The translations under genes and the position numbers were made by a program. The notes beneath the pieces were generated by a model. It had not been told where the DNA came from and searched no databases. It saw nothing but the letters and a program-made list of their open reading frames with translations. Shown piece after piece: positions 1 through 64,000 of a stretch of 64,000 nt of DNA (its first letter is position 1; each line of letters opens with the position of its first letter). The DNA is from Thermoanaerobaculia bacterium. GTDB lineage: Bacteria; Acidobacteriota; Thermoanaerobaculia; Multivoradales; JAHEKO01. The stretch spans positions 82,451 to 146,450 of the forward strand of contig JBATEX010000057.1 in the NCBI GenBank assembly GCA_049664225.1. Reading direction: 5' to 3'.

Positions 1-198
1 ATTGCCTCCCCGGGGCTGGCAAGTCTGAAGGCGGCCGCGCGGCCGGCCGAGGTTCCCTACCTGTATTTCGTCAGCCGCAACGACGGCTCGCATGTCTTCG
101 CCTCGACACTCAAAGAGCACAATCGCAACGTGTCCCAGTGGCAGAAGATTTACTGGCAGCAACGCTGGGCCGAGGAGAAGAAGAAGCTGGACAACTAG
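1..198 (+). CDS. mltG: C-terminal fragment of endolytic murein transglycosylase MltG/YceG-like protein (5' end outside window)
   Basis: The frame is open from base 1 to TAG at 196-198. The translation ...EVPYLYFVSRNDGSHVFASTLKEHNRNVSQWQKIYW... fits the conserved YceG/MltG C-terminus (YLYFV..DG.H.F..T..EHN..V). It is absent from the ORF track because no start lies in the window. Confidence 0.7.
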   Translation: MASPGLASLKAAARPAEVPYLYFVSRNDGSHVFASTLKEHNRNVSQWQKIYWQQRWAEEKKKLDN

Positions 199-386
199 CC
201 CTAGCCCGCATTATTCATGAGCCCCACGGCATCTAGCGGAGATCGCCCGCCATCTCAGGGAAGTCCTCGCTCGTCGCTCCTCAACAACCTGCAAGGTTGC
301 CTCCGGTGCTCCTCCCTGCGGGTGACCAGATCTAACAGACGCTTTCCACAATCTGCTCGCGGCGTCATGAATAATGCGGGCTAGGG
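199..386. repeat. Perfect 22-bp inverted repeat (arms 199-220 ccctagcccgcattattcatga and 365-386 tcatgaataatgcgggctaggg) enclosing 144 bp
   Basis: Read directly from the sequence. The arms are exact reverse complements, and the AT-rich arm core contrasts with the GC-rich surroundings. It lies between the convergent mltG and tryptophanase stops. Confidence 0.9.
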
Positions 387-499
387 CCCAAGAGGCTTCA
401 GGGCGGAAGCTGCCCGGTCCCCGACTCCACCGTCTGTCTTGTCTCTTGGTGCTTCAAGCGGCAGGCATGTCAGCCGCGGTGTCCCGTGATGGCACCGAC

Positions 500-1876
500 C
501 TAGATCTCCTCGAAGCGCGCCGTGAAATGCCGCAGCACCGGAGCCTCGTAGACCATCTTCAGACCTTTGACCTGATCCAAATCGTCGCGAATCTCCTCCA
601 GGACATCACAGACGTACCGCAAGTGGGTATTGGTGTAGACCCGCCGCGGCACAGCCAGGCGGACCAAGTCGAGCTCGGGATATATCTCCTGCCCGGTCTG
701 CGGGTCTTTGCGGCCGAACATGACGCTGCCTACTTCCACGCCGCGCACAGCACCTCCACGATAGAGAGCCACCACCAGGGCCTGCCCGGGAAACGCCGCC
801 TGCGGTATGTGGGAGAGGAACGATCGAGCATCGATATAGACGGCATGTCCGCCTACCGGTTGGATAATCGGGACTCCCAGACTCGCCAACCGCTCGCCGA
901 AGGCACCGACTTGCGAAACTCGAAAACGTAGGTACTCCGGGTCCATGACCTCCCAAAGCCCGCGAGCCACCGCTTCCAGATCCCTGCCTGCGAGCCCACC
1001 ATAGGTGGGGAAGCCCTCGATGAGGATGAGCCTCTGCTTGATGGTTTCGAGGAGCTCGTGATCCCGGGTGGCGAGAAAGCCGCCCATGTTGGCCAGACCG
1101 TCCTTTTTGGCGCTCATGGTGCAGCCATCCGCCAGGTCGAAGATCTCTCGCACGATCTCCGGAATGCTCCGCCCCTGTTGCCCTTCCTCGCGCTGTTGAA
1201 TGAAGAAGGCATTTTCGGCAAAGCGACAAGCATCGATGTAGAACGGAATACCGAATTCGCGACAGAGCTCGGAGTATGCTCGGATGTTGGCCAGTGATAC
1301 CGGTTGTCCGCCACCGGAGTTGTTGGTCAGCGTCAACATGGCCAGCGGGATCCTGGCTCGCGGTGTCTCCTCGAAGAGTCGGCGAACTCTCTCGAGGTCG
1401 ATATCGCCCTTGAAGGGATGCTTGGCTGCCGGGTCTCTGCCTTCCTTGATCACCAGATCGACTGCCAGGCCTCGATGGATCTCGATGTTGGCGCGCGTTG
1501 TGTCGAAGTGATTGTTGTTGGGCACGATCATGTCTGGCTGGACCAGGGTAGAGAACAACAGGTTCTCCGCCACCCTGCCTTGGTGCACCGGAACGAAGTG
1601 CGAGAAGCCGAATATCTCCGTCACAGCCTCTTCAAAGCGGTAGTAGTTCCTCGCACCAGCGTAGGACTCGTCTCCGAGCATCAATCCGGCCCACTGATTG
1701 TCGGACATTGCCGATGTACCCGAGTCCGTCAACAGATCAATGAAGACCGCTTCAGCCGGCACGTCGAACAGATTGAAGCCGGCCTTCTCTAGACGCTTCT
1801 CCCGCTCTCTCTCACTCGGCATAGAGATCGGTTCGACCACTTTGACTCGCCACGGCTCTGGTAGATGAAACGGCAT
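500..1876 (-). CDS. Tryptophanase / tyrosine phenol-lyase family beta-eliminating lyase (PLP-dependent)
   Basis: 458-aa ORF with full-length family resemblance (...DLLTDSGTSAMS..., ...NNSGGGQPVS...). The PLP-lysine motif SAKKDGLANMGGF is present. Tnase and TPL cannot be distinguished by eye. Confidence 0.9.
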   Translation of the reverse strand: MPFHLPEPWRVKVVEPISMPSEREREKRLEKAGFNLFDVPAEAVFIDLLTDSGTSAMSDNQWAGLMLGDESYAGARNYYRFEEAVTEIFGFSHFVPVHQGRVAENLLFSTLVQPDMIVPNNNHFDTTRANIEIHRGLAVDLVIKEGRDPAAKHPFKGDIDLERVRRLFEETPRARIPLAMLTLTNNSGGGQPVSLANIRAYSELCREFGIPFYIDACRFAENAFFIQQREEGQQGRSIPEIVREIFDLADGCTMSAKKDGLANMGGFLATRDHELLETIKQRLILIEGFPTYGGLAGRDLEAVARGLWEVMDPEYLRFRVSQVGAFGERLASLGVPIIQPVGGHAVYIDARSFLSHIPQAAFPGQALVVALYRGGAVRGVEVGSVMFGRKDPQTGQEIYPELDLVRLAVPRRVYTNTHLRYVCDVLEEIRDDLDQVKGLKMVYEAPVLRHFTARFEEI

Positions 1877-1943
1877 ACTGTTCTCCCGATATAGGCTCGA
1901 TTCCCTGTAGAGGGATGTTACTACGGCACGTCTCTCGGCTAAC

Positions 1944-2141
1944 TAGCCTGACCTTCTCACCAGCTTCGCAGCGAAAGGGCGAAGATGTTTGGGAGTACAA
2001 GGCATGACAACCGAAGTCCCGCAGGCGTACTCGAAGTACGTCGAGGAGTGATGAGGGCGGAAAACGGAGTAGGACCAAACTTCAGGCGGTGCCCGGATAT
2101 AGTCGAGCTTGCAGCCGAACGCTGGTGAGAAGGTCAGGCTA
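1944..2141. repeat. Perfect 21-bp inverted repeat (arms 1944-1964 tagcctgaccttctcaccagc and 2121-2141 gctggtgagaaggtcaggcta) enclosing 156 bp
   Basis: Read directly. The arms are exact reverse complements. It sits in the divergent region upstream of the tryptophanase start (1876) and the DUF3891 gene. Confidence 0.9.
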
Positions 2142-2153
2142 CTTGGCAACAAC

Positions 2154-2873
2154 ATGATCGTCGTCCACGACCCTCCCGAGCTCTTGGTCATTACGCAGCC
2201 AGACCACGCTCGTCTCGCGGCCGCCCTGCTCTCACTCTGGATCCGTGATGGGCTACCTGACCACCCCCGTCGCGAGAATCTGCTGTTCGCCACTCGCGAG
2301 CATGACAATGGCTGGCGCGAGACCGATGCGGCACCTCGCTACGATGCGGTCGGGCAGCGACCCTTCGATTTCGCCTCCTTTCCGAAATCGAACCGTTTGG
2401 AGATCTGGCAGCGTGGAATCGAGCGATTCTCCCAGGAGCGCCCCTATGTCGCCCTTCTGATTGCCCATCACGCCGAGTCGCTGTTCCGGCACTCATCCGT
2501 GGCTCCCGATGGTTGGCAGGAGTACGTGGGCGTGCTCGAAGACCATCGGCAGGAGTGGTTCGAAAGGGCCACAATCAACCAGAGGGTACTCGACCAGGAC
2601 TACTCTTTTCTTCAGACGGCTGACCTTCTTTCGTTGGCGGTCTGCGACCGCTGGCGAGAGACCATCGACACCGGCCTGGTTCGTGCCTCCGTAGCCGATA
2701 CAGCTTTGCGTCTGAGCCCCTTCCCACTGGCCGGTGCCACGACACTCCAGGTACCATGCCGGCGGATTCCCAACCGGCCCTACCGCGGGGATGCGGACCT
2801 GGGTGGCGAGCTGGCCACCGCTCGGTGGGGTGAGCTGGCTGTCCGCGTCGTCCCCGGACCGGCAGAGCCATGA
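2154..2873 (+). CDS. DUF3891-like protein of unknown function
   Basis: Track ORF 2109-2873 begins at a TTG. The ATG at 2154 gives MIVVHDPPELLVITQPDHARLAA...REHDNGWRETD, which resembles the DUF3891 N-terminal pattern (MI..., ItQ.dHA, HD.GW..D). The family assignment is from memory. Confidence 0.6.
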   Translation: MIVVHDPPELLVITQPDHARLAAALLSLWIRDGLPDHPRRENLLFATREHDNGWRETDAAPRYDAVGQRPFDFASFPKSNRLEIWQRGIERFSQERPYVALLIAHHAESLFRHSSVAPDGWQEYVGVLEDHRQEWFERATINQRVLDQDYSFLQTADLLSLAVCDRWRETIDTGLVRASVADTALRLSPFPLAGATTLQVPCRRIPNRPYRGDADLGGELATARWGELAVRVVPGPAEP

Positions 2874-2928
2874 ATAGGGGCCACCACCCCTTGTCGCCGG
2901 GTGAAGGGCCCGTGATACTCTCTGGCGG

Positions 2929-3498
2929 ATGTCGGAACCGATTTTGGTGGGCGGCTCACCCACAGAGCCGCCAGTAGAGCCAACACGCATCAGGATTCCC
3001 TCCCCTATCGGTACCCTGGGCATCGAGCTCACTGGCCAGGTGCTGACTCGAGTCGTAATCGCCCCGAAAGGAAAGGTGCGCAACCAGTTTCGAGACTTTG
3101 CCAATCTCAAACCGTCGGAGCGCACCGATTTTCTGGACGAAGTTCTCGGGCGATTCTCTGAGTACTTCGCGGGCGCAAGACGTGGTCTCGACCTCGAATA
3201 CGATCTCAAAGCCACTGAGCTTCCATCTTTGGCGCGCAGAGTCCTACGACAGACTGCCAAGGTTCCCTACGGCCGAACACGAACCTATGGTCATATAGCA
3301 GAGGCCGCGGGCAAGCCCGACGCCTACCGTCAGGTGCTTTCCATTCTCCTGGTCAACCCCCTGCCAATCATCATTCCGTGCCATCGAGTCGTGACCACCA
3401 AGTCAGGACCCGGCAGTTACATCGCGGGCGAGAAGAAGAAGATCTGGCTGCTGCGGTTGGAGGAGAAGACTCGGACCCTAGAGGACCTCGATCCCTGA
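2929..3498 (+). CDS. ogt: Methylated-DNA--protein-cysteine methyltransferase (MGMT/Ogt)
   Basis: VPYGRTRTYGHIAEAAGKPDAYRQV...NPLPIIIPCHRVV contains the PCHRV active-site motif and the DNA-binding HTH region. Confidence 0.9.
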   Translation: MSEPILVGGSPTEPPVEPTRIRIPSPIGTLGIELTGQVLTRVVIAPKGKVRNQFRDFANLKPSERTDFLDEVLGRFSEYFAGARRGLDLEYDLKATELPSLARRVLRQTAKVPYGRTRTYGHIAEAAGKPDAYRQVLSILLVNPLPIIIPCHRVVTTKSGPGSYIAGEKKKIWLLRLEEKTRTLEDLDP

Positions 3499-3533
3499 GC
3501 CCTCGCGCGCCCGGCTCGAACCCCTGAAACGAT

Positions 3534-4658
3534 TCATCTTCCGTCACGCTGAAGGGTGACCTGCAGGCTGACGGTTTGCCCGGATTCGACCTCGAAGTCG
3601 AGTCGCTGCTCGTCGTGCCCGGGTCGTACGATGCTCAGAGAGTGGGCACCCGGATCGACGATCAGGCCCGCATGGAGAGCGGCCAGCTCCTGTCCCGAGC
3701 CGAGAAGGCGCCCGTCGAGATAGACCGAGGCATCAAGAGGCTGCACCACGAGCTCGAGCTGCCCCGGGGTGGCTCTGACATCCTGCCCGATTCCCGGCGA
3801 GGAAGCCTCCTCCTGGGCCGTCGCTGCCTCTTCCTGGGCCGCGGGTCCAGGCTCCACGATGGGTGCCATGGGAGGCCTGGGCGGAGTAGACAGGCCCTGC
3901 TGGAGGCGCAGCTCCATGTCAATGATCTGGCCGGTCCGAATCACGACTCGGTCGGCAAAGGTCACATAGCCATCCCGAACCAGGGTTATCTCATAGGTCC
4001 CTTCTTCCAGCCACAGATAACCCGGGTAGCCGTCGAAGTCCTTCGCCCGACCGACGAAACGGCCATCCACGTAGACCTCTGACTTTTTCGGCTTGATGAC
4101 CAGATTCAGAGCCCCCAGATCGGCACCGGCCGATCGAGGACTGTAGGGAGTCCGATACATCGGATAGGCACGAGGTGGGTCGTACCAATACGGGCCCCAG
4201 TGTCCCCAGCCCCAGCCCCAACAAGACGGCCAACCCCAGCAATAGCGGTTCCAATACCAGGGGTATCGATGTCCCCAGCCCCCGCTCCAACCCCAGGATG
4301 GGTGGTACCCACCCCCTCCTCCACCGCCTCCACCACCGGACCTTCCGGGTGGCTTCCACTGGCCAGGAGGATTCTCCCGAGTATCCCGTGCCGTCGGCTG
4401 TCGCTGTACGGCGGACGACGACGACCCCGAACTCGAGCTTGTGGACTGTTGCGGCGCCACGGCCGGCCGGGAACTAGGGCGCGTGGAACTTGCCTGCCGC
4501 CCGGAGCCCGACGAGTCAGCCGAGGGCCGTGTTCTGACGACCCGGGCTTTCTCCTCATCGGTCGCCCAGCCGATGCTGGCCAAAAGCAACCACCCCAGAG
4601 TCAGCCCCAGGCCACTCAGGAATAATCGTCGATGTCGGAATCCGGTTCTCTTGATCAT
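3534..4658 (-). CDS. Secreted/membrane-anchored PEGA-domain protein with poly-Gly and Trp-rich low-complexity segment
   Basis: It has an N-terminal hydrophobic signal/anchor (FLSGLGLTLGWLLLASIGWA) and a Ser/Pro-rich linker. These are followed by a G10 run and the segment YHPSWGWSGGWGHRYPWYWNRYCWGWPSCWGWGWGHWGPYWY. Two PEGA-like modules follow (LNLVIKPKKSEVYVDGRFVG...; LELVVQPLDASVYLDGRLLG...). Confidence 0.8.
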   Translation of the reverse strand: MIKRTGFRHRRLFLSGLGLTLGWLLLASIGWATDEEKARVVRTRPSADSSGSGRQASSTRPSSRPAVAPQQSTSSSSGSSSSAVQRQPTARDTRENPPGQWKPPGRSGGGGGGGGGGYHPSWGWSGGWGHRYPWYWNRYCWGWPSCWGWGWGHWGPYWYDPPRAYPMYRTPYSPRSAGADLGALNLVIKPKKSEVYVDGRFVGRAKDFDGYPGYLWLEEGTYEITLVRDGYVTFADRVVIRTGQIIDMELRLQQGLSTPPRPPMAPIVEPGPAAQEEAATAQEEASSPGIGQDVRATPGQLELVVQPLDASVYLDGRLLGSGQELAALHAGLIVDPGAHSLSIVRPGHDEQRLDFEVESGQTVSLQVTLQRDGR

Positions 4659-4874
4659 GGTCGGCCTCCTCTCGCTTCCGGGCCCTCCGAGGCCTATCGG
4701 GCTGTCTGACCCTCACGACCGCGGAGCTTCGGGTCCGGAATCGTGTTGCCACGCTTTCAGACTGCAAGCTTCAGGCCAGTCAGTACAGGCAGTCCCCTTC
4801 TGCCTGATTCAAGGCAAATTGCCCGGCAGAGGTCACCAAAAGACCTCACCGTCCCCTCCATAGGCCATCAGAAA

Positions 4875-5894
4875 TCAGGAATGTAGCGCCAGACGCTCGA
4901 CTTCCAGCCCGCTGGCCACCGGTCTGGCACGCAGAACCCGAGCCCCAGCCGCCTCCAAGGCCTCGGCGATCCTGCGACGCCTCTCGGCTGGGCAAAGGAG
5001 CACGATGCAGCCACCGCCACCCGCTCCGCATGCCTTGCCCCCCCAGGCCCCTTCCCGGCTGGCGGCAGCAAGCAGGGCCTCGATCACAGGCGTCGAGATG
5101 CCTTCAGCCAGCTGGCTGCGATAGCTCCACTCTCTTGCCACGAGCTTCCCGGCTGATTGCCAGTCACCCTGTTCCAGGGCCTGTGAAAGCTCCTGGGTGG
5201 TGTCCCGGATGCCATCGAAGAGCTCGATGATCTCCGGGTCGCCATCGAGCCGTCTGCGCACGATGCGCCAGTTGTTACCCGCCGAAAAGTGACTCTGCCC
5301 AGTGTAGGCCACCAGCATGCTGTCGCCAAGCGACTCGATATCCACTTCCAGACTGCGGACCCTCTCGCCACCGGGCCGGTACTCGATCTCCAGCACGCCG
5401 CCAAGGAGGGCCGGAAAGTGGTCCTGAACACCAGTCGGCAGGCTCATGAGTCGCGCTTCGATATCCCGTGCCCGCCTCGCGAGCTGAGTTGCCGAGGATG
5501 GCTTCCCGCCAGCCAAGGCATCTGCAGCCGCCAGGGTTGCCACGGCCAGAGCCGAGCTAGCTCCAAGACCACCCCCCAGAGGTGAGGCGCTCTCGATTCT
5601 GAGGATCGAAGGAGGCAAGCCGACATCTAGAGCGATCTGGCCGATGAGGCCGCCGCCTTCGGACTCGGCCAGCTCCCGAGGGGAATTGGCTGCAACCTCC
5701 GAGCCGCCCTGGCGGACTCGATAGCCCTTCTCGGCCAATGCGAGATCGACCTCGACTGGCAGGTCGATGGCCAGATTGACAGTACGAGAACCGGGGTGCA
5801 AGAGACCCAACGGCCAGAGATCGAGAGTGCCACCCGCCAGGTCGACCCGACACCAGGCTCTGGCGCGGACCCTACTTGCCGAGCGCTGAGGCAT
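4875..5894 (-). CDS. GHMP-family sugar kinase (HddA/fucokinase-like; possibly heptose-7-phosphate kinase)
   Basis: N-terminal RAWCRVDLAGGTLDLWP, the GHMP motif II PLGGGLGASSALAVA, and the C-terminal GGKACGAGGGGCIVLL. Substrate is inferred only from family resemblance. Confidence 0.75.
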   Translation of the reverse strand: MPQRSASRVRARAWCRVDLAGGTLDLWPLGLLHPGSRTVNLAIDLPVEVDLALAEKGYRVRQGGSEVAANSPRELAESEGGGLIGQIALDVGLPPSILRIESASPLGGGLGASSALAVATLAAADALAGGKPSSATQLARRARDIEARLMSLPTGVQDHFPALLGGVLEIEYRPGGERVRSLEVDIESLGDSMLVAYTGQSHFSAGNNWRIVRRRLDGDPEIIELFDGIRDTTQELSQALEQGDWQSAGKLVAREWSYRSQLAEGISTPVIEALLAAASREGAWGGKACGAGGGGCIVLLCPAERRRRIAEALEAAGARVLRARPVASGLEVERLALHS

Positions 5895-7257
5895 GAAACG
5901 GGTCTGTGTCTTCGTCTTCGGCTAGGAGGTCACCGCTCTGCAGCTCTGGTACGAATGGGCTACGCCCCTCCTTCAGGGCAGTGCGCAGCTCGTCTCGCCA
6001 GGCGAGAAAGGCCGGCAACTGCTCCTCGGATATCGGCTCAGCCGGTTTGTTGTCCAGAGTGAGTGGATTGATCCAACGCCCATCGCGCTGGATTCGATAG
6101 TCCAGATGAGATCCTGTGGCCAACCCGGTCGAGCCCACGTAGGCGATCACGTCCCCCTGAGAGACTCGTCGGCCAACATCGATTCCACCGGCAAACTTGG
6201 AGAGATGGAGATAGGCGGTCAGGTAGCCGTTGGGGTGGCGCACCTTGACGGTATTGCCACCACCGCGATCCCAGCCCGCGAATCTCACGACGCCGTTCGC
6301 AGTCACTCGCACAGGGGTCCCCGTCGGAGCCCCGTAGTCCACTCCGTAGTGGGGCCGGTACGTCTTGAGGACCGGGTGGAACCGCCGGCCCGTGAAACGC
6401 GAGGTAATGCGGGAAAAGCGCAGAGGCGACCGCAGGAAGAGCTTTTGAAGAGGACGGCCTGCCGAATCGTAGTACCCGTTGTCCTCACCGAATCGATAGG
6501 CCTCGAGAACCTTACCGCCATTCTCGTATGTCAGCGTCAGGATACTGCCTACACGGTAGAACTTGCCGTCCAGATACACCTCTTCGTAGAGCAGCTCGAA
6601 TCGATCACCGAGTCTCAGATCGCGGTTGAAGTCTAGGTCCCACTGCAGCACATCGGCCATGACGTAAGCCACCGTGGGGTGACCCCCGGCCCGACCAATG
6701 GAGGCTTCCAGGAAGTCGTCGAGCTCGCCCTCGATCGCCTTCACCCTCGTCGTTTCAATGAAGGGCCGCCAGGCACTCCGCCATTGCCCGTCGTTCTGCC
6801 AGACAGAAACCTGGCCCTTCCCGTTCAACGTCAGCCGGAAGCCTTCGAGCCGAGACTCGGAGTCCACCATGGCGGCGTAGCGGTCTTCGGGGCGCAGTCG
6901 GCGAAGATCGACATGCTTGGCTACCTCTTCCACCAGCAGGCTAGCCTCCTGCGGCTCAAAACCCACTGCGTCCAGTGCGTCACTGAGCGTCTCACCACGT
7001 CGAAACGCAAACTCCACCGGCAAGTTCTGCCTTCCCAGCCCACCGTCTACTCGCGCCGCCCACATGGGGTGAGCCACGAGCTCGGAGGAGTAGGCCTGCG
7101 TCGGCAGGAGGCGGAGGGGTGAGGCAATGAAGGCTTCGAGTCTTGAAGTCGCCAGATAGAGGCCCGCGGCCAGCACGACCAGTAGGCTCAGAACGCCCAG
7201 GCGGACCCAGCTACGTTTCACGTCGACTCCACCTTGCCTGGTAAGACCCGTGCTCAA
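5872..7257 (-). CDS. M23 family peptidoglycan DD-metalloendopeptidase
   Basis: HYGVDYGAPTGTPV...GNTVKVRHPNGYLTAYLHLS...GSTGLATGSHLDYR carries the LytM/M23 HxxxD and HxH signatures. An N-terminal TM anchor is present. The start at 7257 is a TTG and remains uncertain. Confidence 0.9.
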   Translation of the reverse strand: MSTGLTRQGGVDVKRSWVRLGVLSLLVVLAAGLYLATSRLEAFIASPLRLLPTQAYSSELVAHPMWAARVDGGLGRQNLPVEFAFRRGETLSDALDAVGFEPQEASLLVEEVAKHVDLRRLRPEDRYAAMVDSESRLEGFRLTLNGKGQVSVWQNDGQWRSAWRPFIETTRVKAIEGELDDFLEASIGRAGGHPTVAYVMADVLQWDLDFNRDLRLGDRFELLYEEVYLDGKFYRVGSILTLTYENGGKVLEAYRFGEDNGYYDSAGRPLQKLFLRSPLRFSRITSRFTGRRFHPVLKTYRPHYGVDYGAPTGTPVRVTANGVVRFAGWDRGGGNTVKVRHPNGYLTAYLHLSKFAGGIDVGRRVSQGDVIAYVGSTGLATGSHLDYRIQRDGRWINPLTLDNKPAEPISEEQLPAFLAWRDELRTALKEGRSPFVPELQSGDLLAEDEDTDPFHASALGK

Positions 7258-7760
7258 CCCAGGGTCTGGCCGATCAGGGAATCCGGATCTGGTGGCAACT
7301 TGCCGGAGAATGCGGTGACTCCGTCCTTGAAAATCAGCAGCCCGGGCAAGTGAGTCACCGAGTATTTCTTCGAGAACCCACCGTCGCGATCGAGGAAGAT
7401 CGGAGCCTTTGGACGCTTGCCTTGCAGGAAACTCTCGACCGTAGCGGCGTCCTCCTGGAAATTCACCATGATGACGCGCGCCTGAGAGCCCCAGCGATTC
7501 GCGATGTTATCGACGCGGGGCACGATATCCCTGCCGCGTGGTGACCATGACGCCCAGACCACGACTATGACTGCACCTTGATTTAGGTCTCTTTGTTGGA
7601 TCTGACCTCCGGAAAGTCCCTCCAGAGTGAAACCGCGGCCTTGACCGGAAACCGGTGGTGCCATCAAGGAGGTGGCAATGAGTACAGCCATCAGAAACGC
7701 CATGACCGCCCACCCGGTCCTTCGACCCGAAGTCCTCACCTTAGCTCTAGTGATCTGCAT
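7254..7760 (-). CDS. TlpA/ResA-like thioredoxin-fold protein lacking the CXXC active site
   Basis: Signal/anchor followed by VIVVVWASWSPRGRD, where redoxins have FWATWCPPCR. The C-terminal THLPGLLIFKDG resembles the cis-Pro region. Confidence 0.6.
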   Translation of the reverse strand: MQITRAKVRTSGRRTGWAVMAFLMAVLIATSLMAPPVSGQGRGFTLEGLSGGQIQQRDLNQGAVIVVVWASWSPRGRDIVPRVDNIANRWGSQARVIMVNFQEDAATVESFLQGKRPKAPIFLDRDGGFSKKYSVTHLPGLLIFKDGVTAFSGKLPPDPDSLIGQTLG

Positions 7761-7782
7761 GGCAATCGTCCTCGATCCGGGG

Positions 7783-8025
7783 TCAGCCTTCCCACTCCAC
7801 TTCGGGATGACGCAGACTGGTCAGAATCCTCTTGCGCAGACTTTCCGGCGCTCTGGTACCCGTGCAACCCTTGCGAACGACGGTCAAGAGCCTACGCGTG
7901 TAGTCGATTCTTCGGGCACATTGAGGGCAGACAACGACATGCTCCTGGACGGACACCAGAAGCTCCTCACCCAACTCGTTGTCGGCGTAGAGGAAGATGA
8001 TCTCTCTGACCCTGCTACAGTTCAT
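7783..8025 (-). CDS. Zinc-binding (ZAS, zf-HC2) anti-sigma factor
   Basis: MNCSRVREIIFLYADNELGEELLVSVQEHVVVCPQCARR carries the H-x3-C-x2-C ZAS motif. A GGAG-type SD precedes the ATG at 8025, while the track start at 8052 is a longer alternative. The gene lies directly downstream of the ECF sigma gene. Confidence 0.8.
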   Translation of the reverse strand: MNCSRVREIIFLYADNELGEELLVSVQEHVVVCPQCARRIDYTRRLLTVVRKGCTGTRAPESLRKRILTSLRHPEVEWEG

Positions 8026-8128
8026 CTCCGCACCTCGAGACCCTGCACACACCCAGCTCGGACGACGCGCCTGACAGGCCTCTCTCTATCTAACTGTCGT
8101 CCTGTCGGCGAAATTCCTCGTAGAGCTC

Positions 8129-8764
8129 TCACTTCTGCTCCTTCGAGCCTTCACGCAGCTGGCTGCTACGCATCTTGCTGGGTTCACCGGACCGCAGATA
8201 TCCGTGCTCTTTGGCATAGGTGAGCATCGCCGATTCCAAGAGTTTGCGGCCCCGATACAACCGACTCATGACCGTCCCCAGAGGCAACTCCAGAATGTCC
8301 GCGATCTCCTTGTATGAAAACCCCTCGAGGTCGGCGAGAAGCACAGCCATTCGATAGTCGGGTGGCAGGTCGTCCAGAGCGCGTTGTACATCCTCGTCCA
8401 GAACGTTCTCGAGAATCTCTTCCTCGGGGCTCTTCATCTGGCCCGAGACGTCCGAGCTGAGCCTGCTCTCGAAGGCATCCTCGATCTCGGCGAAATCGCT
8501 CTGCGGTGGGGCCTGCTGTTTCTTGCGGTAGTTGTTGATGAAGGTGTTCTTCAGGATTTTAAACAGCCAGGCCTTGAAGTTGGTACCTTCTTCGAACTTG
8601 TCGTAGTAGCGATAGGCCTTGAGGTAGGTCTCCTGTACAAGATCCTCGGCATCCTGAGCATTTCGGGTCATCCGGTAGGCGGTGTTGTAGAGGGCATCGA
8701 CGAAGGGCATCGCCGCCTCCTCGAAATTCCAACCCCGCTGCTGACTCGTGCTCTTACCCGGCAT
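8129..8764 (-). CDS. ECF-type sigma-70 family RNA polymerase sigma factor
   Basis: Region 2 (DAEDLVQETYLKAYRYYDKFEEGTNFKAWLFKILKNTFINNYRK) and region 4 (DYRMAVLLADLEGFSYKEIADILELPLGTVMSRLYRGR) are both present. Confidence 0.9.
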   Translation of the reverse strand: MPGKSTSQQRGWNFEEAAMPFVDALYNTAYRMTRNAQDAEDLVQETYLKAYRYYDKFEEGTNFKAWLFKILKNTFINNYRKKQQAPPQSDFAEIEDAFESRLSSDVSGQMKSPEEEILENVLDEDVQRALDDLPPDYRMAVLLADLEGFSYKEIADILELPLGTVMSRLYRGRKLLESAMLTYAKEHGYLRSGEPSKMRSSQLREGSKEQK

Positions 8765-8808
8765 CTTCAGCTTCTCACAGATTCAACTTATTGCAATCCT
8801 CGAGCTAC

Positions 8809-8823
8809 GCATAGACCGTGCCA
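8809..8823 (-). promoter_or_regulatory. Sigma-54-like -24/-12 element TGGCACGgtctATGC upstream of the ECF sigma gene
   Basis: The minus-strand sequence ctacTGGCACGGTCTATGCg has GG and GC at the canonical spacing (consensus TGGCACG-N4-TTGC) with one mismatch. It lies about 45 nt upstream of the ATG at 8764. Confidence 0.25.
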
Positions 8824-8916
8824 GTAGTTTAGCCCGAAACCAGAAAGGCGCAAATTAGACGCAAACCGAGCGACGAGGATCGGCCTGCCCGCCCTCTGGT
8901 TAGCGAAGGAATCCTC

Positions 8917-10389
8917 TTAGAGAAGATTCCAGGCCAGCGGCAAGACACTCGACTTGGCCAGATCTACGAAGACGCCGGGTAGAAGACCCAGAATTACCGT
9001 AACGACAGCACAGAATCCGATGGCCGCAACCAAACCGGGAGCGCGCATGGGAATCGGCGTCGTCGCATCCGAGTCCTTCAGGTACATCTGAACCACCACG
9101 GCCATATAGTAGTAAAGCGAGATGGCGCTGGTCAGGACTCCGATCACAGCCACCCAAGTCCACCCCGCTTCGATGGCGGCCGCAAACAGATAGACCTTCC
9201 CGAAGAAGCCTCCCGTTGGTGGTAGCCCCGTCAGTGCGAGCATGAAGATCAACATGCTGGCTGCCAAAAAGGGTGCGCGGCGAGCCAAACCGGCATAGTC
9301 GGACAGGGTCTCGCCGGCGTACTCGCGCCGCTCCAAGAGAATCACGGTGCCGAAGGCTCCCAGCGTAAAGAGACTGTAGGCCAGCAGATAGAACATCAGC
9401 GCCCAGAGTCCGGTCTCGTTCGCTGCCAGTACTCCCATCAGGATGTAGCCGGCATGGGCGATTGAGCTGTAGGCCAGCATTCGCTTGACGTTCGTCTGGG
9501 TTAGCGCCGCAATGTTGCCCCAAATCATCGACAGCGTGGCCACCGCCGCGACGACGATCTGCCAGTCGATCACCAGCGGCGCCAGGCCCTGGTAGAAGAT
9601 GCGAACCAGGATTGCGAATGATGCGGCCTTCGAGGCCACCGCCAAATAGCCGGTGACCGGAGTCGGCGCGCCAACGTAGACGTCTGGTGTCCAAACGTGG
9701 AACGGCGCCGCCGAGACCTTGAAGAAGAGGCCGACCGCCAGGAGAATCCACCCCACCGCCGACAGCAGGTCGCCGTGCAGGACTGCCAGTGACAGGCTCC
9801 TCGAGAGCTCCGGCAAGGCCAGGGTACTAGTCGCGCCATAAAGCAGCGAGATGCCATATAGCAGGATGCCGCTGGACAGTGCCCCGAGTACAAAATACTT
9901 GAGCGAAGCCTCGTTCGAGCGCCGCTCATGCTTGAAGTAGCCGGCCAGGATGTAGCTCGACAGCGCCATCAATTCGAGCGAGATCCAGATCGACAGGAGA
10001 TTGAAGCCGCTGACCATCAGCATCATTCCCGTCGTGGCCAGCAGCAGGAGGGAGTAGTACTCGCCTGCCCGGTAGCCCCCCTCCTCGATGAATCTGGCGG
10101 ATAGAAAAACGGTCAGGGCGGTGGCGACCAGAAACAGCACCTTCCAGTACAGTGCGAACCCATCCAGCACGAACATCCCCGCCAGAATGGGGGCTCCCAT
10201 CGTCGCCTGACCCTGTGTCCAGACCACCAGGATCATCGCCGCCCCCACTCCGACCAGCGACGCCATCGCTGCCATGCGGCTGCCGATGCCACGGCCCATG
10301 GTTCCAGCAACCAGCAGCGCCATGCCGAAGATGGCCAGCACCATCTCTGGAAGAAGCAGCCAGAACTCCTGGGGGGCTATGGAAGTCAT
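8917..10389 (-). CDS. nuoN: NADH-quinone oxidoreductase subunit N
   Basis: Polytopic antiporter-like protein and the last gene of the nuo operon. The track start (10593) overlaps nuoM. The ATG at 10389 (MTSIAPQEFWLLLPEMVL...) sits 4 nt after the nuoM stop. Confidence 0.9.
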   Translation of the reverse strand: MTSIAPQEFWLLLPEMVLAIFGMALLVAGTMGRGIGSRMAAMASLVGVGAAMILVVWTQGQATMGAPILAGMFVLDGFALYWKVLFLVATALTVFLSARFIEEGGYRAGEYYSLLLLATTGMMLMVSGFNLLSIWISLELMALSSYILAGYFKHERRSNEASLKYFVLGALSSGILLYGISLLYGATSTLALPELSRSLSLAVLHGDLLSAVGWILLAVGLFFKVSAAPFHVWTPDVYVGAPTPVTGYLAVASKAASFAILVRIFYQGLAPLVIDWQIVVAAVATLSMIWGNIAALTQTNVKRMLAYSSIAHAGYILMGVLAANETGLWALMFYLLAYSLFTLGAFGTVILLERREYAGETLSDYAGLARRAPFLAASMLIFMLALTGLPPTGGFFGKVYLFAAAIEAGWTWVAVIGVLTSAISLYYYMAVVVQMYLKDSDATTPIPMRAPGLVAAIGFCAVVTVILGLLPGVFVDLAKSSVLPLAWNLL

Positions 10390-10393
10390 CGAG

Positions 10394-11992
<1,599 letters not shown>

Positions 11993-12010
11993 GACTTACC
12001 CTCGTTTCAC

Positions 12011-14083
12011 CTAGCTCTGCAGTACAACAACGACATAGAAGAAGGCCAGAACGAACATCCCCACTGCGATCACCATCGCGTACTGGGAGACCACTCCGGT
12101 CTGCAAGCGACGAAACACTCGCGATCCGAACTGCAGAAGCCAGCCAGTGAGATTCACCAATCCATCGACCACGTACTTGTCGAAGAAGCCCGACAGGTAG
12201 GCGGCAGCAACGGTCACATGGCGTGAGCCGTTGACCAGGAAACCATCGATGAACCCGGCGTCGAAGCGAAACAGGTTGCGGGCAGTCGACCAGGTGCCTC
12301 GCACCACCGTTCGATCGTAGAGCTCATCAACGTAATACTTGTTGAGCAGCAGGCGATGCAGGCCAGGGAATCGGTCTGCCCACCAGGCGCCTCCTGCCAG
12401 CTCCCGCGACCCGCCATAGGTCCGCCAGGCGAGGAAGATACCGATGCCGGCGACCGCCACGGAGAGCGCCATCAGCAGGAGCTCGAGGCCCAAGCTGGCG
12501 TGATGCGCCTCACCGTGCCCACCCACCGCATGGACGACCGGCTCCAGAAAGTGACCGAACCAGTTCCAATCCCAATCACCCAAACGGGGAAGGCCGACCC
12601 AGCCCGAGATGACCGCGCCGATGGCGAGCACAATCAGCGGCAGGGTCATGACCGGCGGCGACTCGTGAACGTGCTCCCACTCTTCCTGCGAACCCCTGAA
12701 CTCGCCATGAAACGTCATGTAGAGGAGTCGGAACATGTAGAAGGCTGTCAGTCCGGCCGTGATCAAGCCAACGCCCCAGAGGATCTTGTGGCCCTCGAAA
12801 GCCGCCGCCAGGATCTGGTCCTTGCTGAAGAACCCGGCCAGGAGCGGCACTCCGGCGATCGCCAAGGTTCCTGTGACGAAGGTCCAGTAGGTCACAGGCA
12901 GCCTCTTGCGTAGCCCACCCATCCGGCGCATGTCCTGCTCCCCGCCGACAGCGTGGATCACCGAGCCGGACCCCAGAAAGAGTAGGCCCTTGAAGAAGGC
13001 ATGGGTCATGAGGTGGAAAACCGCCACTGAGTAGGCCCCTACGCCGGCGGCCAGAAACATGTATCCCAACTGCGAAACGGTGGAGTAAGCCAGCACTTTC
13101 TTGATATCGGTCTGAGCCAGGGCGATCGTGGCAGCGAAAATCGCCGTCAAGCAGCCCACGACGGCCACGACTCCGGAGACTCCCGGTGCCAGCTGGTAGA
13201 CGATGTTGGCTCTGGCAACCATGTACACACCCGCCGTCACCATGGTGGCGGCGTGGATCAGTGCGGAGACCGGGGTCGGGCCGGCCATCGCATCGGGCAA
13301 CCAGACGTAGAGCGGAATCTGGGCGCTCTTGCCGGTGGCTCCGACAAAGAGAAATAGAGCCACAAAGCTCGCCAGCGTCAGACCCATCACGAACGGAGAC
13401 TCGAGGAGGGAAGGATCTTCGGCCGCCTTGGAGAAGATCTCCGTGTACCGCAAGCTGCCGAATGTCGAAGCCAGGGCGAACAGGGCCATGAGGAAGCCAG
13501 CGTCGCCTATCCGGTTGACAATAAAGGCCTTACGACCGGCGTACGGAGGAAACTCTTCCTTGTAGTAGTAGCCGATCAGCAGGTAGGAACAGAGACCGAC
13601 GCCCTCCCAGCCGATGAACATGACCAGGAAGTTGTTGCCCAGCACGAGCAGGAGCATCGCTCCCATGAAGAGGTTCAGATAGGTGAAGTAACGCTGGTAG
13701 CCGTCTTCGTGCCCCATGTACCCGATCGAGTAGACGTGAATCCAGAAGCCCACGAAGGTGACCACGAAGAGCATGACCGCCGAGAGCGGGTCCAGGAGAA
13801 AAGCGAAATCGATGGCCAGCTCTGCAAATACGCCACTCGTAAGCTTCAGAAAACCGGCCGGTAGCCAGACCCAGAGCACCTGCTCGAAGCCACGCCCGGC
13901 GGCATACTCGGCGCTCCGCAGGTAGCTCGGAACTGCATAGAAGAGGGCCAGAACGGTTGTCAGTCCGACGCTGCCGACTGCAACGCCCGTGACCAACCGC
14001 TTGGAAGCCCTACCTTTGAGGACAACACCGTTGAGAAAGGCCCCCAGGAAGGGCAAGAGCGGGATCAGCCAGAGCGCCTGCAT
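12011..14083 (-). CDS. nuoL: NADH-quinone oxidoreductase subunit L
   Basis: 690 aa. It contains WLPDAMAGPTPVSALIHAATMVTAGVY plus the long C-terminal lateral-helix region. Confidence 0.92.
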   Translation of the reverse strand: MQALWLIPLLPFLGAFLNGVVLKGRASKRLVTGVAVGSVGLTTVLALFYAVPSYLRSAEYAAGRGFEQVLWVWLPAGFLKLTSGVFAELAIDFAFLLDPLSAVMLFVVTFVGFWIHVYSIGYMGHEDGYQRYFTYLNLFMGAMLLLVLGNNFLVMFIGWEGVGLCSYLLIGYYYKEEFPPYAGRKAFIVNRIGDAGFLMALFALASTFGSLRYTEIFSKAAEDPSLLESPFVMGLTLASFVALFLFVGATGKSAQIPLYVWLPDAMAGPTPVSALIHAATMVTAGVYMVARANIVYQLAPGVSGVVAVVGCLTAIFAATIALAQTDIKKVLAYSTVSQLGYMFLAAGVGAYSVAVFHLMTHAFFKGLLFLGSGSVIHAVGGEQDMRRMGGLRKRLPVTYWTFVTGTLAIAGVPLLAGFFSKDQILAAAFEGHKILWGVGLITAGLTAFYMFRLLYMTFHGEFRGSQEEWEHVHESPPVMTLPLIVLAIGAVISGWVGLPRLGDWDWNWFGHFLEPVVHAVGGHGEAHHASLGLELLLMALSVAVAGIGIFLAWRTYGGSRELAGGAWWADRFPGLHRLLLNKYYVDELYDRTVVRGTWSTARNLFRFDAGFIDGFLVNGSRHVTVAAAYLSGFFDKYVVDGLVNLTGWLLQFGSRVFRRLQTGVVSQYAMVIAVGMFVLAFFYVVVVLQS

Positions 14084-14089
14084 CGTCCG

Positions 14090-14404
14090 CTACCCCTTGA
14101 GCTCCGAGGCTTGATCGAGCGAAGTGGTGCCTCGCAATCGATACAACGCAACAAGGATGGCCAGGCCGATTGCAGCCTCTCCAGCGGCCACCGCAATGAC
14201 GAAGACACCCATGATTTGACCGGTAAGGTCCGAGTACTGATACGAGAAGGCCGCCAGGTTGAGATTGACCGAGTTCAACACCAACTCGATCGACATCAGG
14301 ACCACGATCATGTTGCGCCGCGTGAGGATCCCGACAAGACCGATCACGAAGAGCATGGCGCTCAACACAAGATAGTGGTTGGTGGTGATCTCAAACATTG
14401 GCAT
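14090..14404 (-). CDS. nuoK: NADH-quinone oxidoreductase subunit K
   Basis: 104-aa protein with three TM helices. The segment SIELVLNSVNLNLAAF...AAGEAAIGLAI is typical of NuoK. Confidence 0.9.
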   Translation of the reverse strand: MPMFEITTNHYLVLSAMLFVIGLVGILTRRNMIVVLMSIELVLNSVNLNLAAFSYQYSDLTGQIMGVFVIAVAAGEAAIGLAILVALYRLRGTTSLDQASELKG

Positions 14405-14453
14405 TCTCGTCTCGTTGTCTCATCGATCCGGTGGACACACTCTCCCTCTCCAG

Positions 14454-14987
14454 CTAATCCTTACGTGCCAGAACCACAGCACCGATCATCGCCACCAGCA
14501 GAAAGAGAGACGCAATCTCGAACGGCAATAGGTACTGCTGAAAGAGCTGCCATGCGACTGCCTGAACATTGCCCACGGCCTCGCCGTCGACGCTGACAAG
14601 AGCGGCAGGCGCGAGATTGGCCGGTGAGAACTGAACCCTGGCCACCACCCAACTCACCAGTCCGATCAACATCACCGCCAGCAGCAGCGCCGCCGGCCAC
14701 TGCATGCCATAGATTTCGGCTTCCTGAATTCGGTGTAGGTTGACCAACATGATGACGAACAAGAACAGCACCATGATGCCGCCGCCGTAGACGAAGATCT
14801 GCACAACTGCCAGAAACTCCGCATGGAGCAAGAAGAACAGCGCGGCGACAGCCAGAAACGAAACCAGCAGCGCGAAAGCCGAGTACATGGGATTGCGCAG
14901 ACTGACCACCAGGATTGCAGCCAGCACGGCCAGTGTGGCAAACAGGTAGAACAGCAGCCCGGGGCCGTTGACCAGCAGGAATTCCAT
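14454..14987 (-). CDS. nuoJ: NADH-quinone oxidoreductase subunit J
   Basis: 177-aa membrane protein at the conserved operon position, with the NuoJ-like segment FLAVVQIFVYGGGIMVLFLFVIML. Confidence 0.88.
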   Translation of the reverse strand: MEFLLVNGPGLLFYLFATLAVLAAILVVSLRNPMYSAFALLVSFLAVAALFFLLHAEFLAVVQIFVYGGGIMVLFLFVIMLVNLHRIQEAEIYGMQWPAALLLAVMLIGLVSWVVARVQFSPANLAPAALVSVDGEAVGNVQAVAWQLFQQYLLPFEIASLFLLVAMIGAVVLARKD

Positions 14988-15007
14988 CTCAGACGCTCAT
15001 CTCTCGA

Positions 15008-15487
15008 TCAGACGACCTCTTCATCGGTATAGGCCGGGCGGACTTTCCAGTCCTCCAGTTCCCGCTTGTCCACGTACAGATTCTGCCACCGTTCATAACT
15101 CGCCAATTCGTAGGTCTTGCTCGTCAACCAGATCGATTTCGGGTTGGTGGGGCAGGCCTCTTCGCACAGGCCGCAGAACATGCACCGCTGGATGTCGATG
15201 TCGAAGCGATCCAGTAGCTTTTCCTTCTTCTCCGTCTCCGGGTTCACTTCCTGGTGCCAATCGATGTAGATGATGTCGATGGGGCAGTCCCGGGCACAGA
15301 GAGTGCACTTGATACAGCGTTCTTCGTCGAGCCGAAACATGCCACGGAAACGGTGTGCCGGCTCCCGGCGCTCTTCCGGATACTGAACCGTCACCTTCCT
15401 CTTCAGCAAGTGCCGGAAGGTGATGCCCAGGCCTGAGAACAGGTCCAGCAGCATGATCTTGTCCAGGAATCGCTTGATCCAGCTCAT
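15008..15487 (-). CDS. nuoI: NADH-quinone oxidoreductase subunit I (2x[4Fe-4S] ferredoxin-type)
   Basis: Two CxxCxxCxxxCP motifs are present (CIKCTLCARDCP, CMFCGLCEEACP). The ATG at 15487 (MSWIKRFLDK...) follows the nuoH stop, and the track N-terminal extension overlaps nuoH. Confidence 0.9.
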   Translation of the reverse strand: MSWIKRFLDKIMLLDLFSGLGITFRHLLKRKVTVQYPEERREPAHRFRGMFRLDEERCIKCTLCARDCPIDIIYIDWHQEVNPETEKKEKLLDRFDIDIQRCMFCGLCEEACPTNPKSIWLTSKTYELASYERWQNLYVDKRELEDWKVRPAYTDEEVV

Positions 15488-15495
15488 ACGTAAGC

Positions 15496-16578
15496 CTAGA
15501 TGAGGACCTTCCAGAGACCAGTTGCCACGACAGCCAGCAACGCGGTGGGAATCAACCACTTCCAACCGAGATCCATCAACTGGTCGAAGCGGTACCTCGG
15601 GAAAGTCCCGCGGAACCAGATATAGACGAACAGGAAGCTGAGAAGCTTGATCAGGAACCACAGGAATCCGGCCAGGCCCGCCGGCAGGAACGCCAAATCG
15701 AGAAACGACAACCACCCAACACTCGGGAAAGGCCGCAACCAACCGCCCAGGAACATGGTTACCGCGACAGCCGAGATCACGATCATGTTGGCGTACTCGC
15801 CCAGAAAGAACAGAGCGAATCGCATGCCGCTGTACTCCGTGTGGAATCCGGCCACCAGCTCGGATTCGGCCTCCGGCAAATCGAAGGGGTTGCGGTTGGA
15901 TTCAGCTACTCCAGCCACGAAGTAGATGAAGAACGCCAGAAGACCGAAGGGAAAGAACCCGAAGATGAACCATCGACCCTGGGTCAGCTGAGCCTCGACG
16001 ATTCCGACCAGCGAGAGGGTACCGGCCATCAGCACGGGTACGACCAGTGAGAAGCCCTGCGGGACCTCGTACGAGATCATCTGGGCGGCCGCTCGAAGCC
16101 CGCCCAACATGGAGAACTTGTTGTTGGAGGCCCAGCCTCCGAGGATCAGCCCGTACACTCCGATCGAAGCTATGGCAACGACCAGCAGTAGCCCTGCATT
16201 GACGTCGGTGATGAACCAACTGGGAATCGTGCCTTCGCCCGATGGCGGCCCATAGGGAATCACCGACAGGATGATCAGAGCGGGTCCGACGACCAGGCAC
16301 GGAGCCAGGACGTACGCCCACTTGACGGCACGATTCGGGATCACGTCCTCCTTGCCGAGGAGTTTTGCGACGTCGGCGATGGGTTGAAACAGGCCCCACG
16401 GCCCGACGCGATTCGGCCCGGTCCGGACTTGGAGGAAGCCCAGGATCTTGCGCTCGGCGAAGGTGGTATAGGCAATGATCGTCAGCACGACGATGATCGC
16501 CGCAATGATCTTGACCAGCGGCACCACCGCGTAGGTGAACAGGGTCTCGCCAAAAAACTCGACCATCAGACTCTCCAC
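15496..16578 (-). CDS. nuoH: NADH-quinone oxidoreductase subunit H
   Basis: 360-aa membrane protein. The segments AERKILGFLQVRTGPNRVGPWGLFQPIADV and FDLPEAESELVAGFHTEYSG are canonical NuoH motifs. Confidence 0.92.
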   Translation of the reverse strand: MESLMVEFFGETLFTYAVVPLVKIIAAIIVVLTIIAYTTFAERKILGFLQVRTGPNRVGPWGLFQPIADVAKLLGKEDVIPNRAVKWAYVLAPCLVVGPALIILSVIPYGPPSGEGTIPSWFITDVNAGLLLVVAIASIGVYGLILGGWASNNKFSMLGGLRAAAQMISYEVPQGFSLVVPVLMAGTLSLVGIVEAQLTQGRWFIFGFFPFGLLAFFIYFVAGVAESNRNPFDLPEAESELVAGFHTEYSGMRFALFFLGEYANMIVISAVAVTMFLGGWLRPFPSVGWLSFLDLAFLPAGLAGFLWFLIKLLSFLFVYIWFRGTFPRYRFDQLMDLGWKWLIPTALLAVVATGLWKVLI

Positions 16579-16585
16579 CCCGTCC

Positions 16586-17725
16586 TCATCGGTCCACCTC
16601 GCCTAGCACGATGTCAGTGGTACCGATGACCGCGATCAGGTCGGCGATCAGGCCGCCGACGACCATCTCGGGCAACACCTGGATGTTGTATAGCGACGGC
16701 GGCCGTACCCTGCAGCGATGTGGATTCGGCGTACCGTTTCCCACGATATAGAAGCCGATCTCGCCCTTTGGAGCTTCCACGGCATGGTAGACATCCCCTT
16801 CCTTGGGAGCCTTCAGCACGCGTGGGCGCTTGCCCATTATCGGCCCCTCGGGGAGCTTCTCGAGGCACTGCCGAACGATCCGGACGGACTGGCGCATCTC
16901 CTCAATTCGAACCAGATAGCGATCGTAGGTGTCGCAGTTGTAGAACACCGGCACCTCGAAATCCACCTGGTCGTACATTTCGTATGGCATCGCCTTGCGA
17001 ACATCCAACTGAATGCCGCTACCGCGCAGCATCGGTCCGGTCACGCCGTATTCCAGCGCCACCTCTGGTGTCAGGATGCCGATTCCGACTGTCCTCTTCT
17101 TCCAGATCCGGTTCTCCGTCAGCAGACCTTCGTACTCGTCGATCTTGCCGGGGAAATCCTCGATGAACTCGGCGCAGCGCTCGACCCAACCCACGGGAAG
17201 GTCGTACGGCTGACCTCCCGGACGCATGCAATTGAGAGTCAGTCGAGCCCCGCAGTACTCCTCGAAGAGATCGAGAATGATCTCTCTCTCTCGAAACGTG
17301 TAGAAGAAGGGCGTCATCGCCCCGATGTCGATAGCGTGCGTCGCCAGCCAAATAAGATGACTGGAGATCCGTTGCAGCTCCGACAGAAGCGTGCGGATGT
17401 AGCTCGCCCGCGGAGGCACCACCAGACCGAGCAGCTTTTCGACCGCACCAACGTAGGCCAGGTTGTTAGTGGCCGCGGCCACGTAGTCCAGGCGATCCGT
17501 ATGGGGCACATTCTGAAAGAAGGGGTGCAGCTCGAACAACTTCTCGGTGCCTCGGTGTAGATACCCGATCACCGGATAGCAATCGACGATCCGCTCGCCG
17601 TCCACCTTGAGCTTCAGGCGCAGCACCCCATGGGTGGCCGGATGCTGCGGACCGAAATTGATCTCCATCTCCTCGACACCGAAAAGGGTGTCGCTGGAGA
17701 GACTCGAGCTGTCCACTTCAACCAT
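16586..17725 (-). CDS. nuoD: NADH-quinone oxidoreductase subunit D (49-kDa/NDUFS2 homologue)
   Basis: NFGPQHPATHGVLRL and IGYLHRGTEKL motifs are present, with the C-terminal DIVLGEVDR. Confidence 0.93.
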   Translation of the reverse strand: MVEVDSSSLSSDTLFGVEEMEINFGPQHPATHGVLRLKLKVDGERIVDCYPVIGYLHRGTEKLFELHPFFQNVPHTDRLDYVAAATNNLAYVGAVEKLLGLVVPPRASYIRTLLSELQRISSHLIWLATHAIDIGAMTPFFYTFREREIILDLFEEYCGARLTLNCMRPGGQPYDLPVGWVERCAEFIEDFPGKIDEYEGLLTENRIWKKRTVGIGILTPEVALEYGVTGPMLRGSGIQLDVRKAMPYEMYDQVDFEVPVFYNCDTYDRYLVRIEEMRQSVRIVRQCLEKLPEGPIMGKRPRVLKAPKEGDVYHAVEAPKGEIGFYIVGNGTPNPHRCRVRPPSLYNIQVLPEMVVGGLIADLIAVIGTTDIVLGEVDR

Positions 17726-17752
17726 GGCTTCTCTCGTGCCTCGCCCGGAGAC

Positions 17753-18571
17753 CTAGGCCTCCTCGGGCGCCGGTTCCTCTTCAGATGGCTTGGGCGGTTT
17801 CCATCCGGTGCCGGTACCGGCAACCGGGCCCGCCTCTTCACCATAGAACTCGGGGTAGATCGCAGCCCCCGTGTCGATTCCCTCAACAGGGAAGTCTTTG
17901 CGCAGGGGATGGCCACTGAAACCTTCCCACATCAGGATGCGCGTCATATCCGGGTGCCCGGCAAAACGCACGCCGTACATGTCGTAGATCTCCCTCTCCG
18001 GCCAGTTGGCTCCCTTCCAGACGTCGACGACGGTGGGCACCTCGACCCCTTCCTGGGTACCGACCTTGAGCCGGATACGGCGCGCCTGCTCGAGGTTGTA
18101 CAAGTGATACACAACCTCGAAGGGAGCTTCCTCACGGTCGGGATAGTGAGCACCGCAGATGTCCACCAACAAGGCGAACCCGTGCTCCTCTTTCAGGCTC
18201 CGCCCAACCTCCTGAATAACCCGCAACTCGATATCGAACACCAACTCGCCGGCGAAAGTGCGGGCCGCCGTGACCCCCTCACCGAAGCTGCTCTTCAGGG
18301 CCTCTGCAAGGGCATCGCCTTCGGCCTCCTGCCATTCAGGGGCTACAGGATCCCGTTCCCATGGCTCCCTGGCAGCCTCCGCCTCGGCGAGAGCCTTGGC
18401 CTTGGCGGCTGCCGCCTTGGCCTTCGCCTCTGCCTCAGCCTTGGCCGCCTCCTCTGAATCGGCTTCTGCCACGGCCGGCGCGTCCGCCTTGGTCTCGTCC
18501 GGAGCTTCGGGCGTCGGCTGGGCCCCGTTCGGGTGACCCTCCTGCGGCTTGTCGTCTTCGCGTTCGCTCAT
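17753..18571 (-). CDS. nuoC: NADH-quinone oxidoreductase subunit C with Ala/Glu/Lys-rich N-terminal extension
   Basis: The core reads FALLVDICGAHYPDREEAPFEVVYHLYN...WPEREIYDMYGVRFAGHPD. It is preceded by a low-complexity extension of about 80 aa (AEAEAKAKAAAAKAKALAEAEAA). Confidence 0.9.
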   Translation of the reverse strand: MSEREDDKPQEGHPNGAQPTPEAPDETKADAPAVAEADSEEAAKAEAEAKAKAAAAKAKALAEAEAAREPWERDPVAPEWQEAEGDALAEALKSSFGEGVTAARTFAGELVFDIELRVIQEVGRSLKEEHGFALLVDICGAHYPDREEAPFEVVYHLYNLEQARRIRLKVGTQEGVEVPTVVDVWKGANWPEREIYDMYGVRFAGHPDMTRILMWEGFSGHPLRKDFPVEGIDTGAAIYPEFYGEEAGPVAGTGTGWKPPKPSEEEPAPEEA

Positions 18572-19083
18572 TACGCGTTACCAGCGATCTTTGAGGCCTC
18601 GTCCATCTTTGGCTTCGCCACCGTCATCCGGTCGATCTTGCGTTGCAGATGCAGGAGGCCCCACAGCAATGCCTCCGGCCTGGGCGGACAACCGGGAACG
18701 TAGACGTCGACCGGAATCACCCTGTCGACTCCCTGGGTGACGGCGTAGGTCCGGTAGGGGCCTCCGCAAGTAGCACAGGCGCCCATCGCGAGGGCCCACT
18801 TGGGCTCCGGCATCTGGTCCCACAGGCGCCGGACGATTGGCGCCATCTTCTCCGTCACTGTACCGGCGACGATCATCAAATCGCTCTGCCTGGGGGTGCC
18901 CCGAAAAACCTCGGCACCGAATCGGCTCATATCGTGCCTCGGATCGAGCACAGCCATCATCTCGATAGCGCAACAGGCCAGGCCGAACTGCATCGGCCAG
19001 ATTGCCGACCGACGGGCCCAGTTGAAGACCTTGTCGTAGGTCGTGGTGAGGATGTTGGCCTCGACGTCGTCCATCAGGCCCAA
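18571..19083 (-). CDS. nuoB: NADH-quinone oxidoreductase subunit B (N2 cluster subunit)
   Basis: [11 protein letters not shown]...[10 protein letters not shown]...[13 protein letters not shown] contains the cluster N2 cysteines. Confidence 0.93.
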
Positions 19084-19427
19084 TTCAACGCCCCCCGTCT
19101 CCAGACGTACACATAGCCGACCACAAGAATGGCCAAGAAGATCATCATTTCAATGAAGCCGAACAGTGCCAGTTTGTCGAATATCACGGCCCATGGAAAC
19201 AGGAAGATAGCCTCCACGTCGAAGACGACGAACAAGACCGCTATCAGGTAGTAACGAATGGAGAATCGGTGGTCGTGAGCCAGGCTGGTCGGCTCGTTGC
19301 CGCACTCGTACGGCTCGAGTAGGGTTCGACCGCCACCATGGCGCAAGAGACGCGCGGCGACCAGCACGACGATCAAGAACGCCACGGTGACCAAAAAGAA
19401 GATGAAGACCGGGAGATAGCTTTCCAC
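19074..19427 (-). CDS. nuoA: NADH-quinone oxidoreductase subunit A
   Basis: 117-aa protein with three TM helices. PYECGNEP...[13 protein letters not shown] are NuoA motifs, and it is the first gene of the operon. Confidence 0.9.
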
Positions 19428-19677
19428 AGTGCGCTCGTCTCAGGCCCAACGCCAGATGGTGGTTCCCGGTCAGCTATTCAGCCAGTCCTAGCCCCTGGAT
19501 CTCAACTCTCGATCCCACTCGGGACGGGCTTGAAGGTGTCCGATTCGAAACGCATGATTTCTTCCGGGAAGCGAATACCGCGGTAATTGTACCGGAGGCC
19601 CAAGGGGTGTCAAGGAGCCCCTCTCGACGCTGATTTCTCCACCTGCCGGACGGTGACGATCACAGAGCTACCAACCA

Positions 19678-20733
19678 CTAAAGCAGGTATCGGGTGTCCA
19701 GAATCTCGGCCACGTCCAGCCCACGAGCCTGCACCAGCACCCGAATCTCCTCGCCCATTCCTTCAGGGTCGAGCAGCGTCATCGCTTCCAACCGCTCCAC
19801 CTGGTCGGCGTCGGCGAGGCCTTCGAAGATCCCGCAACTCGTCAACCAGGCAGCCTGACGAGTCAAAGCCACCGTCTCCAGCCCCTGCTCCTCACCTTCT
19901 TCTATCAAGGCAGTGAAGTCCACATGGGCGGTCAGATCCTGCTCACCCACATCGATCAGTGGGTCTCGGTGCACCTGTTGCTGTCGATAGCAGGCCAGGC
20001 TGCCGTGGGGGCGTACCCGGCGATCCAATAGCTGCCGGCGTGGAAAGCCGTAGTCGCAGGTCACCAGCAGGCCGCGGTGCAGCTTTTCGGCCATCTGTCC
20101 GTAGAGAGGCCTCCAGCGAGGCGAAAGATCGGCAATCTGGCACGGCTCGAGCGGCTCACCAGGGCTGCCCAGCAGACTCGTGAGCGCAGGCTCCGAGACC
20201 TCGTCCTCCCGCCACGCGAAGGAACCGTCGGGCTGCAACACGACCCATAGCTCGCCCACCCGCGCTCCCTTGCGGCCAATGAGCCGATGAATCGGAAGCG
20301 CGTCAAACAGCTCGTAAGAAAACACGACCCCCTCCACTTGGCCGGTACCAACCTCCTCCAGGCTCTCGAGCGTCTCGATCGCTGAAGGTAGAGACCGCTG
20401 AACACGATCACAGCCCAACAACTCGCGTTCCCCCATCGGTTCCAGGAACTCGGCCAGGCCTCGCAGGTGAGAGCCGTCTCCGTATCCGACTTCGAGAAAG
20501 CTAGCTGGATGACCGAGGGCTGCATCCATCCTGCGAAGGAGGCGCGCCGTGGCTCGCGCGAAGAGGGCTGAGTAGGAGGAGCCGGTGATGAAGTCCCCGT
20601 CGACCCCGATGGCCAGATCATCACGGCAGTAATAACCGCCCTCACCATAGAGAGCCTCCTCCATGAAGCGAGCAAAAGTGATTGGACCCTCATCCTCGAT
20701 CAGCGCGCGAAGCCGATCCGCGACGGCATTCAT
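19678..20733 (-). CDS. MidA/NDUFAF7-family class I SAM-dependent methyltransferase (DUF185)
   Basis: From the ATG at 20733 the protein reads MNAVADRLRALIEDEGPITFARFMEEALYGEGGYYC...DFITGSSYSALFA...FLEVGYGDGSHL. This is a typical MidA N-terminus with the SAM-binding G-x-G-x-G region. The track start at 20880 is an unlikely extension. Confidence 0.8.
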   Translation of the reverse strand: MNAVADRLRALIEDEGPITFARFMEEALYGEGGYYCRDDLAIGVDGDFITGSSYSALFARATARLLRRMDAALGHPASFLEVGYGDGSHLRGLAEFLEPMGERELLGCDRVQRSLPSAIETLESLEEVGTGQVEGVVFSYELFDALPIHRLIGRKGARVGELWVVLQPDGSFAWREDEVSEPALTSLLGSPGEPLEPCQIADLSPRWRPLYGQMAEKLHRGLLVTCDYGFPRRQLLDRRVRPHGSLACYRQQQVHRDPLIDVGEQDLTAHVDFTALIEEGEEQGLETVALTRQAAWLTSCGIFEGLADADQVERLEAMTLLDPEGMGEEIRVLVQARGLDVAEILDTRYLL

Positions 20734-20753
20734 GAACGGAAGTATAAGAGGCA

Positions 20754-20790
20754 GTGGGGGTTGAGGGGGCCAGGCGTTCCTTCCGGCCCG
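20754..20790 (+). repeat. REP-like hairpin repeat unit (G-rich strand on +)
   Basis: gtgggggttgagggggccaggcgttccttccggcccg aligns with the reverse complement of the units at 21508-21559 and 32311-32403. The hairpin stem is GGGCC(a)GG/CCGGCCC, and the loop is the reverse complement of AAGGAACGC. Confidence 0.75.
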
Positions 20791-20837
20791 TCCTTGGGGC
20801 ATTGAGGCAACGACACCTGAGGGACCTTGGTTCAAGA

Positions 20838-21431
20838 TCACCAGCCGTCGACGCAGGTGGAAGCCCCACGATGAACCCAAGGAGGAGTCGGCTCAGCATT
20901 CATCCACACACCGCGACCGCTTTCTCGGGCTTGCCGTTCGGCCTCTCTGAGGCCCGAAACGTAGGCTGGAAATGCACTCTCGACACAAAGCCAGGCCCAT
21001 CCTGCCTCGACGATTTCGCGGCTGATGTCCTGGCCTTCCAGCAGAACCTGGCCGAATCTCTCACAATGAGGTGGACTATCGAGCCCGCGAAGTCGCACTC
21101 TGACCCGCCTGCTCTGAAGCATGCCCTCGACGTGCCTTCTTGCTTCCGTACCGTGGGTTTGCTGCAACTCAGGAGCGTCGATACCCGCGAAACAAACCGA
21201 GATCGGAGTGTCCGTCCAGACCACTTCGACGGTATCCGCCGACAGCACTGCGACGACTTCGCCGGTGAACTCCTCGACATCGATTAGCATCAAGGGCTCT
21301 TGCGGCTCATCCTGAGCACCCGAGACCAGACCGAGCCCCAGAAGGCCCAGAGCCCCCACGAATAGGACGCGAATCACAGATCTGTCCTCCAGCTTCCCGT
21401 GCATTATCATGCTCACTCGCGTCTCAATCAA
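20838..21431 (-). CDS. Secreted thermonuclease (staphylococcal nuclease, SNase-like) family protein
   Basis: Hydrophobic N-terminal signal followed by VVAVLSADTVEVV...VCFAGIDAPE...GTEARRHVE...ERFGQVLLEGQDISREIVEAGWAW, which contains SNase core motifs. Confidence 0.8.
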   Translation of the reverse strand: MIETRVSMIMHGKLEDRSVIRVLFVGALGLLGLGLVSGAQDEPQEPLMLIDVEEFTGEVVAVLSADTVEVVWTDTPISVCFAGIDAPELQQTHGTEARRHVEGMLQSRRVRVRLRGLDSPPHCERFGQVLLEGQDISREIVEAGWAWLCVESAFPAYVSGLREAERQARESGRGVWMNAEPTPPWVHRGASTCVDGW

Positions 21432-21507
21432 GCGACCCTCGTTCCTGTCTAGGACCCGACCGGAAGACTCTCCTCTTCGCTGCCATGTTCATTGGCTGGT
21501 GCTTCGA

Positions 21508-21559
21508 GCCCTCAAAGATCAGCCGAAGGTACGCCGGCTGCCTCGACCCCCAAGCCCTC
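21508..21559 (-). repeat. REP-like hairpin repeat unit (G-rich strand on -)
   Basis: gccctcaaagatcagccgaaggtacgccggctgcctcgacccccaagccctc matches 32311-32362 at 49 of 52 positions. It contains the hairpin cagccg-aaggtacgc-cggctg. Confidence 0.85.
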
Positions 21560-21585
21560 TCTTGTTGCGTGCTAAGCTCCCCAAA

Positions 21586-22635
21586 ATGCCCGCAACGGAG
21601 ACACTTCCGACGACGAAACGACTCTTGGATCTGGTCGACGCCATGGCCGGTCAGCCGATCCTCATGCTGGTCGATCTGGTCGCTGATCGGTTCATCTCGG
21701 GCTCACCCAAGCGCATCAGCCGGGAGGCGCCCGTACTGATTCTGAGCTACGAAAGCGAGACGTTTTCGCCGGGCGGCGGCGCCAATGCCGTGGCCAACGT
21801 CGCCGCTCTGGGTGGGGTACCTCTGCCTCTTGGGGTAGTCGGTCGAGATACCAACGGCAAGCAGCTGTTGTCGACTCTCCAAGGCGCGGGCGTGACCACC
21901 GATGGCATCCTCGTGCGCGATGGATACTCCACCGTCACCAAGACCCGGATCCTGGGTGGAGCGCGGCACTCGATCAAGCAACAGATCGTGCGCTTCGACA
22001 TCGAGGAGGAAAGCGAGCTCTCTGAGGAGGAGCACCGGGCGTTCGAGAAGCAGCTCGACAGCTGGCAGGGAAAGGCCCGGGTCGCAGTCCTCAGCGACTA
22101 CGGATATGGAGCCGTACAGCCCGGTCTCATGCAACAGATTCGAAGCGCACTGGCGCCGGACGGCTCGGTGCTCTGCGATTCGCGACATCGCCTGCCCGAT
22201 TTCGTCGGTCTCGACGGTGCAACCCCCAACGAAGAAGAGGCTCTGGCCCTGTTGCCGGCCAGTGATGCCGAGTCGGCAGAATCGGCTCTCGCCCGCGGTT
22301 CGATACTTCTGGAGAAGCTTGGCGCCCGGTACCTTCTCATCACCCGGGGTAGCTACGGCATGACTCTCTTCGAGGGACAGGAAAGTTGCCATATCCCGGT
22401 GCACGGCACGGATCAGGTTGCCGACGTCACCGGAGCTGGCGACACCGTCATCGGCACCTTCTCCCTCGCTCTCGCCGCCGGTGCCAGCGCGCTCGAGGCT
22501 GCTCTGCTCGCTAATTACGCCGGTGGAGTCGTCGTCCTGAAACTGGGCACGGCCACCCTGACCCCGGATGAGCTTCGGGACGCCATAGCTTCCGATACAC
22601 GTCTGCTGCGAGATCTCGAGTGGGCGAAATCCTGA
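21586..22635 (+). CDS. hldA: PfkB-family sugar kinase, HldE domain I-like (D-glycero-beta-D-manno-heptose-7-phosphate kinase)
   Basis: From the ATG at 21586 the protein is ribokinase-like, with the C-terminal DVTGAGDTVIGTFSLALAAG. It overlaps the following adenylyltransferase gene by 16 nt and precedes a GT9 gene. Confidence 0.75.
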   Translation: MPATETLPTTKRLLDLVDAMAGQPILMLVDLVADRFISGSPKRISREAPVLILSYESETFSPGGGANAVANVAALGGVPLPLGVVGRDTNGKQLLSTLQGAGVTTDGILVRDGYSTVTKTRILGGARHSIKQQIVRFDIEEESELSEEEHRAFEKQLDSWQGKARVAVLSDYGYGAVQPGLMQQIRSALAPDGSVLCDSRHRLPDFVGLDGATPNEEEALALLPASDAESAESALARGSILLEKLGARYLLITRGSYGMTLFEGQESCHIPVHGTDQVADVTGAGDTVIGTFSLALAAGASALEAALLANYAGGVVVLKLGTATLTPDELRDAIASDTRLLRDLEWAKS

Positions 22636-23099
22636 GCCTCGAGGACATAGTTCCTCGCGTCGCGCGGCTGAAGGCAGAAGGTAGGCGTATCGCCTTCGCC
22701 AATGGCCATTTCGACCTTCTCCACGTAGGTCACCTGCGCTATCTTCGCGCCGCGAAGCAGGAAGGCGATATCCTCGTCGTCGCCATCAATGATGACGAAT
22801 CCGTGGCTCTACTCAAGGGAGAAGGACGACCCATTGCGCCGGAACAGGAGCGGGCCGAACTGGTGGCCGCTCTCGAGCCGGTGGATCTCGTAGTGATCTT
22901 CAAGGGCGACTCGCCAGGGCCCCTCATGGATCGGCTGCAGCCCGACATTCATTGCAAAGGCCCAGACTACGGCACACCAGACAGGGTCCCCGAGTACGAG
23001 GTCGTGCGGCGCTACGGTGGGGACACCCGATTGGTCGGCGACCCCAAGGATCACTCGACTACCGATCTGATCGAGAAGATACGGCGACTGCCGGACTGA
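22620..23099 (+). CDS. hldC: D-glycero-beta-D-manno-heptose-1-phosphate adenylyltransferase (HldE domain II-like, cytidylyltransferase fold)
   Basis: The FANGHFDLLHVGHLRYL nucleotidyltransferase (H/T)xGH motif is present, with VVAINDDESV. The size (159 aa) is typical. Confidence 0.8.
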   Translation: MGEILSLEDIVPRVARLKAEGRRIAFANGHFDLLHVGHLRYLRAAKQEGDILVVAINDDESVALLKGEGRPIAPEQERAELVAALEPVDLVVIFKGDSPGPLMDRLQPDIHCKGPDYGTPDRVPEYEVVRRYGGDTRLVGDPKDHSTTDLIEKIRRLPD

Positions 23100-23116
23100 A
23101 AGGTAGGGCCGACTCT

Positions 23117-24166
23117 TTGGGCCCCAGCAGAATCCTCCTTCTACGCACAAGCGCCCTGGGAGATGTCGTTCATGCCCTGCCGGTGCTGACGGCGCTGCGG
23201 CGCAACCTACCTCACGCGACGCTCGGCTGGGTGGTGGAGTCCTCTATGGCTCCGCTGCTCGCAGGGCATCCCGACCTCGACGAGTTGCTCGTTGTCAGTC
23301 TCCGGACCTGGAGGCGGCAGCTACACCGCCGGAGCACCTGGGCGGCGATGCGCGACTTCTTCGTCGGGCTCGAACGGTTCGCGCCCGAGCTGGTGCTGGA
23401 TCTGATGGGCAATCACAAGGCTGGGGCTCTGGCAGCACTGACGCTGGCCGATCGCAGGGTCGGGGTGGCACCGAGATTTCGCCGCGAACCCTCCAGTTCC
23501 ATCTGGATCAACGAGCCCGTCATTCCCCAGGGCGAGCACAGTGTCGATCGGGCTCTCGCCGTGCTGGACGCTCTGGATCTCCCACGCGAGCCGGCAGACT
23601 TCGGGGGAGGCAAGCTCCTTCGCGAGGAACCAATCGAGGCCCGCGACAGGTTGGCCTCGACCGAGGACCAGCGGGCTCTCATTCAACCGGGGGCTGGCTG
23701 GGGCAACAAGCGGTATCCCCCCGAGAGGTGGGGTCAGGCGGCCCATCTCCTCGAGCGTGATCTCGGACTGCGCAGCTGGGTGGCTGCCGGCCCAGGCGAG
23801 GAGAACCTCGCAAACGAGGTCGTGGCCGCCAGCAGAGGCTCTGCAGAGGCGATCGTGGCACCGACTCTTGCCTATCTGGCCACCTTCCTACGCCACTCTC
23901 GACTCGTCATCGGTGGCGACACCGGGCCCGTTCACCTGGCTCACGCCCTGGAGACACCGGTTCTCTGCCTCATGGGCCCCACCGCGCCAGAGACCAACGG
24001 TCCCTATGGCGACAGGGAAGCGGCGCTCTGGCGCCAGCTGCCCTGCAGCTTCTGTCACAAGAGATTCAACGAGGCCAAGCTCTGCCTGACGGACATTCAG
24101 CCTGCAGAGATTGCCGAACGCGCCCGTTTCCTCCTCCAGCGCCACCCTGCGGCGCTAACCCCCTAG
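23117..24166 (+). CDS. Glycosyltransferase family 9 (LPS heptosyltransferase-like)
   Basis: RILLLRTSALGDVVHALPVLTALR..., GAGWGNKRYP and GGDTGPVHLAHALETPV are GT9 hallmarks. The track start (22952) overlaps hldC. The TTG at 23117 is my guess, so the start is uncertain. Confidence 0.8.
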   Translation: MGPSRILLLRTSALGDVVHALPVLTALRRNLPHATLGWVVESSMAPLLAGHPDLDELLVVSLRTWRRQLHRRSTWAAMRDFFVGLERFAPELVLDLMGNHKAGALAALTLADRRVGVAPRFRREPSSSIWINEPVIPQGEHSVDRALAVLDALDLPREPADFGGGKLLREEPIEARDRLASTEDQRALIQPGAGWGNKRYPPERWGQAAHLLERDLGLRSWVAAGPGEENLANEVVAASRGSAEAIVAPTLAYLATFLRHSRLVIGGDTGPVHLAHALETPVLCLMGPTAPETNGPYGDREAALWRQLPCSFCHKRFNEAKLCLTDIQPAEIAERARFLLQRHPAALTP

Positions 24167-24196
24167 ACCCCTACCTCCCCTACGCCCCTAAGCCCC
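24159..24196. repeat. C-tract tandem repeat (five C4-5 tracts spaced by 4-5 nt); the minus strand is a G-quadruplex-type motif
   Basis: ccccctagacccctacctcccctacgcccctaagcccc overlaps the GT9 stop codon (TAG at 24164-24166). Tracts and spacings were read directly from the sequence. Confidence 0.85.
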
Positions 24197-24397
24197 TACG
24201 GCCTCATTGCCTCATCGACCCATGGCCCCGCACCTTCCTGTGGTGCATGCCATTGACCCGTTTTCTACGCCGTTGTTACACTCGCTCACCGTGAATCCCC
24301 TGGCGGGAGACCGCGCGCCCTTTACGGTCCGTCGTTCGCCGCCGATATGCGGCGAACGGACTGACTGCAGGAACATGGAGACCGGAGTTACAACGCT

Positions 24398-26110
24398 ATG
24401 ACACGCCTCGGTGAGCTTCTTCAACAAGCAAACAAGATAACGGAGGAGCAGCTCAATCAAGCGCTGGCCGCTCAGCAAAGCCAGGGTGGACGCGTCGGCT
24501 CCCATCTCGTCAAGCTGGGCTACATCGATGATGAGGAGTTGGTGGAGTTCCTCTCGCAGCGCTATGGAGTCCCGGCGATCAATCTGAGCGAGATCGAGGT
24601 CGACGACAGCATCATCGGCATCATCCCAGCCGAAGTAGCTCGCAAGTACACGATCCTTCCGGTGTCCAAAGCGGGGGCCAAGCTGACCATCGCCATGGTG
24701 GACCCCACCAACGTGTTCGCCATGGACGACGTGAAGTTCATGACCGGCTACAACGTCGAGCCTGTCGTGGCCTCCGACTCGACGCTGCGCGGTGCTATCG
24801 ATCAGTACTACGGCAGCACGCACTCCATCGAGCTCAAGAAGGTCATGGAGGACCTGGAGGACAACGAGGATGCCGACCTCGAAGTCCTCGACGAAGAAGA
24901 GGACCTCGATCTCGAGGCACTGGAGCAGGAGTCCGAGGAGGCGCCCGTCGTTCGCCTCGTCAACATCATCCTGACCGACGCCATCAAACGGGATGCCTCC
25001 GATATCCACATCGAGCCCTATGAGAAGGAATTTCGAGTTCGCTACAGGATCGATGGGTTGCTCTACGAGATGATGCGTCCGCCCCTGCGTCTGCGCGAGG
25101 CGATCACCAGTCGCATGAAGATCATGGCGAAACTGGACATCGCCGAGAAGCGCCTGCCGCAGGACGGTCGCATTAAGATCAAGACCCGCGTCGGCGGCAG
25201 GGTCAAGGATCTGGATTTCCGCGTCTCGTCACTGCCCACGATCTTCGGCGAGAAGATCGTTCTTCGTCTTCTCGACAAAGACAACCTGATGCTCGACATG
25301 ACGAAGCTGGGATTCGAGTCCGCCTCGCTGCGCCGCTTCGAGCAAGCCATTTTGAAGCCCTTTGGGATGGTATTGGTGACGGGCCCTACCGGTTCGGGAA
25401 AGACCAACACCCTGTACTCGGCCCTGTCGCGGATCAACACGCCCGAGACCAACATCATGACCGCCGAGGATCCGGTCGAGTTCAACCTGGTCGGTGTGAA
25501 TCAGGTGCAGATGAAGGACCAGATCGGGCTCAATTTCGCGGCCGCGCTTCGCTCCTTCCTACGACAAGATCCCAACATCATCCTGGTGGGTGAGATCCGC
25601 GACTTCGAGACCGCCGAGGTGGCGATCAAAGCCGCGCTGACCGGTCACCTGGTGCTCTCCACCCTGCACACCAACGACGCACCGTCCTCAATCAACCGGA
25701 TGATGAACATGGGCATTGAGCCCTTTCTGGTGGCGAGCTCCGTCAATCTCATCGCCGCCCAGCGCCTCGTGCGCCGGATCTGTGCAAACTGCAAGGAAGC
25801 CTACGAGGTCCCCGAGCAGGCAATGGTCGATCTGGGCTTCTCCACTCAGGAGGCCAAGACCATCAAGCCTTTCAGGGGCCGTGGGTGCGAGCGCTGCAGT
25901 GGCACCGGATTCAAGGGCAGGGTTGCTCTCTACGAGGTGATGGACGTAGACGAAGATGTTCGTGAATTGATCCTGTCGGGAGGCAGTGCCAACGAGCTGC
26001 GGCAGCAATCCCTATCGAACGGCATGATCAGCCTGCGTGCCAGCGGTCTCGAGAAGATCCGAGACGGCGTGACGACCATCGAAGAGGTCATGCGAGAGAC
26101 GGTACTCTAG
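24398..26110 (+). CDS. pilB: Type IV pilus assembly / type II secretion family ATPase (PilB/GspE)
   Basis: N-terminal T2SSE_N/MshEN-like domain, Walker A GPTGSGKTNT, GEIRD, and tetracysteine CANC...CERC. The protein is 570 aa. Confidence 0.9.
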   Translation: MTRLGELLQQANKITEEQLNQALAAQQSQGGRVGSHLVKLGYIDDEELVEFLSQRYGVPAINLSEIEVDDSIIGIIPAEVARKYTILPVSKAGAKLTIAMVDPTNVFAMDDVKFMTGYNVEPVVASDSTLRGAIDQYYGSTHSIELKKVMEDLEDNEDADLEVLDEEEDLDLEALEQESEEAPVVRLVNIILTDAIKRDASDIHIEPYEKEFRVRYRIDGLLYEMMRPPLRLREAITSRMKIMAKLDIAEKRLPQDGRIKIKTRVGGRVKDLDFRVSSLPTIFGEKIVLRLLDKDNLMLDMTKLGFESASLRRFEQAILKPFGMVLVTGPTGSGKTNTLYSALSRINTPETNIMTAEDPVEFNLVGVNQVQMKDQIGLNFAAALRSFLRQDPNIILVGEIRDFETAEVAIKAALTGHLVLSTLHTNDAPSSINRMMNMGIEPFLVASSVNLIAAQRLVRRICANCKEAYEVPEQAMVDLGFSTQEAKTIKPFRGRGCERCSGTGFKGRVALYEVMDVDEDVRELILSGGSANELRQQSLSNGMISLRASGLEKIRDGVTTIEEVMRETVL

Positions 26111-26161
26111 ACCGTCGTTCGCCTTCTCCAAAACGAGTTCTGTGGATCGAACGTTCGGGTC

Positions 26162-26725
26162 TCAGGCCCGGCTGTCCCAGATCGTCTCCGGGATTCCCTT
26201 TCGGGCATTCTCGAAGCGGGCCATCACAAATAGGGCATCCGACAGCCGATTCAGATAGCGCACCGTATAGGCCCCGAGCGGTTCCTGCTCGGCCAGTTGG
26301 ACCACCTCACGCTCGGCGCGACGACACCAGGTTCGCGCCACGTGCAGGCTCGCTGCCCCCGATGAGCCCCCCGGCAGGACGAAGTTCTCCAACGGCGGAA
26401 CCGCCGCTGACAGACGGTCCATGAGCTCTTCCAAGTTCGTGATGTGGCGCTCCTCGATACCGGGCACGGCGGCTCTGTCCTTGTCCTCTTCCAGGAAGCA
26501 GAGATCGGACCCCAGATGAAAGAGCTCGTTCTGGATTCTCGACAGCTCACTGACCAGCTCTTCCTCCAGGCCGGCTGCCATGGCAACACCAATCAATGAG
26601 TTGAGCTCGTCAACCGTGCCGTAGGCGGCGATGCGAGGCGAACCCTTGCTGACCCGTTGACCTCCTCCCAGACCCGTCGTGCCGTCGTCGCCGGTTCGCG
26701 TGTAGACTCGAGTGATTCTAGGCAT
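26162..26725 (-). CDS. PduO-type ATP:cob(I)alamin adenosyltransferase
   Basis: From the ATG at 26725 the protein reads [19 protein letters not shown]...[16 protein letters not shown], the canonical PduO-type N-terminus. The 288-aa track ORF carries a spurious N-terminal extension. Confidence 0.88.
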
Positions 26726-26742
26726 GGATCGAGTTCCTGTCG

Positions 26743-28596
26743 TTGAACTGCCCGAGTCTAACCCAACCACCAACGGGCGAAGGCACGAAGCCGGCAGTGG
26801 CTCTCGCCGACGAATCCGAAATGGGAGAAACACCCCACATCGTCCTGCAGGCTCCGCGGGGAGATACTCTGGAGTGGCTGAGCTTTCGCTGCCCTGTAGC
26901 GACCCTTGTCGGTACCGAGATCGCCGAGGTCCAGCCCATTCTGAGAGAGGTCGAATCGGCGACCAATGGAGGCCTCTTCGCGGCAGGATTCTTAAGCTAC
27001 GAAGCGGCTCCGGCGTTCGATCCCGCAATGCGCGTCAGGGCGGCGAGCGACCTACCCCTCATCTGGTTCGGCCTCTACGAGAGACCTGAGGTCATCGGGC
27101 CGCCAGCACCTGGCCCGGGGGACACTGCAGCCACGTTGACGTGGCTACCTTCTCAGACCAGGCAGAGCTATCAAGAGGCTATCGAGGCCATCCACCGGGC
27201 GATCGCCCGCGGCGACACCTATCAAATCAACTACACCCATCGACTTCAGTCCCCATTCGCGGGCGACGCCTGGTCGCTCTTCGCAGCGCTCGTCCAAGGT
27301 CAGCGCTCGAGGTGCTGCGCCTTCGTCGACATCGGCCGATGGGCGCTCTGCTCCGCTTCCCCTGAGCTCTTCTTTCGACTCGAGGCTGACTCGATCGTCA
27401 GCCGACCCATGAAAGGGACCTCGCCACGGGGCCGTACCGTCGAGGAAGACGAGCAGGCGGCGGCCTGGCTCCAGGCTTCACCCAAGAACCGCGCCGAGAA
27501 CGTCATGATCGTCGATATGGTGCGCCACGACCTGGGACGAATCGCAACCCCGGGGAGCGTTCGTGTCGCCAGCCTGTGGCAGCTGGAGCAGTACCCGTCA
27601 CTGTTTCAACTCACCTCCACAGTCGAGGCACAGACCCGGGCGGGACTCTCGGAGATACTCGCGGCGCTGTTCCCATGCGCCTCGATTACTGGCGCACCCA
27701 AGATCCGAGCCATGGAGCTCATCGCAGATCTCGAGACCCTGCCGCGAGGGGTCTACACCGGGGCCATCGGCTATGTCGCTCCAGGTCGACGGGCACGGTT
27801 CAATGTCGCCATTCGCACCGTCCAGGTCGATCGGCAATCGCGGCTTGCCCAGTTCGGAACCGGCGGTGGCATCGTTGCCGAATCGGTAGCCGAGGAGGAA
27901 TGGCGGGAAACCCTGACCAAGTCATTGGTCCTGAACTCTCCTCCTCCTAATTTCCGGCTTCTCGAAACGCTTCGCTGGAATCCAAACGAGGGCTACTACC
28001 TCCTCGATCGGCATCTACGGCGACTGTGTCGCTCGGCAACCTACTTTGATTTCAAACTCGACCGGGACGTCTTGGTGGATCACCTTCAGAAGGCCACTGA
28101 TGGCTTCTCGAGAAGGACTCTAAAGGTTCGACTTCTCGTCGACTCCGCCGGGGAGGTCGAGATCGAGGCCGAGCCCCTGACCGACGATCACCGCACCTGG
28201 AGGCTGGCGCTCGCCAGAGAGCCGATCGACCGATCCAACTGCTTCCTGTTCCACAAGACGACTCATCGCGACGTCTACGACCGGTGCAGGCGGGACTTCC
28301 CCAACCACCACGACGTGGTGCTGTGGAACGAAGCAGGTGAGATTACCGAAACCACCCTCGCCAATCTCGTCCTGCGGCTGGATGCCGAGATGATCACCCC
28401 GCCCCTGAACTCGGGGCTCCTTCCGGGAACCCTACGCGAGAAGCTCCTCGCGGAGGGGACCATCCGCGAGGCAATCGTCGAGTTGAAGGACCTTTCGCGA
28501 GCAGAGGAGATCTTCCTCATCAACTCTGTACGAGGGTGGATCCCCGCCACCCTGGATCCCGCCACCACTGAAACCCTCAGGTCCTCCCAGGCGTAG
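26743..28596 (+). CDS. pabBC: Fused aminodeoxychorismate synthase component I (PabB) and aminodeoxychorismate lyase/class IV aminotransferase (PabC)
   Basis: The chorismate-binding region reads SPELFF...SRPMKGT...[13 protein letters not shown]...[11 protein letters not shown]...[10 protein letters not shown]. The C-terminal ~200 aa are class IV aminotransferase-like (...[17 protein letters not shown]...FLINSVRGW). The start may instead be the ATG at 26821. Confidence 0.85.
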
Positions 28597-28617
28597 TCAG
28601 AAGAGGAGGAACATTCC

Positions 28618-28896
28618 ATGCTGGAGTTTCTTGTCTTCTTCGCAGTTCTCGTCGTCGGTACGGTCGTGCTGGGCAGCCTCTTCCTGCTCGCCCTGATTGC
28701 CAAGCTCGTACTGCGCCTCTTGCTTCTGCCGATAGCCCTCGTTTTCGGCCTTCTGAAGTTCGTCTTGTTCCTGGTTCTCATCGTGCTCGGAATCGCGGTA
28801 GCGCCCATAGCCCTGATTTTCCTGTTTCTCTTCGGCATACCCATCCTTCTCCTGATGGGCGTGGTTGGCATCAGCTCGGCCCTGGCCACCGGTTGA
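28618..28896 (+). CDS. Small hydrophobic membrane protein (hypothetical)
   Basis: 92-aa ORF preceded by a strong SD (gaggaggaacattccATG). It is almost entirely hydrophobic, with 3-4 predicted TM helices. No family was recognised. Confidence 0.5.
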   Translation: MLEFLVFFAVLVVGTVVLGSLFLLALIAKLVLRLLLLPIALVFGLLKFVLFLVLIVLGIAVAPIALIFLFLFGIPILLLMGVVGISSALATG

Positions 28897-29008
28897 TCGA
28901 GCCGACTCGCGGCACTCCTCTTCAGGCCTCTCGCCCCTGCCTGCCCTCATCGGGCCTGTGTTCTCCGACCCTGGATGATGACCGAGGGACTGCCCTTATA
29001 CTTCCGAC

Positions 29009-30088
29009 ATGTCCCCGAAGCAGCACCTGTTGGATCTCTCACTTCACCAGCTCGAAGCGGAGCTGACGGGGATTGGCGAGCCGACCTACCGGGCCCGGCA
29101 GATTCTCGATTGGGTCTTCGAGCGCCAGGTGACCGCCTTCTCGGCGATGACCAATCTTCCGGCCGCGCTGCGGGAGAGACTCGACAATACCTTCTCGATT
29201 CTCGGCGCACAGGAGCTCGCCCGCACGGAGGCTCCCGATGGCACCACCAAGACGCTGCTGAAGTGGTCCGATGGAGCAACGACCGAGACGGTGATGATTC
29301 CGTCCCAGGACCGAAGGGGTGAGCGACCGGCCAGGGAGAGGCGCACCGTTTGCCTCAGCACCCAGGTCGGCTGCGACGTCGGCTGCCGATTCTGCGCCAG
29401 CGGCATCGGTGGCTCGCAACGCGACCTCACCGTAGGCGAGGTCGTGGAGCAGGCTCTCCGCGTTGCCCAGCAGCTCCAAGAGCAGGAGGAGAGACTGAGC
29501 CACATCGTCTTCATGGGCATGGGCGAGCCCCTGGCCAACTACGACGTCACCGTCGCCGCTGTGCGCCATCTCAACGCCGAGTGGGGGCTGGGGATTGGCC
29601 AGCGCCGCATCGCGGTGAGCACCGTCGGCCTGCCCAAGCAGATCGAGCGCCTCGCTGGGGAAGAACTCCAGATCACGCTCGCTCTGAGCCTGCACGCGCC
29701 CAAAGACGTGCTGCGCCGCCAGTTGATCCCCTGGGCCCAGGGAGTGCCTCTGGAGAGACTTCTCCAGGCCTGCGAGATCTACTTCCAGGAGACCGGCCGC
29801 GAAGTGACCCTGGAGTACTGTTTGCTGGCCGGGACCAACGACAGCCCTGAGCATGCCGGTCAGCTGGCGGCCATCGCCAAGCGACTTCGGGCGCATGTCA
29901 ATCTGCTGATGTACAACCCGGTTGAGAGCCTACCTTTCGACCGGCCCACGGACTTCCAGGCACACGATTTCCTGGCGGCACTCCGGCGCCAGGGCGTCAA
30001 CGCCCATCTGAGGCAGAGCCGCGGCCTCGAGAACGATGCCGCCTGCGGCCAACTGCGCCGCCGACACGACGAGGGTCTTGAGGGTTGA
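29009..30088 (+). CDS. rlmN: 23S rRNA/tRNA (adenine-C2)-methyltransferase RlmN (radical SAM)
   Basis: YRARQILDWVF is present, along with the radical-SAM motif CDVGCRFCASG, then GMGEPLANYD and the C-terminal DAACGQL. Confidence 0.92.
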   Translation: MSPKQHLLDLSLHQLEAELTGIGEPTYRARQILDWVFERQVTAFSAMTNLPAALRERLDNTFSILGAQELARTEAPDGTTKTLLKWSDGATTETVMIPSQDRRGERPARERRTVCLSTQVGCDVGCRFCASGIGGSQRDLTVGEVVEQALRVAQQLQEQEERLSHIVFMGMGEPLANYDVTVAAVRHLNAEWGLGIGQRRIAVSTVGLPKQIERLAGEELQITLALSLHAPKDVLRRQLIPWAQGVPLERLLQACEIYFQETGREVTLEYCLLAGTNDSPEHAGQLAAIAKRLRAHVNLLMYNPVESLPFDRPTDFQAHDFLAALRRQGVNAHLRQSRGLENDAACGQLRRRHDEGLEG

Positions 30089-30125
30089 GGCGCCCGGTCG
30101 TACCTCCCTGCCGATCCTTGGGGCA
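30071..30125 (+). repeat. Degenerate REP-like repeat unit overlapping the rlmN stop codon
   Basis: gagggtcttgagggttgaggcgcccggtcgtacct... aligns with the G-rich-strand consensus GAGGGCTTGGGGGTTGAGGC-hairpin. The stem complementarity is lost here. Confidence 0.55.
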
Positions 30126-30318
30126 GTGGGGCCCCCTCCCATTCCCCTAGGCCTCTACGCCTTTATCGCCATCACCGGTGCAAAAGGGTCCGACCTGGGC
30201 CCCCAGGGGGCTATCCTCCCTTCCACAGCAACCAACCCCCTGGAGGTCCCCACGCCGAACCCTCAACCGTTGGAGAGACTTCACACGCGGCCCTACACCT
30301 CTGAGCCGTTGTGCATCA

Positions 30319-30355
30319 CCCCCTAGGCCTTTACGCCCCTACGCCCCTACTCCCC
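30319..30355. repeat. C-tract repeat (cccccTAGGCCTTTACGccccTACGccccTACTcccc), related to 24159-24196 and to 30144-30161
   Basis: Read directly. It has four C4-5 tracts, and the cccctaggcctNtacgcc core also occurs at 30144-30161. Confidence 0.8.
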
Positions 30356-30502
30356 TTACCGGTGCCCGAGGTTCGTTCGGGTGGCTCGACTGTGGGGCGC
30401 CGAGTCGAGCGCAGCGCAACGACCATCGCAGGGCACAGGAGATGGGGCGCGATGACGAGACGAGGGGGCGGGCCACCGGGACGAACCTTCCTTGGCGAGC
30501 GG

Positions 30503-32203
30503 TCAGTCAATCGGTGCCACAACATCGGCGGAGCCGGGGCCGCGGGGGTCGGCCGCGGCCTCGAAGGTGCCATCTTCGAGATATCGAACGGCGTTGACTT
30601 TGGCGTCCCTGGTCCAGATCTCGATCTGATGCCCACGCCTCGAGAGCTCCTCTATGGTCTCCGGGCTCAAGGCGTCCGCTTCGGCCCGCAGCAGGTCGGG
30701 TAGCCACTGGTGGTGCAGCCGAGGGCGATCGACCGCACTCTGCAGCGGGTCGCCGTCCACCAGTAGATACAGGAGGACCTGAGCCACACCAGTCGGGATG
30801 CGAGAGCCTCCGCGACCTCCCAGAGCAACAGCCTCCTCCCCGCGCCAGGCGAGGGCCGGTGTCATCGAGGAGAGCATCCTGTGGCCAGGCCGTACCGCAT
30901 TGGCTTCGCCCTGGACCAACCCGAACATGTTCGGACGGCCGGGCGCAGCGGCAAAGTCGTCCATCTCGTTGTTGAGCAGGAAACCGGCCTCCGGAACCAG
31001 CAGTCGGCAGCCGAAGGTGTCGTTGAGGGTCGTGGTCAGCGTCACCAGATTCCCGGCGGCATCGGCCACCGCCACGTGGGTGGTGTCCGGGCTCTCGGCA
31101 GGCGGTGAGTCGGGGAGGCGGGCGATGTCGGCGGACAGCGATGCCTTGTCCATCTGAATCGTCGACCGCCGAAAGGCGAGCCACTCGGGGGCCAGCAGGC
31201 CTTGCGAGTCGGCCTCGGAGCTCCTCGGATCCCCCATGAGGAATCGATCGGCATACGCGCGGCGCCACACCTCGGCCAGCAGATGCGCCCGATCGGCACC
31301 GAAGCGGGGCATCTCGCCCCAGCCGAGACTCTCCAATAGGCCCAGAGTCTGCGCCACGATGATCCCTCCGGAGGCGGGAAGATCCATCGCCGCCATCTCC
31401 CACCCGAACGCACTGAACTCCAGCGGTCGCCGCCAGACCGCCCCGTAGCTCTGGAGATCGGACACCCGCAAGAGGCCACCGTGAGCCTCCGAAGCCCTTT
31501 CGATGGCCTCGGCAATCGGCCCCGAGGTCAGCGCTCGAGGTCCTTCCTCCGCATAGGCTTCGAGCGTCGCTGCCAGAGCCGGCAGCCTCATCCGGCTACC
31601 TACGGCCGGTGGCCGACCTTCCGGAAGCCATACCTTCGCCGTCTCGGGAAAGCGCTCGAGGCTCTCTTGCTCCTCGGCCAGGGAGTCGTGAAGACGACTC
31701 GTGACAAGGAAGCCATCGGAGGCCAGCAACTGGGCCGGCCTCAATACCCGGGGCCACGCGAGGCTGCCGAAGCGCTGGTGGAGCTCGTACAGCCCGACCG
31801 GCGACCCCGGCACACCTGCAGCGAGCGGTCCGATGATGGAGGCGTCCTTCACCGGCCGACCTTCGGTATCCAGATACATCTCCCGGGTGGCTGCGGCGGG
31901 CGCGATCTCCCGGAAGTCCAGGCTCGTCAGCTGGCCTTCCATCCGGACGACGGCGAATCCGCCACCGCCCAGATTGCCAGCCTGAGGATGCACGACAGCC
32001 AGCGCGAGGGCAGTCGCTACGGCCGCGTCGACGGCATTGCCACCGGCGCGCAGGATCTCGAGCCCGACCTCGGTCGAAGCTGGCTCCGCCGACGCCACTG
32101 CACCACCATGACCCCGTGCCGCCGGGAAAGAGGCTCCATCAGTCGCCGGAGCGACAAGAAGAGCTCCGAGGGCAAGAAAAATCGTAAAGGTCGAGCGTCG
32201 CAT
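30503..32203 (-). CDS. ggt: Gamma-glutamyltranspeptidase (Ntn hydrolase)
   Basis: Signal peptide from the ATG at 32203 (MRRSTFTIFLALGALLVAPA). The autoprocessing/nucleophile region is DTTHVAVADAAGNLVTLTTTLN, and the GGSRI motif is present. Confidence 0.9.
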   Translation of the reverse strand: MRRSTFTIFLALGALLVAPATDGASFPAARGHGGAVASAEPASTEVGLEILRAGGNAVDAAVATALALAVVHPQAGNLGGGGFAVVRMEGQLTSLDFREIAPAAATREMYLDTEGRPVKDASIIGPLAAGVPGSPVGLYELHQRFGSLAWPRVLRPAQLLASDGFLVTSRLHDSLAEEQESLERFPETAKVWLPEGRPPAVGSRMRLPALAATLEAYAEEGPRALTSGPIAEAIERASEAHGGLLRVSDLQSYGAVWRRPLEFSAFGWEMAAMDLPASGGIIVAQTLGLLESLGWGEMPRFGADRAHLLAEVWRRAYADRFLMGDPRSSEADSQGLLAPEWLAFRRSTIQMDKASLSADIARLPDSPPAESPDTTHVAVADAAGNLVTLTTTLNDTFGCRLLVPEAGFLLNNEMDDFAAAPGRPNMFGLVQGEANAVRPGHRMLSSMTPALAWRGEEAVALGGRGGSRIPTGVAQVLLYLLVDGDPLQSAVDRPRLHHQWLPDLLRAEADALSPETIEELSRRGHQIEIWTRDAKVNAVRYLEDGTFEAAADPRGPGSADVVAPID

Positions 32204-32310
32204 CGAGTCACTCTCCGTGCAGCAACCGGCCAATTCTAATTTACAGGCACCGCTTCAACCCTCACGGCCTCGAAGACCGTCCGGCGGTGAGTCGGACGCC
32301 TCGATCCCAA

Positions 32311-32403
32311 GCCCTCAAAGGCCAGCCGAAGGTACGCCGGCTGCCTCAACCCCCAAGCCCTCAGAGATCGGCCGGAAGGCTCGCCCGGCCGCCTCAACCC
32401 CTC
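32311..32403 (-). repeat. Two tandem REP-like hairpin units (32311-32362 full; 32363-32403 shorter, with a compensated stem)
   Basis: Unit 1 hairpin is cagccg-aaggtacgc-cggctg and unit 2 hairpin is cggccgg-aaggctcgc-ccggccg. Both are followed by cctcaaccCC. Unit 2 ends at the stop codon of the vWA gene. Confidence 0.85.
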
Positions 32404-33419
32404 TAGGGTCTCGTGCTGTTCAGCCCGACGAAGGTACCGCCGTTGCGGTGGCAGAGGATGCGCATCAGGGTAGCGAAGCGCACGCCCGTGGAGTCGGAGA
32501 CGCCAGAGACGGAGAACATGACTGGGAAGCCGACCGCGTGAATTCGGACCAGGCGGTTTCCCTTGGAGTCGCGTCGATTGATTCGGTCCACTGACGACAC
32601 GACATCGTCGATCGAGCGACCGGTGAACTCGTCACCAAAGACATAGATACTGATCTTCTTGTCCGGCGCGACGAAGGTGCGAATGGCTCTGGTAATGCCC
32701 TCCACCGGGCTACTGTTGCTGAAGACGCTCCAGGTCCGCAGTCGATCCAGAATGACCTTCCGCCTACCAGGAGTATCGGGGATCCACTTGCCAGCGTAGC
32801 TGGAGAACATGTACTGCCCCATGTCGTTCATGATCTGGATGCCCTTGACTTTTGGGTGGGCGTCCAGAACCTGGGTCATCTTCCGCATCACTGCCGGCCA
32901 CGCGTACGTGAACATGCTGCCCGAGGTGTCGATCACGAAAATGATGTACTCGCTGTCCACCGGGATTCCGCCCACCAACTGCTGTTCGACCTGCCGAGGC
33001 CGCTCCTCGCTCTGCTGCTGCAATCGCTGCATCTCTACGGTCAGCTTCTGCTGTGCCGCCAACAGTCGACCTTCGATGATGTCCTGAACCTCGGACTCTT
33101 GGGCCGAGGCAGCGAACTCGCCCTGGATTCGGGACAGATCGCCCTTCAGCCGAGCGATGAGCTCGCGCTCCTTCGAGAGCTGCTGTCGTCGGCTTATGAG
33201 ACTGCGGTTGAGAACTTCCGTCTCACCCCGGATCTCGTACAGCTCTTGCTCGAGTTTCTCCACGAGTCCGTCCAGATTGATCCTCGCCTGCTCCAGCGCC
33301 CGTGGCTCGCCGATCTTGGTGAGCACCAGAAGCAGTACGATCGCTCCGAAGCCGCAGCAGATCGCGTCGAGGAACGAGAGGCTGAAGCCCTCGGGAACAC
33401 CTCGGCGTCGGCCTCTCAT
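32403..33419 (-). CDS. ExbD/TolR-like TM helix + coiled coil + von Willebrand factor A (vWA) domain protein (paralogue 2)
   Basis: N-terminus MRGRRRGVPEGFSLSFLDAICCGFGAIVLLLVL, then about 110 aa of heptad-rich helix, then a vWA domain with MIDAS VIDTSGSM. Its start overlaps the upstream stop in an ATGA. Confidence 0.8.
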   Translation of the reverse strand: MRGRRRGVPEGFSLSFLDAICCGFGAIVLLLVLTKIGEPRALEQARINLDGLVEKLEQELYEIRGETEVLNRSLISRRQQLSKERELIARLKGDLSRIQGEFAASAQESEVQDIIEGRLLAAQQKLTVEMQRLQQQSEERPRQVEQQLVGGIPVDSEYIIFVIDTSGSMFTYAWPAVMRKMTQVLDAHPKVKGIQIMNDMGQYMFSSYAGKWIPDTPGRRKVILDRLRTWSVFSNSSPVEGITRAIRTFVAPDKKISIYVFGDEFTGRSIDDVVSSVDRINRRDSKGNRLVRIHAVGFPVMFSVSGVSDSTGVRFATLMRILCHRNGGTFVGLNSTRP

Positions 33420-34510
33420 GGCCAGTCTCCCGAGGGACTCATGAACGAGCCTCGAGTAGCCATGGCCAAGCGCCAGAAGGCACTCGGCGCCTGGGGGTCA
33501 CCTTCCATGGGAAACAGGATCACATTGACAGGAAAGCCCCGTGGAAGCTCCTCGACCGCCTTGTTGTAGAGCTTCATCCGCTCGCGTGCCGAGATGGTCG
33601 TCGAGCGCGGGCTGGCCTTGCCCTGAGTTGGCAGACCATCGACCAGAAGGATCACGTTGTCGGGGGCCGGTTGCAAGCCCCGGATCGCGGTGAAGGCGCG
33701 GTAGAGATTGGTGCCCTTTTCAGGCGCCACCCGAGATAGCCTCTCTACCGCATCGTCGAGGACTTCCTTGTTACCGCCGTCGAGCCACTGGCCGTCGCTG
33801 CCAGGGACAATGGATCCTGCTGCATCGTTGAACGTGTAGATCTGAAACCGACTGCTCTGCGGAATCTGGGTCGTGACCCAGTCCACGGTCGCGACGGCTT
33901 GACGCCACTTCTCCGCCCGAGTTCTGCGGGCAGCGGGAAGGTTGCGTCGCCGGATGATGTTGACGATGGTCTCGTCCAACATGCTCGCCGAGGCATCGAC
34001 GAGGATCAAGATCCTCTGCCCCCCCACCTTGAGGCCGGTGAGGTACTGGCGGTCGCCGTCACCGATGAAGGATCGCAAACGATCCCCTTGTGGATCTTCT
34101 TCCTCGGGTACGCCAGCCGACAGCCTTCGATTGCTTTCCTCCAAGGACTTCAGATCTGCCATCAGTCGATTGACATGCTCCTCCTGGGCCAGGGTGGTGT
34201 TCTCATAGGTCGCAAGCTCGACCTGAAGGTCCTCGATGTTCTCGATGATCTGCCGTGAGAGCCCTCTTGCCTCTGCCTTCCGCTGGTCCACCTGCCGAAG
34301 TGAGTTACGGACCTCGACCAGGTCCTTCTGGCCCTCGAGGACCTCCTGCTCGAGGCGATCCACCTCGGCCTTCAGATCTCCGGTCACGCGATCCGCCCGT
34401 GTGCCGACGGCCGCGTTGATGACCATGAAGAACAGCACCACGGCCCCGAAGCCGCAGGTCATGGCGTCCAGGAAGGAGAGACTGAAGACGTTGGTGGTGC
34501 GCCGCCGCAT
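33416..34510 (-). CDS. ExbD/TolR-like TM helix + coiled coil + vWA domain protein (paralogue 1)
   Basis: From the ATG at 34510: MRRRTTNVFSLSFLDAMTCGFGAVVLFFMV, followed by a coiled coil and a vWA domain with MIDAS LVDASASM. The track start at 34528 is an upstream TTG. Confidence 0.8.
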   Translation of the reverse strand: MRRRTTNVFSLSFLDAMTCGFGAVVLFFMVINAAVGTRADRVTGDLKAEVDRLEQEVLEGQKDLVEVRNSLRQVDQRKAEARGLSRQIIENIEDLQVELATYENTTLAQEEHVNRLMADLKSLEESNRRLSAGVPEEEDPQGDRLRSFIGDGDRQYLTGLKVGGQRILILVDASASMLDETIVNIIRRRNLPAARRTRAEKWRQAVATVDWVTTQIPQSSRFQIYTFNDAAGSIVPGSDGQWLDGGNKEVLDDAVERLSRVAPEKGTNLYRAFTAIRGLQPAPDNVILLVDGLPTQGKASPRSTTISARERMKLYNKAVEELPRGFPVNVILFPMEGDPQAPSAFWRLAMATRGSFMSPSGDWP

Positions 34511-34514
34511 GGCT

Positions 34515-35936
34515 CTACTCCACGGCAATCAGATGCAGCTCGATCCCAGGTGCTCCCAGGCGCAGTCGGTCACCGGCCGAAAGTTCTGCCCTACCTTCGA
34601 TACGGCTGCCGTTGAGATAGCTTCCGTAGGTGCTGTGGTCCTCGACTATCACCTCGTCGCCCTGACGCCTGAGCGAACAGTGACGCCGGGAGACTCCCGC
34701 CGTCTCTCCGGTGAGATTGACTCCTTTCGCCCCGCTGGGTATGGCGACGCCAAGCAATAGAGGGTCTCTGTCGATTGGGTGGGCTACTCCTTCGTATAGA
34801 AGATGAGTAGGGGGCTTTTTCTTCGTCCCCAACGCGGCCACAGGTGCTTCTGTAGGTGATTCCGGCGCGGCGACGGGCCTGCCGCCATGCGACTCGACCG
34901 GTACCGCGGCGACAAAGTCCACTTCAGGATCCCCAGCGCGAGCCAGGAGGTGCTGCAGCCGGAGGGCGCCGGCAGCGGCGGCGCCCGGCGCTAGGACCAC
35001 GGCCTCCGAGCCCACCGCCTCTTCGAGCTCTGACTGGAATCCGGGCAGCTTCGAGAGAGTCTGGGTGAGCAGCAGGGCCGGCCGGCTGCCTGTCCCAGCG
35101 ATGGCACGAGCCAGAGTCACAATCGCCTGATATGAAGCTCGAGCAGCACCCTGGATGTCATCAGCTGAGATCTCGGCAGCATGAGCCTTGTCTCGATGCT
35201 CCAGCGTCAGGAGGGCAAATCCATCTCGACCGATCTCTTCGATCCAACCCGGCAGCCGGTCGTAGAGATCCTGTTCGGTCTCCCCGTGGTGAAAGGGATC
35301 GAATCGGGTCTGCTGCACAAAACGACTGGCGATCAGTTTGGCCCAGACGTCCATCAACTTCGACAGGCCTGTGGATAACTCGCTCTCGACCCGCTGCCTC
35401 GCCAAGGTCCCGGTCCGCCCCAATTCGGTGACCACCGCTCGCTGCAGCAACAAATCGAGATGCAAGGCGCGGTCGGCCTCGGTCGCAGCCATGCTGGCCA
35501 CCACGGCGGCATCCGCGATGCCGGCAATCGGCATGCCGCAAGCTCGGCCGATTCCGAGAAGCAATCCGAGCTGCCGTTTCGAGTACATACCCGGGACGGT
35601 GAGCACGACAGCCTCGACACCCGCAACCGCGCCGGAATCCATGCTTCCCTGGACCTTCTTCCAAACCTCGGTGAGGTGGGCGTGAACGAGATCCGCGTTT
35701 CTCAACTCGCGAGGAAAGGGTCGGCCCAGAGGCTCGGTGTCGAGTCGATCCCAGAATCGGTTCGCCACCCATCTCGGCTTCAAACGGGCTCGGCTGAAGG
35801 CTTCCCTGCCCACGAGGATTCGACTCCCATCGAGCAGCGCAAACCCCGGACTCTGGTCCTGCCAATGCAGATCGACACCAGCCGCGACGACTCCAGCATC
35901 GTTCAACTCGACCGCAACCGTGGTCATATCTCTCAC
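34515..35936 (-). CDS. Cytoplasmic Hsp70/actin-fold (degenerate) protein with C-terminal FHA domain
   Basis: AVVLTVPGMYSKRQLGLLLGIGRACGMPIAGIADAAVVASMA parallels Hsp70 AVITVPAYFND.QRQATKDAG.IAGL.V.RIINEPTAAA. The C-terminus GVSRRHCSLRRQGDEVIVEDHSTYGSYLNGSRI is FHA. The start is the GTG at 35936 or the ATG at 35927. Confidence 0.75.
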   Translation of the reverse strand: MRDMTTVAVELNDAGVVAAGVDLHWQDQSPGFALLDGSRILVGREAFSRARLKPRWVANRFWDRLDTEPLGRPFPRELRNADLVHAHLTEVWKKVQGSMDSGAVAGVEAVVLTVPGMYSKRQLGLLLGIGRACGMPIAGIADAAVVASMAATEADRALHLDLLLQRAVVTELGRTGTLARQRVESELSTGLSKLMDVWAKLIASRFVQQTRFDPFHHGETEQDLYDRLPGWIEEIGRDGFALLTLEHRDKAHAAEISADDIQGAARASYQAIVTLARAIAGTGSRPALLLTQTLSKLPGFQSELEEAVGSEAVVLAPGAAAAGALRLQHLLARAGDPEVDFVAAVPVESHGGRPVAAPESPTEAPVAALGTKKKPPTHLLYEGVAHPIDRDPLLLGVAIPSGAKGVNLTGETAGVSRRHCSLRRQGDEVIVEDHSTYGSYLNGSRIEGRAELSAGDRLRLGAPGIELHLIAVE

Positions 35937-36754
35937 CCGGGCAGTGTCGACGAGGTCGCTTGAACCTGCAAATGTGCGATCAGATGCCGGTCCAGATAGG
36001 TCTCGGTGTCGAGCACCAGCCTGTCCTGGTGAAGCTGCAATTGATGCAACAGAAACATGAGCACGATGCTGATCAGCAGCGCGATGAAGGTGGAATTGAA
36101 GGCCACGCCGAGGCTCTGGGTGACCCCGGCGATGTCGCCCTCCACCGCCTTGTGTGCCTGCCCCAGGGCTTCACCGATGCCCCTCACAGTACCCAGGAAT
36201 CCGATGGAGGGAATGGCCCAGGCGATGTAACGCACCATGGAGAGCTCCGACTCGAGCCTTTCGGACTCCGCCTCGCAGACCGCATGCGACGTCGTCGAGG
36301 CGTTCTGGATGTCTCGAGTGGCGCTGAAACGGTCGAGAGCCGCCATCAGCGCCCTGGGCAGAAGCGCGCGCTGATCGGACGCGGGTAGCGACTGGATCTG
36401 GCGAGCGTACTCGCGAGCGTCCTCCGGCAGGATCTTCGTGCCCTCTGACACCGGTACCAGGTCCTCCTGCAGCAGCTTTCGCTCTTTGGCGGCCTGAGCT
36501 CCTTTCAGAGCCATGATGGCGAGCGCCCAAAGCGCCAGCACGAAGCAGGCCTCCTGCTCGAAGTCCCGGATGATCACCCAGATGGACCGCTCCTGCACGT
36601 AGTCCGGGTCAGCCTGCATCTCAGCTGTCTGCTCCGCCAGGACGGTGTCCGCCCTGGGGCGTACGACCGCCACGTAGAAGGCGTGAACCACGATCAATGC
36701 CACGATCAGGGACAGCGCCTGGTAGACGAACTCGACTGGATAGTCTTTCTTCAT
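35933..36754 (-). CDS. MotA/TolQ/ExbB-family proton channel protein
   Basis: 273 aa with 3-4 TM helices. The C-terminal signature is IPSIGFLGTVRGIGEALGQ...SLGVAFNSTFIALLISIVLMFL (compare TolQ/ExbB GLLGTV.G...AL..T..GL..AIP). Confidence 0.85.
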   Translation of the reverse strand: MKKDYPVEFVYQALSLIVALIVVHAFYVAVVRPRADTVLAEQTAEMQADPDYVQERSIWVIIRDFEQEACFVLALWALAIMALKGAQAAKERKLLQEDLVPVSEGTKILPEDAREYARQIQSLPASDQRALLPRALMAALDRFSATRDIQNASTTSHAVCEAESERLESELSMVRYIAWAIPSIGFLGTVRGIGEALGQAHKAVEGDIAGVTQSLGVAFNSTFIALLISIVLMFLLHQLQLHQDRLVLDTETYLDRHLIAHLQVQATSSTLPG

Positions 36755-36768
36755 GGCAGCTTGAGCCC

Positions 36769-37005
36769 TCAGATATCGACTGGAAAGGAAATGGCGCTGT
36801 CGGCCGGTAGCCGCTCCGAGGGTATGAAGGTCTCCAGGGGTTGCCCTCCGCCCTCTTCGGCCTCTTCGGCCTGCGGACTCCCTCCCGCACCCTGCTCAGC
36901 CGCCTCGGAAGCCTGGTCTCTCTCGGCCGAGCCTGGAGACCCGAAGGCGATCAGGGCTCCGGCGACCAACAGCAGGACAAGTATCGAGAATCGGATCAAT
37001 CTCAT
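36769..37005 (-). CDS. Small secreted acidic protein (78 aa, hypothetical)
   Basis: Signal peptide MRLIRFSILVLLLVAGALIAFG, with an SD (GGGAG) 8 nt upstream. It is wedged between the FGE-domain gene and the MotA-like gene. The C-terminus reads ERLPADSAISFPVDI. Confidence 0.6.
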   Translation of the reverse strand: MRLIRFSILVLLLVAGALIAFGSPGSAERDQASEAAEQGAGGSPQAEEAEEGGGQPLETFIPSERLPADSAISFPVDI

Positions 37006-37032
37006 GGCAAGCTCCCTAGAATGTTCGGCCCG

Positions 37033-39486
37033 TCATTCGGCATAGCGGGCGATTCTGAAGCCCACATCCGGACGCGGCTTGTTTCCGTAGTCGCGAAAAC
37101 TGAGACGCAGCTCCGTCACTGTGGAGTGCATCCAGCTGGAACCTCGGATGACATGATAGTCGCCACTCTCCGGTCCGAGGGGATCACGTGTCGGTGGTCC
37201 GGAGTTGCTGGGTAGGATGGCATAGTAGTCGTGAGTCCACTCGGCGACGTTACCGCCCATGTTCTTCAGACCCACCGCATTGGGCCCATAGCTGTCGACC
37301 GGAGAGGTGGCAGGAAAACCATCTTCATAGTCGGACAGGGTTGCCTCCAGATTGCCTTGTGCCGAAAGGTCAGCGTAGTTGCCAGACCCGGTGGCAACGG
37401 GCAGAGATCCACCCCAGGGGTATTTCAATCCGCCGCCACCGGCGAATCGAGCCGCCCAGGCCCATTCTGCCTCGGTAGGAAGTCGAAACCCGTTGCTCAA
37501 GGGGACGACGCCTTGCAGCTTGCCGCTACGAAAGGCATAGGCTGGCTCGAGCGAGGCCTTTTCACTGAGCCAGTTGCAGTACCGGGCCGCGTCCTCCCAG
37601 CTGACATTCACCACGGGATGGAGGTCATTCTCGAGACTCGCCCGTCCCGCCCTTCCCGATCGATGCTTCTCCATGAACTGCCGGAACTCCCGATTGGAGA
37701 CTTCTCGAGTCGCCATGTAGAAGGCCCTGGTGAGCTCGACCTGGCGGAGAGTCTCGTTAGCCCTCCGACCGGGCTCGCGCCTGGGTGCTCCGACGCGAAA
37801 GCGACCGGGCTCGATGAGTCTGAGCTCCTGGCCCTGTGGCCCCTGGATGACCGGCGGTACTGCTGCGGCCTTGGCTTCCTGCTCGGTCAGTAGGGTGACC
37901 TCCAGGGCCTGCGAGACGCCCGGGGTGGGAGTCAGGGTCTGGGTCTGGGAGATGAATCCCTGCTTCCTGATCTCGATCTGCTGCGGAACCGCTTGCAGAC
38001 GCAGGGTCTGATTCGCGGAGCCGCGGAGCTCGCCGTTGACAAAGAGCTCCGCCCCCGCGGGTCGGGTGATGATCTCGACCTCTCCGAGCCGCTCGACCAG
38101 GGCAATGACTTCGGACCGGTTCTCACCCGAGGCGACAGCCAACTCGAGGGTGCGAGTCTCGTAACCCCGTTTCGAAAAGCTCACCGCGTAGAGCCGCCCC
38201 GGAGCCATGGTGACCTCGAGCGGCGTCTGACCACGGTACTCGCCATCGACGGTCACGGTCGCTCCGCTTGGCTCGCTGCTCAGTGTCAGGCTGCCATCGT
38301 TGGGCAGTAGACGGACTGTCGGCAATTCGAGCGTCTCTTCGGCCTTTACCTGAATCCTGCCGCGGTGGGGCTTGAAGCCTGCAAGACTGATCTCTAGAGC
38401 TCGATTGCCTTCGAGAACCTCGGTGGTCAGAGGAGTGCGACCAACGAGTGAGCCGTCGATTCTCACGGCGGCGGCAGCCGGTTGGCTGCTGAGGGTCACA
38501 GTGGCCCAGAGGGGCTGCAACTCCACTCCGAGCGTCTGCGTCGCACCGCCCCCTGCGATGGCTATCTCGGTCGCGAAGTCTCGGTAGCCCTCCGCCTGAA
38601 TCAGCAGGCTGTGCTCGCCTGGCGTCAGCTCGAGGGGCTCGAGCGGCCACACACCCTGCTTCTCGCCGTCTACCCACAGCGTCGCCGCTGCCTCGACATC
38701 CAACTTCACGGCCAACAGCCCTGGCAGCCTCTCGAGCTGGAACTCGAAGACCTGCGTACTGGCCTGCGTCACCTCGATGGGGCTTCTCAGCTGCCGATAC
38801 CCCTTGCTTTCAGCGACCACCGTGTAGGTACCGGGCCGGAGAAGATACCTGCCACCGATCTGGAGTCGAAGCAAGCCACCTTCCACCTGCAGAGACTCCG
38901 GTGTAGGTTCGACCCGAACTTCCACTGGTCGGGCGGAGAAGAGGTACCAGGCAGCCATCGCAAGCAGGACCAGTACCAGCCAAAGAGCCACAGTGGCCCG
39001 CCGTGGGGCCCACCGCCTGCGGCGACCGGCCTCGAGCGAGGCCGGCGTGAACTCCACGGGGTGAATCCTCTGACTACCTGCGCCTGCGTCTTGGCTACGC
39101 GCGGAAGCCGCGGCCATGACTACTGCCGGGGGCCTGGTGCTGTCGTCGGACTCCTCGTGTCGAACCTGTAGGACGGTTCCACTTCCATCCGAGGAGAACA
39201 CGAGCTCTGCTTCGCCAACACGCAGGACGTCTCCGTGACGCAACCACTGAGACGTGGTCACGGGTCCGCCGTTGCAGAAGACCGCCTCGCCGCCAGGAAT
39301 GGGCTGCAGAAAGACCTCAAGCTCGGCGATCCCCAGATGGGCGATCGGACCGAGAACAGGCCGTCCCGGAATCTCGATATCAGCGTCGGGACCACCAATC
39401 GTCAGGGGAAAATCCCCCTCGCCGTACTGCCGCGCGGTTCCTTTCGCCCGCAGCTCAAAGGTGAGATTCAAATCTGCTCCTCGCAC
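37033..39486 (-). CDS. FHA - TM - five PEGA repeats - formylglycine-generating-enzyme/sulfatase-modifying (FGE-sulfatase, SUMF1-like) domain protein
   Basis: N-terminal FHA (GDFPLTIGG...FCNGGPV...GDVLRVGEAELVF) is followed by a TM helix (VALWLVLVLLAMAAWYLF) and five repeats of the PEGA type. The C-terminal domain reads YMATREVSNREF...VVNVSWEDAARYCNWLS...LPTEAEWAWAAR...GNVAEWTHD...IRGSSW...GFRIARY. The start codon is GTG. Confidence 0.85.
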   Translation of the reverse strand: MRGADLNLTFELRAKGTARQYGEGDFPLTIGGPDADIEIPGRPVLGPIAHLGIAELEVFLQPIPGGEAVFCNGGPVTTSQWLRHGDVLRVGEAELVFSSDGSGTVLQVRHEESDDSTRPPAVVMAAASARSQDAGAGSQRIHPVEFTPASLEAGRRRRWAPRRATVALWLVLVLLAMAAWYLFSARPVEVRVEPTPESLQVEGGLLRLQIGGRYLLRPGTYTVVAESKGYRQLRSPIEVTQASTQVFEFQLERLPGLLAVKLDVEAAATLWVDGEKQGVWPLEPLELTPGEHSLLIQAEGYRDFATEIAIAGGGATQTLGVELQPLWATVTLSSQPAAAAVRIDGSLVGRTPLTTEVLEGNRALEISLAGFKPHRGRIQVKAEETLELPTVRLLPNDGSLTLSSEPSGATVTVDGEYRGQTPLEVTMAPGRLYAVSFSKRGYETRTLELAVASGENRSEVIALVERLGEVEIITRPAGAELFVNGELRGSANQTLRLQAVPQQIEIRKQGFISQTQTLTPTPGVSQALEVTLLTEQEAKAAAVPPVIQGPQGQELRLIEPGRFRVGAPRREPGRRANETLRQVELTRAFYMATREVSNREFRQFMEKHRSGRAGRASLENDLHPVVNVSWEDAARYCNWLSEKASLEPAYAFRSGKLQGVVPLSNGFRLPTEAEWAWAARFAGGGGLKYPWGGSLPVATGSGNYADLSAQGNLEATLSDYEDGFPATSPVDSYGPNAVGLKNMGGNVAEWTHDYYAILPSNSGPPTRDPLGPESGDYHVIRGSSWMHSTVTELRLSFRDYGNKPRPDVGFRIARYAE

Positions 39487-41453
39487 CGTACTTCGAGCGG
39501 CTTCGAGCTCTGGTTCGGGGAGACCGTGAGCCGTCGCCTGACATCCCGGTAGCCCGCCCGGCTGCCGACGACCGTATAGGTTCCGGGCCGAAGGTCGAGG
39601 ACCTGCTGGGTGAATCTCCCCAAACGACCGACGCGGTAGACCGTCACTTCAGTGAGGTTGTCGGACACCAGTTCGACCCTGATCGGCGTTGTCGCTACGG
39701 CAAGCCGCTCGGCCAGACTGTCGATCTGCCGACGCAGCACCGGACCCGAAGGCTGCGTTGACCTGGCCTCACTCAAGACCTGCTCGGCACTCTCCAAGAC
39801 ATCATCGTTGGACAGCCTCTCGGAATGGCCGATGTGATCCTCCAGCTGCTCGGCGAGCTGGGATCGAACCTCGGCTCTGGCTTTACCCTCGCGGGCAAAT
39901 CGAATCGAGGGGTCGAGGCCCAAGGCAGCATCGTACTCCTGCAGAGCCGCATCCCAATCTTCCTTCCGCTCGAATTCCAGGGCCCGTGAGCGATGCTCGG
40001 AGATCGCGGCGAGACGCAAGCTCTCCTCAGCTCGTCCCAGGCCATCCAAGGCCTCCGGAGAGCCTGGCGAGAGCACCAGTGCGCGCTGGAAGGCCTGCTT
40101 GGCGATTGCGGAATCACCAGCCTCCAGCGCTGTCAGGCCCTTTGACATGGCCTGCCGGAATTCGGCATCCGATCTCGGCTCGAACTTGGGCACGGGCTCG
40201 ACACTGGGCGGTCCGGTCTCCTGCCGCGCTTGCACCACAGCGCCAGACTCGACGACCCGATCTACGGTTGACTCGGAGCCGGCTTCCTGAGGGACGGACT
40301 CCGATAGGACCTCGAGATCCTCTCGATCCTCAGACTCGGCCGACGACCGATGGATCGGGACCGCCCGGCTCTCTTCGGCCTCCGAGGCTTCGCCAATCGG
40401 ACTGCTATCGCTCACCGCAGCGCTTTCAGCCTCACTTCTCCGCTGCACCCAGCCGGGCAGGAACACGAAGACAGCCAAGACGAGCACCCCGAGCGCCGCA
40501 AAGACCGCGACCGTCATCCAGAGCCGGATCTTGCTGTCAGAGGCCTGGCCCGCAACCTGGCGGGCCCGGGAACGAGGAGCCTCTATCTTCGGGGGTGGTG
40601 ACAGCCGCACCGAGCGCGACCGAATCTCGGGCGCTCGAGTCTCGGTGACCGAGAGCTCTTCACCGATTTTCTCAAGTTCCTCTCGCACCAGAGCCATGTC
40701 GGCTGGACGGTCGGCCGGGGATTTGGCCAGCATTTCGCCAATCAGATCCCGGAGGCGCGCTGGAGCCGTACTGCTGGGGTCGATGGGTTCCGGGGTCTCT
40801 TGCCGAATCCGTTCTTCGTCGGCATTGGGCCAAAAAGGAGGATGACCCGAGATCAGGTGATACGCCAGCGTCCCCAGCCCGTAGATGTCGTCGGAGGGCT
40901 GTGGAGGTAGTCCCGCCAATTGCTGTGGGCTCATGCTGTATCGCGACCCACCCCCCTCGAGGAGCAGGTCTCCCTCGCCCGGGTGCAAGGCTCCAGCGAT
41001 GCCGAAGTCCATCAGCCGCGGCTGCCCAGTCCGATCCAAGAGGATGTTGCTGGCTTTGACATCCCGGTGCACCACACCGGCCTGATGCGCGTGGTCGAGG
41101 GCTTCAGCCAGGGGCACGAGAGCTTTGACGATGTCCTCGATTGCACCCCCTATCAGGGACTCGATGGAGCCCCCATCGACGTGCTCCATGGTGATGAAGC
41201 TCACGCCGTCGCACTGATGGAAGTCGAAGACGCGGATGATGTTGGGGTGGGACAACCGGCGGGCGTTCCGACACTCGTGGCGAAGAAGCTCGATCGTCGC
41301 CGGCGAGGCATCGGTCGGTACGACCTTAGTGACCACCTCCTGGTCGAGTTGACGATCGCGTGCCAACCAGACCTCGCCCATACCGCCCCGTCCCAAGGGG
41401 CGGAGCAGGGTGAAGCGGGAGCAGAGGCTGGTGCCGCTTTCGAGATGGAGCAT
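39468..41453 (-). CDS. Ser/Thr protein kinase - TM - TPR-like - PEGA-like domain protein
   Basis: From the ATG at 41453, the Hanks kinase motifs are GRGGMGEVWLA, HRDVKASNILL, DFGIA and SPQQ. The TM helix is MTVAVFAALGVLVLAVFVFL. The extracytoplasmic part has TPR-like helices and the C-terminal segment LRPGTYTVVGSRAGYRDV. Confidence 0.88.
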   Translation of the reverse strand: MLHLESGTSLCSRFTLLRPLGRGGMGEVWLARDRQLDQEVVTKVVPTDASPATIELLRHECRNARRLSHPNIIRVFDFHQCDGVSFITMEHVDGGSIESLIGGAIEDIVKALVPLAEALDHAHQAGVVHRDVKASNILLDRTGQPRLMDFGIAGALHPGEGDLLLEGGGSRYSMSPQQLAGLPPQPSDDIYGLGTLAYHLISGHPPFWPNADEERIRQETPEPIDPSSTAPARLRDLIGEMLAKSPADRPADMALVREELEKIGEELSVTETRAPEIRSRSVRLSPPPKIEAPRSRARQVAGQASDSKIRLWMTVAVFAALGVLVLAVFVFLPGWVQRRSEAESAAVSDSSPIGEASEAEESRAVPIHRSSAESEDREDLEVLSESVPQEAGSESTVDRVVESGAVVQARQETGPPSVEPVPKFEPRSDAEFRQAMSKGLTALEAGDSAIAKQAFQRALVLSPGSPEALDGLGRAEESLRLAAISEHRSRALEFERKEDWDAALQEYDAALGLDPSIRFAREGKARAEVRSQLAEQLEDHIGHSERLSNDDVLESAEQVLSEARSTQPSGPVLRRQIDSLAERLAVATTPIRVELVSDNLTEVTVYRVGRLGRFTQQVLDLRPGTYTVVGSRAGYRDVRRRLTVSPNQSSKPLEVRCEEQI

Positions 41454-41473
41454 ACGTCGGTGCACCGCTGGAT

Positions 41474-42712
41474 TCAGTGGTCCACCGAATTCCCTGCGGT
41501 TTGCCCTGCCTCGACGTTGGGGTCGACAGGTAGTCCGGTCTCCTCGGCATAGATCTTTCGCAGCATCTCCCGCCATTCGGCGAACTGACCCTCCATGGTG
41601 CCACTGAGCCGCAATGTCTCGCCTTCGACCTCGACGACGAGTGGAGCGACTTCCACATCCAGGGAGCCACCCAGCTCACGCAGGGCCTCCACATGCATCT
41701 TGGCCTCCTGTGACTTCGCCATGCCACTCTGAATGGCTGCCATGCCACCAATCACGGCCACATCTCGCGCCACCCTTCCCGCAGAGCCGTTCGTTGGGGC
41801 GACCACGGCACCGAAGATCGCCAGCGCACCCACGATCTTTTGCATCCGGGCCTGGCGACGAAGCTTCTCCAAAGCCAGCTGCTCCTCGTAGCTGAACGAG
41901 CGCCAGTTGTCATAGGGCTCTTCCATCGACGTACTGAAGGTGGCGTAGTACTCGTTCAGGGTGTCGATGAATGTGTAGTCGCGCTCTCTGATCTCGGCGA
42001 TGCGTTGCATCATGGAGTCATCCTCGGCAGGGAGGTGCTCCAACTGGTAGCGCTCCTTGCGATCGAGGCTGAGATAGTCCTCGAAAGCCACCGGCGCCAG
42101 GTCGGCAGCGAACCGCAGGTCGGCGACATTGCGCAGCTTCATCAGCTCCGCTTGCTTCCTCTTCTGTCGTTCGACCAGCATATCGTTGGCGATGGCGGAA
42201 TATAGAGCATGGAAGGGGTCCTTCTTCTTGACTTGCTCCGGGGAGTACACCAGGACGTCGGCCTCCTGCTTGTAGCGTTTCTCGAGCCAGACCTCCCCGG
42301 CTGCGTCCCGCACCTGGACCTCCACCACCAGGTCCTTGCCTGTGGATTTGATGACCCCGCCAGACACTGTCACTTCGGCACTGGATGTGCCTTCCGGCAT
42401 CACTCGGACTGCACCCCAATTACCCGTCGACTGCAAGGTCTGCTTGAGCTGATAGGGGATGAACCGCGCCTCGGCCTTTCGGACCTCCGGGAAGACTCCC
42501 GCCTTCTCCGCTTTGGTCACAGGCACGCTCGGGTCCATCAGACCCGGATCGAAGACCTCGATGGTCACGTCCAGCAGAGCCTCATCTGGAACTTCAGTGG
42601 CGGCCTGGATCAGAGTCACCGTGCTCACGGCGCTCGACGAGCCCGTCGAGGCGCATCCCGCAACCAGCAGGGTCGCCAAGGCCAGGCCGGCTATTTCTCT
42701 TTGCATCTTCAT
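41474..42712 (-). CDS. Lipoprotein, hypothetical (412 aa)
   Basis: Lipobox LLVAGC after a signal peptide. No family was recognised. A hydrophobic/Gly-rich segment (IVGALAIFGAVVAP...VIGGMAAIQSG) lies near the C-terminus. Confidence 0.7.
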   Translation of the reverse strand: MKMQREIAGLALATLLVAGCASTGSSSAVSTVTLIQAATEVPDEALLDVTIEVFDPGLMDPSVPVTKAEKAGVFPEVRKAEARFIPYQLKQTLQSTGNWGAVRVMPEGTSSAEVTVSGGVIKSTGKDLVVEVQVRDAAGEVWLEKRYKQEADVLVYSPEQVKKKDPFHALYSAIANDMLVERQKRKQAELMKLRNVADLRFAADLAPVAFEDYLSLDRKERYQLEHLPAEDDSMMQRIAEIRERDYTFIDTLNEYYATFSTSMEEPYDNWRSFSYEEQLALEKLRRQARMQKIVGALAIFGAVVAPTNGSAGRVARDVAVIGGMAAIQSGMAKSQEAKMHVEALRELGGSLDVEVAPLVVEVEGETLRLSGTMEGQFAEWREMLRKIYAEETGLPVDPNVEAGQTAGNSVDH

Positions 42713-42727
42713 CCTGGACCACCCCGG

Positions 42728-43615
42728 TCAGCCGCTCTTCTTCGCAGCCGCTTTGTATTCACGGTATTCATCCCATAGCTTCTCACGCAACTCGGGATCG
42801 TCTTCGTTCATCGCCGCCTCGCGGAGCTGTCGCGCCACGATGTCGTCGTCGCTGCCGTCGGGAATATCGGGAGGAACCCTGCCACCACCACTCCCACCAC
42901 CGGCCGATCCGGACCGCGCAGAGCTTCCTTCGCCCGACTCCTCTTCACTGGTGCCCTCCCCGGCAGCAGACTCCGACGCAGCACTGCCGGTTTGCTCTTC
43001 TCCCGTTCCGCCGCCCCCTACTGGATCTCCAAACCCGGTGTCCTCGTCTCCGAAAGCGCCGCTTCCGCCCGAAGACCCCGAGGCAACGTCGGCAGCAGCC
43101 TCCGCCTCGGCTCTCTCTCGGGCAGCCGCCTGTTGCTCACTGGCCAGCATTCCGTCGACTTTCTCCAAAGAAGCAATCAACTCCTGGTCCAGCTTCGATG
43201 CTGGCTCACCTCCGGTCAAGGGACCAGCCGGCGGGCCTGCTCCGCTACCCGCACTGCCCCCCTGGGTCTGGCTTTCAGCGCCCTCCGCACCCTGGGAACC
43301 GGCCTGTCCACCGGCCGACTCTTCACCCTCCCCCCCGGCGGAACCGTCCTCTCCAGAGGACTCTCCCTGCCCCTCCTGCGTACCCGACGGTTCGCCGCCT
43401 TCGGAGCCGGCAGCACCCTCACCACCACCCTCCTGTCCCGCCTCCGACCCGCCCTCGCCACTCGCCTTGTCCTCGGGTGCGGATGAAGTCGTGGTCTCCG
43501 GCTCGGGGCGCGCAGATGGGGTTGTCGACGTCTGACTGCTGGCGCAAGCCACCACCAGCGCCAGGGCGATAGGAGGAACGACTCGCTGCAGCCATTGTTG
43601 AATTCTGAAGTCCAT
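42728..43615 (-). CDS. Acidic Gly/Glu/Ser-rich lipoprotein with conserved-looking helical C-terminus (hypothetical)
   Basis: Signal peptide plus lipobox (LALVVAC), with an SD (AAGGAAG) upstream of the ATG at 43615. A low-complexity acidic region of about 200 aa follows. The C-terminus reads PDIPDGSDDDIVARQLREAAMNEDDPELREKLWDEYREYK. Confidence 0.7.
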   Translation of the reverse strand: MDFRIQQWLQRVVPPIALALVVACASSQTSTTPSARPEPETTTSSAPEDKASGEGGSEAGQEGGGEGAAGSEGGEPSGTQEGQGESSGEDGSAGGEGEESAGGQAGSQGAEGAESQTQGGSAGSGAGPPAGPLTGGEPASKLDQELIASLEKVDGMLASEQQAAARERAEAEAAADVASGSSGGSGAFGDEDTGFGDPVGGGGTGEEQTGSAASESAAGEGTSEEESGEGSSARSGSAGGGSGGGRVPPDIPDGSDDDIVARQLREAAMNEDDPELREKLWDEYREYKAAAKKSG

Positions 43616-43831
43616 GTCTCTTCCTTTGTGATTGCCAGCAAAGCTGGCTCACACTGTCGATTCTTCGCGCCTCCGGTGCAAGCGAGCCACATTTCTCTCC
43701 TCAGCACTCCGCTCGCCACTCGCGGTAACACCGGACCAACCTTCAATCTAGCAAATTGCGCGCCAAAGCTCAGCGAATCCGGGCAATTCGAGCCTTGCTA
43801 CTCCCACTGCAGGAAGCCAGTCCGAGGGTAT

Positions 43832-44896
43832 TCACACCCAGAGCGTGAGACCCGACAGGAGAAGGAACGCCGCGAGGTAAATCCAGCGCCCCCAGTGATC
43901 GATCCTGTGAGCTTGTGCCTCCTTGCCCTGCTTGGCAAGCCTGGCAGTCACGATCACTTCGCCCAAAGCCGCAAAGACCAGCAGCGTCGTACCCAAGAGG
44001 AACTGGTCGGCGCGAGTCATGTAGGCCACATTGGGCAGCGCACTCCGCATGCTGAAGCGAAAGGCGATCAGGGAAAAGACCGCGGCCGTCGCGATACCGA
44101 CCTGCGGGGGCACGACCGATGGATCGATCCAAAACACAGACCAGGCCATCAGCACGATGAGGACCAGGGGCACCATCATGGTGAGGCCGAAGTAGGACGA
44201 CTGTCGTCGGGCTTCGAGAAAGAAACTCGCACCAGCGAATTGACCTTGTATTGCAGGCAGCTGCACCGCTTCGATCCTGGGCTCACCCTCTTCGATCACC
44301 CAGCCTGTGACCGAGAAATCACCCCGAATTCCCGTCAACTCCTCATTGAGGACGAAGCTGATCTCCTCCGGGCCGTAGCGGTAGGCCACGACATGAATCG
44401 GCAGGACCTGCGTATCGAACGGGAACTCCTTAAGCTCCAGTCTCGTTGACAGGGTTGCTTGCAGCCTCTGTGCGTAGGACACCAGACCGTCCGGCTTCAC
44501 CTGCACGACATTGGGCAGAAGGGCCTCGACTTCGCGCTGATTCAGCGCCCCGAGCTCCGCATGCCAGACCTCTTCCAAAGGCAAGACCAACTCCTCGAGA
44601 CCCACTTCCTCGGCCGAGAACGCCAGTCGCGGGTCTCGCCAGCGAAGGGTCATCGCCAGGTCGACCTCGAAGGTCTGCGTAGCGTCGTCGATCGCAATGA
44701 CATCGAGAACGTAGACGCCGATCTCCGCTCGAGTGGGGGTGCCTCCGGGATCGGGCCGAACGCGGATCCACTGTTTGGCCTCGAGATCCGTGTACGGTTC
44801 GGTCGCTTGCAGAGTCGGGAGATACCCCAGGCTACCGAGCAGTAGCCAGCCGATGGCCCATCCAAGCTGATTTCGACCTCTCGCGCTTCCTGACAT
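43832..44896 (-). CDS. Prokaryotic pentameric ligand-gated ion channel (Cys-loop receptor superfamily, GLIC/ELIC-like)
   Basis: Signal peptide and a beta-rich extracellular domain of about 200 aa, with WRDPRL and the Cys-loop-equivalent FPFDTQ. Four TM helices follow (M1 YFGLTMMVPLVLIVLMAWSVFW; M2 VGIATAAVFSLIAF; M3; C-terminal M4), with a short M3-M4 loop. Confidence 0.85.
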   Translation of the reverse strand: MSGSARGRNQLGWAIGWLLLGSLGYLPTLQATEPYTDLEAKQWIRVRPDPGGTPTRAEIGVYVLDVIAIDDATQTFEVDLAMTLRWRDPRLAFSAEEVGLEELVLPLEEVWHAELGALNQREVEALLPNVVQVKPDGLVSYAQRLQATLSTRLELKEFPFDTQVLPIHVVAYRYGPEEISFVLNEELTGIRGDFSVTGWVIEEGEPRIEAVQLPAIQGQFAGASFFLEARRQSSYFGLTMMVPLVLIVLMAWSVFWIDPSVVPPQVGIATAAVFSLIAFRFSMRSALPNVAYMTRADQFLLGTTLLVFAALGEVIVTARLAKQGKEAQAHRIDHWGRWIYLAAFLLLSGLTLWV

Positions 44897-44972
44897 GGCC
44901 GCCAGAGTATATGCGTACTCTGCCTAAACTCCTTGACCCCAGGAAATCTGCTCTCAGTCTGATTCCGCAGGT

Positions 44973-45800
44973 CTAGCCGAGGACCAACGCTAGGAGACCC
45001 AGAGCGAAACAGTACGGGGCGAACCAGGACAGACGCCCTTTCTTGACCAGGCGAACGAGGAGCGCGAGGCAGAAGTAGCCGGTCAGGGCCGCAGCTGTGA
45101 ATCCAACAACGAGAGCTGTCGTGCCGACGCCGTCATGCGCTCCGCCAATGCGAAGCAGGAGGGCACCGAGGATCGAGGGAATCGAGAGCAAGAAAGAGTA
45201 GCGCGCCGCCGTTTCTCGATCGATTCCAAGCAACAGGGCTGCAGCGATTGTAATTCCGGATCGACTGATTCCCGGAGTGATGGCCAGGCCCTGTACGACC
45301 CCGATAGTCAGAGCATCAACCCAGGTCATCTCGGCTGCATCGCGGCCACCGCTGCGAGCCAATCGCGTCAGTAACAGTACTGTTCCGGTAACAATCAGCA
45401 TGAGTCCGACGAGACGCACGGAGCCGAAGAGTCGCTCGAAAGTGTCCTCGAAGGCGAGTCCAATCACCGCTGTCGGGATCGTGCCGACGACAATCAGGAG
45501 CGCGAAACGGAAGCCGGGGTACGACTTCAGCGTCTCCTTCCAGGAGTGTCCCAAGGCGAGATTCCGGAGCCCGGCGAAAGTCTCCGCGACCAGCTTCACG
45601 ATGTCTTTCCGGTAGTACCAGATGACCGCGACCAGGGTACCGAGGTGCAACACGATGTCGAAGAAGAGTGCCGGTTCTTCGAGGCCGAAGAGGTGCTGGG
45701 CGATCACCAGATGACCGGAGGAGCTGATGGGTAGGTACTCCGTCGCACCCTGCACGATGCCCAGAACAAGGGCTTGAAACCAGTCGATCATCGTGCGCAT
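44973..45800 (-). CDS. uppP: Undecaprenyl-diphosphate phosphatase
   Basis: LGIVQGATEYLPISSSGH and GLAITPGISRSGITI are BacA/UppP signature motifs. The protein is 275 aa and polytopic. Confidence 0.92.
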   Translation of the reverse strand: MRTMIDWFQALVLGIVQGATEYLPISSSGHLVIAQHLFGLEEPALFFDIVLHLGTLVAVIWYYRKDIVKLVAETFAGLRNLALGHSWKETLKSYPGFRFALLIVVGTIPTAVIGLAFEDTFERLFGSVRLVGLMLIVTGTVLLLTRLARSGGRDAAEMTWVDALTIGVVQGLAITPGISRSGITIAAALLLGIDRETAARYSFLLSIPSILGALLLRIGGAHDGVGTTALVVGFTAAALTGYFCLALLVRLVKKGRLSWFAPYCFALGLLALVLG

Positions 45801-45854
45801 CCTATCTCGCTGAGCTGTGTTCGGCGCTCGAGAAGGAGCTCGCTGCCCGTTCCC

Positions 45855-45884
45855 TTGACATGCAACCTATTGGTTGCATAAAAT
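45855..45884 (+). promoter_or_regulatory. Sigma70-type promoter (TTGACA-18-TAAAAT) with embedded 8-4-8 palindromic operator atgcaacc-tatt-ggttgcat
   Basis: The -35 TTGACA is at 45855-45860 and the -10 TAAAAT at 45879-45884, and a perfect palindrome spans 45860-45879. The ArsR-family ATG is at 45893, only about 9 nt past the -10. Confidence 0.6.
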
Positions 45885-45892
45885 TTCTCACC

Positions 45893-46201
45893 ATGGAGAG
45901 CGTCTTCATAGCAGTAGCGGACCCCACGCGAAGAGGAATGCTCGCCCGCATGCGCGTCGAAGGCCCACTCTCCATCCAACAGTTGGCAGCTCCCCTTCCC
46001 ATCAGCCGACAAGCGGTAACCAAGCATCTGGACATTCTCTGGGCCTCGGGTCTGGTCCGAATCCAGAAGGCCGGCCGAGAGCGCCTTCACGCCTTGGACA
46101 GTTCTCCGCTCAAAGAGGTCGAAGACTGGCTCGAGCCCTACGCTGAGGAATGGGACGAGCGGCTTTCACGACTACAACGTCACTTGGAGGATCAAGAATG
46201 A
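45893..46201 (+). CDS. ArsR/SmtB-family transcriptional regulator
   Basis: MESVFIAVADPTRRGMLARMRVEGPLSIQQLAAPLPISRQAVTKHLDILWASGLV is a winged HTH of the ArsR type. The track start at 45860 would place the promoter inside the ORF. Confidence 0.85.
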   Translation: MESVFIAVADPTRRGMLARMRVEGPLSIQQLAAPLPISRQAVTKHLDILWASGLVRIQKAGRERLHALDSSPLKEVEDWLEPYAEEWDERLSRLQRHLEDQE

Positions 46202-46611
46202 TTGCTGCAATCGAACGCACTGTGGAGCTCGAAGCCGCCCCCGAAAGCGTATGGAAGGCCCTGACCGATGCCGACGAACTCGCCAGCTGGTTCGGCGATT
46301 CGGCCGAGCTCGATCCCTGCCTTGGTGGCGAAGGATGGTTCGGCTGGGAGTCCTTCGGCCGGGCGGCCGTCCGCATCGAGGTGTTCGAGCCCGAAACGCG
46401 ACTGGTTTGGCGCTGGGCCCGCGAGGCGAACACGCCTCTCGATCAAGTTCGTTCCACAGTCGTGGAGTGGACCCTGACACCGCGCCCCGACGGCGGCACT
46501 ACACTCAAGCTCGACGAATCTGGCTTCGAACGAGAGCAGGATCGCGAGGAGAACGTCGGCGGCTGGAAACACGAGCTCGGCCACCTGGAAGACCACCTGG
46601 CTAGCGCCTGA
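46198..46611 (+). CDS. SRPBCC / AHSA1 (activator of Hsp90 ATPase homologue 1-like) domain protein
   Basis: The ATG at 46198 overlaps the arsR-family stop (ATGA). IERTVELEAAPESVWKALTDADELASWF... is a typical AHSA1-family N-terminus, and this pairing with ArsR regulators is common. Confidence 0.8.
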   Translation: MIAAIERTVELEAAPESVWKALTDADELASWFGDSAELDPCLGGEGWFGWESFGRAAVRIEVFEPETRLVWRWAREANTPLDQVRSTVVEWTLTPRPDGGTTLKLDESGFEREQDREENVGGWKHELGHLEDHLASA

Positions 46612-46736
46612 GCCTTCAATGCCTTGTCCGGCGCCAATGGCTGGGAACACTTGCACCCGCGCGGGATGGGCGTAGACTGAGGAACACGGCTGAGGAGGAG
46701 GGCTTCGACCGGCTGCAGTCCGACAGGAGGAACGGC

Positions 46737-47354
46737 ATGTCTTCTAGTAAGCGAGGTTCGAGGGACAAACGAGCGCATTTCACCTTTCTGGGCGGGTCGG
46801 TTCTGATGGCGACGCTTCTGCTTGTGGGCTGCCAGAATGCTGAGCCGACAGTCGAGGTGTCATCTCGAGAGATGGAGCGGGCGAAGAGCGCTTTGCAGCC
46901 GCTCAAGGAGCAACTCGTTGATGCCCTCACCGGCGCCCTGCAGGAGGGCGACCCCGAAAGTGCCATCGCGATCTGTCGGGAGAAAGCGCCGCAGATCGCG
47001 GCCGAGCTGAGCGTCAACGGGGTTCGCATGGGCAGAACGAGCCACAGACTCAGAAACCCCGACAACGCTCCGGAGCCGTGGGTCGAGCCCCTGCTCGCAG
47101 CCTACCTGGAGGATCCTGAGAATCCCCAGCCACGGGCCGTCAGGCTGGACGATTCCACCATCGGCTACGTGGAACCGATCTATGCCATGTCCTTCTGCCT
47201 GAGCTGCCATGGGCCGAGCCTCGAGCCCACCCTGGAGGAGACGATTCGGTCGCTCTACCCAGAGGACCAAGCCACCGGTTTCCGAATGAACGACGTCAGG
47301 GGCCTCTTCTGGGTCACCCTGCCGGGCGACCCTGGCACAGAAACCGATACCTGA
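46737..47354 (+). CDS. DUF3365 (Tll0287-like) c-type haem-binding periplasmic protein
   Basis: Lipoprotein-like signal (LLLVGCQ), a single CxxCH (CLSCHG), and the terminal segment RGLFWVTLP, which is typical of DUF3365. A good SD is present. Confidence 0.7.
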   Translation: MSSSKRGSRDKRAHFTFLGGSVLMATLLLVGCQNAEPTVEVSSREMERAKSALQPLKEQLVDALTGALQEGDPESAIAICREKAPQIAAELSVNGVRMGRTSHRLRNPDNAPEPWVEPLLAAYLEDPENPQPRAVRLDDSTIGYVEPIYAMSFCLSCHGPSLEPTLEETIRSLYPEDQATGFRMNDVRGLFWVTLPGDPGTETDT

Positions 47355-47404
47355 TCCCCGGGTCGAATCGACGGACTTCCTCGATCAACCGCGGACCAGG
47401 AGTG

Positions 47405-47878
47405 CTACTCGGCGTCCGACTGGATCGACTGCAGGGCCAGAAAGCGCTCGCCAAAACGCTCGATGAACTGAATTTGCTGGTCGAAGGTGTCGGCGTGGCC
47501 TTCCTCATCAGCCACCAGATCCTCGAAGATCTTCTTCGACGCAGCGTCGGCGTTCTTGGCGCACTTCTGCGCAGCCTGGTTGTAGAAGGCGACGCTTGCC
47601 AACTCCATTGCCTTGGCCCGCTCGAGCATCAGCTTGGCGTCGTGGATCTTCTGGACCGGATCGGAGACCTCCATCTCCACCTCGCCGCCCAGGAAGAGAA
47701 TCCTCTCTGCCAGCTCTTCGTTGTGAACCATCTCCTGGATGGCTGTGCGCTTCATCAGGCTTGCTAGTGGCCCGTAGCCCAGATCGTCCAGGTGATAGTG
47801 AAAATACATGTATTGGTGCACCGCTGACAACTCCTCCTGCAGGGCACGATTGAGTAGCTCGATACTTTTTTCAGACAT
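47405..47878 (-). CDS. bfr: Bacterioferritin
   Basis: 157 aa with ferroxidase ligands in E..H context (QEELSAVHQY, IQEMVHNEE, EEGHAD) and a Met at the haem-ligand position (EM). Confidence 0.88.
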   Translation of the reverse strand: MSEKSIELLNRALQEELSAVHQYMYFHYHLDDLGYGPLASLMKRTAIQEMVHNEELAERILFLGGEVEMEVSDPVQKIHDAKLMLERAKAMELASVAFYNQAAQKCAKNADAASKKIFEDLVADEEGHADTFDQQIQFIERFGERFLALQSIQSDAE

Positions 47879-47945
47879 GGTTCCTCCTTGTTGGGGCCTT
47901 CTCGATTCGAGCGTCCAGCCTACTCGACTCGGTCGATGCCCTACA

Positions 47946-47961
47946 CCACCCGCACGGGTGG
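47946..47961 (-). terminator. Weak hairpin (ccaccc-gcac-gggtgg) just downstream of the GT-C transferase stop
   Basis: 6-bp GC stem read directly from the sequence. There is no clear U-tract, so this is a low-confidence terminator. Confidence 0.25.
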
Positions 47962-47965
47962 GATT

Positions 47966-49489
47966 TCAGAGCAGAGATTTGTCCCGGGCTGTCGAGCCCG
48001 CGAGGCGTGTGAGGAACGGTCGTGGATTCAGCGGATCTTCGCACCGGGCGACGATCAGTGTCCGTTGGCCGGCCTCGCCTATGGTGACGACCAGTGGGAG
48101 TTCGATCTCGACCCGCCGAAAGAGCTTCCTCAGCTCTTCTTCTTGACCCGGATTCTCGGTGAAGAACAGGATTTGACGGCCTTCGAAGTCCTCAGGTGGA
48201 TACCAGTACAGCGAGGCCAGGCCGTGCTTGCCACCCTTGATGTGCAGAAACCGGCTTTCGAGCCCTCCGCTCGAAACGAAGGCTGCAAGGTGGGTCTTCG
48301 TGTAGCTCTCCGAGCCCACATAGATCGACTCGGGCGGCACGCCAATTTCTCGAGCCCATTGGTCTCGTCGCTGTCGAACCCCATCGACCAACTTCTGCGT
48401 GCCGAAAGCTCGGACCAGCTTCTCGGACGAGATCTTCTCGGGCCTCGGTTTGTACTCCCATTCGTAGTTGAGGAGGAACGGTGCCAGGAGAGCCAGCACC
48501 AACACCAGACCTGTAACCGAGAAGCCGACGATCGCCCCAATCTTGCGAAACCGAAGCCCGCCGAAGCCGGTAAGCACCAGCAGTACGGTCATCATCATGA
48601 GGCCGGGGCCACCCCAGTGCGCGCCGACCCTGGCCCGCAGAGCCACGAGACCGAAGAAGAGAAAGGGCGCCACCGCTCCTGCGACCACCACTCTCCAAGC
48701 CAGGTCCTTGCGCTTCCAAGCCGGCCAGCAGCTTCCCACCAGCAGAACGGCGAGGATCGGTGAGGCCAGGAGGAGGTTGGCGCCGATGAACTCGAGAAGG
48801 TATTTGAGGCCGATTCCCTCGGGCGAATGTCGACCGCTGAGCTGGAAGACGATGTTGTCCCAATTGTGCTGGGCGCCCCAGATCCAAACAGGGGCTGTCA
48901 AGAGTGCGGAAACCAGGGCAGCCGCCCAAGGGGTAGTCGTCTTCAAGTCGGCTCGCGCTTTCGGCGACAAGAGCGCCATCGCTACTGGCAAGAAAGCCAC
49001 GACGATGGAGAACTTCGCCAGGAAGCCGAGGCCAAGTGCCACCCCCAGTCCCCACCAGGCGCGTCGATGACTCTGCGCCACCGCCACCGCCGCCCAGATC
49101 GCCCCCAGATAGGCGGTGCCCATCACCACATCCGTGGAGGTGTAGGAAAAACCCAGCGCGAAGATCGGCTGAGCGTGCAGGAGCAGATAGACGAGCGCTG
49201 CATCGCGGACCGTACCGCCAAGTCGCTGAACAAGGGGTAGGAGAAACAGACCCGCCAGGAATCCAGCCAGGATCGCGGGCGTTCGGACAGCCAGGGCCGT
49301 TTCACCTAGCAGGAGCCGAAACGGGATCATCAGCCAGATAGTCAAAGGTGGCTGATCGAAGTAGCTCCAGTCGAGATGTCGGGAGCAGTCCCAGTAGTAC
49401 GCCTCATCCCCAGACACAGGCGCCAGCGCCGCCCCGATGGCATGGACCAGGGTCAGCCCGACGACAAGCAGAAGATATCGGCTCTTCAC
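47966..49489 (-). CDS. GT-C fold glycosyltransferase, ArnT/PMT-like (family 39/83), paralogue 1
   Basis: Polytopic protein. The N-terminal loop DEAYYWDCSRHLDWSYFDQPPL is the ArnT/PMT-type acidic loop, and LGLGFLAKFSIV is present. The start is uncertain: GTG at 49489, or ATG at 49594 overlapping hldE. Confidence 0.8.
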   Translation of the reverse strand: MKSRYLLLVVGLTLVHAIGAALAPVSGDEAYYWDCSRHLDWSYFDQPPLTIWLMIPFRLLLGETALAVRTPAILAGFLAGLFLLPLVQRLGGTVRDAALVYLLLHAQPIFALGFSYTSTDVVMGTAYLGAIWAAVAVAQSHRRAWWGLGVALGLGFLAKFSIVVAFLPVAMALLSPKARADLKTTTPWAAALVSALLTAPVWIWGAQHNWDNIVFQLSGRHSPEGIGLKYLLEFIGANLLLASPILAVLLVGSCWPAWKRKDLAWRVVVAGAVAPFLFFGLVALRARVGAHWGGPGLMMMTVLLVLTGFGGLRFRKIGAIVGFSVTGLVLVLALLAPFLLNYEWEYKPRPEKISSEKLVRAFGTQKLVDGVRQRRDQWAREIGVPPESIYVGSESYTKTHLAAFVSSGGLESRFLHIKGGKHGLASLYWYPPEDFEGRQILFFTENPGQEEELRKLFRRVEIELPLVVTIGEAGQRTLIVARCEDPLNPRPFLTRLAGSTARDKSLL

Positions 49490-49511
49490 GGTGATGAAAG
49501 TCTGGCTTTTC

Positions 49512-50978
49512 TCAGGAATCCATGGAGCGGATGCGGTCGACGAGACCGCTAGTGGAACGATCCGGTACCAGGGGTATGAGAACGACCGAGCCACCCCAAT
49601 CGGCGATCATCCTCCGGCCGACCACCTGTTCCTCCCGGTAGTCGCCGCCCTTGACCAGCACATCGGGACGCACCTCTTCGAGCAACTCTCTTGGAGTGTC
49701 CTCGTCGAAAACCACCACCGCCTCGACGCTGTTCAATGCGGCCAGGAGAGCCGCCCTTTCGTCGGCCGCGATCAGCGGACGGTTGCCACCCTTGAGGCGC
49801 CGAACCGAGTCGTCACTGTTGATTGCCACGATCAGGACATCGCCCTGTTTCGAGGCCTCTCGCAGCAAATGCACGTGTCCAACATGCAAAAGGTCGAAGC
49901 AGCCGTTGGTGAGGACGACCTTCTGATCCTGCATTCGCCACCAGGCCACCCGGTGGACGAGCTCCTCCCGCGAGAGAATCTTGTCGGCTCCGCCCGGTGC
50001 GAAGCGTGACGCCAGCTCCTTGGGCTCAACGACGGCCACGCCGCTCTTGCCCACAGCGATCCCTGCAGCTGCGTTCGCCAGGTGCACCGCGTCACGAAGA
50101 TTCGCTCCCGCTGCCAGACCCAAAGCCAAAACAGCGATCACCGTGTCCCCAGCTCCGCTGACGTCGAAGACCTCTCTCACCGACGTGGGTACAAAGAAAG
50201 GCTCTGCCTGGCGAGAGAACACCCCCATCCCCTTCTCGCCCAATGTCACGATCAAGGTGTCCACATCGGCGGTCTCGAGCAACGAATCGCTCACCTCGGA
50301 GAGATCCTTTTCGAGATCGTCCCTCAGCCTGCGTCCGATCACAGCCTCGAGCTCGTGGACGTTCGGCTTGAGGACCGTGGCACCCTTGTAGCGAGCCAGG
50401 TCGGAGGACTTCGGATCGACCAGAATCGGTACCCCCCACCGACGGCCCACAGCGATCAATCCTTCGAGAACCGTCGGCGAAAGGAGACCCTTGGAGTAGT
50501 CACTGATGACGATCGCATCAGCTGGCTCGCTGGCCCGCAGCTGTTCCACCAGAGCCCTACCGACACTCTCATCGAGGGGTCTGGAGTCTTCCCAATCCAG
50601 CCGAACCACCTGTTGGTGCTGAGCCAGGATCCTCAACTTTCGGGTCGTCGGGCGGCCGGCAACCTTGACGACGTTTTGCGCCTCGATTCCCACCTCTGCG
50701 CACTCGGCCAGAAACCGATCGCCGGCCGCGTCGTCGCCCACGATACCCAGGAGCTCTACCCCGGCACCGAGTGCTGCGGCCACGCTCGCGACGTTGGCCG
50801 CACCTCCGAGACCACGCGATTCTGCGCCCATCTTCACCACGGGGACTGGCGCTTCCGGAGAGGCTCGCTCCACGGAGCCCAGGAAATACTCATCCAACAT
50901 CACGTCGCCGACGACGACGATCCGCAGCTCCCGGAAGCGTTCTAGGAGCCGAGCCACGCTGCCATGCGACAGGGTCAT
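49512..50978 (-). CDS. hldE: Bifunctional D-beta-D-heptose-7-phosphate kinase / D-beta-D-heptose-1-phosphate adenylyltransferase
   Basis: N-terminal PfkB kinase domain (DVSGAGDTVIAVLALGLAAG) fused to a cytidylyltransferase domain (TNGCFDLLHVGHVHLL). The ATG at 50978 follows the gmhA stop. Confidence 0.9.
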   Translation of the reverse strand: MTLSHGSVARLLERFRELRIVVVGDVMLDEYFLGSVERASPEAPVPVVKMGAESRGLGGAANVASVAAALGAGVELLGIVGDDAAGDRFLAECAEVGIEAQNVVKVAGRPTTRKLRILAQHQQVVRLDWEDSRPLDESVGRALVEQLRASEPADAIVISDYSKGLLSPTVLEGLIAVGRRWGVPILVDPKSSDLARYKGATVLKPNVHELEAVIGRRLRDDLEKDLSEVSDSLLETADVDTLIVTLGEKGMGVFSRQAEPFFVPTSVREVFDVSGAGDTVIAVLALGLAAGANLRDAVHLANAAAGIAVGKSGVAVVEPKELASRFAPGGADKILSREELVHRVAWWRMQDQKVVLTNGCFDLLHVGHVHLLREASKQGDVLIVAINSDDSVRRLKGGNRPLIAADERAALLAALNSVEAVVVFDEDTPRELLEEVRPDVLVKGGDYREEQVVGRRMIADWGGSVVLIPLVPDRSTSGLVDRIRSMDS

Positions 50979-50986
50979 CGAATCGC

Positions 50987-51583
50987 TCACTCGTGCACCC
51001 TCCCGTCGTCTTCTGAGCAGAGACTCCGCTCGAGCCATGCCGCCAGGCCGTGCAGGCAGAGCTCGTGGATCTCCTGAATCCTGGCAACCGTCCTGGAAGG
51101 GGCCGCGATCAGCACGTCGACCCTATCTGCCAACTGACCACCCTCTTGACCCGTGAAGCCGATCAAACGACAGCCCATCTCGCGCCCTTTGTCGGCGGCA
51201 CAGATCACATTCGCAGAGTTCCCACTGGTGCTGATAGCCACGAGGAGATCGCCGGGGCTACCTAGAGCCTCCACCTGTCGCGCGAAAACCTGCTCGAAAC
51301 CGTGATCGTTGCCGACTGCGGTCAGCAGCGAAGTGTCCACGGTCAGGGCGATAGCCGGTAAAGGCCTCCTGTCCTTCTCGAAACGACCTACCAGCTCGGC
51401 GGCGAAATGCTGGGCATCCGCCGCGCTGCCGCCGTTGCCGAAAACCAGCAGCTTGTTCCCCGAGGCAAGGCAGGCTTCGGCAAGCTCTGCTGCCTTCTGA
51501 AGTTCAGCCAGGAGGTTCTCACGAGCCTCCTCGAACACCTCGGCATGCTCGTCGAATATTTCTCGCAACACGTAGAGCTCCAT
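50987..51583 (-). CDS. gmhA: D-sedoheptulose-7-phosphate isomerase (SIS domain)
   Basis: The segments GNGGSAADAQHFAAELVGRF, ISTSGNSANV and ...IQEIH... together form the GmhA pattern. Confidence 0.9.
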   Translation of the reverse strand: MELYVLREIFDEHAEVFEEARENLLAELQKAAELAEACLASGNKLLVFGNGGSAADAQHFAAELVGRFEKDRRPLPAIALTVDTSLLTAVGNDHGFEQVFARQVEALGSPGDLLVAISTSGNSANVICAADKGREMGCRLIGFTGQEGGQLADRVDVLIAAPSRTVARIQEIHELCLHGLAAWLERSLCSEDDGRVHE

Positions 51584-51605
51584 TTGGCGGCCCGAGCCGC
51601 ATGAC

Positions 51606-52181
51606 TCAGGTTCGAGCCACGGTCCTCGTCGCGGCCTCGATCAGGTCCTTGAAGACTAGCGCATCCTCATCGAGGCTGTCTCTGACCTGAGGCCCCTTGC
51701 CCGTGCAAACCAGGCCGACACGAAGTCCAGCTGCCCGGCCCGCCGCGAGATCGCGAAGGTCGTCGCCAATGACGATCGTTTCCTCCGCTGGGATACCGCT
51801 CTTCTCGACAGCCTGCCGAATGAGGCCAGGGCCTGGCTTCCGACAGTCGCACCCTGCGTCTGGCGCGTGGGGACAGACGAAGATCCCCACCAGATCGACA
51901 CCAAGCGCAGACAGCTCGCGACTCAGCCATTCATGGATTGCATCGACAGCCCGGCCCGAAACGACTCCACGCCCAATTCCGGACTGATTCGTGGCCACCG
52001 AGACTCTGGTCCCGCGAGTGGACCAGATAGCCAGGCCGACGACGGCGCCCTGTTCCCACTTCCACTGCCCTGGATTCGCCAGCCAGCCGCTTTCCAGCTC
52101 CCGATTCAAGACTCCATCTCGATCCAGGATGACATGCCGGATAGGAGCCCGCGAGGCCTCGATCGGCGAGACTCCGTTCAT
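51606..52181 (-). CDS. gmhB: D-glycero-beta-D-manno-heptose-1,7-bisphosphate 7-phosphatase (HAD-IIIA)
   Basis: VILDRDGVLN, ATNQSGIGRG, CPHAPDAGCDCRKP and GDDLRD are GmhB/histidinol-phosphatase-like HAD motifs. The zinc-type Cys cluster is present. Confidence 0.88.
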   Translation of the reverse strand: MNGVSPIEASRAPIRHVILDRDGVLNRELESGWLANPGQWKWEQGAVVGLAIWSTRGTRVSVATNQSGIGRGVVSGRAVDAIHEWLSRELSALGVDLVGIFVCPHAPDAGCDCRKPGPGLIRQAVEKSGIPAEETIVIGDDLRDLAAGRAAGLRVGLVCTGKGPQVRDSLDEDALVFKDLIEAATRTVART

Positions 52182-53134
52182 ACCTCGCCTTCATCCGTGC
52201 GCCATAGGAGGTACTCCCGGACCCCTTCCTCCAACGTTACGAACTCCTGGGAATAGCCGCAACCTCGCAACAGCGTGAGGTCCGCTTCTGTGTAGCTCTG
52301 GTAGTGGCCACGCAACGAGTCGGGAAAAGGTATGTACTCGATCTCTCCGTGACCCCGAGTGCGGATGACCTGGCTGGCGACTTCGTTGAAGGTTCGGCTC
52401 CGACCCGTGCCACAGTTGAAGATGCCCGACTTCTCCGGGTTCGAAGAGAACCAGAGCGCGACATTTACGACGTCCTTGACGTAGACGAAGTCCCGTCGCT
52501 GCTCGCCGGCCTCGTACCCACGAGTCGGACCAAACAGGCGAACCTTGTCACCCCGGCTCAATTGATCGTCGAGCTGCAGGACGATGCTGGCCATGGGCCC
52601 CTTGTGGGCCTCTCTTGGACCAAAGACGTTGAAGTACCTGAGCCCCACGACCTGGCTTTCAACGTCGGGAAGCAAACGCAGGACGAGGGAATCGAACAGG
52701 GCCTTCGAGTAGCCGTAGACGTTGAGCGGTCTTTCCTTGCCCGGCTCCTCCCTGAAGGGGCTCCCCGCACCGTAAACGGCGGCGGACGAAGCGTAGATGA
52801 AGGCAATCTTCCTTTCGAGGCAGAACTCCAGGAGCTCCTTGGAGTACTGGTAATTGTTGCGCAGCATGTATCGGCCATCGGACTCCGTCGTCGATGAGCA
52901 AGCGCCCTGATGGAAGACCACCTCGATCTGGTCCAGCCAGGTGGCCGAGCCTCTCAGCGCCTTGGCGAAGTCCTCCTTGTCCTGATAGTCGGTGATCCGT
53001 GCCGCCACTAGATTGCGAAATTTCTCGGCCTGGGTCAGGTTGTCAACTACCAGAATGTCGCTCGCCCCGCTCTTGTTGAGCTCATGGACCAGGTTGCTGC
53101 CAATAAAACCCGCACCACCAGTGACGACAATCAC
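52178..53134 (-). CDS. hldD: ADP-L-glycero-D-manno-heptose 6-epimerase
   Basis: MIVVTGGAGFIGSNLV, SSAAVYG and YGYSK form the SDR fold of the RfaD type. The gene overlaps gmhB by 4 nt. Confidence 0.9.
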   Translation of the reverse strand: MIVVTGGAGFIGSNLVHELNKSGASDILVVDNLTQAEKFRNLVAARITDYQDKEDFAKALRGSATWLDQIEVVFHQGACSSTTESDGRYMLRNNYQYSKELLEFCLERKIAFIYASSAAVYGAGSPFREEPGKERPLNVYGYSKALFDSLVLRLLPDVESQVVGLRYFNVFGPREAHKGPMASIVLQLDDQLSRGDKVRLFGPTRGYEAGEQRRDFVYVKDVVNVALWFSSNPEKSGIFNCGTGRSRTFNEVASQVIRTRGHGEIEYIPFPDSLRGHYQSYTEADLTLLRGCGYSQEFVTLEEGVREYLLWRTDEGEV

Positions 53135-53297
53135 GCTAGCTCTCCTCTCGCCAGGAACTCATCAACCCAATATCGGTCGCATTGCCCAGAGCATGACCTC
53201 GAACCGCTCCTCGCTGTCGGCCACTGGCTCCGCCAGCCCGGTCGCACTGCCAGTCGAGGTGTGATCGAATAGGCCTCCTACGGGAGAGGCGATTCCG

Positions 53298-54536
53298 ATG
53301 GAAGTCACAACCATGCGCGTGGTGGATCGGTGGCTGGGTACTCCAGCTTGCGCCATCTTGACCCTCGTTCGCCGGCTGACCGACCCTTTTCGTCGCCCTC
53401 CTGCCGACAAACCACGCCGCATTCTCATCGTCAAGCTCGCCGAGCAGGGAGCGACGGTGCTGGCCTACTCCTCCCTGCGCCGAGTTGTCGAGGCAGTGGG
53501 TCGTGAGAACGTCTTTGTCGCTGTCTTCGCTGAGAACCGGTTCATCCTCGATCTGCTTCACGTCATACCACCTGAGAACGTCATCACCATACGCACCACC
53601 GGCCTCGTTCGAGTCATGCTCGACGCCTTCGGCGCCATTCGGCGTTGCCATCGCGAGGGCATCGACTCAGCGGTCGACTTCGAGTTTTTCGCCCACGCCT
53701 CCGCGATCCTAGCCTATCTCAGCGGTGCATCTCGCCGTGTCGGCTACCACTCGTTCGCCGGCGAGGGAGCTTACCGAGGAGATCTCTTCACCCACCGTCT
53801 GGTCTATAACGCGCGGCTCCACGCGGTAGAGGTCTTCAGGGTCCTCGTCGAGGCCCTGTTTCTGCCGCCCGAGCGTCTTCCGGTCCTGGACCTCGGCCCG
53901 CTCGATGAGGAGCCGGCGCCTCCCTTCGAACCGACTGCCGAGGAGCTTCTCGAGGTCTCGGAGATCGCCAATCGCCTTCTGGACCGATCGCAGCAACCAC
54001 CCCTGATCCTACTGAACGTCAACACCGGCGATCTGCTACCCCTCAGACGTTGGCCGACCGAGAGGTACGTCGAGCTGGCCCATCGCATCCTCGAGCGCTA
54101 CCCGGAAGTGGCCATCGGTCTCACGGGGTCACCGGATGAGGCCGCTGGGGCGCAGAGGGTTGCCGACACCATCGGCTCGGATCGCTGCGTGAACTTCGGC
54201 GGACAGACGACCCTTCGCCAACTGTTGGTCCTGTACTGCCTCTCGGAGGTCATGGTCACCAACGACAGCGGTCCGGCCCACTACTCGAATCTGACGCCAA
54301 TCGACGTGATCACCCTTTTCGGGCCCGAAACACCTGCTGCTTTCGGCTCTCGCTCCCCCCGTAGCCATATCTTCTGGGCCGGCATCGACTGCAGTCCGTG
54401 CGTCAACGCCTTCAACGACCGTTGGTCACCCTGTACCGACAACGTCTGTATGCAGCGAATCACCGTCGATCAGGTCTTCGAGAAAGTCTGCGAGGTCTAC
54501 GAGATGAGACGGACCTCAGCGGCCGGACAAGGCTAG
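53298..54536 (+). CDS. Glycosyltransferase family 9 (heptosyltransferase-like), second copy
   Basis: RILIVKLAEQGATVLA..., LPLRRWPTERY and TNDSGPAHYSNLTPIDVITLFGPE are GT9 motifs. The gene is divergent from hldD. Confidence 0.85.
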   Translation: MEVTTMRVVDRWLGTPACAILTLVRRLTDPFRRPPADKPRRILIVKLAEQGATVLAYSSLRRVVEAVGRENVFVAVFAENRFILDLLHVIPPENVITIRTTGLVRVMLDAFGAIRRCHREGIDSAVDFEFFAHASAILAYLSGASRRVGYHSFAGEGAYRGDLFTHRLVYNARLHAVEVFRVLVEALFLPPERLPVLDLGPLDEEPAPPFEPTAEELLEVSEIANRLLDRSQQPPLILLNVNTGDLLPLRRWPTERYVELAHRILERYPEVAIGLTGSPDEAAGAQRVADTIGSDRCVNFGGQTTLRQLLVLYCLSEVMVTNDSGPAHYSNLTPIDVITLFGPETPAAFGSRSPRSHIFWAGIDCSPCVNAFNDRWSPCTDNVCMQRITVDQVFEKVCEVYEMRRTSAAGQG

Positions 54537-55664
54537 TCGGTCTCCCAGCTCGCCCAGTGATTGAAGATCCTCGGTGCTGTAGAGAGAGGAAAAACGCAGA
54601 TAGCCGTGGGGTGGTCTGTCCCAAGCGACGACCGCAAGATCGAATTCGTCCAGCAGGACTTCTGCCGCCGCCTGTGCCGTCGGAGTCGTCACTCCGCCGA
54701 CGGCCGCCGGAGCCTTGCAGAGAAGGTACATTCCGCCCGGAGTCGGATACGGCTCGAAACCGACATCCACCAGAGTTTCCCTAAGGCGCTCCAGCCTCTC
54801 CTCGAAATACTGCCGAATCTCAGCGATATGGTCCGTGCTCTGGAAGCATCGCATCGTGGCCTGCATCTGAAGTGAGCTGGGCGGCGACCAGGCAAAATCC
54901 GTGTAGTGTCGAATCTCCTCGATCAGGGGCGCGGATCCCGCAAGAAATGCGATACCCAGAGGTCCCAGCGGAAAGAGCTTCGAAAGCGAGTGGAGCTCCA
55001 GCGCCCTGTACCCGCGGATCCCAGAGAGGTCCTTCCCGAGTATCGAATGGGCTGTTCCTTCGTGCGTCAACGGCCCGTAGATGGCGTCGTTGAAGAGCAC
55101 CGTACCCGATCCGAATCGCCCTTCGAGTGCCGCCGCCACTTCTTCGGAGATGACGGCTCCGGTGGGATTGTTCGGGTAGTTCAGGGCGACCAGACGAACT
55201 GAATCGACGTCCTCCTGGGAGATCTCGTCTAGCCGTGGCGCGAACTCCCTATCCGGGTCGAGTCGTGCGACCAGGATCCTCGCGTGGTGATGTGTTGCAA
55301 GACGGGCGAATACCGGGTAGCCGGGCTCTGTGACGACGACACCATTTCTCGGCTCGAGAATGCAGGAAGCCAGTGCGGTCATCGCGGCGCGCCCACTGGG
55401 AACGGGCAGGATCTCCGCCGGGGAGACCTCGACACCGTATTGCCAGGCCAGGTAGTCCACTGCGGCAGCGGAGAACTTTGCGAGGTCGGCCGGCACATGC
55501 CGCTTCATCATCAGAGATGAATTCTCTCGAATCGTCTCCGCGAGCTCCGCGGGCAGGCTACGATCGAAATCGCCGAGCGCGAAGTTGACGATCGGGCGTC
55601 CGTGTTGGCTCAGGCGCTCGCGAAGCACGGTAAACGAGTAGCGCTGCTTGACTTGTTCAATCAT
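54516..55664 (-). CDS. Class I/II PLP-dependent aminotransferase
   Basis: From the ATG at 55664. NYPNNPTGAV and SLSKLFPLGPLGIAF (PLP lysine) are typical class I motifs. Confidence 0.8.
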   Translation of the reverse strand: MIEQVKQRYSFTVLRERLSQHGRPIVNFALGDFDRSLPAELAETIRENSSLMMKRHVPADLAKFSAAAVDYLAWQYGVEVSPAEILPVPSGRAAMTALASCILEPRNGVVVTEPGYPVFARLATHHHARILVARLDPDREFAPRLDEISQEDVDSVRLVALNYPNNPTGAVISEEVAAALEGRFGSGTVLFNDAIYGPLTHEGTAHSILGKDLSGIRGYRALELHSLSKLFPLGPLGIAFLAGSAPLIEEIRHYTDFAWSPPSSLQMQATMRCFQSTDHIAEIRQYFEERLERLRETLVDVGFEPYPTPGGMYLLCKAPAAVGGVTTPTAQAAAEVLLDEFDLAVVAWDRPPHGYLRFSSLYSTEDLQSLGELGDRLALSGR

Positions 55665-55701
55665 GGGGAGAGGGCCCTCGCATGTAGGAGTAGACCAGAC
55701 C

Positions 55702-56721
55702 TCAAGCTCCAGCGGCCTCGGCCTCACTCTGCAAACCCCGGCGCCGCCCGCGGGCCATTCGACGCACCGCACCCAGGGCCAACCAGCCGATCGGGATCCA
55801 GATCCAGAATGTGATCAGGCGAAATGCGCCGACAGCTAGAACCAGGTGCTCGCTGGGAATGTGCATGAGCCGCATGGAGGCACCGAGGAAACCTTCGGTC
55901 GCTCCGATACCTCCCGGCAACCCTGTCGCCACGCCAAGCACCGCTGAACCAGGAGCGAAAAGCAGGGAGTCAAAGAAAGTGAAATCCCCTGGCAAATCTC
56001 GAATCACGACGTAGAGAGCTACGCCATGGGCAACCCAGCCGATCATCTCGATGAGAACGATTGCCAGAGTCGGCCACTGCCACCAGAAGGCCAGCGGCAG
56101 CTCGAGCCGGGTACCCGAGACGAACTTCGCCGCTCGGTTGCCCAGAAACAGGACTCCTGCGATCACACTCAGCGCGGCGAACGGCGCCAGAATCGGTCTG
56201 TACCTGAAGGCCAATAGGGCGGCCAAGAGACCAAACACGGAGGTCGAATCCAGCACGAAGGCCACCGCTTCGGCCTTGAGACAGTTGCTGAGGCTTCCAC
56301 GGCCCAACCGAACCATGGCGTCGGGTCGAATCAGACGCCCCATCTGAGCTGGCAAAAGCAGACCTGCACGAGACGCAAGGTAGGCAGCCACACCGCCCCG
56401 ATCGAAAGCCTGGATGCGGAAACGATGGTAGACCCACATCCAACCGATCGCTTCCAGGGCCACGTCCACCAGCGCTAACAAAGCGACCAGGGGAATCACC
56501 GGCAGCTTGCTGCGCCAGAAGTCAGCCGCCGAGGTCCAGTCGCCCGTGAAGAAGCCGTAGGCCCCATACACCGTCACCACGGCCAACAGCACGAAGGCGA
56601 ATACCCGCGCGTACTTCATCAGTGACATATCGAGCATTGAATCCAGGGACTCCGGAGACTGCCGAAGACTACCAGGCATGAGCTCTTTTTTGGCGCTTCC
56701 GACCGCTGATCCAGATGGCAT
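55702..56721 (-). CDS. Flippase-like / lysylphosphatidylglycerol-synthase TM-region family (UPF0104) membrane protein
   Basis: Polytopic protein. The LPGGIGATEG motif is characteristic of this family. The true start may be internal (MSLMKYARVF...). Confidence 0.65.
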   Translation of the reverse strand: MPSGSAVGSAKKELMPGSLRQSPESLDSMLDMSLMKYARVFAFVLLAVVTVYGAYGFFTGDWTSAADFWRSKLPVIPLVALLALVDVALEAIGWMWVYHRFRIQAFDRGGVAAYLASRAGLLLPAQMGRLIRPDAMVRLGRGSLSNCLKAEAVAFVLDSTSVFGLLAALLAFRYRPILAPFAALSVIAGVLFLGNRAAKFVSGTRLELPLAFWWQWPTLAIVLIEMIGWVAHGVALYVVIRDLPGDFTFFDSLLFAPGSAVLGVATGLPGGIGATEGFLGASMRLMHIPSEHLVLAVGAFRLITFWIWIPIGWLALGAVRRMARGRRRGLQSEAEAAGA

Positions 56722-56801
56722 ATGCTGGCGTGGTGCGGTTGACCCGCGGCTAGAGCAGCAGTAAGGCTGCGCAACCTCGGGGAATCGGAAGACCTCTCAT
56801 C

Positions 56802-58418
56802 GTGCCTCTACTCGAAGACAGCAATCGGGGCGAAACCCTCCGCGTCCTCACTCTGATCGGGCTTTGTCTGTTTCTCTTCTGCTTCGGGCTGCACTCGAGG
56901 GTGCTCTGGGATGTGGACGAGGGAATGCACGCGGTGATGACCAAGAACATTCTGCTGAACGGAGACTGGGTCACCCCGACTTTCAACGGTGAGAACTTCT
57001 ACGACAAGCCCATCCTGTTCAACTGGCTGGGTGCGATCTGCTTTCTCATCTTCGGCTTCAATGAGTTCGCGGCCAGACTTCCGGCCTCGATCTTCGGCAC
57101 GGCCGGCGTCCTGGTGACCTACTGCCTGGGCCGCAAGATGTTTGGACCGACTGTGGGTTTCCTGGCAGGGGTGATTCTCGCCAGTTCGGCAGAGTACCTG
57201 CTGCTCTCGAGAGTCGTCGTTCACGACATCGCTCTGACGCTGTTCACGACCCTGGCGCTCTGCTTCTTCTATCTCGGCCATGTCGATGGGAAGCGGAGGA
57301 AGCGCCATTTCCTTCTATTCTGGGTCGCCGCAGGCTTTGCGATTCTGGCCAAGGGGCCACTCGGACTGGCGCTTCCCGGCCTGGTCATCGGCGTCTTCCT
57401 GCTCGCTACGCGAAGGCTGCCGCTGATCAGGGAGATGCAGTTCGGGTGGGGTCTCTTGATCCTGCTCCTGGTAGCCGGCCCCTGGTATTTCGCCATCAGC
57501 CTGCGCAACCCCGAATATCTTCGGTACTTCATCCTCGAGAAGAACCTCGGTAGCTTCGCCTCCTCCGACGCCCACCACGCAGGGCCGATCTACTTCTATA
57601 TCCGCGCCCTGTCATTCGGCTTGCTGCCTTGGGTTACCTTGGTTCCTCTGGCGACCATCGGGGCGATCCGCAATCGGGATCGAGGACCTGGAGACGCTGT
57701 CCTCTTCCTTCTGGTCTGGATAGGTGCCATCTTTGCCTTCTTCTCCTTGGCGACAGCCAAGCTCGAGAGCTACATCCTGCCGATTTTTCCGGCCGTCGCC
57801 CTAATGTTCGCCCTGTACTGGAACAGCGCTCTGACGGACCCGAGCCCCTCCCGCAGACGGGGGCTCCTCTGGTCCTGGTCGCCGCTCGTCGGGCTCATGA
57901 TCGCGGCGGTCATCTACCTCTGGGTGATCCCGCCCACCTCGTTGCAGGCCAAGGCCGGTCTCGACCTGCCGAGGGTCTACGGGTTCATTTGGGCGGTCGC
58001 CGCACTCGTCATCCTGGTGTTTGTCTTGCTGTGGATCAGGAAGACCGCTGCTGCCATGACGGCCATCGTCACGCTCACGGGAACCTCGATGGTCCTGTTC
58101 AATCTCGTCTTGGCTCCACCCGTGGGCCCCTATCGCGCGACCAAGGAGCTCGGTCTGAGGCTCGACCAGAGGCTGCCGCCCGGCGAGCGCTATGTCTTCT
58201 ACAATCGGATTCGCGACTCGGCCATGTTCTATACAGACCGGGAAGCGGTGGTTCTAGAGAATCCGTCGGAACTCTCGGAGCTCCTGCAGTCCCAAAAACG
58301 CGAGTACTGCATCTTGGATGAGCGCCGTCTGAAAGAGGTCGACGCCCTGAAAGACCTGTTCTTCATCCTCGATCAGGACGGCAACAAATACCTGATCTCC
58401 AATCGGCCAGACCCCTGA
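56802..58418 (+). CDS. GT-C fold glycosyltransferase, ArnT/PMT-like (family 39/83), paralogue 2
   Basis: GTG start. WDVDEGMHAVMTKNILLNGDWVTPTFNGENFYDKPILFNW and GFAILAKGPLGLALPGLV are ArnT-like motifs. About 12 TM helices are predicted. Confidence 0.85.
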   Translation: MPLLEDSNRGETLRVLTLIGLCLFLFCFGLHSRVLWDVDEGMHAVMTKNILLNGDWVTPTFNGENFYDKPILFNWLGAICFLIFGFNEFAARLPASIFGTAGVLVTYCLGRKMFGPTVGFLAGVILASSAEYLLLSRVVVHDIALTLFTTLALCFFYLGHVDGKRRKRHFLLFWVAAGFAILAKGPLGLALPGLVIGVFLLATRRLPLIREMQFGWGLLILLLVAGPWYFAISLRNPEYLRYFILEKNLGSFASSDAHHAGPIYFYIRALSFGLLPWVTLVPLATIGAIRNRDRGPGDAVLFLLVWIGAIFAFFSLATAKLESYILPIFPAVALMFALYWNSALTDPSPSRRRGLLWSWSPLVGLMIAAVIYLWVIPPTSLQAKAGLDLPRVYGFIWAVAALVILVFVLLWIRKTAAAMTAIVTLTGTSMVLFNLVLAPPVGPYRATKELGLRLDQRLPPGERYVFYNRIRDSAMFYTDREAVVLENPSELSELLQSQKREYCILDERRLKEVDALKDLFFILDQDGNKYLISNRPDP

Positions 58419-58433
58419 CCAACGGGCTGGTCA

Positions 58434-58449
58434 GCCTCTCTAGAGAGGC
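58434..58449. terminator. Perfect 16-bp palindrome gcctctctagagaggc between convergent genes (possible bidirectional terminator)
   Basis: Read directly. It lies 16 nt after the stop of the GT-C paralogue 2 gene and 135 nt before the stop of the FG-GAP gene. No U-tract is present. Confidence 0.3.
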
Positions 58450-58584
58450 ATCGCCTCCCGCCGACCAGTCGACCGAGAGGGCCCCACTCGGTTTCGCTCG
58501 AGTACCAAGGCCTGCTCTCAAGGGCCAAGCTGCACCTGGTGCCGTTTGGCCAGTCAGCAGCCGAACTCCAGTGAGAAGCTCGGA

Positions 58585-60996
58585 CTAAGGAGTGGAGGAC
58601 GTCCATGCCGAGGCATCGCCCGCCTCGAAACCGTCGGAAAAGAGCACGGCCGCCCCTTCTTGGCGCCACAGGTAGATGTGGTCCTCGGCGTTGCCGTCGG
58701 CGACGAAGTCGAGGTCACCATCGGCGTCCACATCGGTAGGCCGGATTCGGGCACTGACTCCGACGCTCCAGGACAAGTCTCGCCGTTCCCAGAGAGTGCC
58801 GTCGGCATTCCGGCCGAACAGGGCGAACAGATTGCTGTCCGAGTCATCGAAGCCGGTGGACGTGCCCATCTCGCCGCTCACGATGTCGGTCAGTCCATCG
58901 CCATCCAGGTCTCCGGCCCAGAGGTTCTCGGGCCCATCCAGGTGCTCGGCAACGACATGCTCCGCCCAGCTTTGGGTCTTCGGGTTGATGGGCGCTTCGA
59001 CCCAGAGGACCCGGCCGTCGGGGTAGACAAAGCCCTCGGCCCCCACTACATCCGGTCGGCCGTCTCCATTGACATCGAAACAGGCCACATTCTGCACCGC
59101 GTCCGTGAACAGTTGGCGGCCAGTCCAGTCGGCGGTGGTCGGTGTCGCGGGCTGCTCGAACCACCTGTTCGAGACCACGACATCCAGATCGAGATCGGCA
59201 TCGAGATCCCCGACCGCCAGGCCGACATAGGGATCCGAGACAGAGGCGAGGATCCTTGTACGAGGCCAGGCATCCGTCAGGGGATCGACGGGTACGTCGT
59301 ACCAGTACACGCCCCCTCCTACGTACAGCGCCACCAACTCGCCTTCGTCATCGCCGTCGAGGTCACCGATCACAAGATCGTGGTTGAAGTGGCTGATGAA
59401 GCCGTCGATGGTGTACCTCACCCAGGTTCCGGTGACACTGGCCGTGCCCGGATTGCGCCACCAGACGAGAGAAGAGTTGTAGAGCGCAGCGACGACATCC
59501 AAAGCGCCGTCCCGATCGACATCGACGACGAGGCCACCGTTGCCTCCGGCACTCGAGCTCGCCTCAAGGGGAAAGCGTGTCCACTCGGGAGCCCGGTACC
59601 ATTGGATCGCTCCACCACCTCCAGCCACCACGTCCACCAGGCCGTCTCCGTCCAGATCTCCAGCTGCCGACCAGCCCGGCCGTCCATTGCCGGAGTAAGC
59701 CGAATCGACCACCTCGAGGTTGAAGTAGGAGGTCGCCATCGCATTCTCGTAGTAACTGACAACCGAGGTGCCGGCAGATTCGCTGATCACGTCCCACATG
59801 CCATCTTGATTGACATCGTCAATTCGTAGCTGGTGGCTCGGATAGGAGTTCGGAGAAAGCACACTCTCCTGCCAGCTGTCGTCACCTGGCAGGTTCTCGA
59901 AGAGGTAGATGCTGTGCACCTCTTCGTCCCAGCCTGGCTCGCCCGAAGCCTCGCCGAAGAAGAGATCGCACGTCACAATGTCAACGTCCCCGTCGGCTGC
60001 CAGATCTACGCTCTGCAGACACTCTGGGTGATGCAGCAGCGCATCGATCTCATGCTCGGCCCAGACTCCGAACGGAGAGCCATCGGGCTGCTCGTACCAA
60101 TAGACGCCCTCGCCGTGGTGGCCGGCTCCCATGACCAGGTCGAGATCATCGTCTTCGTCCATGTCCCTCGCCAGAACATTGGAGACGCCATACTCGGTCG
60201 TCACCTGGTGCCAGGTCCAGGTCCCGGCAGGATTCGCCGGTCCTTCATACCAGCCGTTGGCATAGGCCAGATCGAAGTCTCCATCGTCGTCCAGGTCGGC
60301 GAGATCGAGGCCCGCGTGGCCGTGTGGCGCCCCCTCGGAACGGTCCGCTTCGATCGTGTGCTGCTCCCAGAGTGAATTCGGGTTCACACCAGGTCGAAAC
60401 CACTTGATCGTGATGCTGGCGCTCCAGTAGCCGCTGTTGAGGTTGGCGATGAACTCCTCGGCCACCTGGTCGCCGTCGAGGTCGACCCGGATCAGGTCGT
60501 GCATGTAGCGGGTCTCGTTGCTCAGGACATGGAACACCCAAGGAGCGCCGGTCAAAGGTGGATCGGGGTTTTCCCACCAGCCGAGGTTGCCATAATAGAG
60601 GGCCGAGACGACATCCAGGTCACCGTCGCCGTCCACATCGTAGAGCTCGGCCCCATTGGCACCCATTTGGTTCGTAGCGTCCAGATTCCCGTAGCGTTGC
60701 CAGCCATCAGCCTCACCACCGTTCTCATAGACGAAGAGAGCGTACCCTCCACCCGCCACGAGATCCCGGTCGCCATCGAGATCGATGTCGCCAGCCCGCA
60801 CCCAGCCTGGTTTACCGTTGCCTCCATAGTCGAGGTCGATGTAGCGGCGGAGGAACCGAGGCTCCGAGTCTGGTCCAGGTGTGGTACCTGGTGCCGCCAC
60901 CGAATCCATAGGCATGTGAGCCTGGGCGGGGGCTGGTAAGTAGAGAACCACACCAAGCAGTGCTAGAAGAGGCTTGAAACGAGTCATCATCAGCAT
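58585..60996 (-). CDS. Secreted FG-GAP/VCBS-repeat (integrin-alpha-like beta-propeller) protein
   Basis: Signal peptide (MLMMTRFKPLLALLGVVLYLPAPAQA). The motifs D.DGDGD.D(VL)V and GDLDGDG recur more than 12 times across about 800 aa. The start is at 60996, 60990 or 60987. Confidence 0.85.
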   Translation of the reverse strand: MLMMTRFKPLLALLGVVLYLPAPAQAHMPMDSVAAPGTTPGPDSEPRFLRRYIDLDYGGNGKPGWVRAGDIDLDGDRDLVAGGGYALFVYENGGEADGWQRYGNLDATNQMGANGAELYDVDGDGDLDVVSALYYGNLGWWENPDPPLTGAPWVFHVLSNETRYMHDLIRVDLDGDQVAEEFIANLNSGYWSASITIKWFRPGVNPNSLWEQHTIEADRSEGAPHGHAGLDLADLDDDGDFDLAYANGWYEGPANPAGTWTWHQVTTEYGVSNVLARDMDEDDDLDLVMGAGHHGEGVYWYEQPDGSPFGVWAEHEIDALLHHPECLQSVDLAADGDVDIVTCDLFFGEASGEPGWDEEVHSIYLFENLPGDDSWQESVLSPNSYPSHQLRIDDVNQDGMWDVISESAGTSVVSYYENAMATSYFNLEVVDSAYSGNGRPGWSAAGDLDGDGLVDVVAGGGGAIQWYRAPEWTRFPLEASSSAGGNGGLVVDVDRDGALDVVAALYNSSLVWWRNPGTASVTGTWVRYTIDGFISHFNHDLVIGDLDGDDEGELVALYVGGGVYWYDVPVDPLTDAWPRTRILASVSDPYVGLAVGDLDADLDLDVVVSNRWFEQPATPTTADWTGRQLFTDAVQNVACFDVNGDGRPDVVGAEGFVYPDGRVLWVEAPINPKTQSWAEHVVAEHLDGPENLWAGDLDGDGLTDIVSGEMGTSTGFDDSDSNLFALFGRNADGTLWERRDLSWSVGVSARIRPTDVDADGDLDFVADGNAEDHIYLWRQEGAAVLFSDGFEAGDASAWTSSTP

Positions 60997-61147
60997 GACA
61001 GAAGGATCAAAGACGAGTGACTCTTCAGCCTGACAGGACATCCACTGAGTCGCTGTGGCCTAGTCCATAAGAACAGGAGTCGAGCCAGGATTTGTATATA
61101 CTCCTGGCCTCGAAGGATCTCCCGATAACCCTCTGAAAGGGACTTTT

Positions 61148-62380
61148 GTGGCTGTAGCCAGGCAACGCATTCACCTACCGCCCAAGGGCTGGCGACGAGC
61201 CATGACCAGCTTGGTCCAGGGAACCCTCTGGAACGGCGACGAAATCCGTCAGTTCGAGGAGGCTTTTGCCGAGTTCATCGGTGTGCCCGATGCGGTGGCC
61301 ATCCCATCGGGCCGGGCCGGCCTTCGATTCATCTTCGAGGCCCTCGGCCTCCAGTCGGAGTCCGACGTCATCTGCTCGGCCTTCGCCTATCCGGTCGTGC
61401 CGCACCTTGCCCGTTCCTTGGGCTTTTCCGTTCGCTTCGCCGACTGCGAAATGGAGACCCTGGGGATGGACCCCGAGGCGCTCGCGGCCACCATCACCGA
61501 TCGCACGCAGGTCGTGATCGCGACTCACCTCTACGGCATACCCTGTCGAATCCGCGAGATCGCCGAGATCGCCGAGGCCCACGGCGCCACGCTGATCGAG
61601 GACTGTGCCCATTGCTACGGCGCCTCGGTGGGAGGTCGCAAGGCAGGGGCTTTCGGCCGTTTCGGCTACTTCAGCTTCGAGACCTCCAAGCCGATCAACA
61701 CCATGGGCGGTGGCATGGTCACGACCCAGGATCCGGAGCTCGCGGAGCGGATTCGTGAAGTAGCCCGCAAGGAGCCTGCCAAGAACCTGGCGTGGTTGCG
61801 AAAGCGCCTGTTGAAGACCACCTTCGAAACCATCGTCACCAACCCGTTGGTCTTCAATCTCGGGGTCTACCCGGCACTTCGCTTTCTTCAGAGCCGAGAG
61901 GATTCCGATGAGAGGTTCGCCTCCGGCTATCAGCCGGACGAGATCACCATGCAGGGTCGCATGGGGCGATACACCAACTACCAGGCCTCACTCGGGCTGG
62001 ATCAGATGCACATCATCCTGCCGCAGCTCGAGCGTCGCGTCGCCAATGCCGAGCGCCTGATCGGTCGGCTGAAGGACTCCGTGAAGTTCCAATCCCACGA
62101 TGTCGCCGACGTGCGCTCCAACTACATGCTGGTCACGGCGCTGTTTCCGCAGATGCAAGCCATGGCTCGACGACTTCTCGAGTTGGGCGTCGACACGAAG
62201 CATCACTACATGAGGGACTGCAGCGCGCTCCTCGAGGACGGCGTCTCTTTCTCCGGTGCTGCGCAGGCTGAGCGTGAGATCTTGCACTTGCCGGCCTACC
62301 CGGAGATCAGCGACGCCAAGATCGATTGGATCGCCGAGAGAGTCCAGCAGGCGGTCGACGAGATCGGCTCCGGCAAGTAG
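61148..62380 (+). CDS. DegT/DnrJ/EryC1/StrS-family sugar aminotransferase (ArnB-like)
   Basis: GTG start. The segments ...FEEAFAEFIGV..AVAIPSGRAGL..., THLYGIPC and FSFETSKPINTMGGGM (PLP lysine) are present. Confidence 0.85.
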   Translation: MAVARQRIHLPPKGWRRAMTSLVQGTLWNGDEIRQFEEAFAEFIGVPDAVAIPSGRAGLRFIFEALGLQSESDVICSAFAYPVVPHLARSLGFSVRFADCEMETLGMDPEALAATITDRTQVVIATHLYGIPCRIREIAEIAEAHGATLIEDCAHCYGASVGGRKAGAFGRFGYFSFETSKPINTMGGGMVTTQDPELAERIREVARKEPAKNLAWLRKRLLKTTFETIVTNPLVFNLGVYPALRFLQSREDSDERFASGYQPDEITMQGRMGRYTNYQASLGLDQMHIILPQLERRVANAERLIGRLKDSVKFQSHDVADVRSNYMLVTALFPQMQAMARRLLELGVDTKHHYMRDCSALLEDGVSFSGAAQAEREILHLPAYPEISDAKIDWIAERVQQAVDEIGSGK

Positions 62381-62412
62381 ACGCCTTCGGGGCATCGAAT
62401 GACAGAGCTGCC

Positions 62413-64000
62413 ATGAGCGAATCGAATCCGGGCTCCATCCTGGTCCGACACAGGTCGCTATTCCTCTTCCTGCTCGGCCTTCTCTTGCTGGTGCCCTGGC
62501 TCGGGATGCGGGATCTCTGGTATCCCGACGAGCCCGACATCGCCGAGGTCAGCCAGTCGATGTACGTCAGTGGTGATTGGGTTGCACCACGACGCATGGG
62601 CGTGATCTGGGTCGACTACCCACCGATGATTTATTGGGCGGGCACGGCATCGGCGCACCTGCTGGGCGGGATGTCGGAGTTCGCGCTCAGGCTGCCGAAC
62701 GCCCTGACCGCCATTTGCCTGGTGCTCCTGACCTGTTGGGTGGCTTCGCGTTGGTTCGACTCGCGCACTGGACTGTGGGCTGGGTTCCTGCTGCTGACGT
62801 TCCAGCAGTTCGTCTACGAAGCCATCAACTATCGCCCCGACACGCTTTTCAGCTTCATGATCGCCGCCGGGATGTTCCTCTACGCGCGCGGCGTCGGGGA
62901 GAGTCAGAGAGGGCTGCTGCGAGTGGGCGCTTTCGTCCTTTTCGGGCTGGCGATGCTCGCCAAGGGACCCCTCGGACTCCTGCTCCCGGGCCTCGTTCTG
63001 ACACTTTGGCACGGCAGCCGCCGCGAGTGGCGACGACTCTTCGAACTGGCTCCGCTGGCGCTGATCTCCTTTGCGGTCTACCTTCCATGGTTCGTCGCCT
63101 GCGCCCACGCCATGGGCTCCGACAACATTCTCTACGAGCTCTACGCCCAGAATTTCGCCCGGTTCTTCTCCGGGTCCCGAGGTCACGGCCAACCGGTCTA
63201 CTACTACCTGGTCCAGATATGGATCGATCTGCTGCCCTGGGGACCGTTGCTGCCGTTCGCGATCTGGTGGACCGTCCGCACAGATCGCTACAAGCAACCC
63301 AACACTCAGCTCATGCTCTGGTGGTTCGGCACGTTTCTGGTCTTTCTCTCGATGGCGGTCACCAAGCGCCAGCTCTACATGCTGCCGGCCTACCCGGCCG
63401 CCGCGATGCTGCTGGCACCTTGGATCGCAAAGCTCACCCGACGAGGCAGCCTCGCACCCGATGCCCCCTCCTCGCGTCCGGTTCGGATCTACGTTCCAAT
63501 CCTGATCGCCGTTCTGGCCATCATCGCCGTGGCCTTTGTCGTCGTTGCTGTGGTCTTCGAACCAATTGTCGCTCAGATGAAGCTGAATCCGATGCGGATG
63601 GAAGCGGCGAGGGCCGAGCGCCTGCCCATGCTCGTCACCGCGCTGATCCTCCTGGCTGGGGGTTACTGGCTCTTCCGGGCATGGCAACGTGGCGATGTTC
63701 GCAGCATGTTGGTGCGACTCGGTGTGCTGCAGATCCCCCTCTGGCTCGCAGTGATGATCGGCATTCTTCCCGCCCTGAATCCGGCCAAGACCTACAAGCC
63801 CGCGTGCCAGTGGATCCGTCAGCAAATAGGCTCCGAGACCCACTTCGGCCTGGTCTATCCGGAGTACGCCATGCGCAAGATGGGGGCCTTCGGTTTCTAC
63901 ACCGGCGCTCTGGTCGATCGAATGGAGCACCAGGTGGAGGTCGAGAGCTACCTGCGGGACCACCCGACGTCTGTGGTCCTGGTCCACGAAAGCTCGACCG
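62413..64000 (+). CDS. GT-C fold glycosyltransferase, ArnT/PMT-like, paralogue 3 (3' end outside window)
   Basis: Not in the ORF track, because no stop lies in the window. My manual translation from the ATG at 62413 is open to base 64000: MSESNPGSILVRHRSLFLFLLGLLLLVPWLGMRDLWYPDEPDIAEVSQSMYVSGDWVAPRRMGVIWVDYPPM...FGLAMLAKGPLGLLLPGLV. This is clearly paralogous to 56802-58418. Confidence 0.8.
   Translation, partial: MSESNPGSILVRHRSLFLFLLGLLLLVPWLGMRDLWYPDEPDIAEVSQSMYVSGDWVAPRRMGVIWVDYPPMIYWAGTASAHLLGGMSEFALRLPNALTAICLVLLTCWVASRWFDSRTGLWAGFLLLTFQQFVYEAINYRPDTLFSFMIAAGMFLYARGVGESQRGLLRVGAFVLFGLAMLAKGPLGLLLPGLVLTLWHGSRREWRRLFELAPLALISFAVYLPWFVACAHAMGSDNILYELYAQNFARFFSGSRGHGQPVYYYLVQIWIDLLPWGPLLPFAIWWTVRTDRYKQPNTQLMLWWFGTFLVFLSMAVTKRQLYMLPAYPAAAMLLAPWIAKLTRRGSLAPDAPSSRPVRIYVPILIAVLAIIAVAFVVVAVVFEPIVAQMKLNPMRMEAARAERLPMLVTALILLAGGYWLFRAWQRGDVRSMLVRLGVLQIPLWLAVMIGILPALNPAKTYKPACQWIRQQIGSETHFGLVYPEYAMRKMGAFGFYTGALVDRMEHQVEVESYLRDHPTSVVLVHESST

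Follow-up and report, generated by a model that had tools for sequence, protein, structure and literature searches.

A conserved nine-gene operon of a Thermoanaerobaculia bacterium predicted to encode a variant 5:2 ion-driven envelope motor with an optional phospho-threonine layer

What a MotA/ExbB-type channel might energise when its gene stands among genes for vWA, FHA, kinase, Hsp70-fold and lipoprotein products is the question raised by an operon of a Thermoanaerobaculia bacterium (GCA_049664225.1 JBATEX010000057.1:82451-146450; the window, meaning the whole stretch of DNA analysed, is 64,000 nt long). The initial annotation had claimed nine minus-strand ORFs that form one co-oriented, conserved cassette around the channel; all nine were found on that strand (Table 1), and the claim of a single cassette was upheld by cross-genome gene order. 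As read from the coordinates, neighbouring genes are separated by gaps of 15 nt (A/B), 20 nt (B/C), 27 nt (D/E), 14 nt (E/F) and 4 nt (G/H), or overlap by 19 nt (C/D), 4 nt (F/G) and 4 nt (H/I). Since the orthologues of G start with M.T.AIELND, its start is possibly the ATG three codons in, at 35927; the F/G overlap would therefore become a 5-nt gap.

Table 1. Coordinates in the window of the nine operon genes, with their products and the evidence for each
Gene	Product	Coordinates	Strand	Evidence
A	Lipoprotein, acidic	42728..43615	-	Lipobox LVVAC
B	Lipoprotein, 412 aa, family without a name	41474..42712	-	Lipobox LVAGC
C	Ser/Thr kinase-TM-TPR-beta-sandwich	39468..41453	-	Pkinase, TPR and CarboxypepD_reg matches
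D	FHA-like-TM-PEGA-FGE	37033..39486	-	PEGA, FGE-sulfatase; N-terminal profile vs FHA structures
E	Secreted protein, 78 aa	36769..37005	-	Signal peptide, conserved C-terminus
F	MotA/TolQ/ExbB-type channel subunit	35933..36754	-	MotA_ExbB match
G	Hsp70-NBD fold + FHA	34515..35936	-	AF2/Foldseek, FHA match
H	Predicted B-subunit 1, TM helix-vWA	33416..34510	-	AF2 model, Foldseek
I	Predicted B-subunit 2, paralogue of H	32403..33419	-	BLASTP, hhalign vs H

The nine-gene operon is real and widely conserved. At least 598 species genomes encode a relative of F. The A-I order was complete in all six full acidobacterial loci, while the 33 full gammaproteobacterial loci had C, D, F, G, H and I without exception, together with E in 32, B in 31 and A in 28; in Verrucomicrobiota, F-G-H-I stood alone in 15 of 15 full loci. 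The proposal that F-G-H-I form a core was thus borne out by gene-neighbourhood comparison, with the same arrangement recurring in Acidobacteriota, Gammaproteobacteria and Verrucomicrobiota. H and I were paired in every locus compared, and G adjoined F in all three groups; however, in one Saprospiraceae locus (L046) the interval between F and H is too small to hold G, which is therefore not strictly required for the core. Genes A-E were either all together or all absent in the loci compared, and the genes flanking the cassette vary from genome to genome.

The channel subunit F matched MotA_ExbB in Pfam (9.7e-15), aligned to TM2-TM3 of TolQ and retained GT and T at the pore-threonine positions, these residues being invariant or nearly so in 45 diverse representatives. 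Its hydropathy fits three or four TM helices. Relatives scoring at E <= 1e-30 numbered 181 among 50 %-identity representative clusters, and identity was 76-92 % across the best 120 relatives listed, several of which are labelled Acidobacteriota or Thermoanaerobaculia. From these sequence features, F is predicted to be a divergent TolQ/ExbB-type channel that would form the pentameric wheel of a 5:2 motor. Its scores were far below the equivalog cut-offs for TolQ (28.5 bits vs 221) and ExbB (23 bits vs 135), and both of these assignments were rejected.

The two vWA proteins, H and I, had been called ExbD-like and proposed to take the B-subunit role. Each carries a trans-pore helix with an Asp (Asp15 of H, at 34418-34486; Asp18 of I, at 33318-33386), and the helix motif F-L-D..C-G-F-G-A is invariant in both across three phyla (invariant residues F13, D15, C19, G20, F21 and G22 in H; F16, L17, D18, C22, G23, F24, G25 and A26 in I). 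It resembles the TM motifs in which ExbD and TolR carry their Asp. As read from the translations, neither trans-pore helix has a His or an SHLS motif. The likeness to ExbD held for the transmembrane motif but went no further, with no Pfam ExbD match in either protein. Beyond Asp15, the AF2 model of H has an unbroken helix up to residue 131, a disordered linker and then a vWA domain (33419-34033) with the residues DxSxS…T…D of a metal-ion-dependent adhesion site (MIDAS); the best 50 Foldseek matches all contain a vWA domain, and Pfam VWA_2, weak in the window copy of H, was recorded for many homologues. In I, the helix is followed by a coiled coil and a divergent vWA domain in which D164-x-S166-G-S168 (DxSGS) is invariant. 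The two proteins are homologous over their full length (BLASTP E 5e-16, 25 % identity; hhalign 99.9 %, E 3e-35). With its invariant Asp-carrying helix, each has the appearance of a B subunit, as had been proposed; this role is further supported because no ExbD, TolR or MotB gene is present in or near the cassette.

A motor of this type has been described: Williams-Jones et al. (Mol Biol Evol 2025; PMC12204202) reported tolQ-like genes tightly linked to heterologous vWA pairs, in which the vWA proteins have a TolR/ExbD-like trans-pore helix with a conserved Asp and no tolR/exbD gene is nearby. These motors were predicted computationally in Proteobacteria and Verrucomicrobia, with an AF3 5:2 model, and their function is given there as unknown. 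The present cassette shares with this TPH-vWA family (i) a tolQ-like F with no syntenic tolR, exbD or motB among the nine proteins and flanks; (ii) an adjacent, non-identical pair of TM-tethered vWA proteins; (iii) a trans-pore helix with a conserved Asp and without SHLS in both H and I; (iv) retention of the pore-threonine ring residues in F; and (v) relatives of F in Gammaproteobacteria and Verrucomicrobiota, the assignment being made by the defining features of the published description, which was seeded from Idiomarina loihiensis. It differs in its presence in Acidobacteriota, which are not listed in that paper. The motor reading is also backed by the published AF3 5:2 model, which was made for motors defined by these very features (PMC12204202). 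Since the TolQ-like protein with its paired vWA partners is already published, the F-H-I core cannot be called undescribed, as the whole system had been in the initial annotation; that description still applies to G, the A-E block and the phospho-threonine layer, for which the literature searched gave no account of G, of the A-E gene set or of a co-varying layer of this kind. The text of PMC12204202 has no kinase, PEGA, sulfatase, Hsp70, DnaK or forkhead, and lipoproteins and a small secreted protein are unmentioned in it.

The core protein G consists of an Hsp70-NBD-fold domain (aa 1-349, 34890-35936), predicted to be cytoplasmic, and a canonical FHA domain (aa 376-473, 34518-34811; Pfam FHA 2.6e-12). 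The Hsp70 fold, first proposed from the sequence, was confirmed by an AlphaFold2 model of pLDDT 90, whose best 50 Foldseek matches were all Hsp70/Hsp110 (E down to 7e-17), with a TM-score of up to 0.77 against a chain of 6w6e, a ClpB structure with the DnaK NBD; a profile of G also matched Sse1 at E 1.3e-3. The Gly-rich nucleotide loops look degenerate when their motifs are compared by eye with those of DnaK.

C and D, encoded upstream of E, would place further signalling domains in the cytoplasm. C has a Hanks-type kinase domain (aa 8-270; Pkinase 5.3e-40) in which the GxGxxG, VVTK, HRDVKASN and DFG motifs are all present, a TM helix (aa 314-332), and a periplasmic part composed of TPR repeats and a C-terminal beta-sandwich (aa ~430-661). 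The kinase, TM and TPR parts were as annotated, but the C-terminal 'PEGA' proved to be a beta-sandwich with a weak match to CarboxypepD_reg (E 0.0085). D comprises an FHA-like domain (aa 1-110), a linker with an invariant T117-x-P-P, a TM helix (aa 165-183), a PEGA region (1.6e-44) and an FGE-like domain (aa 556-814; FGE-sulfatase 1.8e-49). Four of its five supposed PEGA repeats were recovered as PEGA stretches, whereas the fifth beta-sandwich module matched CarboxypepD_reg; the N-terminal FHA assignment found support in a profile match to FHA structures (E 1.1e-4), though the domain is divergent and without the canonical Ser/His pair. Because the FGE domain is without the catalytic Cys pair (GSSWMHSTVTELRL), D is not an enzyme. 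The predicted topology, with the kinase, FHA and Hsp70 domains in the cytoplasm and the vWA, PEGA, TPR and FGE domains and the lipoproteins in the periplasm, agrees with hydropathy. The kinase and FHA domains were also compared with the T6SS PpkA-Fha-PppA pathway, which was rejected (TagH 28.7 bits vs a cut-off of 120; the cassette and flanks contain neither a phosphatase nor a T6SS gene).

When the loci were compared, the kinase of C, the FHA-like domain of D and the canonical FHA of G were found to be present or absent as a unit. A strong kinase match was obtained in 21 loci, and in every one of them G has an FHA domain that scores 64-130 bits; the DFG motif is kept in 18 of these loci and an HRD-type motif in 15, and all recorded lengths of D fall within 812-832 aa. 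Where the kinase is missing, in 25 gammaproteobacterial loci, D is short and the C-terminal domain of G is degenerate, as that domain also is in 29 of 29 verrucomicrobial loci; kinase-less orthologues of C retain the periplasmic part only, and the T-x-P-P motif of D is confined to kinase-containing loci. These co-variation counts are not phylogenetically independent, with the kinase-containing loci coming from few lineages. The claim that the apparatus is gated by phospho-threonine signalling does not hold as a general property, because about half of the gammaproteobacterial cassettes in the sample, and every verrucomicrobial one, are without the kinase and canonical FHA. Thus, kinase and FHA domains are an optional regulatory layer.

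The remaining products, A, B and E, are exported. A and B had been annotated as lipoproteins, and each has a lipobox (Table 1). A consists of a variable acidic Gly/Ser/Glu-rich region followed by a conserved C-terminal segment of ~45 aa, P.DIPDG.DDDIVARQLREAA..E.DPELREKLWEEYRKYK (at about 42746-42889), which was detected in 6 of 6 acidobacterial, 39 of 49 gammaproteobacterial and 0 of 29 verrucomicrobial loci; A had no match in Pfam, NCBIfam or PADLOC. B, encoded in 31 of 33 full gammaproteobacterial and 6 of 6 acidobacterial loci, contains, near residues 295-335, a hydrophobic stretch rich in Gly that resembles a glycine zipper. None of 39 B orthologues had a significant Pfam match, and a profile search gave no PDB relative. 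E has a signal peptide, an acidic low-complexity middle and an invariant C-terminus, F.P(S/T)E..(S/P).D..(V/I).FPVDI-COOH (at about 36772-36834). An ORF with this motif at its end lies directly upstream of F in 6 of 6 acidobacterial, 48 of 49 gammaproteobacterial and 1 of 1 Bacteroidota loci and in 0 of 29 verrucomicrobial loci; that E is a real gene, as had been claimed, is supported by its position, signal peptide and C-terminal motif, kept in 55 of 56 non-verrucomicrobial loci. The distribution of A-E bears on whether F-I are a Ton/Tol-type housekeeping energiser whose true partners are encoded elsewhere, with A-E as unrelated passengers. Such a reading would suit the verrucomicrobial loci, which retain F-G-H-I only, and the published account, which takes the motor and vWA pair as the unit (PMC12204202); however, the order of A-E and their tight spacing beside F-I are kept across two phyla, and the FHA of G varies together with the cytoplasmic domains of C and D, which is hard to explain without a functional link. 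We consider the passenger reading quite improbable.

Overall, we lean towards the view that the operon encodes a PMF-driven 5:2 motor together with the envelope apparatus on which it acts. In the inner membrane, five copies of F would assemble into a wheel like that of TolQ/ExbB, and H and I, one copy each, would insert their N-terminal helices into its pore, where the conserved Asp would take up protons. The ~120-residue helices of H and I, judging from the model, would likely pair as a heterodimeric coiled coil reaching the peptidoglycan/outer-membrane zone and ending in vWA heads, the MIDAS of which is intact. Ion flow might then turn or pull the H/I axle, so that the vWA heads exert force on acidic ligands; the best candidates would be the acidic C-terminal module of A, the …FPVDI-COOH end of E, and lipoprotein B. 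A and E are not universal ligands, because verrucomicrobial systems without A-E still keep the MIDAS residues. The periplasmic TPR/beta-sandwich part of C may serve as scaffold, as may the PEGA stalk and non-catalytic GldK-like FGE domain of D, possibly anchored to peptidoglycan, while G could be an adaptor or clutch at the cytoplasmic side. In lineages like the present one, kinase C would phosphorylate a threonine, the leading candidate being that of T-x-P-P in the cytoplasmic linker of D, and the FHA of G would read the phospho-threonine, coupling motor assembly or activity to a periplasmic signal. In this scheme we infer the 5:2 stoichiometry, the heterodimerisation of H and I and all of the ligand assignments. 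The output is most likely of the outer-membrane or cell-surface maintenance or transport class.

The motor was then set against known systems. The earlier statement that the canonical partners are missing was corroborated: domain and family searches of the cassette and flanks gave no TonB, TolA, TolR/ExbD, MotB-OmpA, flagellar, gliding or Zorya effector genes. A flagellar MotAB stator was rejected, with no OmpA match and no flagellar genes near the cassette. Zorya resembles the cassette in having a MotAB-like complex without flagellar context, and a Zorya-type anti-phage or envelope-surveillance defence, in which the MotAB-like sensor signals inward via kinase and FHA, could be read from the ZorA profile match of F (E 6.6e-4 over 95 residues), from the generic likeness of the C kinase to defence kinases (PD-T4-6, mad6) and from some Marinacidobacterales contigs on which transposases, an antitoxin and a DruA-domain gene are found close to the cassette. 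However, the ZorA match is marginal, the long ZorA tail and ZorC, ZorD and ZorE are missing, the searches matched no PADLOC system and revealed no effector such as a nuclease or helicase, the kinase matches amount to generic Pkinase similarity, and kinase and FHA are missing from many cassettes. Furthermore, F is 76-92 % identical across the best 120 homologues listed and lies here between housekeeping genes, and high identity with housekeeping neighbours is atypical of patchy defence islands. A defence role is therefore very improbable.

GldLM/PorLM is a 5:2 motor whose B subunit has a long periplasmic arm, and both it, with GldK/PorK, and the present cassette include a non-catalytic FGE-sulfatase-fold protein. 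In the Agl-Glt model of Myxococcus, a TolQ-like pentamer is the docking site of GltG, which has an FHA-TM-periplasmic layout (PMC11761067); as proposed for the present cassette, its TolQR-like motor has a heterodimer as plug and its force path includes a vWA protein, and TPR proteins are likewise part of it (PMC11761067). The cassette could accordingly be imagined as a surface-motility, adhesion or secretion machine like Agl-Glt gliding or the GldLM/T9SS motor, which moves or energises an outer-membrane complex, with the FGE domain of D as a sub-outer-membrane scaffold and the vWA heads as adhesin couplers. Among NCBIfam models, this domain indeed matches GldK/PorK best (9.4e-35) and is likewise non-catalytic, and the motor and plug of Agl-Glt are combined with TPR proteins, an FHA-TM protein and an adhesin that is a vWA lipoprotein (PMC11761067; PMC9946355). 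Yet GldK is matched at 120.7 bits, roughly one third of the 350 bits that the family model requires, there are no GldL/M/N matches, and D is a bitopic inner-membrane protein with an internal TM and no lipobox, not a lipoprotein. No outer-membrane beta-barrel, Glt, Cgl, Gld, Spr or Por component is encoded in the cassette or flanks, the sole trace being a GltG match (E 0.059) to the FHA of G, and the vWA domains sit on the motor axle, whereas that of Agl-Glt is on an outer-membrane, surface lipoprotein. We regard this machine as unlikely.

Returning to the envelope-motor reading, the cassette resembles Ton and Tol-Pal in its predicted PMF-driven pentameric channel of the same Pfam family, in its B-type helix with a protonatable Asp, and in the presumed transfer of force across the periplasm to outer-membrane partners. 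It differs in that (i) H and I do not have the ExbD/TolR periplasmic domain; (ii) there is no TonB/TolA-type third subunit with an SHLS motif, nor TolB/Pal or a TonB-dependent receptor among the nine proteins or flanking ORFs; and (iii) the B subunit itself would be the force-transmitting arm, as in the published TPH-vWA model and the present proposal. By its sequence features, the cassette thus appears to be a genuine variant, so far uncharacterised, of the 5:2 ion-driven motors.

The predicted motor core of the nine-gene cassette (genes A to I) comprises F, G, H, and I. Protein F was matched to MotA_ExbB (9.7e-15) and aligned with TM2-TM3 of TolQ with both pore threonines kept, and its scores against the TolQ and ExbB equivalog models were far under the cut-offs; at the level of sequence or model, F is a TolQ-type channel. 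The AF2 model of H displayed a single helix (residues 11-131) joined by a disordered linker to a vWA domain that was predicted well, each of the top 50 Foldseek matches being a protein with a vWA domain, and I was found to be a paralog of H over its full length. The vWA fold was established by AF2 and Foldseek, because profile searches of PDB sequences with H and I were swamped by coiled-coil matches. Both proteins have (i) an invariant F-L-D…C-G-F-G-A motif where the TM helix begins; and (ii) the MIDAS residues DxSxS…(T/S)…D. The former motif is similar to those that bear the Asp in the TM helices of ExbD (PFIDVMLVLLIIFMV) and TolR. As read from sequence or model, H and I are paralogous B-type helices with a proton-binding Asp, and these long helices end in MIDAS-competent vWA heads. 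Protein G carries a canonical FHA domain at its C-terminus (2.6e-12), and its N-terminal 350 residues had no Pfam match. The G family profile reached Sse1/Hsp110 at an E-value of 1.3e-3, and when the AF2 model of G (pLDDT 90) was submitted to Foldseek, the top 50 matches were exclusively Hsp70/Hsp110 structures (E-values to 7e-17, TM-scores to 0.77). When we compared G with the motifs of DnaK, only one of its three Gly-rich nucleotide loops proved to be conserved, with DLGGGTFD of DnaK corresponding to DLLLQRAV; this comparison suggests that G may be a non-hydrolysing scaffold. A 657-aa database protein (P0254) considered as an F-G fusion was rejected as a frameshifted assembly artifact, with garbled out-of-frame stretches separating segments that share 75-79 % identity with F and G.

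The majority of the domain calls made in the initial annotation were upheld by Pfam and NCBIfam. Protein C belongs to the Hanks kinases (5.3e-40), and its GxGxxG, VVTK, HRDVKASN, and DFG motifs are all intact; its single TM helix (aa 314-332) precedes TPR repeats and a weakly matched beta-sandwich. Protein D continues from its TM helix (aa 165-183) into four PEGA stretches, one CarboxypepD_reg module, and an FGE-sulfatase domain (1.8e-49), for which GldK/PorK was the best NCBIfam match (120.7 bits against a cut-off of 350). The two catalytic cysteines were absent from this domain in the window copy and in the orthologs with a readable motif, and the domain is therefore a binding module rather than an enzyme. 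The N-terminus of D matched the FHA structures 3po8 and Ki-67 in a profile search (E-value 1.1e-4), and the canonical FHA Ser/His residues were not conserved in it. The lipoproteins A and B were not assigned to any family by Pfam or NCBIfam; for B, no Pfam family was detected among 39 orthologs and no PDB relative in a profile search. An ORF of E type, in which a signal peptide precedes an acidic low-complexity middle and a near-invariant C-terminus, was found to end just before F in 6/6 acidobacterial, 48/49 gammaproteobacterial, and 1/1 Bacteroidota loci, and in 0/29 verrucomicrobial loci. The almost invariant C-terminus of E reads F.P(S/T)E..(S/P).D..(V/I).FPVDI and is followed directly by the stop codon. 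That this 78-aa secreted protein is a real gene is borne out by the C-terminus, signal peptide, and site upstream of F, all of which are kept across loci. Lipoprotein A is laid out much like E: its body is variable, acidic, and rich in Gly/Ser, whereas the module at its C-terminus, P.DIPDG.DDDIVARQLREAA..E.DPELREKLWEEYRKYK, is strongly conserved.

All nine minus-strand ORFs were recovered at the boundaries first assigned to them, with overlaps of up to 19 nt and gaps of up to 27 nt at the junctions, and the cassette is set off by gaps of 216 nt upstream of A and 169 nt downstream of I. The flanking genes in the window have housekeeping functions unrelated to the cassette (see the table). A scan for promoters and terminators returned 0 promoters and 4 terminator-like sites compared with 6.1 expected. 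Directly upstream of the cassette is a gene for a pentameric ligand-gated channel, which is not kept beside the cassette in other genomes. A secretion ATPase gene is located some 6 kb away from the cassette, and no link between the two was seen. Elsewhere in the window, a stretch of about 6 kb (positions 10001-16000) has an unusually high AT skew of 0.20-0.26, against about 0-0.08 in the remainder.

Coordinates of the cassette, its neighbors, and selected features of homologous loci
Feature	Location	Coordinates	Strand	Remark
Cassette, genes A to I	window	32403-43615	-	
PilB/GspE-type secretion ATPase	window	24398-26110	+	T2SSE 6.9e-139 with MshEN domain
Gamma-glutamyltranspeptidase	window	30503-32233		flanking gene
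Prokaryotic pentameric ligand-gated ion-channel homolog	window	43832-44896	-	Neur_chan_LBD 6.1e-20; Neur_chan_memb 3.9e-11
BacA/UppP	window	44973-45800		flanking gene
RlmN	window			flanking gene
PabB-like enzyme	window			flanking gene
C ortholog with decayed kinase	L071	5304-7574		gammaproteobacterial
Upstream lipoprotein gene	L027	8394-9119	-	verrucomicrobial
Upstream lipoprotein gene	L027	9137-9814	-	verrucomicrobial
Partial cassette	L046	1210-6237		Saprospiraceae contig, Bacteroidota

Relatives of F numbered at least 8000 matches, the best 120 of which were 76-92 % identical, and at E<=1e-30 they formed 181 clusters (representatives clustered at 50 % identity). Loci were confirmed in at least 598 species-level genomes, with one genome scanned per species, and the relatives span Acidobacteriota, Gammaproteobacteria, Verrucomicrobiota, and Bacteroidota; close homologs with Thermoanaerobaculia or Acidobacteriota labels were among them. 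No F relative was found in the plasmid collection. The nine proteins of the window were mapped on 80 loci of the species scan, drawn from the at least 598 confirmed loci, and on five loci from metagenome assemblies. Among the complete loci, all nine genes were present in order in 6/6 of Acidobacteriota; the 33 of Gammaproteobacteria (Woeseiaceae, Pseudohongiella, Porticoccus, Cellvibrionaceae, Microbulbifer agarilyticus, and M. taiwanensis) had A in 28, B in 31, E in 32, and C, D, and F-I in all 33; and 15/15 of Verrucomicrobiota (Opitutales) had F-G-H-I only. Since the flanks vary between genomes, the cassette is the conserved unit. In the Bacteroidota locus L046, D-E-F-H-I was detected with an F-H spacing of only about 175 nt, and the Hsp70-fold gene G is therefore absent. 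Two divergently transcribed lipoprotein genes were conserved upstream of F in Verrucomicrobiota (23/28 and 26/28 loci). One of the encoded proteins has a long glycine-zipper segment and a coiled coil, neither had a Pfam match, and their homology to B was unsupported (hhalign probabilities of 31 % and 4 %); in function, the two may correspond to A and B. A C-like TPR protein is encoded on the opposite strand in about a quarter of the verrucomicrobial loci. On three contigs (L001-L003, 14.3-20.8 kb) with the acidobacterial-type F protein P0100, small ORFs come after the cassette, together with a gene for a PhdYeFM antitoxin and several transposases, and L002 has a DruA-domain gene as well. This region beyond the cassette is a variable, mobile-element-rich neighborhood.

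A strong kinase match in C was detected in 21 loci, with DFG in 18/21 and an HRD-type motif in 15/21. In these kinase-containing cassettes, the FHA domain of G scored 64-130 bits (21/21) and kept the canonical signature G-V/I-S-R-x-H-C … S..GTFLNG, while D was 812-832 aa wherever its length was recorded, had a detectable N-terminal FHA-like domain in 17/21, and displayed an invariant T-x-P-P motif in its cytoplasmic linker. Kinase-less cassettes were represented by 25 gammaproteobacterial loci, in which C and D start with tails of about 40 residues followed by the TM helix. In these 25 and in all 29 verrucomicrobial loci, the C-terminal domain of G lacks the phosphopeptide-binding residues, yet is retained. 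Four gammaproteobacterial loci (L066, L070, L071, and L074) have a decayed kinase in C (Pkinase 4e-13 over a partial region, no HRD/DFG) together with a short D and a degenerate FHA region in G, leaving no FHA domains, and seem to represent a stage on the way to losing the phospho-threonine layer. In counts that ignore kinship among the loci, the kinase of C, the cytoplasmic part of D, and the FHA domain of G clearly travel together, and the accessory proteins C and D are thus functionally tied to the core protein G. The phospho-threonine gating proposed in the initial annotation is confined to certain lineages.

In the mechanism that we propose, F would assemble at 5:2 stoichiometry with an H/I heterodimer, and the vWA heads would place acidic ligands under force, namely the C-terminal module of A, the C-terminus of E, and possibly B. 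By analogy with TPR carboxylate clamps, the TPR domain of C may serve as an alternative receptor for the free C-terminus of E. On the cytoplasmic side G would act as an adaptor, with kinase C phosphorylating D at T-x-P-P and the FHA domain of G reading the mark. The PEGA stalk and GldK-like domain of D would provide a scaffold, possibly peptidoglycan-associated; the association of PEGA with peptidoglycan is itself a prediction (PMC7159879). Phage defense was weighed as an alternative function. PADLOC returned generic kinase matches and a marginal ZorA match only, with no defense system matched and no effector found in the cassette. An envelope-maintenance or surface function is favored over defense because of the housekeeping context, the strong conservation of F, and this lack of an effector. 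It is possible, albeit doubtful, that the cassette encodes a widespread, uncharacterised trans-envelope machine, a 5:2 ion motor with metal-dependent vWA "hands" on its rotor dimer. The hands would mechanically grip acidic tails, both on outer-membrane lipoproteins dedicated to the system and on a small secreted protein, and the machine would have a cytoplasmic Hsp70-fold clutch and, in some lineages, a kinase-FHA on/off switch. Such a machine, if true, would be a new functional class beside Ton, Tol-Pal, flagellar, gliding, and Zorya systems. If the vWA heads apply force, transduction would fall to the B subunit itself, unlike in the TonB/TolA arrangement.

The initial reading of this locus was right in outline and overstated its complete novelty, as the motor core is already published as a prediction. 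Williams-Jones et al. described a family of vWA proteins, mostly in heterologous pairs, tightly linked to tolQ homologs without tolR/exbD, with a TolR/ExbD-like trans-pore helix placing a conserved Asp inside a conserved Thr ring; the family occurs in Proteobacteria and Verrucomicrobia, and its function was given as unknown (PMC12204202). When matched against this description, the cassette displayed all of the sequence-testable defining features. The text of that paper does not mention kinase, PEGA, sulfatase, Hsp70, DnaK, or forkhead, and literature searches turned up neither a further description of the cassette or its accessory genes nor a phenotype or function reported for the motor family. 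What appear to be new are (i) the Hsp70-fold partner G; (ii) the A-E module, with the conserved secreted protein E among its members; (iii) the co-varying phospho-threonine layer; and (iv) the acidobacterial distribution. We regard the cassette as a genuine variant of 5:2 motor systems that is widespread and experimentally untouched, and its conserved parts list is richer than the published one. In our analysis, the parts fall into a motor core, a module of the periplasm and outer membrane that includes candidate ligands, and a phospho-threonine switch that is optional. Few 5:2 ion-driven motors are understood, namely the flagellar, Ton, Tol, gliding/T9SS, and Zorya motors, and each of these opened a field. 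As the full kinase-less cassette is present in cultured Microbulbifer species, the predictions are testable. Membership in Ton, Tol-Pal, MotAB, Zorya, GldLM/T9SS, Agl-Glt, and the T6SS phosphorylation pathway was ruled out in each case, a defining feature of the system being missing from the cassette. Among the named systems, the cassette also resembles GldLM-GldK, and the thematically nearest is Agl-Glt, in which a heterodimeric plug and an FHA-TM-periplasmic protein predicted to dock on the pentamer are combined with TPR proteins, and in which the force path includes a vWA protein (PMC11761067).

Follow-up and report, generated by a model that had tools for sequence, protein, structure and literature searches.

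The MotA/TolQ-like protein encoded in the 64,000-nucleotide stretch of DNA analyzed here (the window) and two neighboring vWA proteins, vWA1 and vWA2, probably work together as one ion-driven motor, of the kind represented by MotAB, ExbBD and TolQR. The initial annotation had proposed that the vWA pair takes the place of the usual ExbD/TolR/MotB subunit. The replacement itself was favored by an invariant Asp, a predicted N-in orientation, the pore threonines of the channel protein and the lack of any ExbD/TolR gene in the window or in the related loci, whereas the sequence homology claimed along with it found no statistical support. We document here the domain layout, the conservation, the gene order and the predicted topology of the system; its functional reading rests on context, topology and conservation, since homology of the transmembrane (TM) segment to ExbD/TolR was without support.

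Two coupled vWA paralogues

The genes for vWA1 (364 aa; 33416..34510, minus strand) and vWA2 (338 aa; 32403..33419, minus strand) encode translationally coupled paralogues, the stop codon of the former overlapping the start codon of the latter in the sequence ATGA. Both open reading frames, together with the N-termini quoted for them in the initial annotation, were present at these positions. According to the N-termini of homologues, vWA1 starts at the ATG at 34510, which gives the 364-aa product, and not at the upstream TTG at 34528. The two proteins showed the same layout: behind a basic N-tail and a single TM helix comes a heptad helix of about 95 residues, which a linker connects to a vWA domain bearing the DxSxS start of the MIDAS, the MIDAS of vWA1 being complete. 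When the two families were compared with hhalign, they aligned end to end (probability 99.9%, E 1.8e-33, 321 columns). The alignment was gapless across the TM segment and most of the stalk, and the first indel appeared near the C-terminal end of the stalk, about 10 residues before the end of the vWA1 helix. The two stalks are therefore closely matched in length.

The AlphaFold2 model of vWA1 (mean pLDDT of 86) contained a single continuous helix from residue 8 to residue 131 (pLDDT of 84 to 94), a disordered linker at 132-165 and an alpha/beta domain at 166-364. The predicted periplasmic helical stalk corresponds to residues 36-131 (34118..34405, minus strand). Its hydrophobic periodicity was 3.5 residues, as expected for heptads, and not 3.6, in both proteins; in vWA1 the spectral power reached 1.83 at a period of 3.5, compared to 0.26 at 3.6. 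The coiled coil of about 110 residues proposed earlier was thus upheld as a heptad helix in both proteins but not in its length, which was slightly shorter, at about 95 residues past the membrane.

The vWA domain of vWA1 occupies residues 166-364 (33419..34015, minus strand), with MIDAS residues D172, S174, S176, T267 and D291. A Foldseek search with the model gave a best E value of 3.6e-8, and 49 of the best 50 matches were entries described as vWA/integrin-I-type domains or as proteins carrying one, the single exception being a parvovirus capsid at rank 4. Conservation of the MIDAS was 100% for D172, S174, S176 and D291 and 97% for T267. For its part, vWA2 kept D164, S166, S168 and D263 in 100% of the sequences, and the Thr position in just 51%. 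Pfam and PDB profile searches gave no match for a vWA domain in vWA2, and its vWA fold is assigned by its homology to vWA1 alone in the hhalign comparison. The intact MIDAS start attributed to both proteins was confirmed, with DxSxS at 100% in each paralogue and the fold of vWA1 backed by AlphaFold2 and Foldseek.

The transmembrane helix and the neighboring channel protein

The TM helix of vWA1 spans V8-V35 (34406..34489, minus strand; motif NVFSLSFLDAMTCGFGAVV) and bears Asp15 (codon 34466-34468), and that of vWA2 spans F12-L33 (33321..33386, minus strand; motif FSLSFLDAICCGFGAIV) and bears Asp18 (codon 33366-33368). In both proteins the Asp sits in the sequence xSFLDxxxCGFGA, and the N-terminal motif that they have in common is far beyond chance. 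The residue was kept in 84 of 84 vWA1 copies and in 84 of 84 vWA2 copies. Similarly, of 104 cluster representatives with a complete N-terminus, 103 had it, with identities down to 33%; these relatives had been retrieved by a query without the TM helix, so that the count was not biased by the TM segment. The initial annotation had made its proposal depend on conservation of this Asp in orthologues, and on this point it was sustained.

The same conservation bears on an alternative in which each N-terminus is a signal peptide that is cleaved off, releasing mature coiled-coil vWA proteins that are soluble in the periplasm. The basic n-region and the hydrophobic stretch behind it would suit a signal peptide, as would the small residues I-N-A-A-V that come after this stretch in vWA1. 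However, signal peptides do not retain their individual residues, whereas those of this segment hardly vary from phylum to phylum and include a buried Asp; moreover, its hydrophobic stretch, of about 27 residues, runs on into the stalk as one helix in the model. The residue-level conservation and the continuous helix led us to reject this reading, which is left with hardly any probability.

The mean net charge of the N-tail was +2.9 in vWA1 and +2.8 in vWA2, and the mean charge of the 15 residues following the TM helix was -1.4 and -2.9, respectively. This distribution predicts an N-in, C-out topology, so that the stalk and the vWA domain are predicted to lie in the periplasm. The reverse topology (N-out, C-in), with a cytoplasmic vWA domain working in a phospho-signalling or chaperone module of the TerY-kinase or MoxR-vWA kind, appears very unlikely. 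It would fit the Ser/Thr kinase, the two FHA proteins and the Hsp70-NBD-like protein of the cluster, all of them cytoplasmic, and vWA domains do act as co-chaperones in MoxR systems (PMC7159879). Nevertheless, in the 168 sequences taken together the N-tail was strongly positive and the post-TM region negative; MoxR, DUF58 and PP2C genes were absent from the cluster, and the large periplasmic domains of other members (PEGA, FGE-sulfatase, TPR and the lipoproteins) suggest an envelope machine. The TerY-type version was rejected on gene content and predicted topology.

The likeness of the vWA TM segment to ExbD/TolR extends over about six residues; by eye, the Asp lies seven residues past the first hydrophobic residue of the segment both in the vWA pair and in ExbD. 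Five tests, which as regards B subunits covered ExbD and TolR (PF02472), placed none of this above background. An hmmsearch of all PDB sequences with a profile of 49 vWA N-termini retrieved no ExbD/TolR chain at E <= 10, its two matches being chance ones to a complex I subunit, and the isolated N-termini gave no match in Pfam. With hhalign, the single best local match to an ExbD/TolR alignment was in the Asp-Asp register, with a P value of 0.18; this test was limited by the ExbD/TolR profile, which was shallow (enterobacterial sequences only, Neff of 1.8), and a deeper profile might do better. Column shuffles of a BLOSUM profile-profile score gave a p value of 0.13 for the global score, of 0.52 when the core alone was compared and of 0.10 for the local score. 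Finally, when an ExbD/TolR TM HMM was run against 7,887 ORF translations, the first vWA N-terminus ranked 29th, with 1.2 bits. The alignment with ExbD/TolR claimed in the initial annotation was accordingly left without statistical support. With all five tests negative or non-significant, this result counts against homology but not against function, and the link between the vWA TM segment and ExbD/TolR is one of analogy.

The adjacent gene encodes a channel subunit of the MotA/TolQ/ExbB family (273 aa; 35933..36754, minus strand). The protein belongs to PF01618 (E 9.7e-15; 54.9 bits compared to a cut-off of 22.9), and its family profile matched TolQ with an E value of 6.6e-4; used as a single sequence against the PDB it gave no match, so the family profile was required. 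In this family of channels the pore is lined by threonines in the last two TM helices, T145 and T178 in TolQ and T148 and T181 in ExbB. Their counterparts T189 (36188-36190) and T222 (36089-36091), aligned to TolQ T145 and T178, were invariant. The position equivalent to TolQ Glu173 is a Val in the MotA-like family, and an invariant Arg, R191, which canonical TolQ does not have, lies two residues past the pore Thr, so that the ion path may differ from that of TolQ. From reading the sequence, there also appears to be an extra hydrophobic segment at about residues 68-84. No ExbD/TolR homologue was found by phmmer (E <= 1) in the window or in the 84 related loci, nor by Pfam and NCBIfam searches among the cluster proteins.

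These data have to be weighed against the view that the vWA pair stays outside the channel and serves as a periplasmic scaffold or adhesin anchored in the membrane. The Asp and the CGFGA residues would then serve for heterodimer packing or for docking on the outside of another membrane protein, while the MotA-like protein would work alone or with a B subunit from another locus. We consider this arrangement unlikely, although it draws on several observations, namely, the absence of significant similarity between the TM segment and ExbD/TolR or PDB sequences, the small-residue run C-G-F-G-A, which looks like a helix-packing surface, and locus L078, which has the vWA pair without a nearby channel gene. 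On the other side, the pore threonines of the partner are invariant, the genes keep a tight order in nearly all loci, with ExbD/TolR genes in 0 of 84 of them, and a buried Asp present in both paralogues and in 103 of 104 relatives is hard to account for by packing alone. In addition, published AlphaFold3 models, discussed below, put such helices in the pore.

The gene cluster and a possible mechanism

The vWA genes lie at one end of a nine-gene cluster (32403-43615), all on the minus strand. Between the vWA pair and the channel gene is located a gene for a cytoplasmic protein with an Hsp70-NBD-like N-terminal part and a C-terminal FHA domain (34515..35936; FHA E 2.6e-12), assigned also by synteny; its family profile matched the SSB1/DnaK NBD with an E value of 1.5e-5. 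Beyond the channel gene comes a small secreted or anchored protein of 78 aa (36769..37005) with a signal-like N-terminus and an acidic low-complexity middle, which had no family match in Pfam or NCBIfam. Its extreme C-terminus is conserved as F-x-P-[ST]-E-x-[ILV]-x-A-D-x-x-[IV]-x-F-P-x-D-I, a motif present in most loci. The product of the following gene (37033..39486) starts with a weak FHA-like region and also has a TM segment, four PEGA repeats (E 1.6e-44) and a GldK/PorK-like FGE-sulfatase domain (E 1.8e-49); its match to GldK itself had an E value of 9.4e-35 but reached 120.7 bits compared to a family cut-off of 350. Next, domain matches and synteny identified a Ser/Thr protein kinase (39468..41576) that combines a TM segment with TPR repeats on the periplasmic side; its gene probably starts further downstream than the listed ATG. 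Two lipoprotein-like genes (412 aa and 295 aa; 41474..43615) of no known family stand at the head of the cluster. Elsewhere in the window, a strong AT skew at 10-16 kb was due to minus-strand genes for hydrophobic subunits of complex I and is ordinary.

The second vWA paralogue beside the channel, pointed out in the initial annotation, turned out to be a constant feature, both paralogues being present in all 84 loci. The order MotA / Hsp70-FHA / vWA1 / vWA2 was kept in Acidobacteriota, Desulfobacterota, Gammaproteobacteria, Myxococcota and Planctomycetota, and was also found in a Verrucomicrobiota genome, at 31% identity. The exception noted above, L078, comes from a Kiritimatiellae MAG, in which no channel gene was found within 5 kb upstream or 7.5 kb downstream of the vWA pair. 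A single-sequence search retrieved 1,024 cluster representatives of the vWA family at E <= 0.001, and the motif was carried by at least 575 species genomes. The family extends over at least five phyla, many of them sediment and soil lineages without cultured models.

For the vWA pair as the axle of the motor, we propose the following mechanism. Five channel subunits would surround a two-helix axle (5:2), the axle being a vWA1-vWA2 heterodimer with one Asp in each TM helix, D15 and D18. These residues would face the threonine ring formed by T189 and T222 and carry the coupling proton, and the passage of protons would set the pentamer turning against the axle. This motion would then be relayed by a heterodimeric coiled-coil stalk of about 95 residues and a flexible linker of about 34 residues to two periplasmic vWA heads, whose MIDAS metal sites would hold on to an acidic ligand presented by a partner in the periplasm or the outer membrane. 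The cluster itself offers several candidate partners, namely, the small protein with the FPxDI tail, the PEGA/FGE-sulfatase protein and the two lipoproteins. The cytoplasmic Ser/Thr kinase and the two FHA proteins would probably gate assembly or activity through phosphothreonine binding.

More tentatively, the whole cluster might constitute an undescribed phosphorylation-gated, proton-driven machine spanning the envelope, with the axle working as a metal-dependent clamp. The vWA heads might in that case seize the acidic C-terminal peptide of the small protein, or a PorK-like partner, and pull or turn it, while the cytoplasmic Hsp70-like ATPase and FHA/phosphothreonine signalling might switch the motor on and off. 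We found no description in the literature of this conserved nine-gene cluster, which extends across at least five phyla.

Comparison with known systems

Flagella, TonB-dependent import, outer-membrane maintenance, gliding, type IX secretion and Zorya phage defence all draw their power from motors of the MotAB/ExbBD/TolQR type, and each new output domain has revealed another route for energy delivery across the periplasm. If the axle reading is true, an axle that terminates in metal-dependent, integrin-like domains for binding would act directly as a mechanical clamp. The cluster would also tie such a motor to Ser/Thr-kinase/FHA signalling and to an Hsp70-like ATPase, offering experimental handles on its regulation.

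A search for anti-phage systems with PADLOC gave generic kinase matches and a weak match to ZorA (E 6.6e-4), which was confined to the shared MotA/ExbB core. Zorya (ZorAB) was ruled out on this basis and because the ZorB, ZorC and ZorD models were unmatched. BatA and BatB are likewise membrane-anchored bacterial vWA proteins, and BatB was among the best structural matches of the vWA1 model. The Bat operons (Bacteroides aerotolerance) contain MoxR and DUF58 genes and are not known to include a MotA-type channel, and Bat proteins are not known to have the Asp-bearing motif or the coiled coil. A BatA/BatB-MoxR system was rejected here, as no MoxR AAA+ or DUF58 gene was found in the window cluster or in the related loci, and the predicted topology was also against it.

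With GldLM/PorLM and the PorK/GldK ring, the system shares an axle subunit, here a putative one, with a single TM helix and a long periplasmic extension toward the outer membrane, and a GldK/PorK-like protein of FGE-sulfatase fold encoded alongside. GldL and PorL, however, are not members of PF01618, and the charge pair of GldLM consists of an Arg in GldM and a Glu in GldL, not of an axle Asp.

[quoted passage not shown] As in ExbD/TolR, each vWA protein has a short basic N-tail and one TM helix bearing the Asp close to its predicted cytoplasmic end, and the remainder is predicted to be periplasmic; the periplasmic fold of ExbD/TolR is absent, a coiled coil and a vWA domain being found instead, and no third subunit of the TonB/TolA type was recognized.

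The combination of one channel subunit with two different B-type paralogues recalls AglR-AglQ-AglS and ExbB-ExbD1-ExbD2. The Agl-Glt gliding machine also involves a membrane protein with an FHA domain, GltG, and an adhesin of the vWA type, CglB. In those systems, however, the B subunits are genuine homologues of TolR, and the vWA protein stands apart from them as an outer-membrane lipoprotein, whereas in vWA1 and vWA2 the vWA domain and the putative axle form one polypeptide.

A close counterpart has already been described. The initial annotation presented the vWA domain as a new output for this motor family, but the idea of a vWA axle is not new: it was published in 2025 as a computer prediction, with AlphaFold3 models (Mol Biol Evol 2025, msaf138, PMC12204202, section 8, Fig. 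4c-d). That work described paired TM-anchored "TPH-vWA" proteins encoded beside tolQ-like genes, with a conserved TM Asp, no tolR/exbD gene nearby and a partner with conserved threonines; in the AlphaFold3 complexes the two Asp residues were ringed by these threonines, and the description rests on structure prediction only (PMC12204202). Compared by description, our pair resembles them in being a TM-anchored heterologous vWA pair adjoining a tolQ-like gene, with a TM Asp and no tolR/exbD. The reference there is Idiomarina loihiensis, to which vWA1/vWA2 are likened here by description. TPH-vWA pairs were reported from Proteobacteria and Verrucomicrobia (PMC12204202), and the vWA1/vWA2 family occurs in both. 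While that study makes no mention of a kinase, FHA or sulfatase proteins or Acidobacteria, here such genes are conserved in the cluster and the window, by its closest named relatives, is of Acidobacteriota type.

Architecture of the vWA pair

The two paralogous vWA genes were the last of a tight minus-strand cluster running from 43615 to 32403. All homologues of vWA1 (33416-34510, minus strand; 364 aa) start at the ATG at 34510, upstream of which the mechanically called ORF begins at a TTG (34528). Its stop overlaps the start of vWA2 (32403-33419, minus strand; 338 aa) in the sequence ATGA. The N-termini quoted in the initial annotation matched the sequence exactly, with the codons for the membrane Asp at 34466-34468 in vWA1 (D15) and 33366-33368 in vWA2 (D18), both on the minus strand.

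The AlphaFold2 model of vWA1, made from 62 sequences (mean pLDDT, 86), consisted of a single unbroken helix (residues 8 to 131), a low-confidence linker (residues 132 to 165), and an alpha/beta domain (residues 166 to 364). When the model was searched with Foldseek, 49 of the 50 matches listed were vWA/integrin-I-type domains or their carriers (best E value, 3.6e-8), the odd one out being a parvovirus capsid entry; BatB and anthrax-toxin-receptor domains were among the matches. The vWA1 MIDAS was complete, its residues being 97 to 100% conserved. In vWA2, in which Pfam recognised no vWA domain, DxSxS and the last Asp were 100% conserved and the Thr position only 51%. The proposed intact MIDAS start was thus present in both paralogues. 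The vWA2 and vWA1 families aligned all the way from TM helix to C terminus (hhalign probability, 99.9%; E value, 1.8e-33), ungapped over the TM segment and most of the stalk. Since the first indel occurred only near the C-terminal end of the stalk, the stalk lengths are closely matched.

In both proteins the hydrophobic repeat of the post-membrane helix was 3.5 residues, not 3.6, as expected for a coiled coil. The heptad repeat is consistent with the coiled coil previously described, at a length of ∼95 helical residues rather than ∼110 (∼14 nm, estimated at 0.15 nm per residue). Together with the 34-residue linker, such a stalk could be long enough to bring the vWA heads across the periplasm.

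The accompanying gene cluster

The cluster, all on the minus strand, is headed by two lipoprotein-like genes that match no known family. Next come a Ser/Thr kinase that has TPR repeats as well as a TM segment, and a protein that combines a weak FHA-like N terminus and a TM segment with four PEGA repeats and an FGE-sulfatase domain (best NCBIfam match GldK/PorK, below the cut-off). A 78-aa secreted protein (36769-37005) adjoins, on the upstream side, the MotA/TolQ/ExbB-family gene (35933-36754; PF01618, E value of 9.7e-15). Between this channel gene and the vWA pair lies an Hsp70-like/FHA protein (34515-35936), whose N-terminal 340 residues matched Hsp70 nucleotide-binding domains (family profile versus SSB1, E value of 1.5e-5) and whose C-terminal end is an FHA domain. 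This fusion was kept across phyla. Its phosphate-2 motif, usually of the DLGGGTFD type, looks degenerate (LHLDLLLQRAV), which leaves it uncertain whether the protein hydrolyses ATP.

In most loci a counterpart of the small secreted protein was encoded directly upstream of the MotA-like gene. It matched nothing in Pfam or NCBIfam, and comprises a signal-like N terminus, a variable acidic spacer, and, as its only conserved part, the extreme C terminus (F-x-P-[ST]-E-x-[ILV]-x-A-D-x-x-[IV]-x-F-P-x-D-I-COOH). Speculatively, this acidic peptide is a plausible candidate MIDAS ligand. The first lipoprotein (42728-43615, minus strand), likewise of no known family, is mostly low-complexity and Gly/Ser/Glu-rich; in most loci its cross-phylum match covered the C-terminal part only (15 to 25% of the protein, DDIVARQLREAAMNEDDPELREKLWDEYREYK), with 60 to 82% identity. 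As listed, the kinase ORF extends 19 nt into the downstream gene (39468-39486) and ∼100 nt into the upstream lipoprotein gene (41474-41576); translation probably begins instead at an internal Met, e.g., MLHLESG. The make-up of this component varies, since many related loci matched the kinase domain only (about a third of the protein) and in one (L001) the match was confined to the C-terminal, non-kinase half.

The gene that immediately precedes the cluster (43832-44896, minus strand; Neur_chan_LBD plus Neur_chan_memb) encodes a prokaryotic pentameric ligand-gated ion channel homologue, which recurs as a neighbour in the most closely related genome (left end of L002). Elsewhere in the window, plus-strand AT skew was strongly positive at 10000-16000 (0.20 to 0.26), coinciding with minus-strand complex I membrane subunit genes (NuoL/M/N-type, NuoH), and is attributable to the ordinary codon composition of very hydrophobic proteins.

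Distribution and conservation of the membrane Asp

Among scored candidates, vWA1 was represented by more than 8,000 clusters at 90% identity, the named ones being from Acidobacteriota/Vicinamibacteria. Screening a single genome for each species yielded no fewer than 575 loci, and the 80 best of them came from Acidobacteriota, Desulfobacterota, Gammaproteobacteria (Woeseiaceae, Steroidobacteraceae, and others), Myxococcales, Isosphaeraceae, and Kiritimatiellae. vWA1 and vWA2 were present together in all 84 loci compared. In essentially every locus with sufficient flank the gene order was that of the window, taking in the lipoproteins, kinase domain, PEGA/FGE protein, channel gene, Hsp70-like gene, and both vWA genes. 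The exceptions were a locus lacking the Hsp70-like gene (L059), one in which the cluster's upstream half is inverted and lies downstream (L048), and a Kiritimatiellae MAG (L078, 4950-7045) in which the pair has unrelated neighbours and no channel gene nearby.

Because these loci had been picked via the TM motif, an unbiased search was run with vWA1 lacking its TM helix against 1.84 billion cluster representatives, giving 1,024 matches at an E value of ≤0.001 (271 at ≤1e-30). Among the top 150 matches, 104 had intact N termini, with identities down to 33%, and 103 of these carried the Asp four residues before a CGFGA-type motif; the sole relative without it has a scrambled N terminus. Loss of the Asp in orthologues had been named beforehand as a possible refutation, and the residue was in fact kept. 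Two of the most distant members, one from a Puniceicoccaceae (Verrucomicrobiota) genome, retain the core order, with the PEGA/FGE gene first and then the MotA-like gene, a ∼500-aa gene, vWA1, and vWA2. In the most distant clusters (31 to 33% identity), vWA2 is followed by an additional 229-aa gene that belongs to no known family (L085, 12252-12941; L086, 12135-12824), a position occupied in the window by a gamma-glutamyltranspeptidase.

Probable motor role and relation to known systems

By eye, NVFSLSFLDAM resembles DINVTPFIDVM, and, counted from the sequences, the Asp lies seven residues past the first hydrophobic residue of the segment in both the vWA family and ExbD/TolR. A profile of the vWA N termini retrieved no ExbD, TolR, or MotB chain from the PDB at an E value of ≤10, and Pfam gave no match to them. 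The sole hhalign match to the ExbD/TolR alignment had the same Asp register (P = 0.18; probability, 0.3%), column-shuffle tests gave P values of 0.13 (global) and 0.10 (best local segment), and the ExbD/TolR TM profile placed the first vWA N terminus 29th of 7,887 ORF translations. As these tests stand, weakened by a shallow ExbD/TolR profile, the resemblance is statistically not above background, and the homology previously claimed is unsupported.

The functional part of the proposal, that the pair stands in for the motor's ExbD/TolR-type subunit, fared better. T189 and T222 of the MotA-like protein did not vary among 16 diverse members of its family and correspond in the alignment to T145 and T178 of TolQ; in TolQ and ExbB these two threonines line the proton path. 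Net charge was +2.9 (vWA1) and +2.8 (vWA2) in the N-tail and −1.4 and −2.9 after the helix, which predicts an N-in, C-out topology, as for ExbD, TolR, and MotB. No cluster protein matched ExbD/TolR, nor did a search of the 64-kb window and 84 loci (each up to ∼21 kb) reveal a homologue. The vWA helices would form the proton-binding axle of the motor. This is the simplest explanation of why both paralogues have an invariant, buried Asp in their one membrane helix, next to a channel that has the corresponding threonine ring and for which there is no alternative partner. We consider this substitution reasonably likely.

Several features depart from canonical motors. The MotA-like family has Val at the position of TolQ Glu173, and an invariant Arg (GTVRGIG, residues 188 to 193) where TolQ has a Trp two residues after the pore Thr; its ion pathway may therefore differ from that of TolQ/ExbB. 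Read from its sequence, the channel protein also appears to have an extra hydrophobic segment, and the periplasmic part of the vWA pair is unrelated to ExbD, TolR, or OmpA-like domains.

The vWA axle had been presented as a new output of this motor family, a novelty pre-empted by an in silico proposal (Mol Biol Evol 2025, msaf138, PMC12204202). The TPH-vWA proteins described there, next to tolQ-like genes with no tolR/exbD in the vicinity, occur mostly in heterologous pairs, have a TolR/ExbD-like trans-pore helix with a conserved Asp, encircled by conserved threonines in AlphaFold3 models, lack the TonB/TolA SHLS motif, and were reported mainly from Proteobacteria and Verrucomicrobia. That paper makes no mention of a kinase, FHA domain, sulfatase, or Acidobacteria, and the cluster was not found described elsewhere in full-text literature searches; the vWA conflict systems surveyed in eLife in 2020 (PMC7159879) are MoxR-linked and GTPase-linked, not that of the window. 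The present analysis contributes an unbiased test of conservation, the negative results of the TM-helix homology tests, and a conserved neighbourhood of nine genes that includes Ser/Thr-kinase/FHA and Hsp70-like components. The window genes fit every stated feature of the TPH-vWA systems, matched by description to a reference from Idiomarina, and the system is an Acidobacteriota-type example of a kind already proposed in silico.
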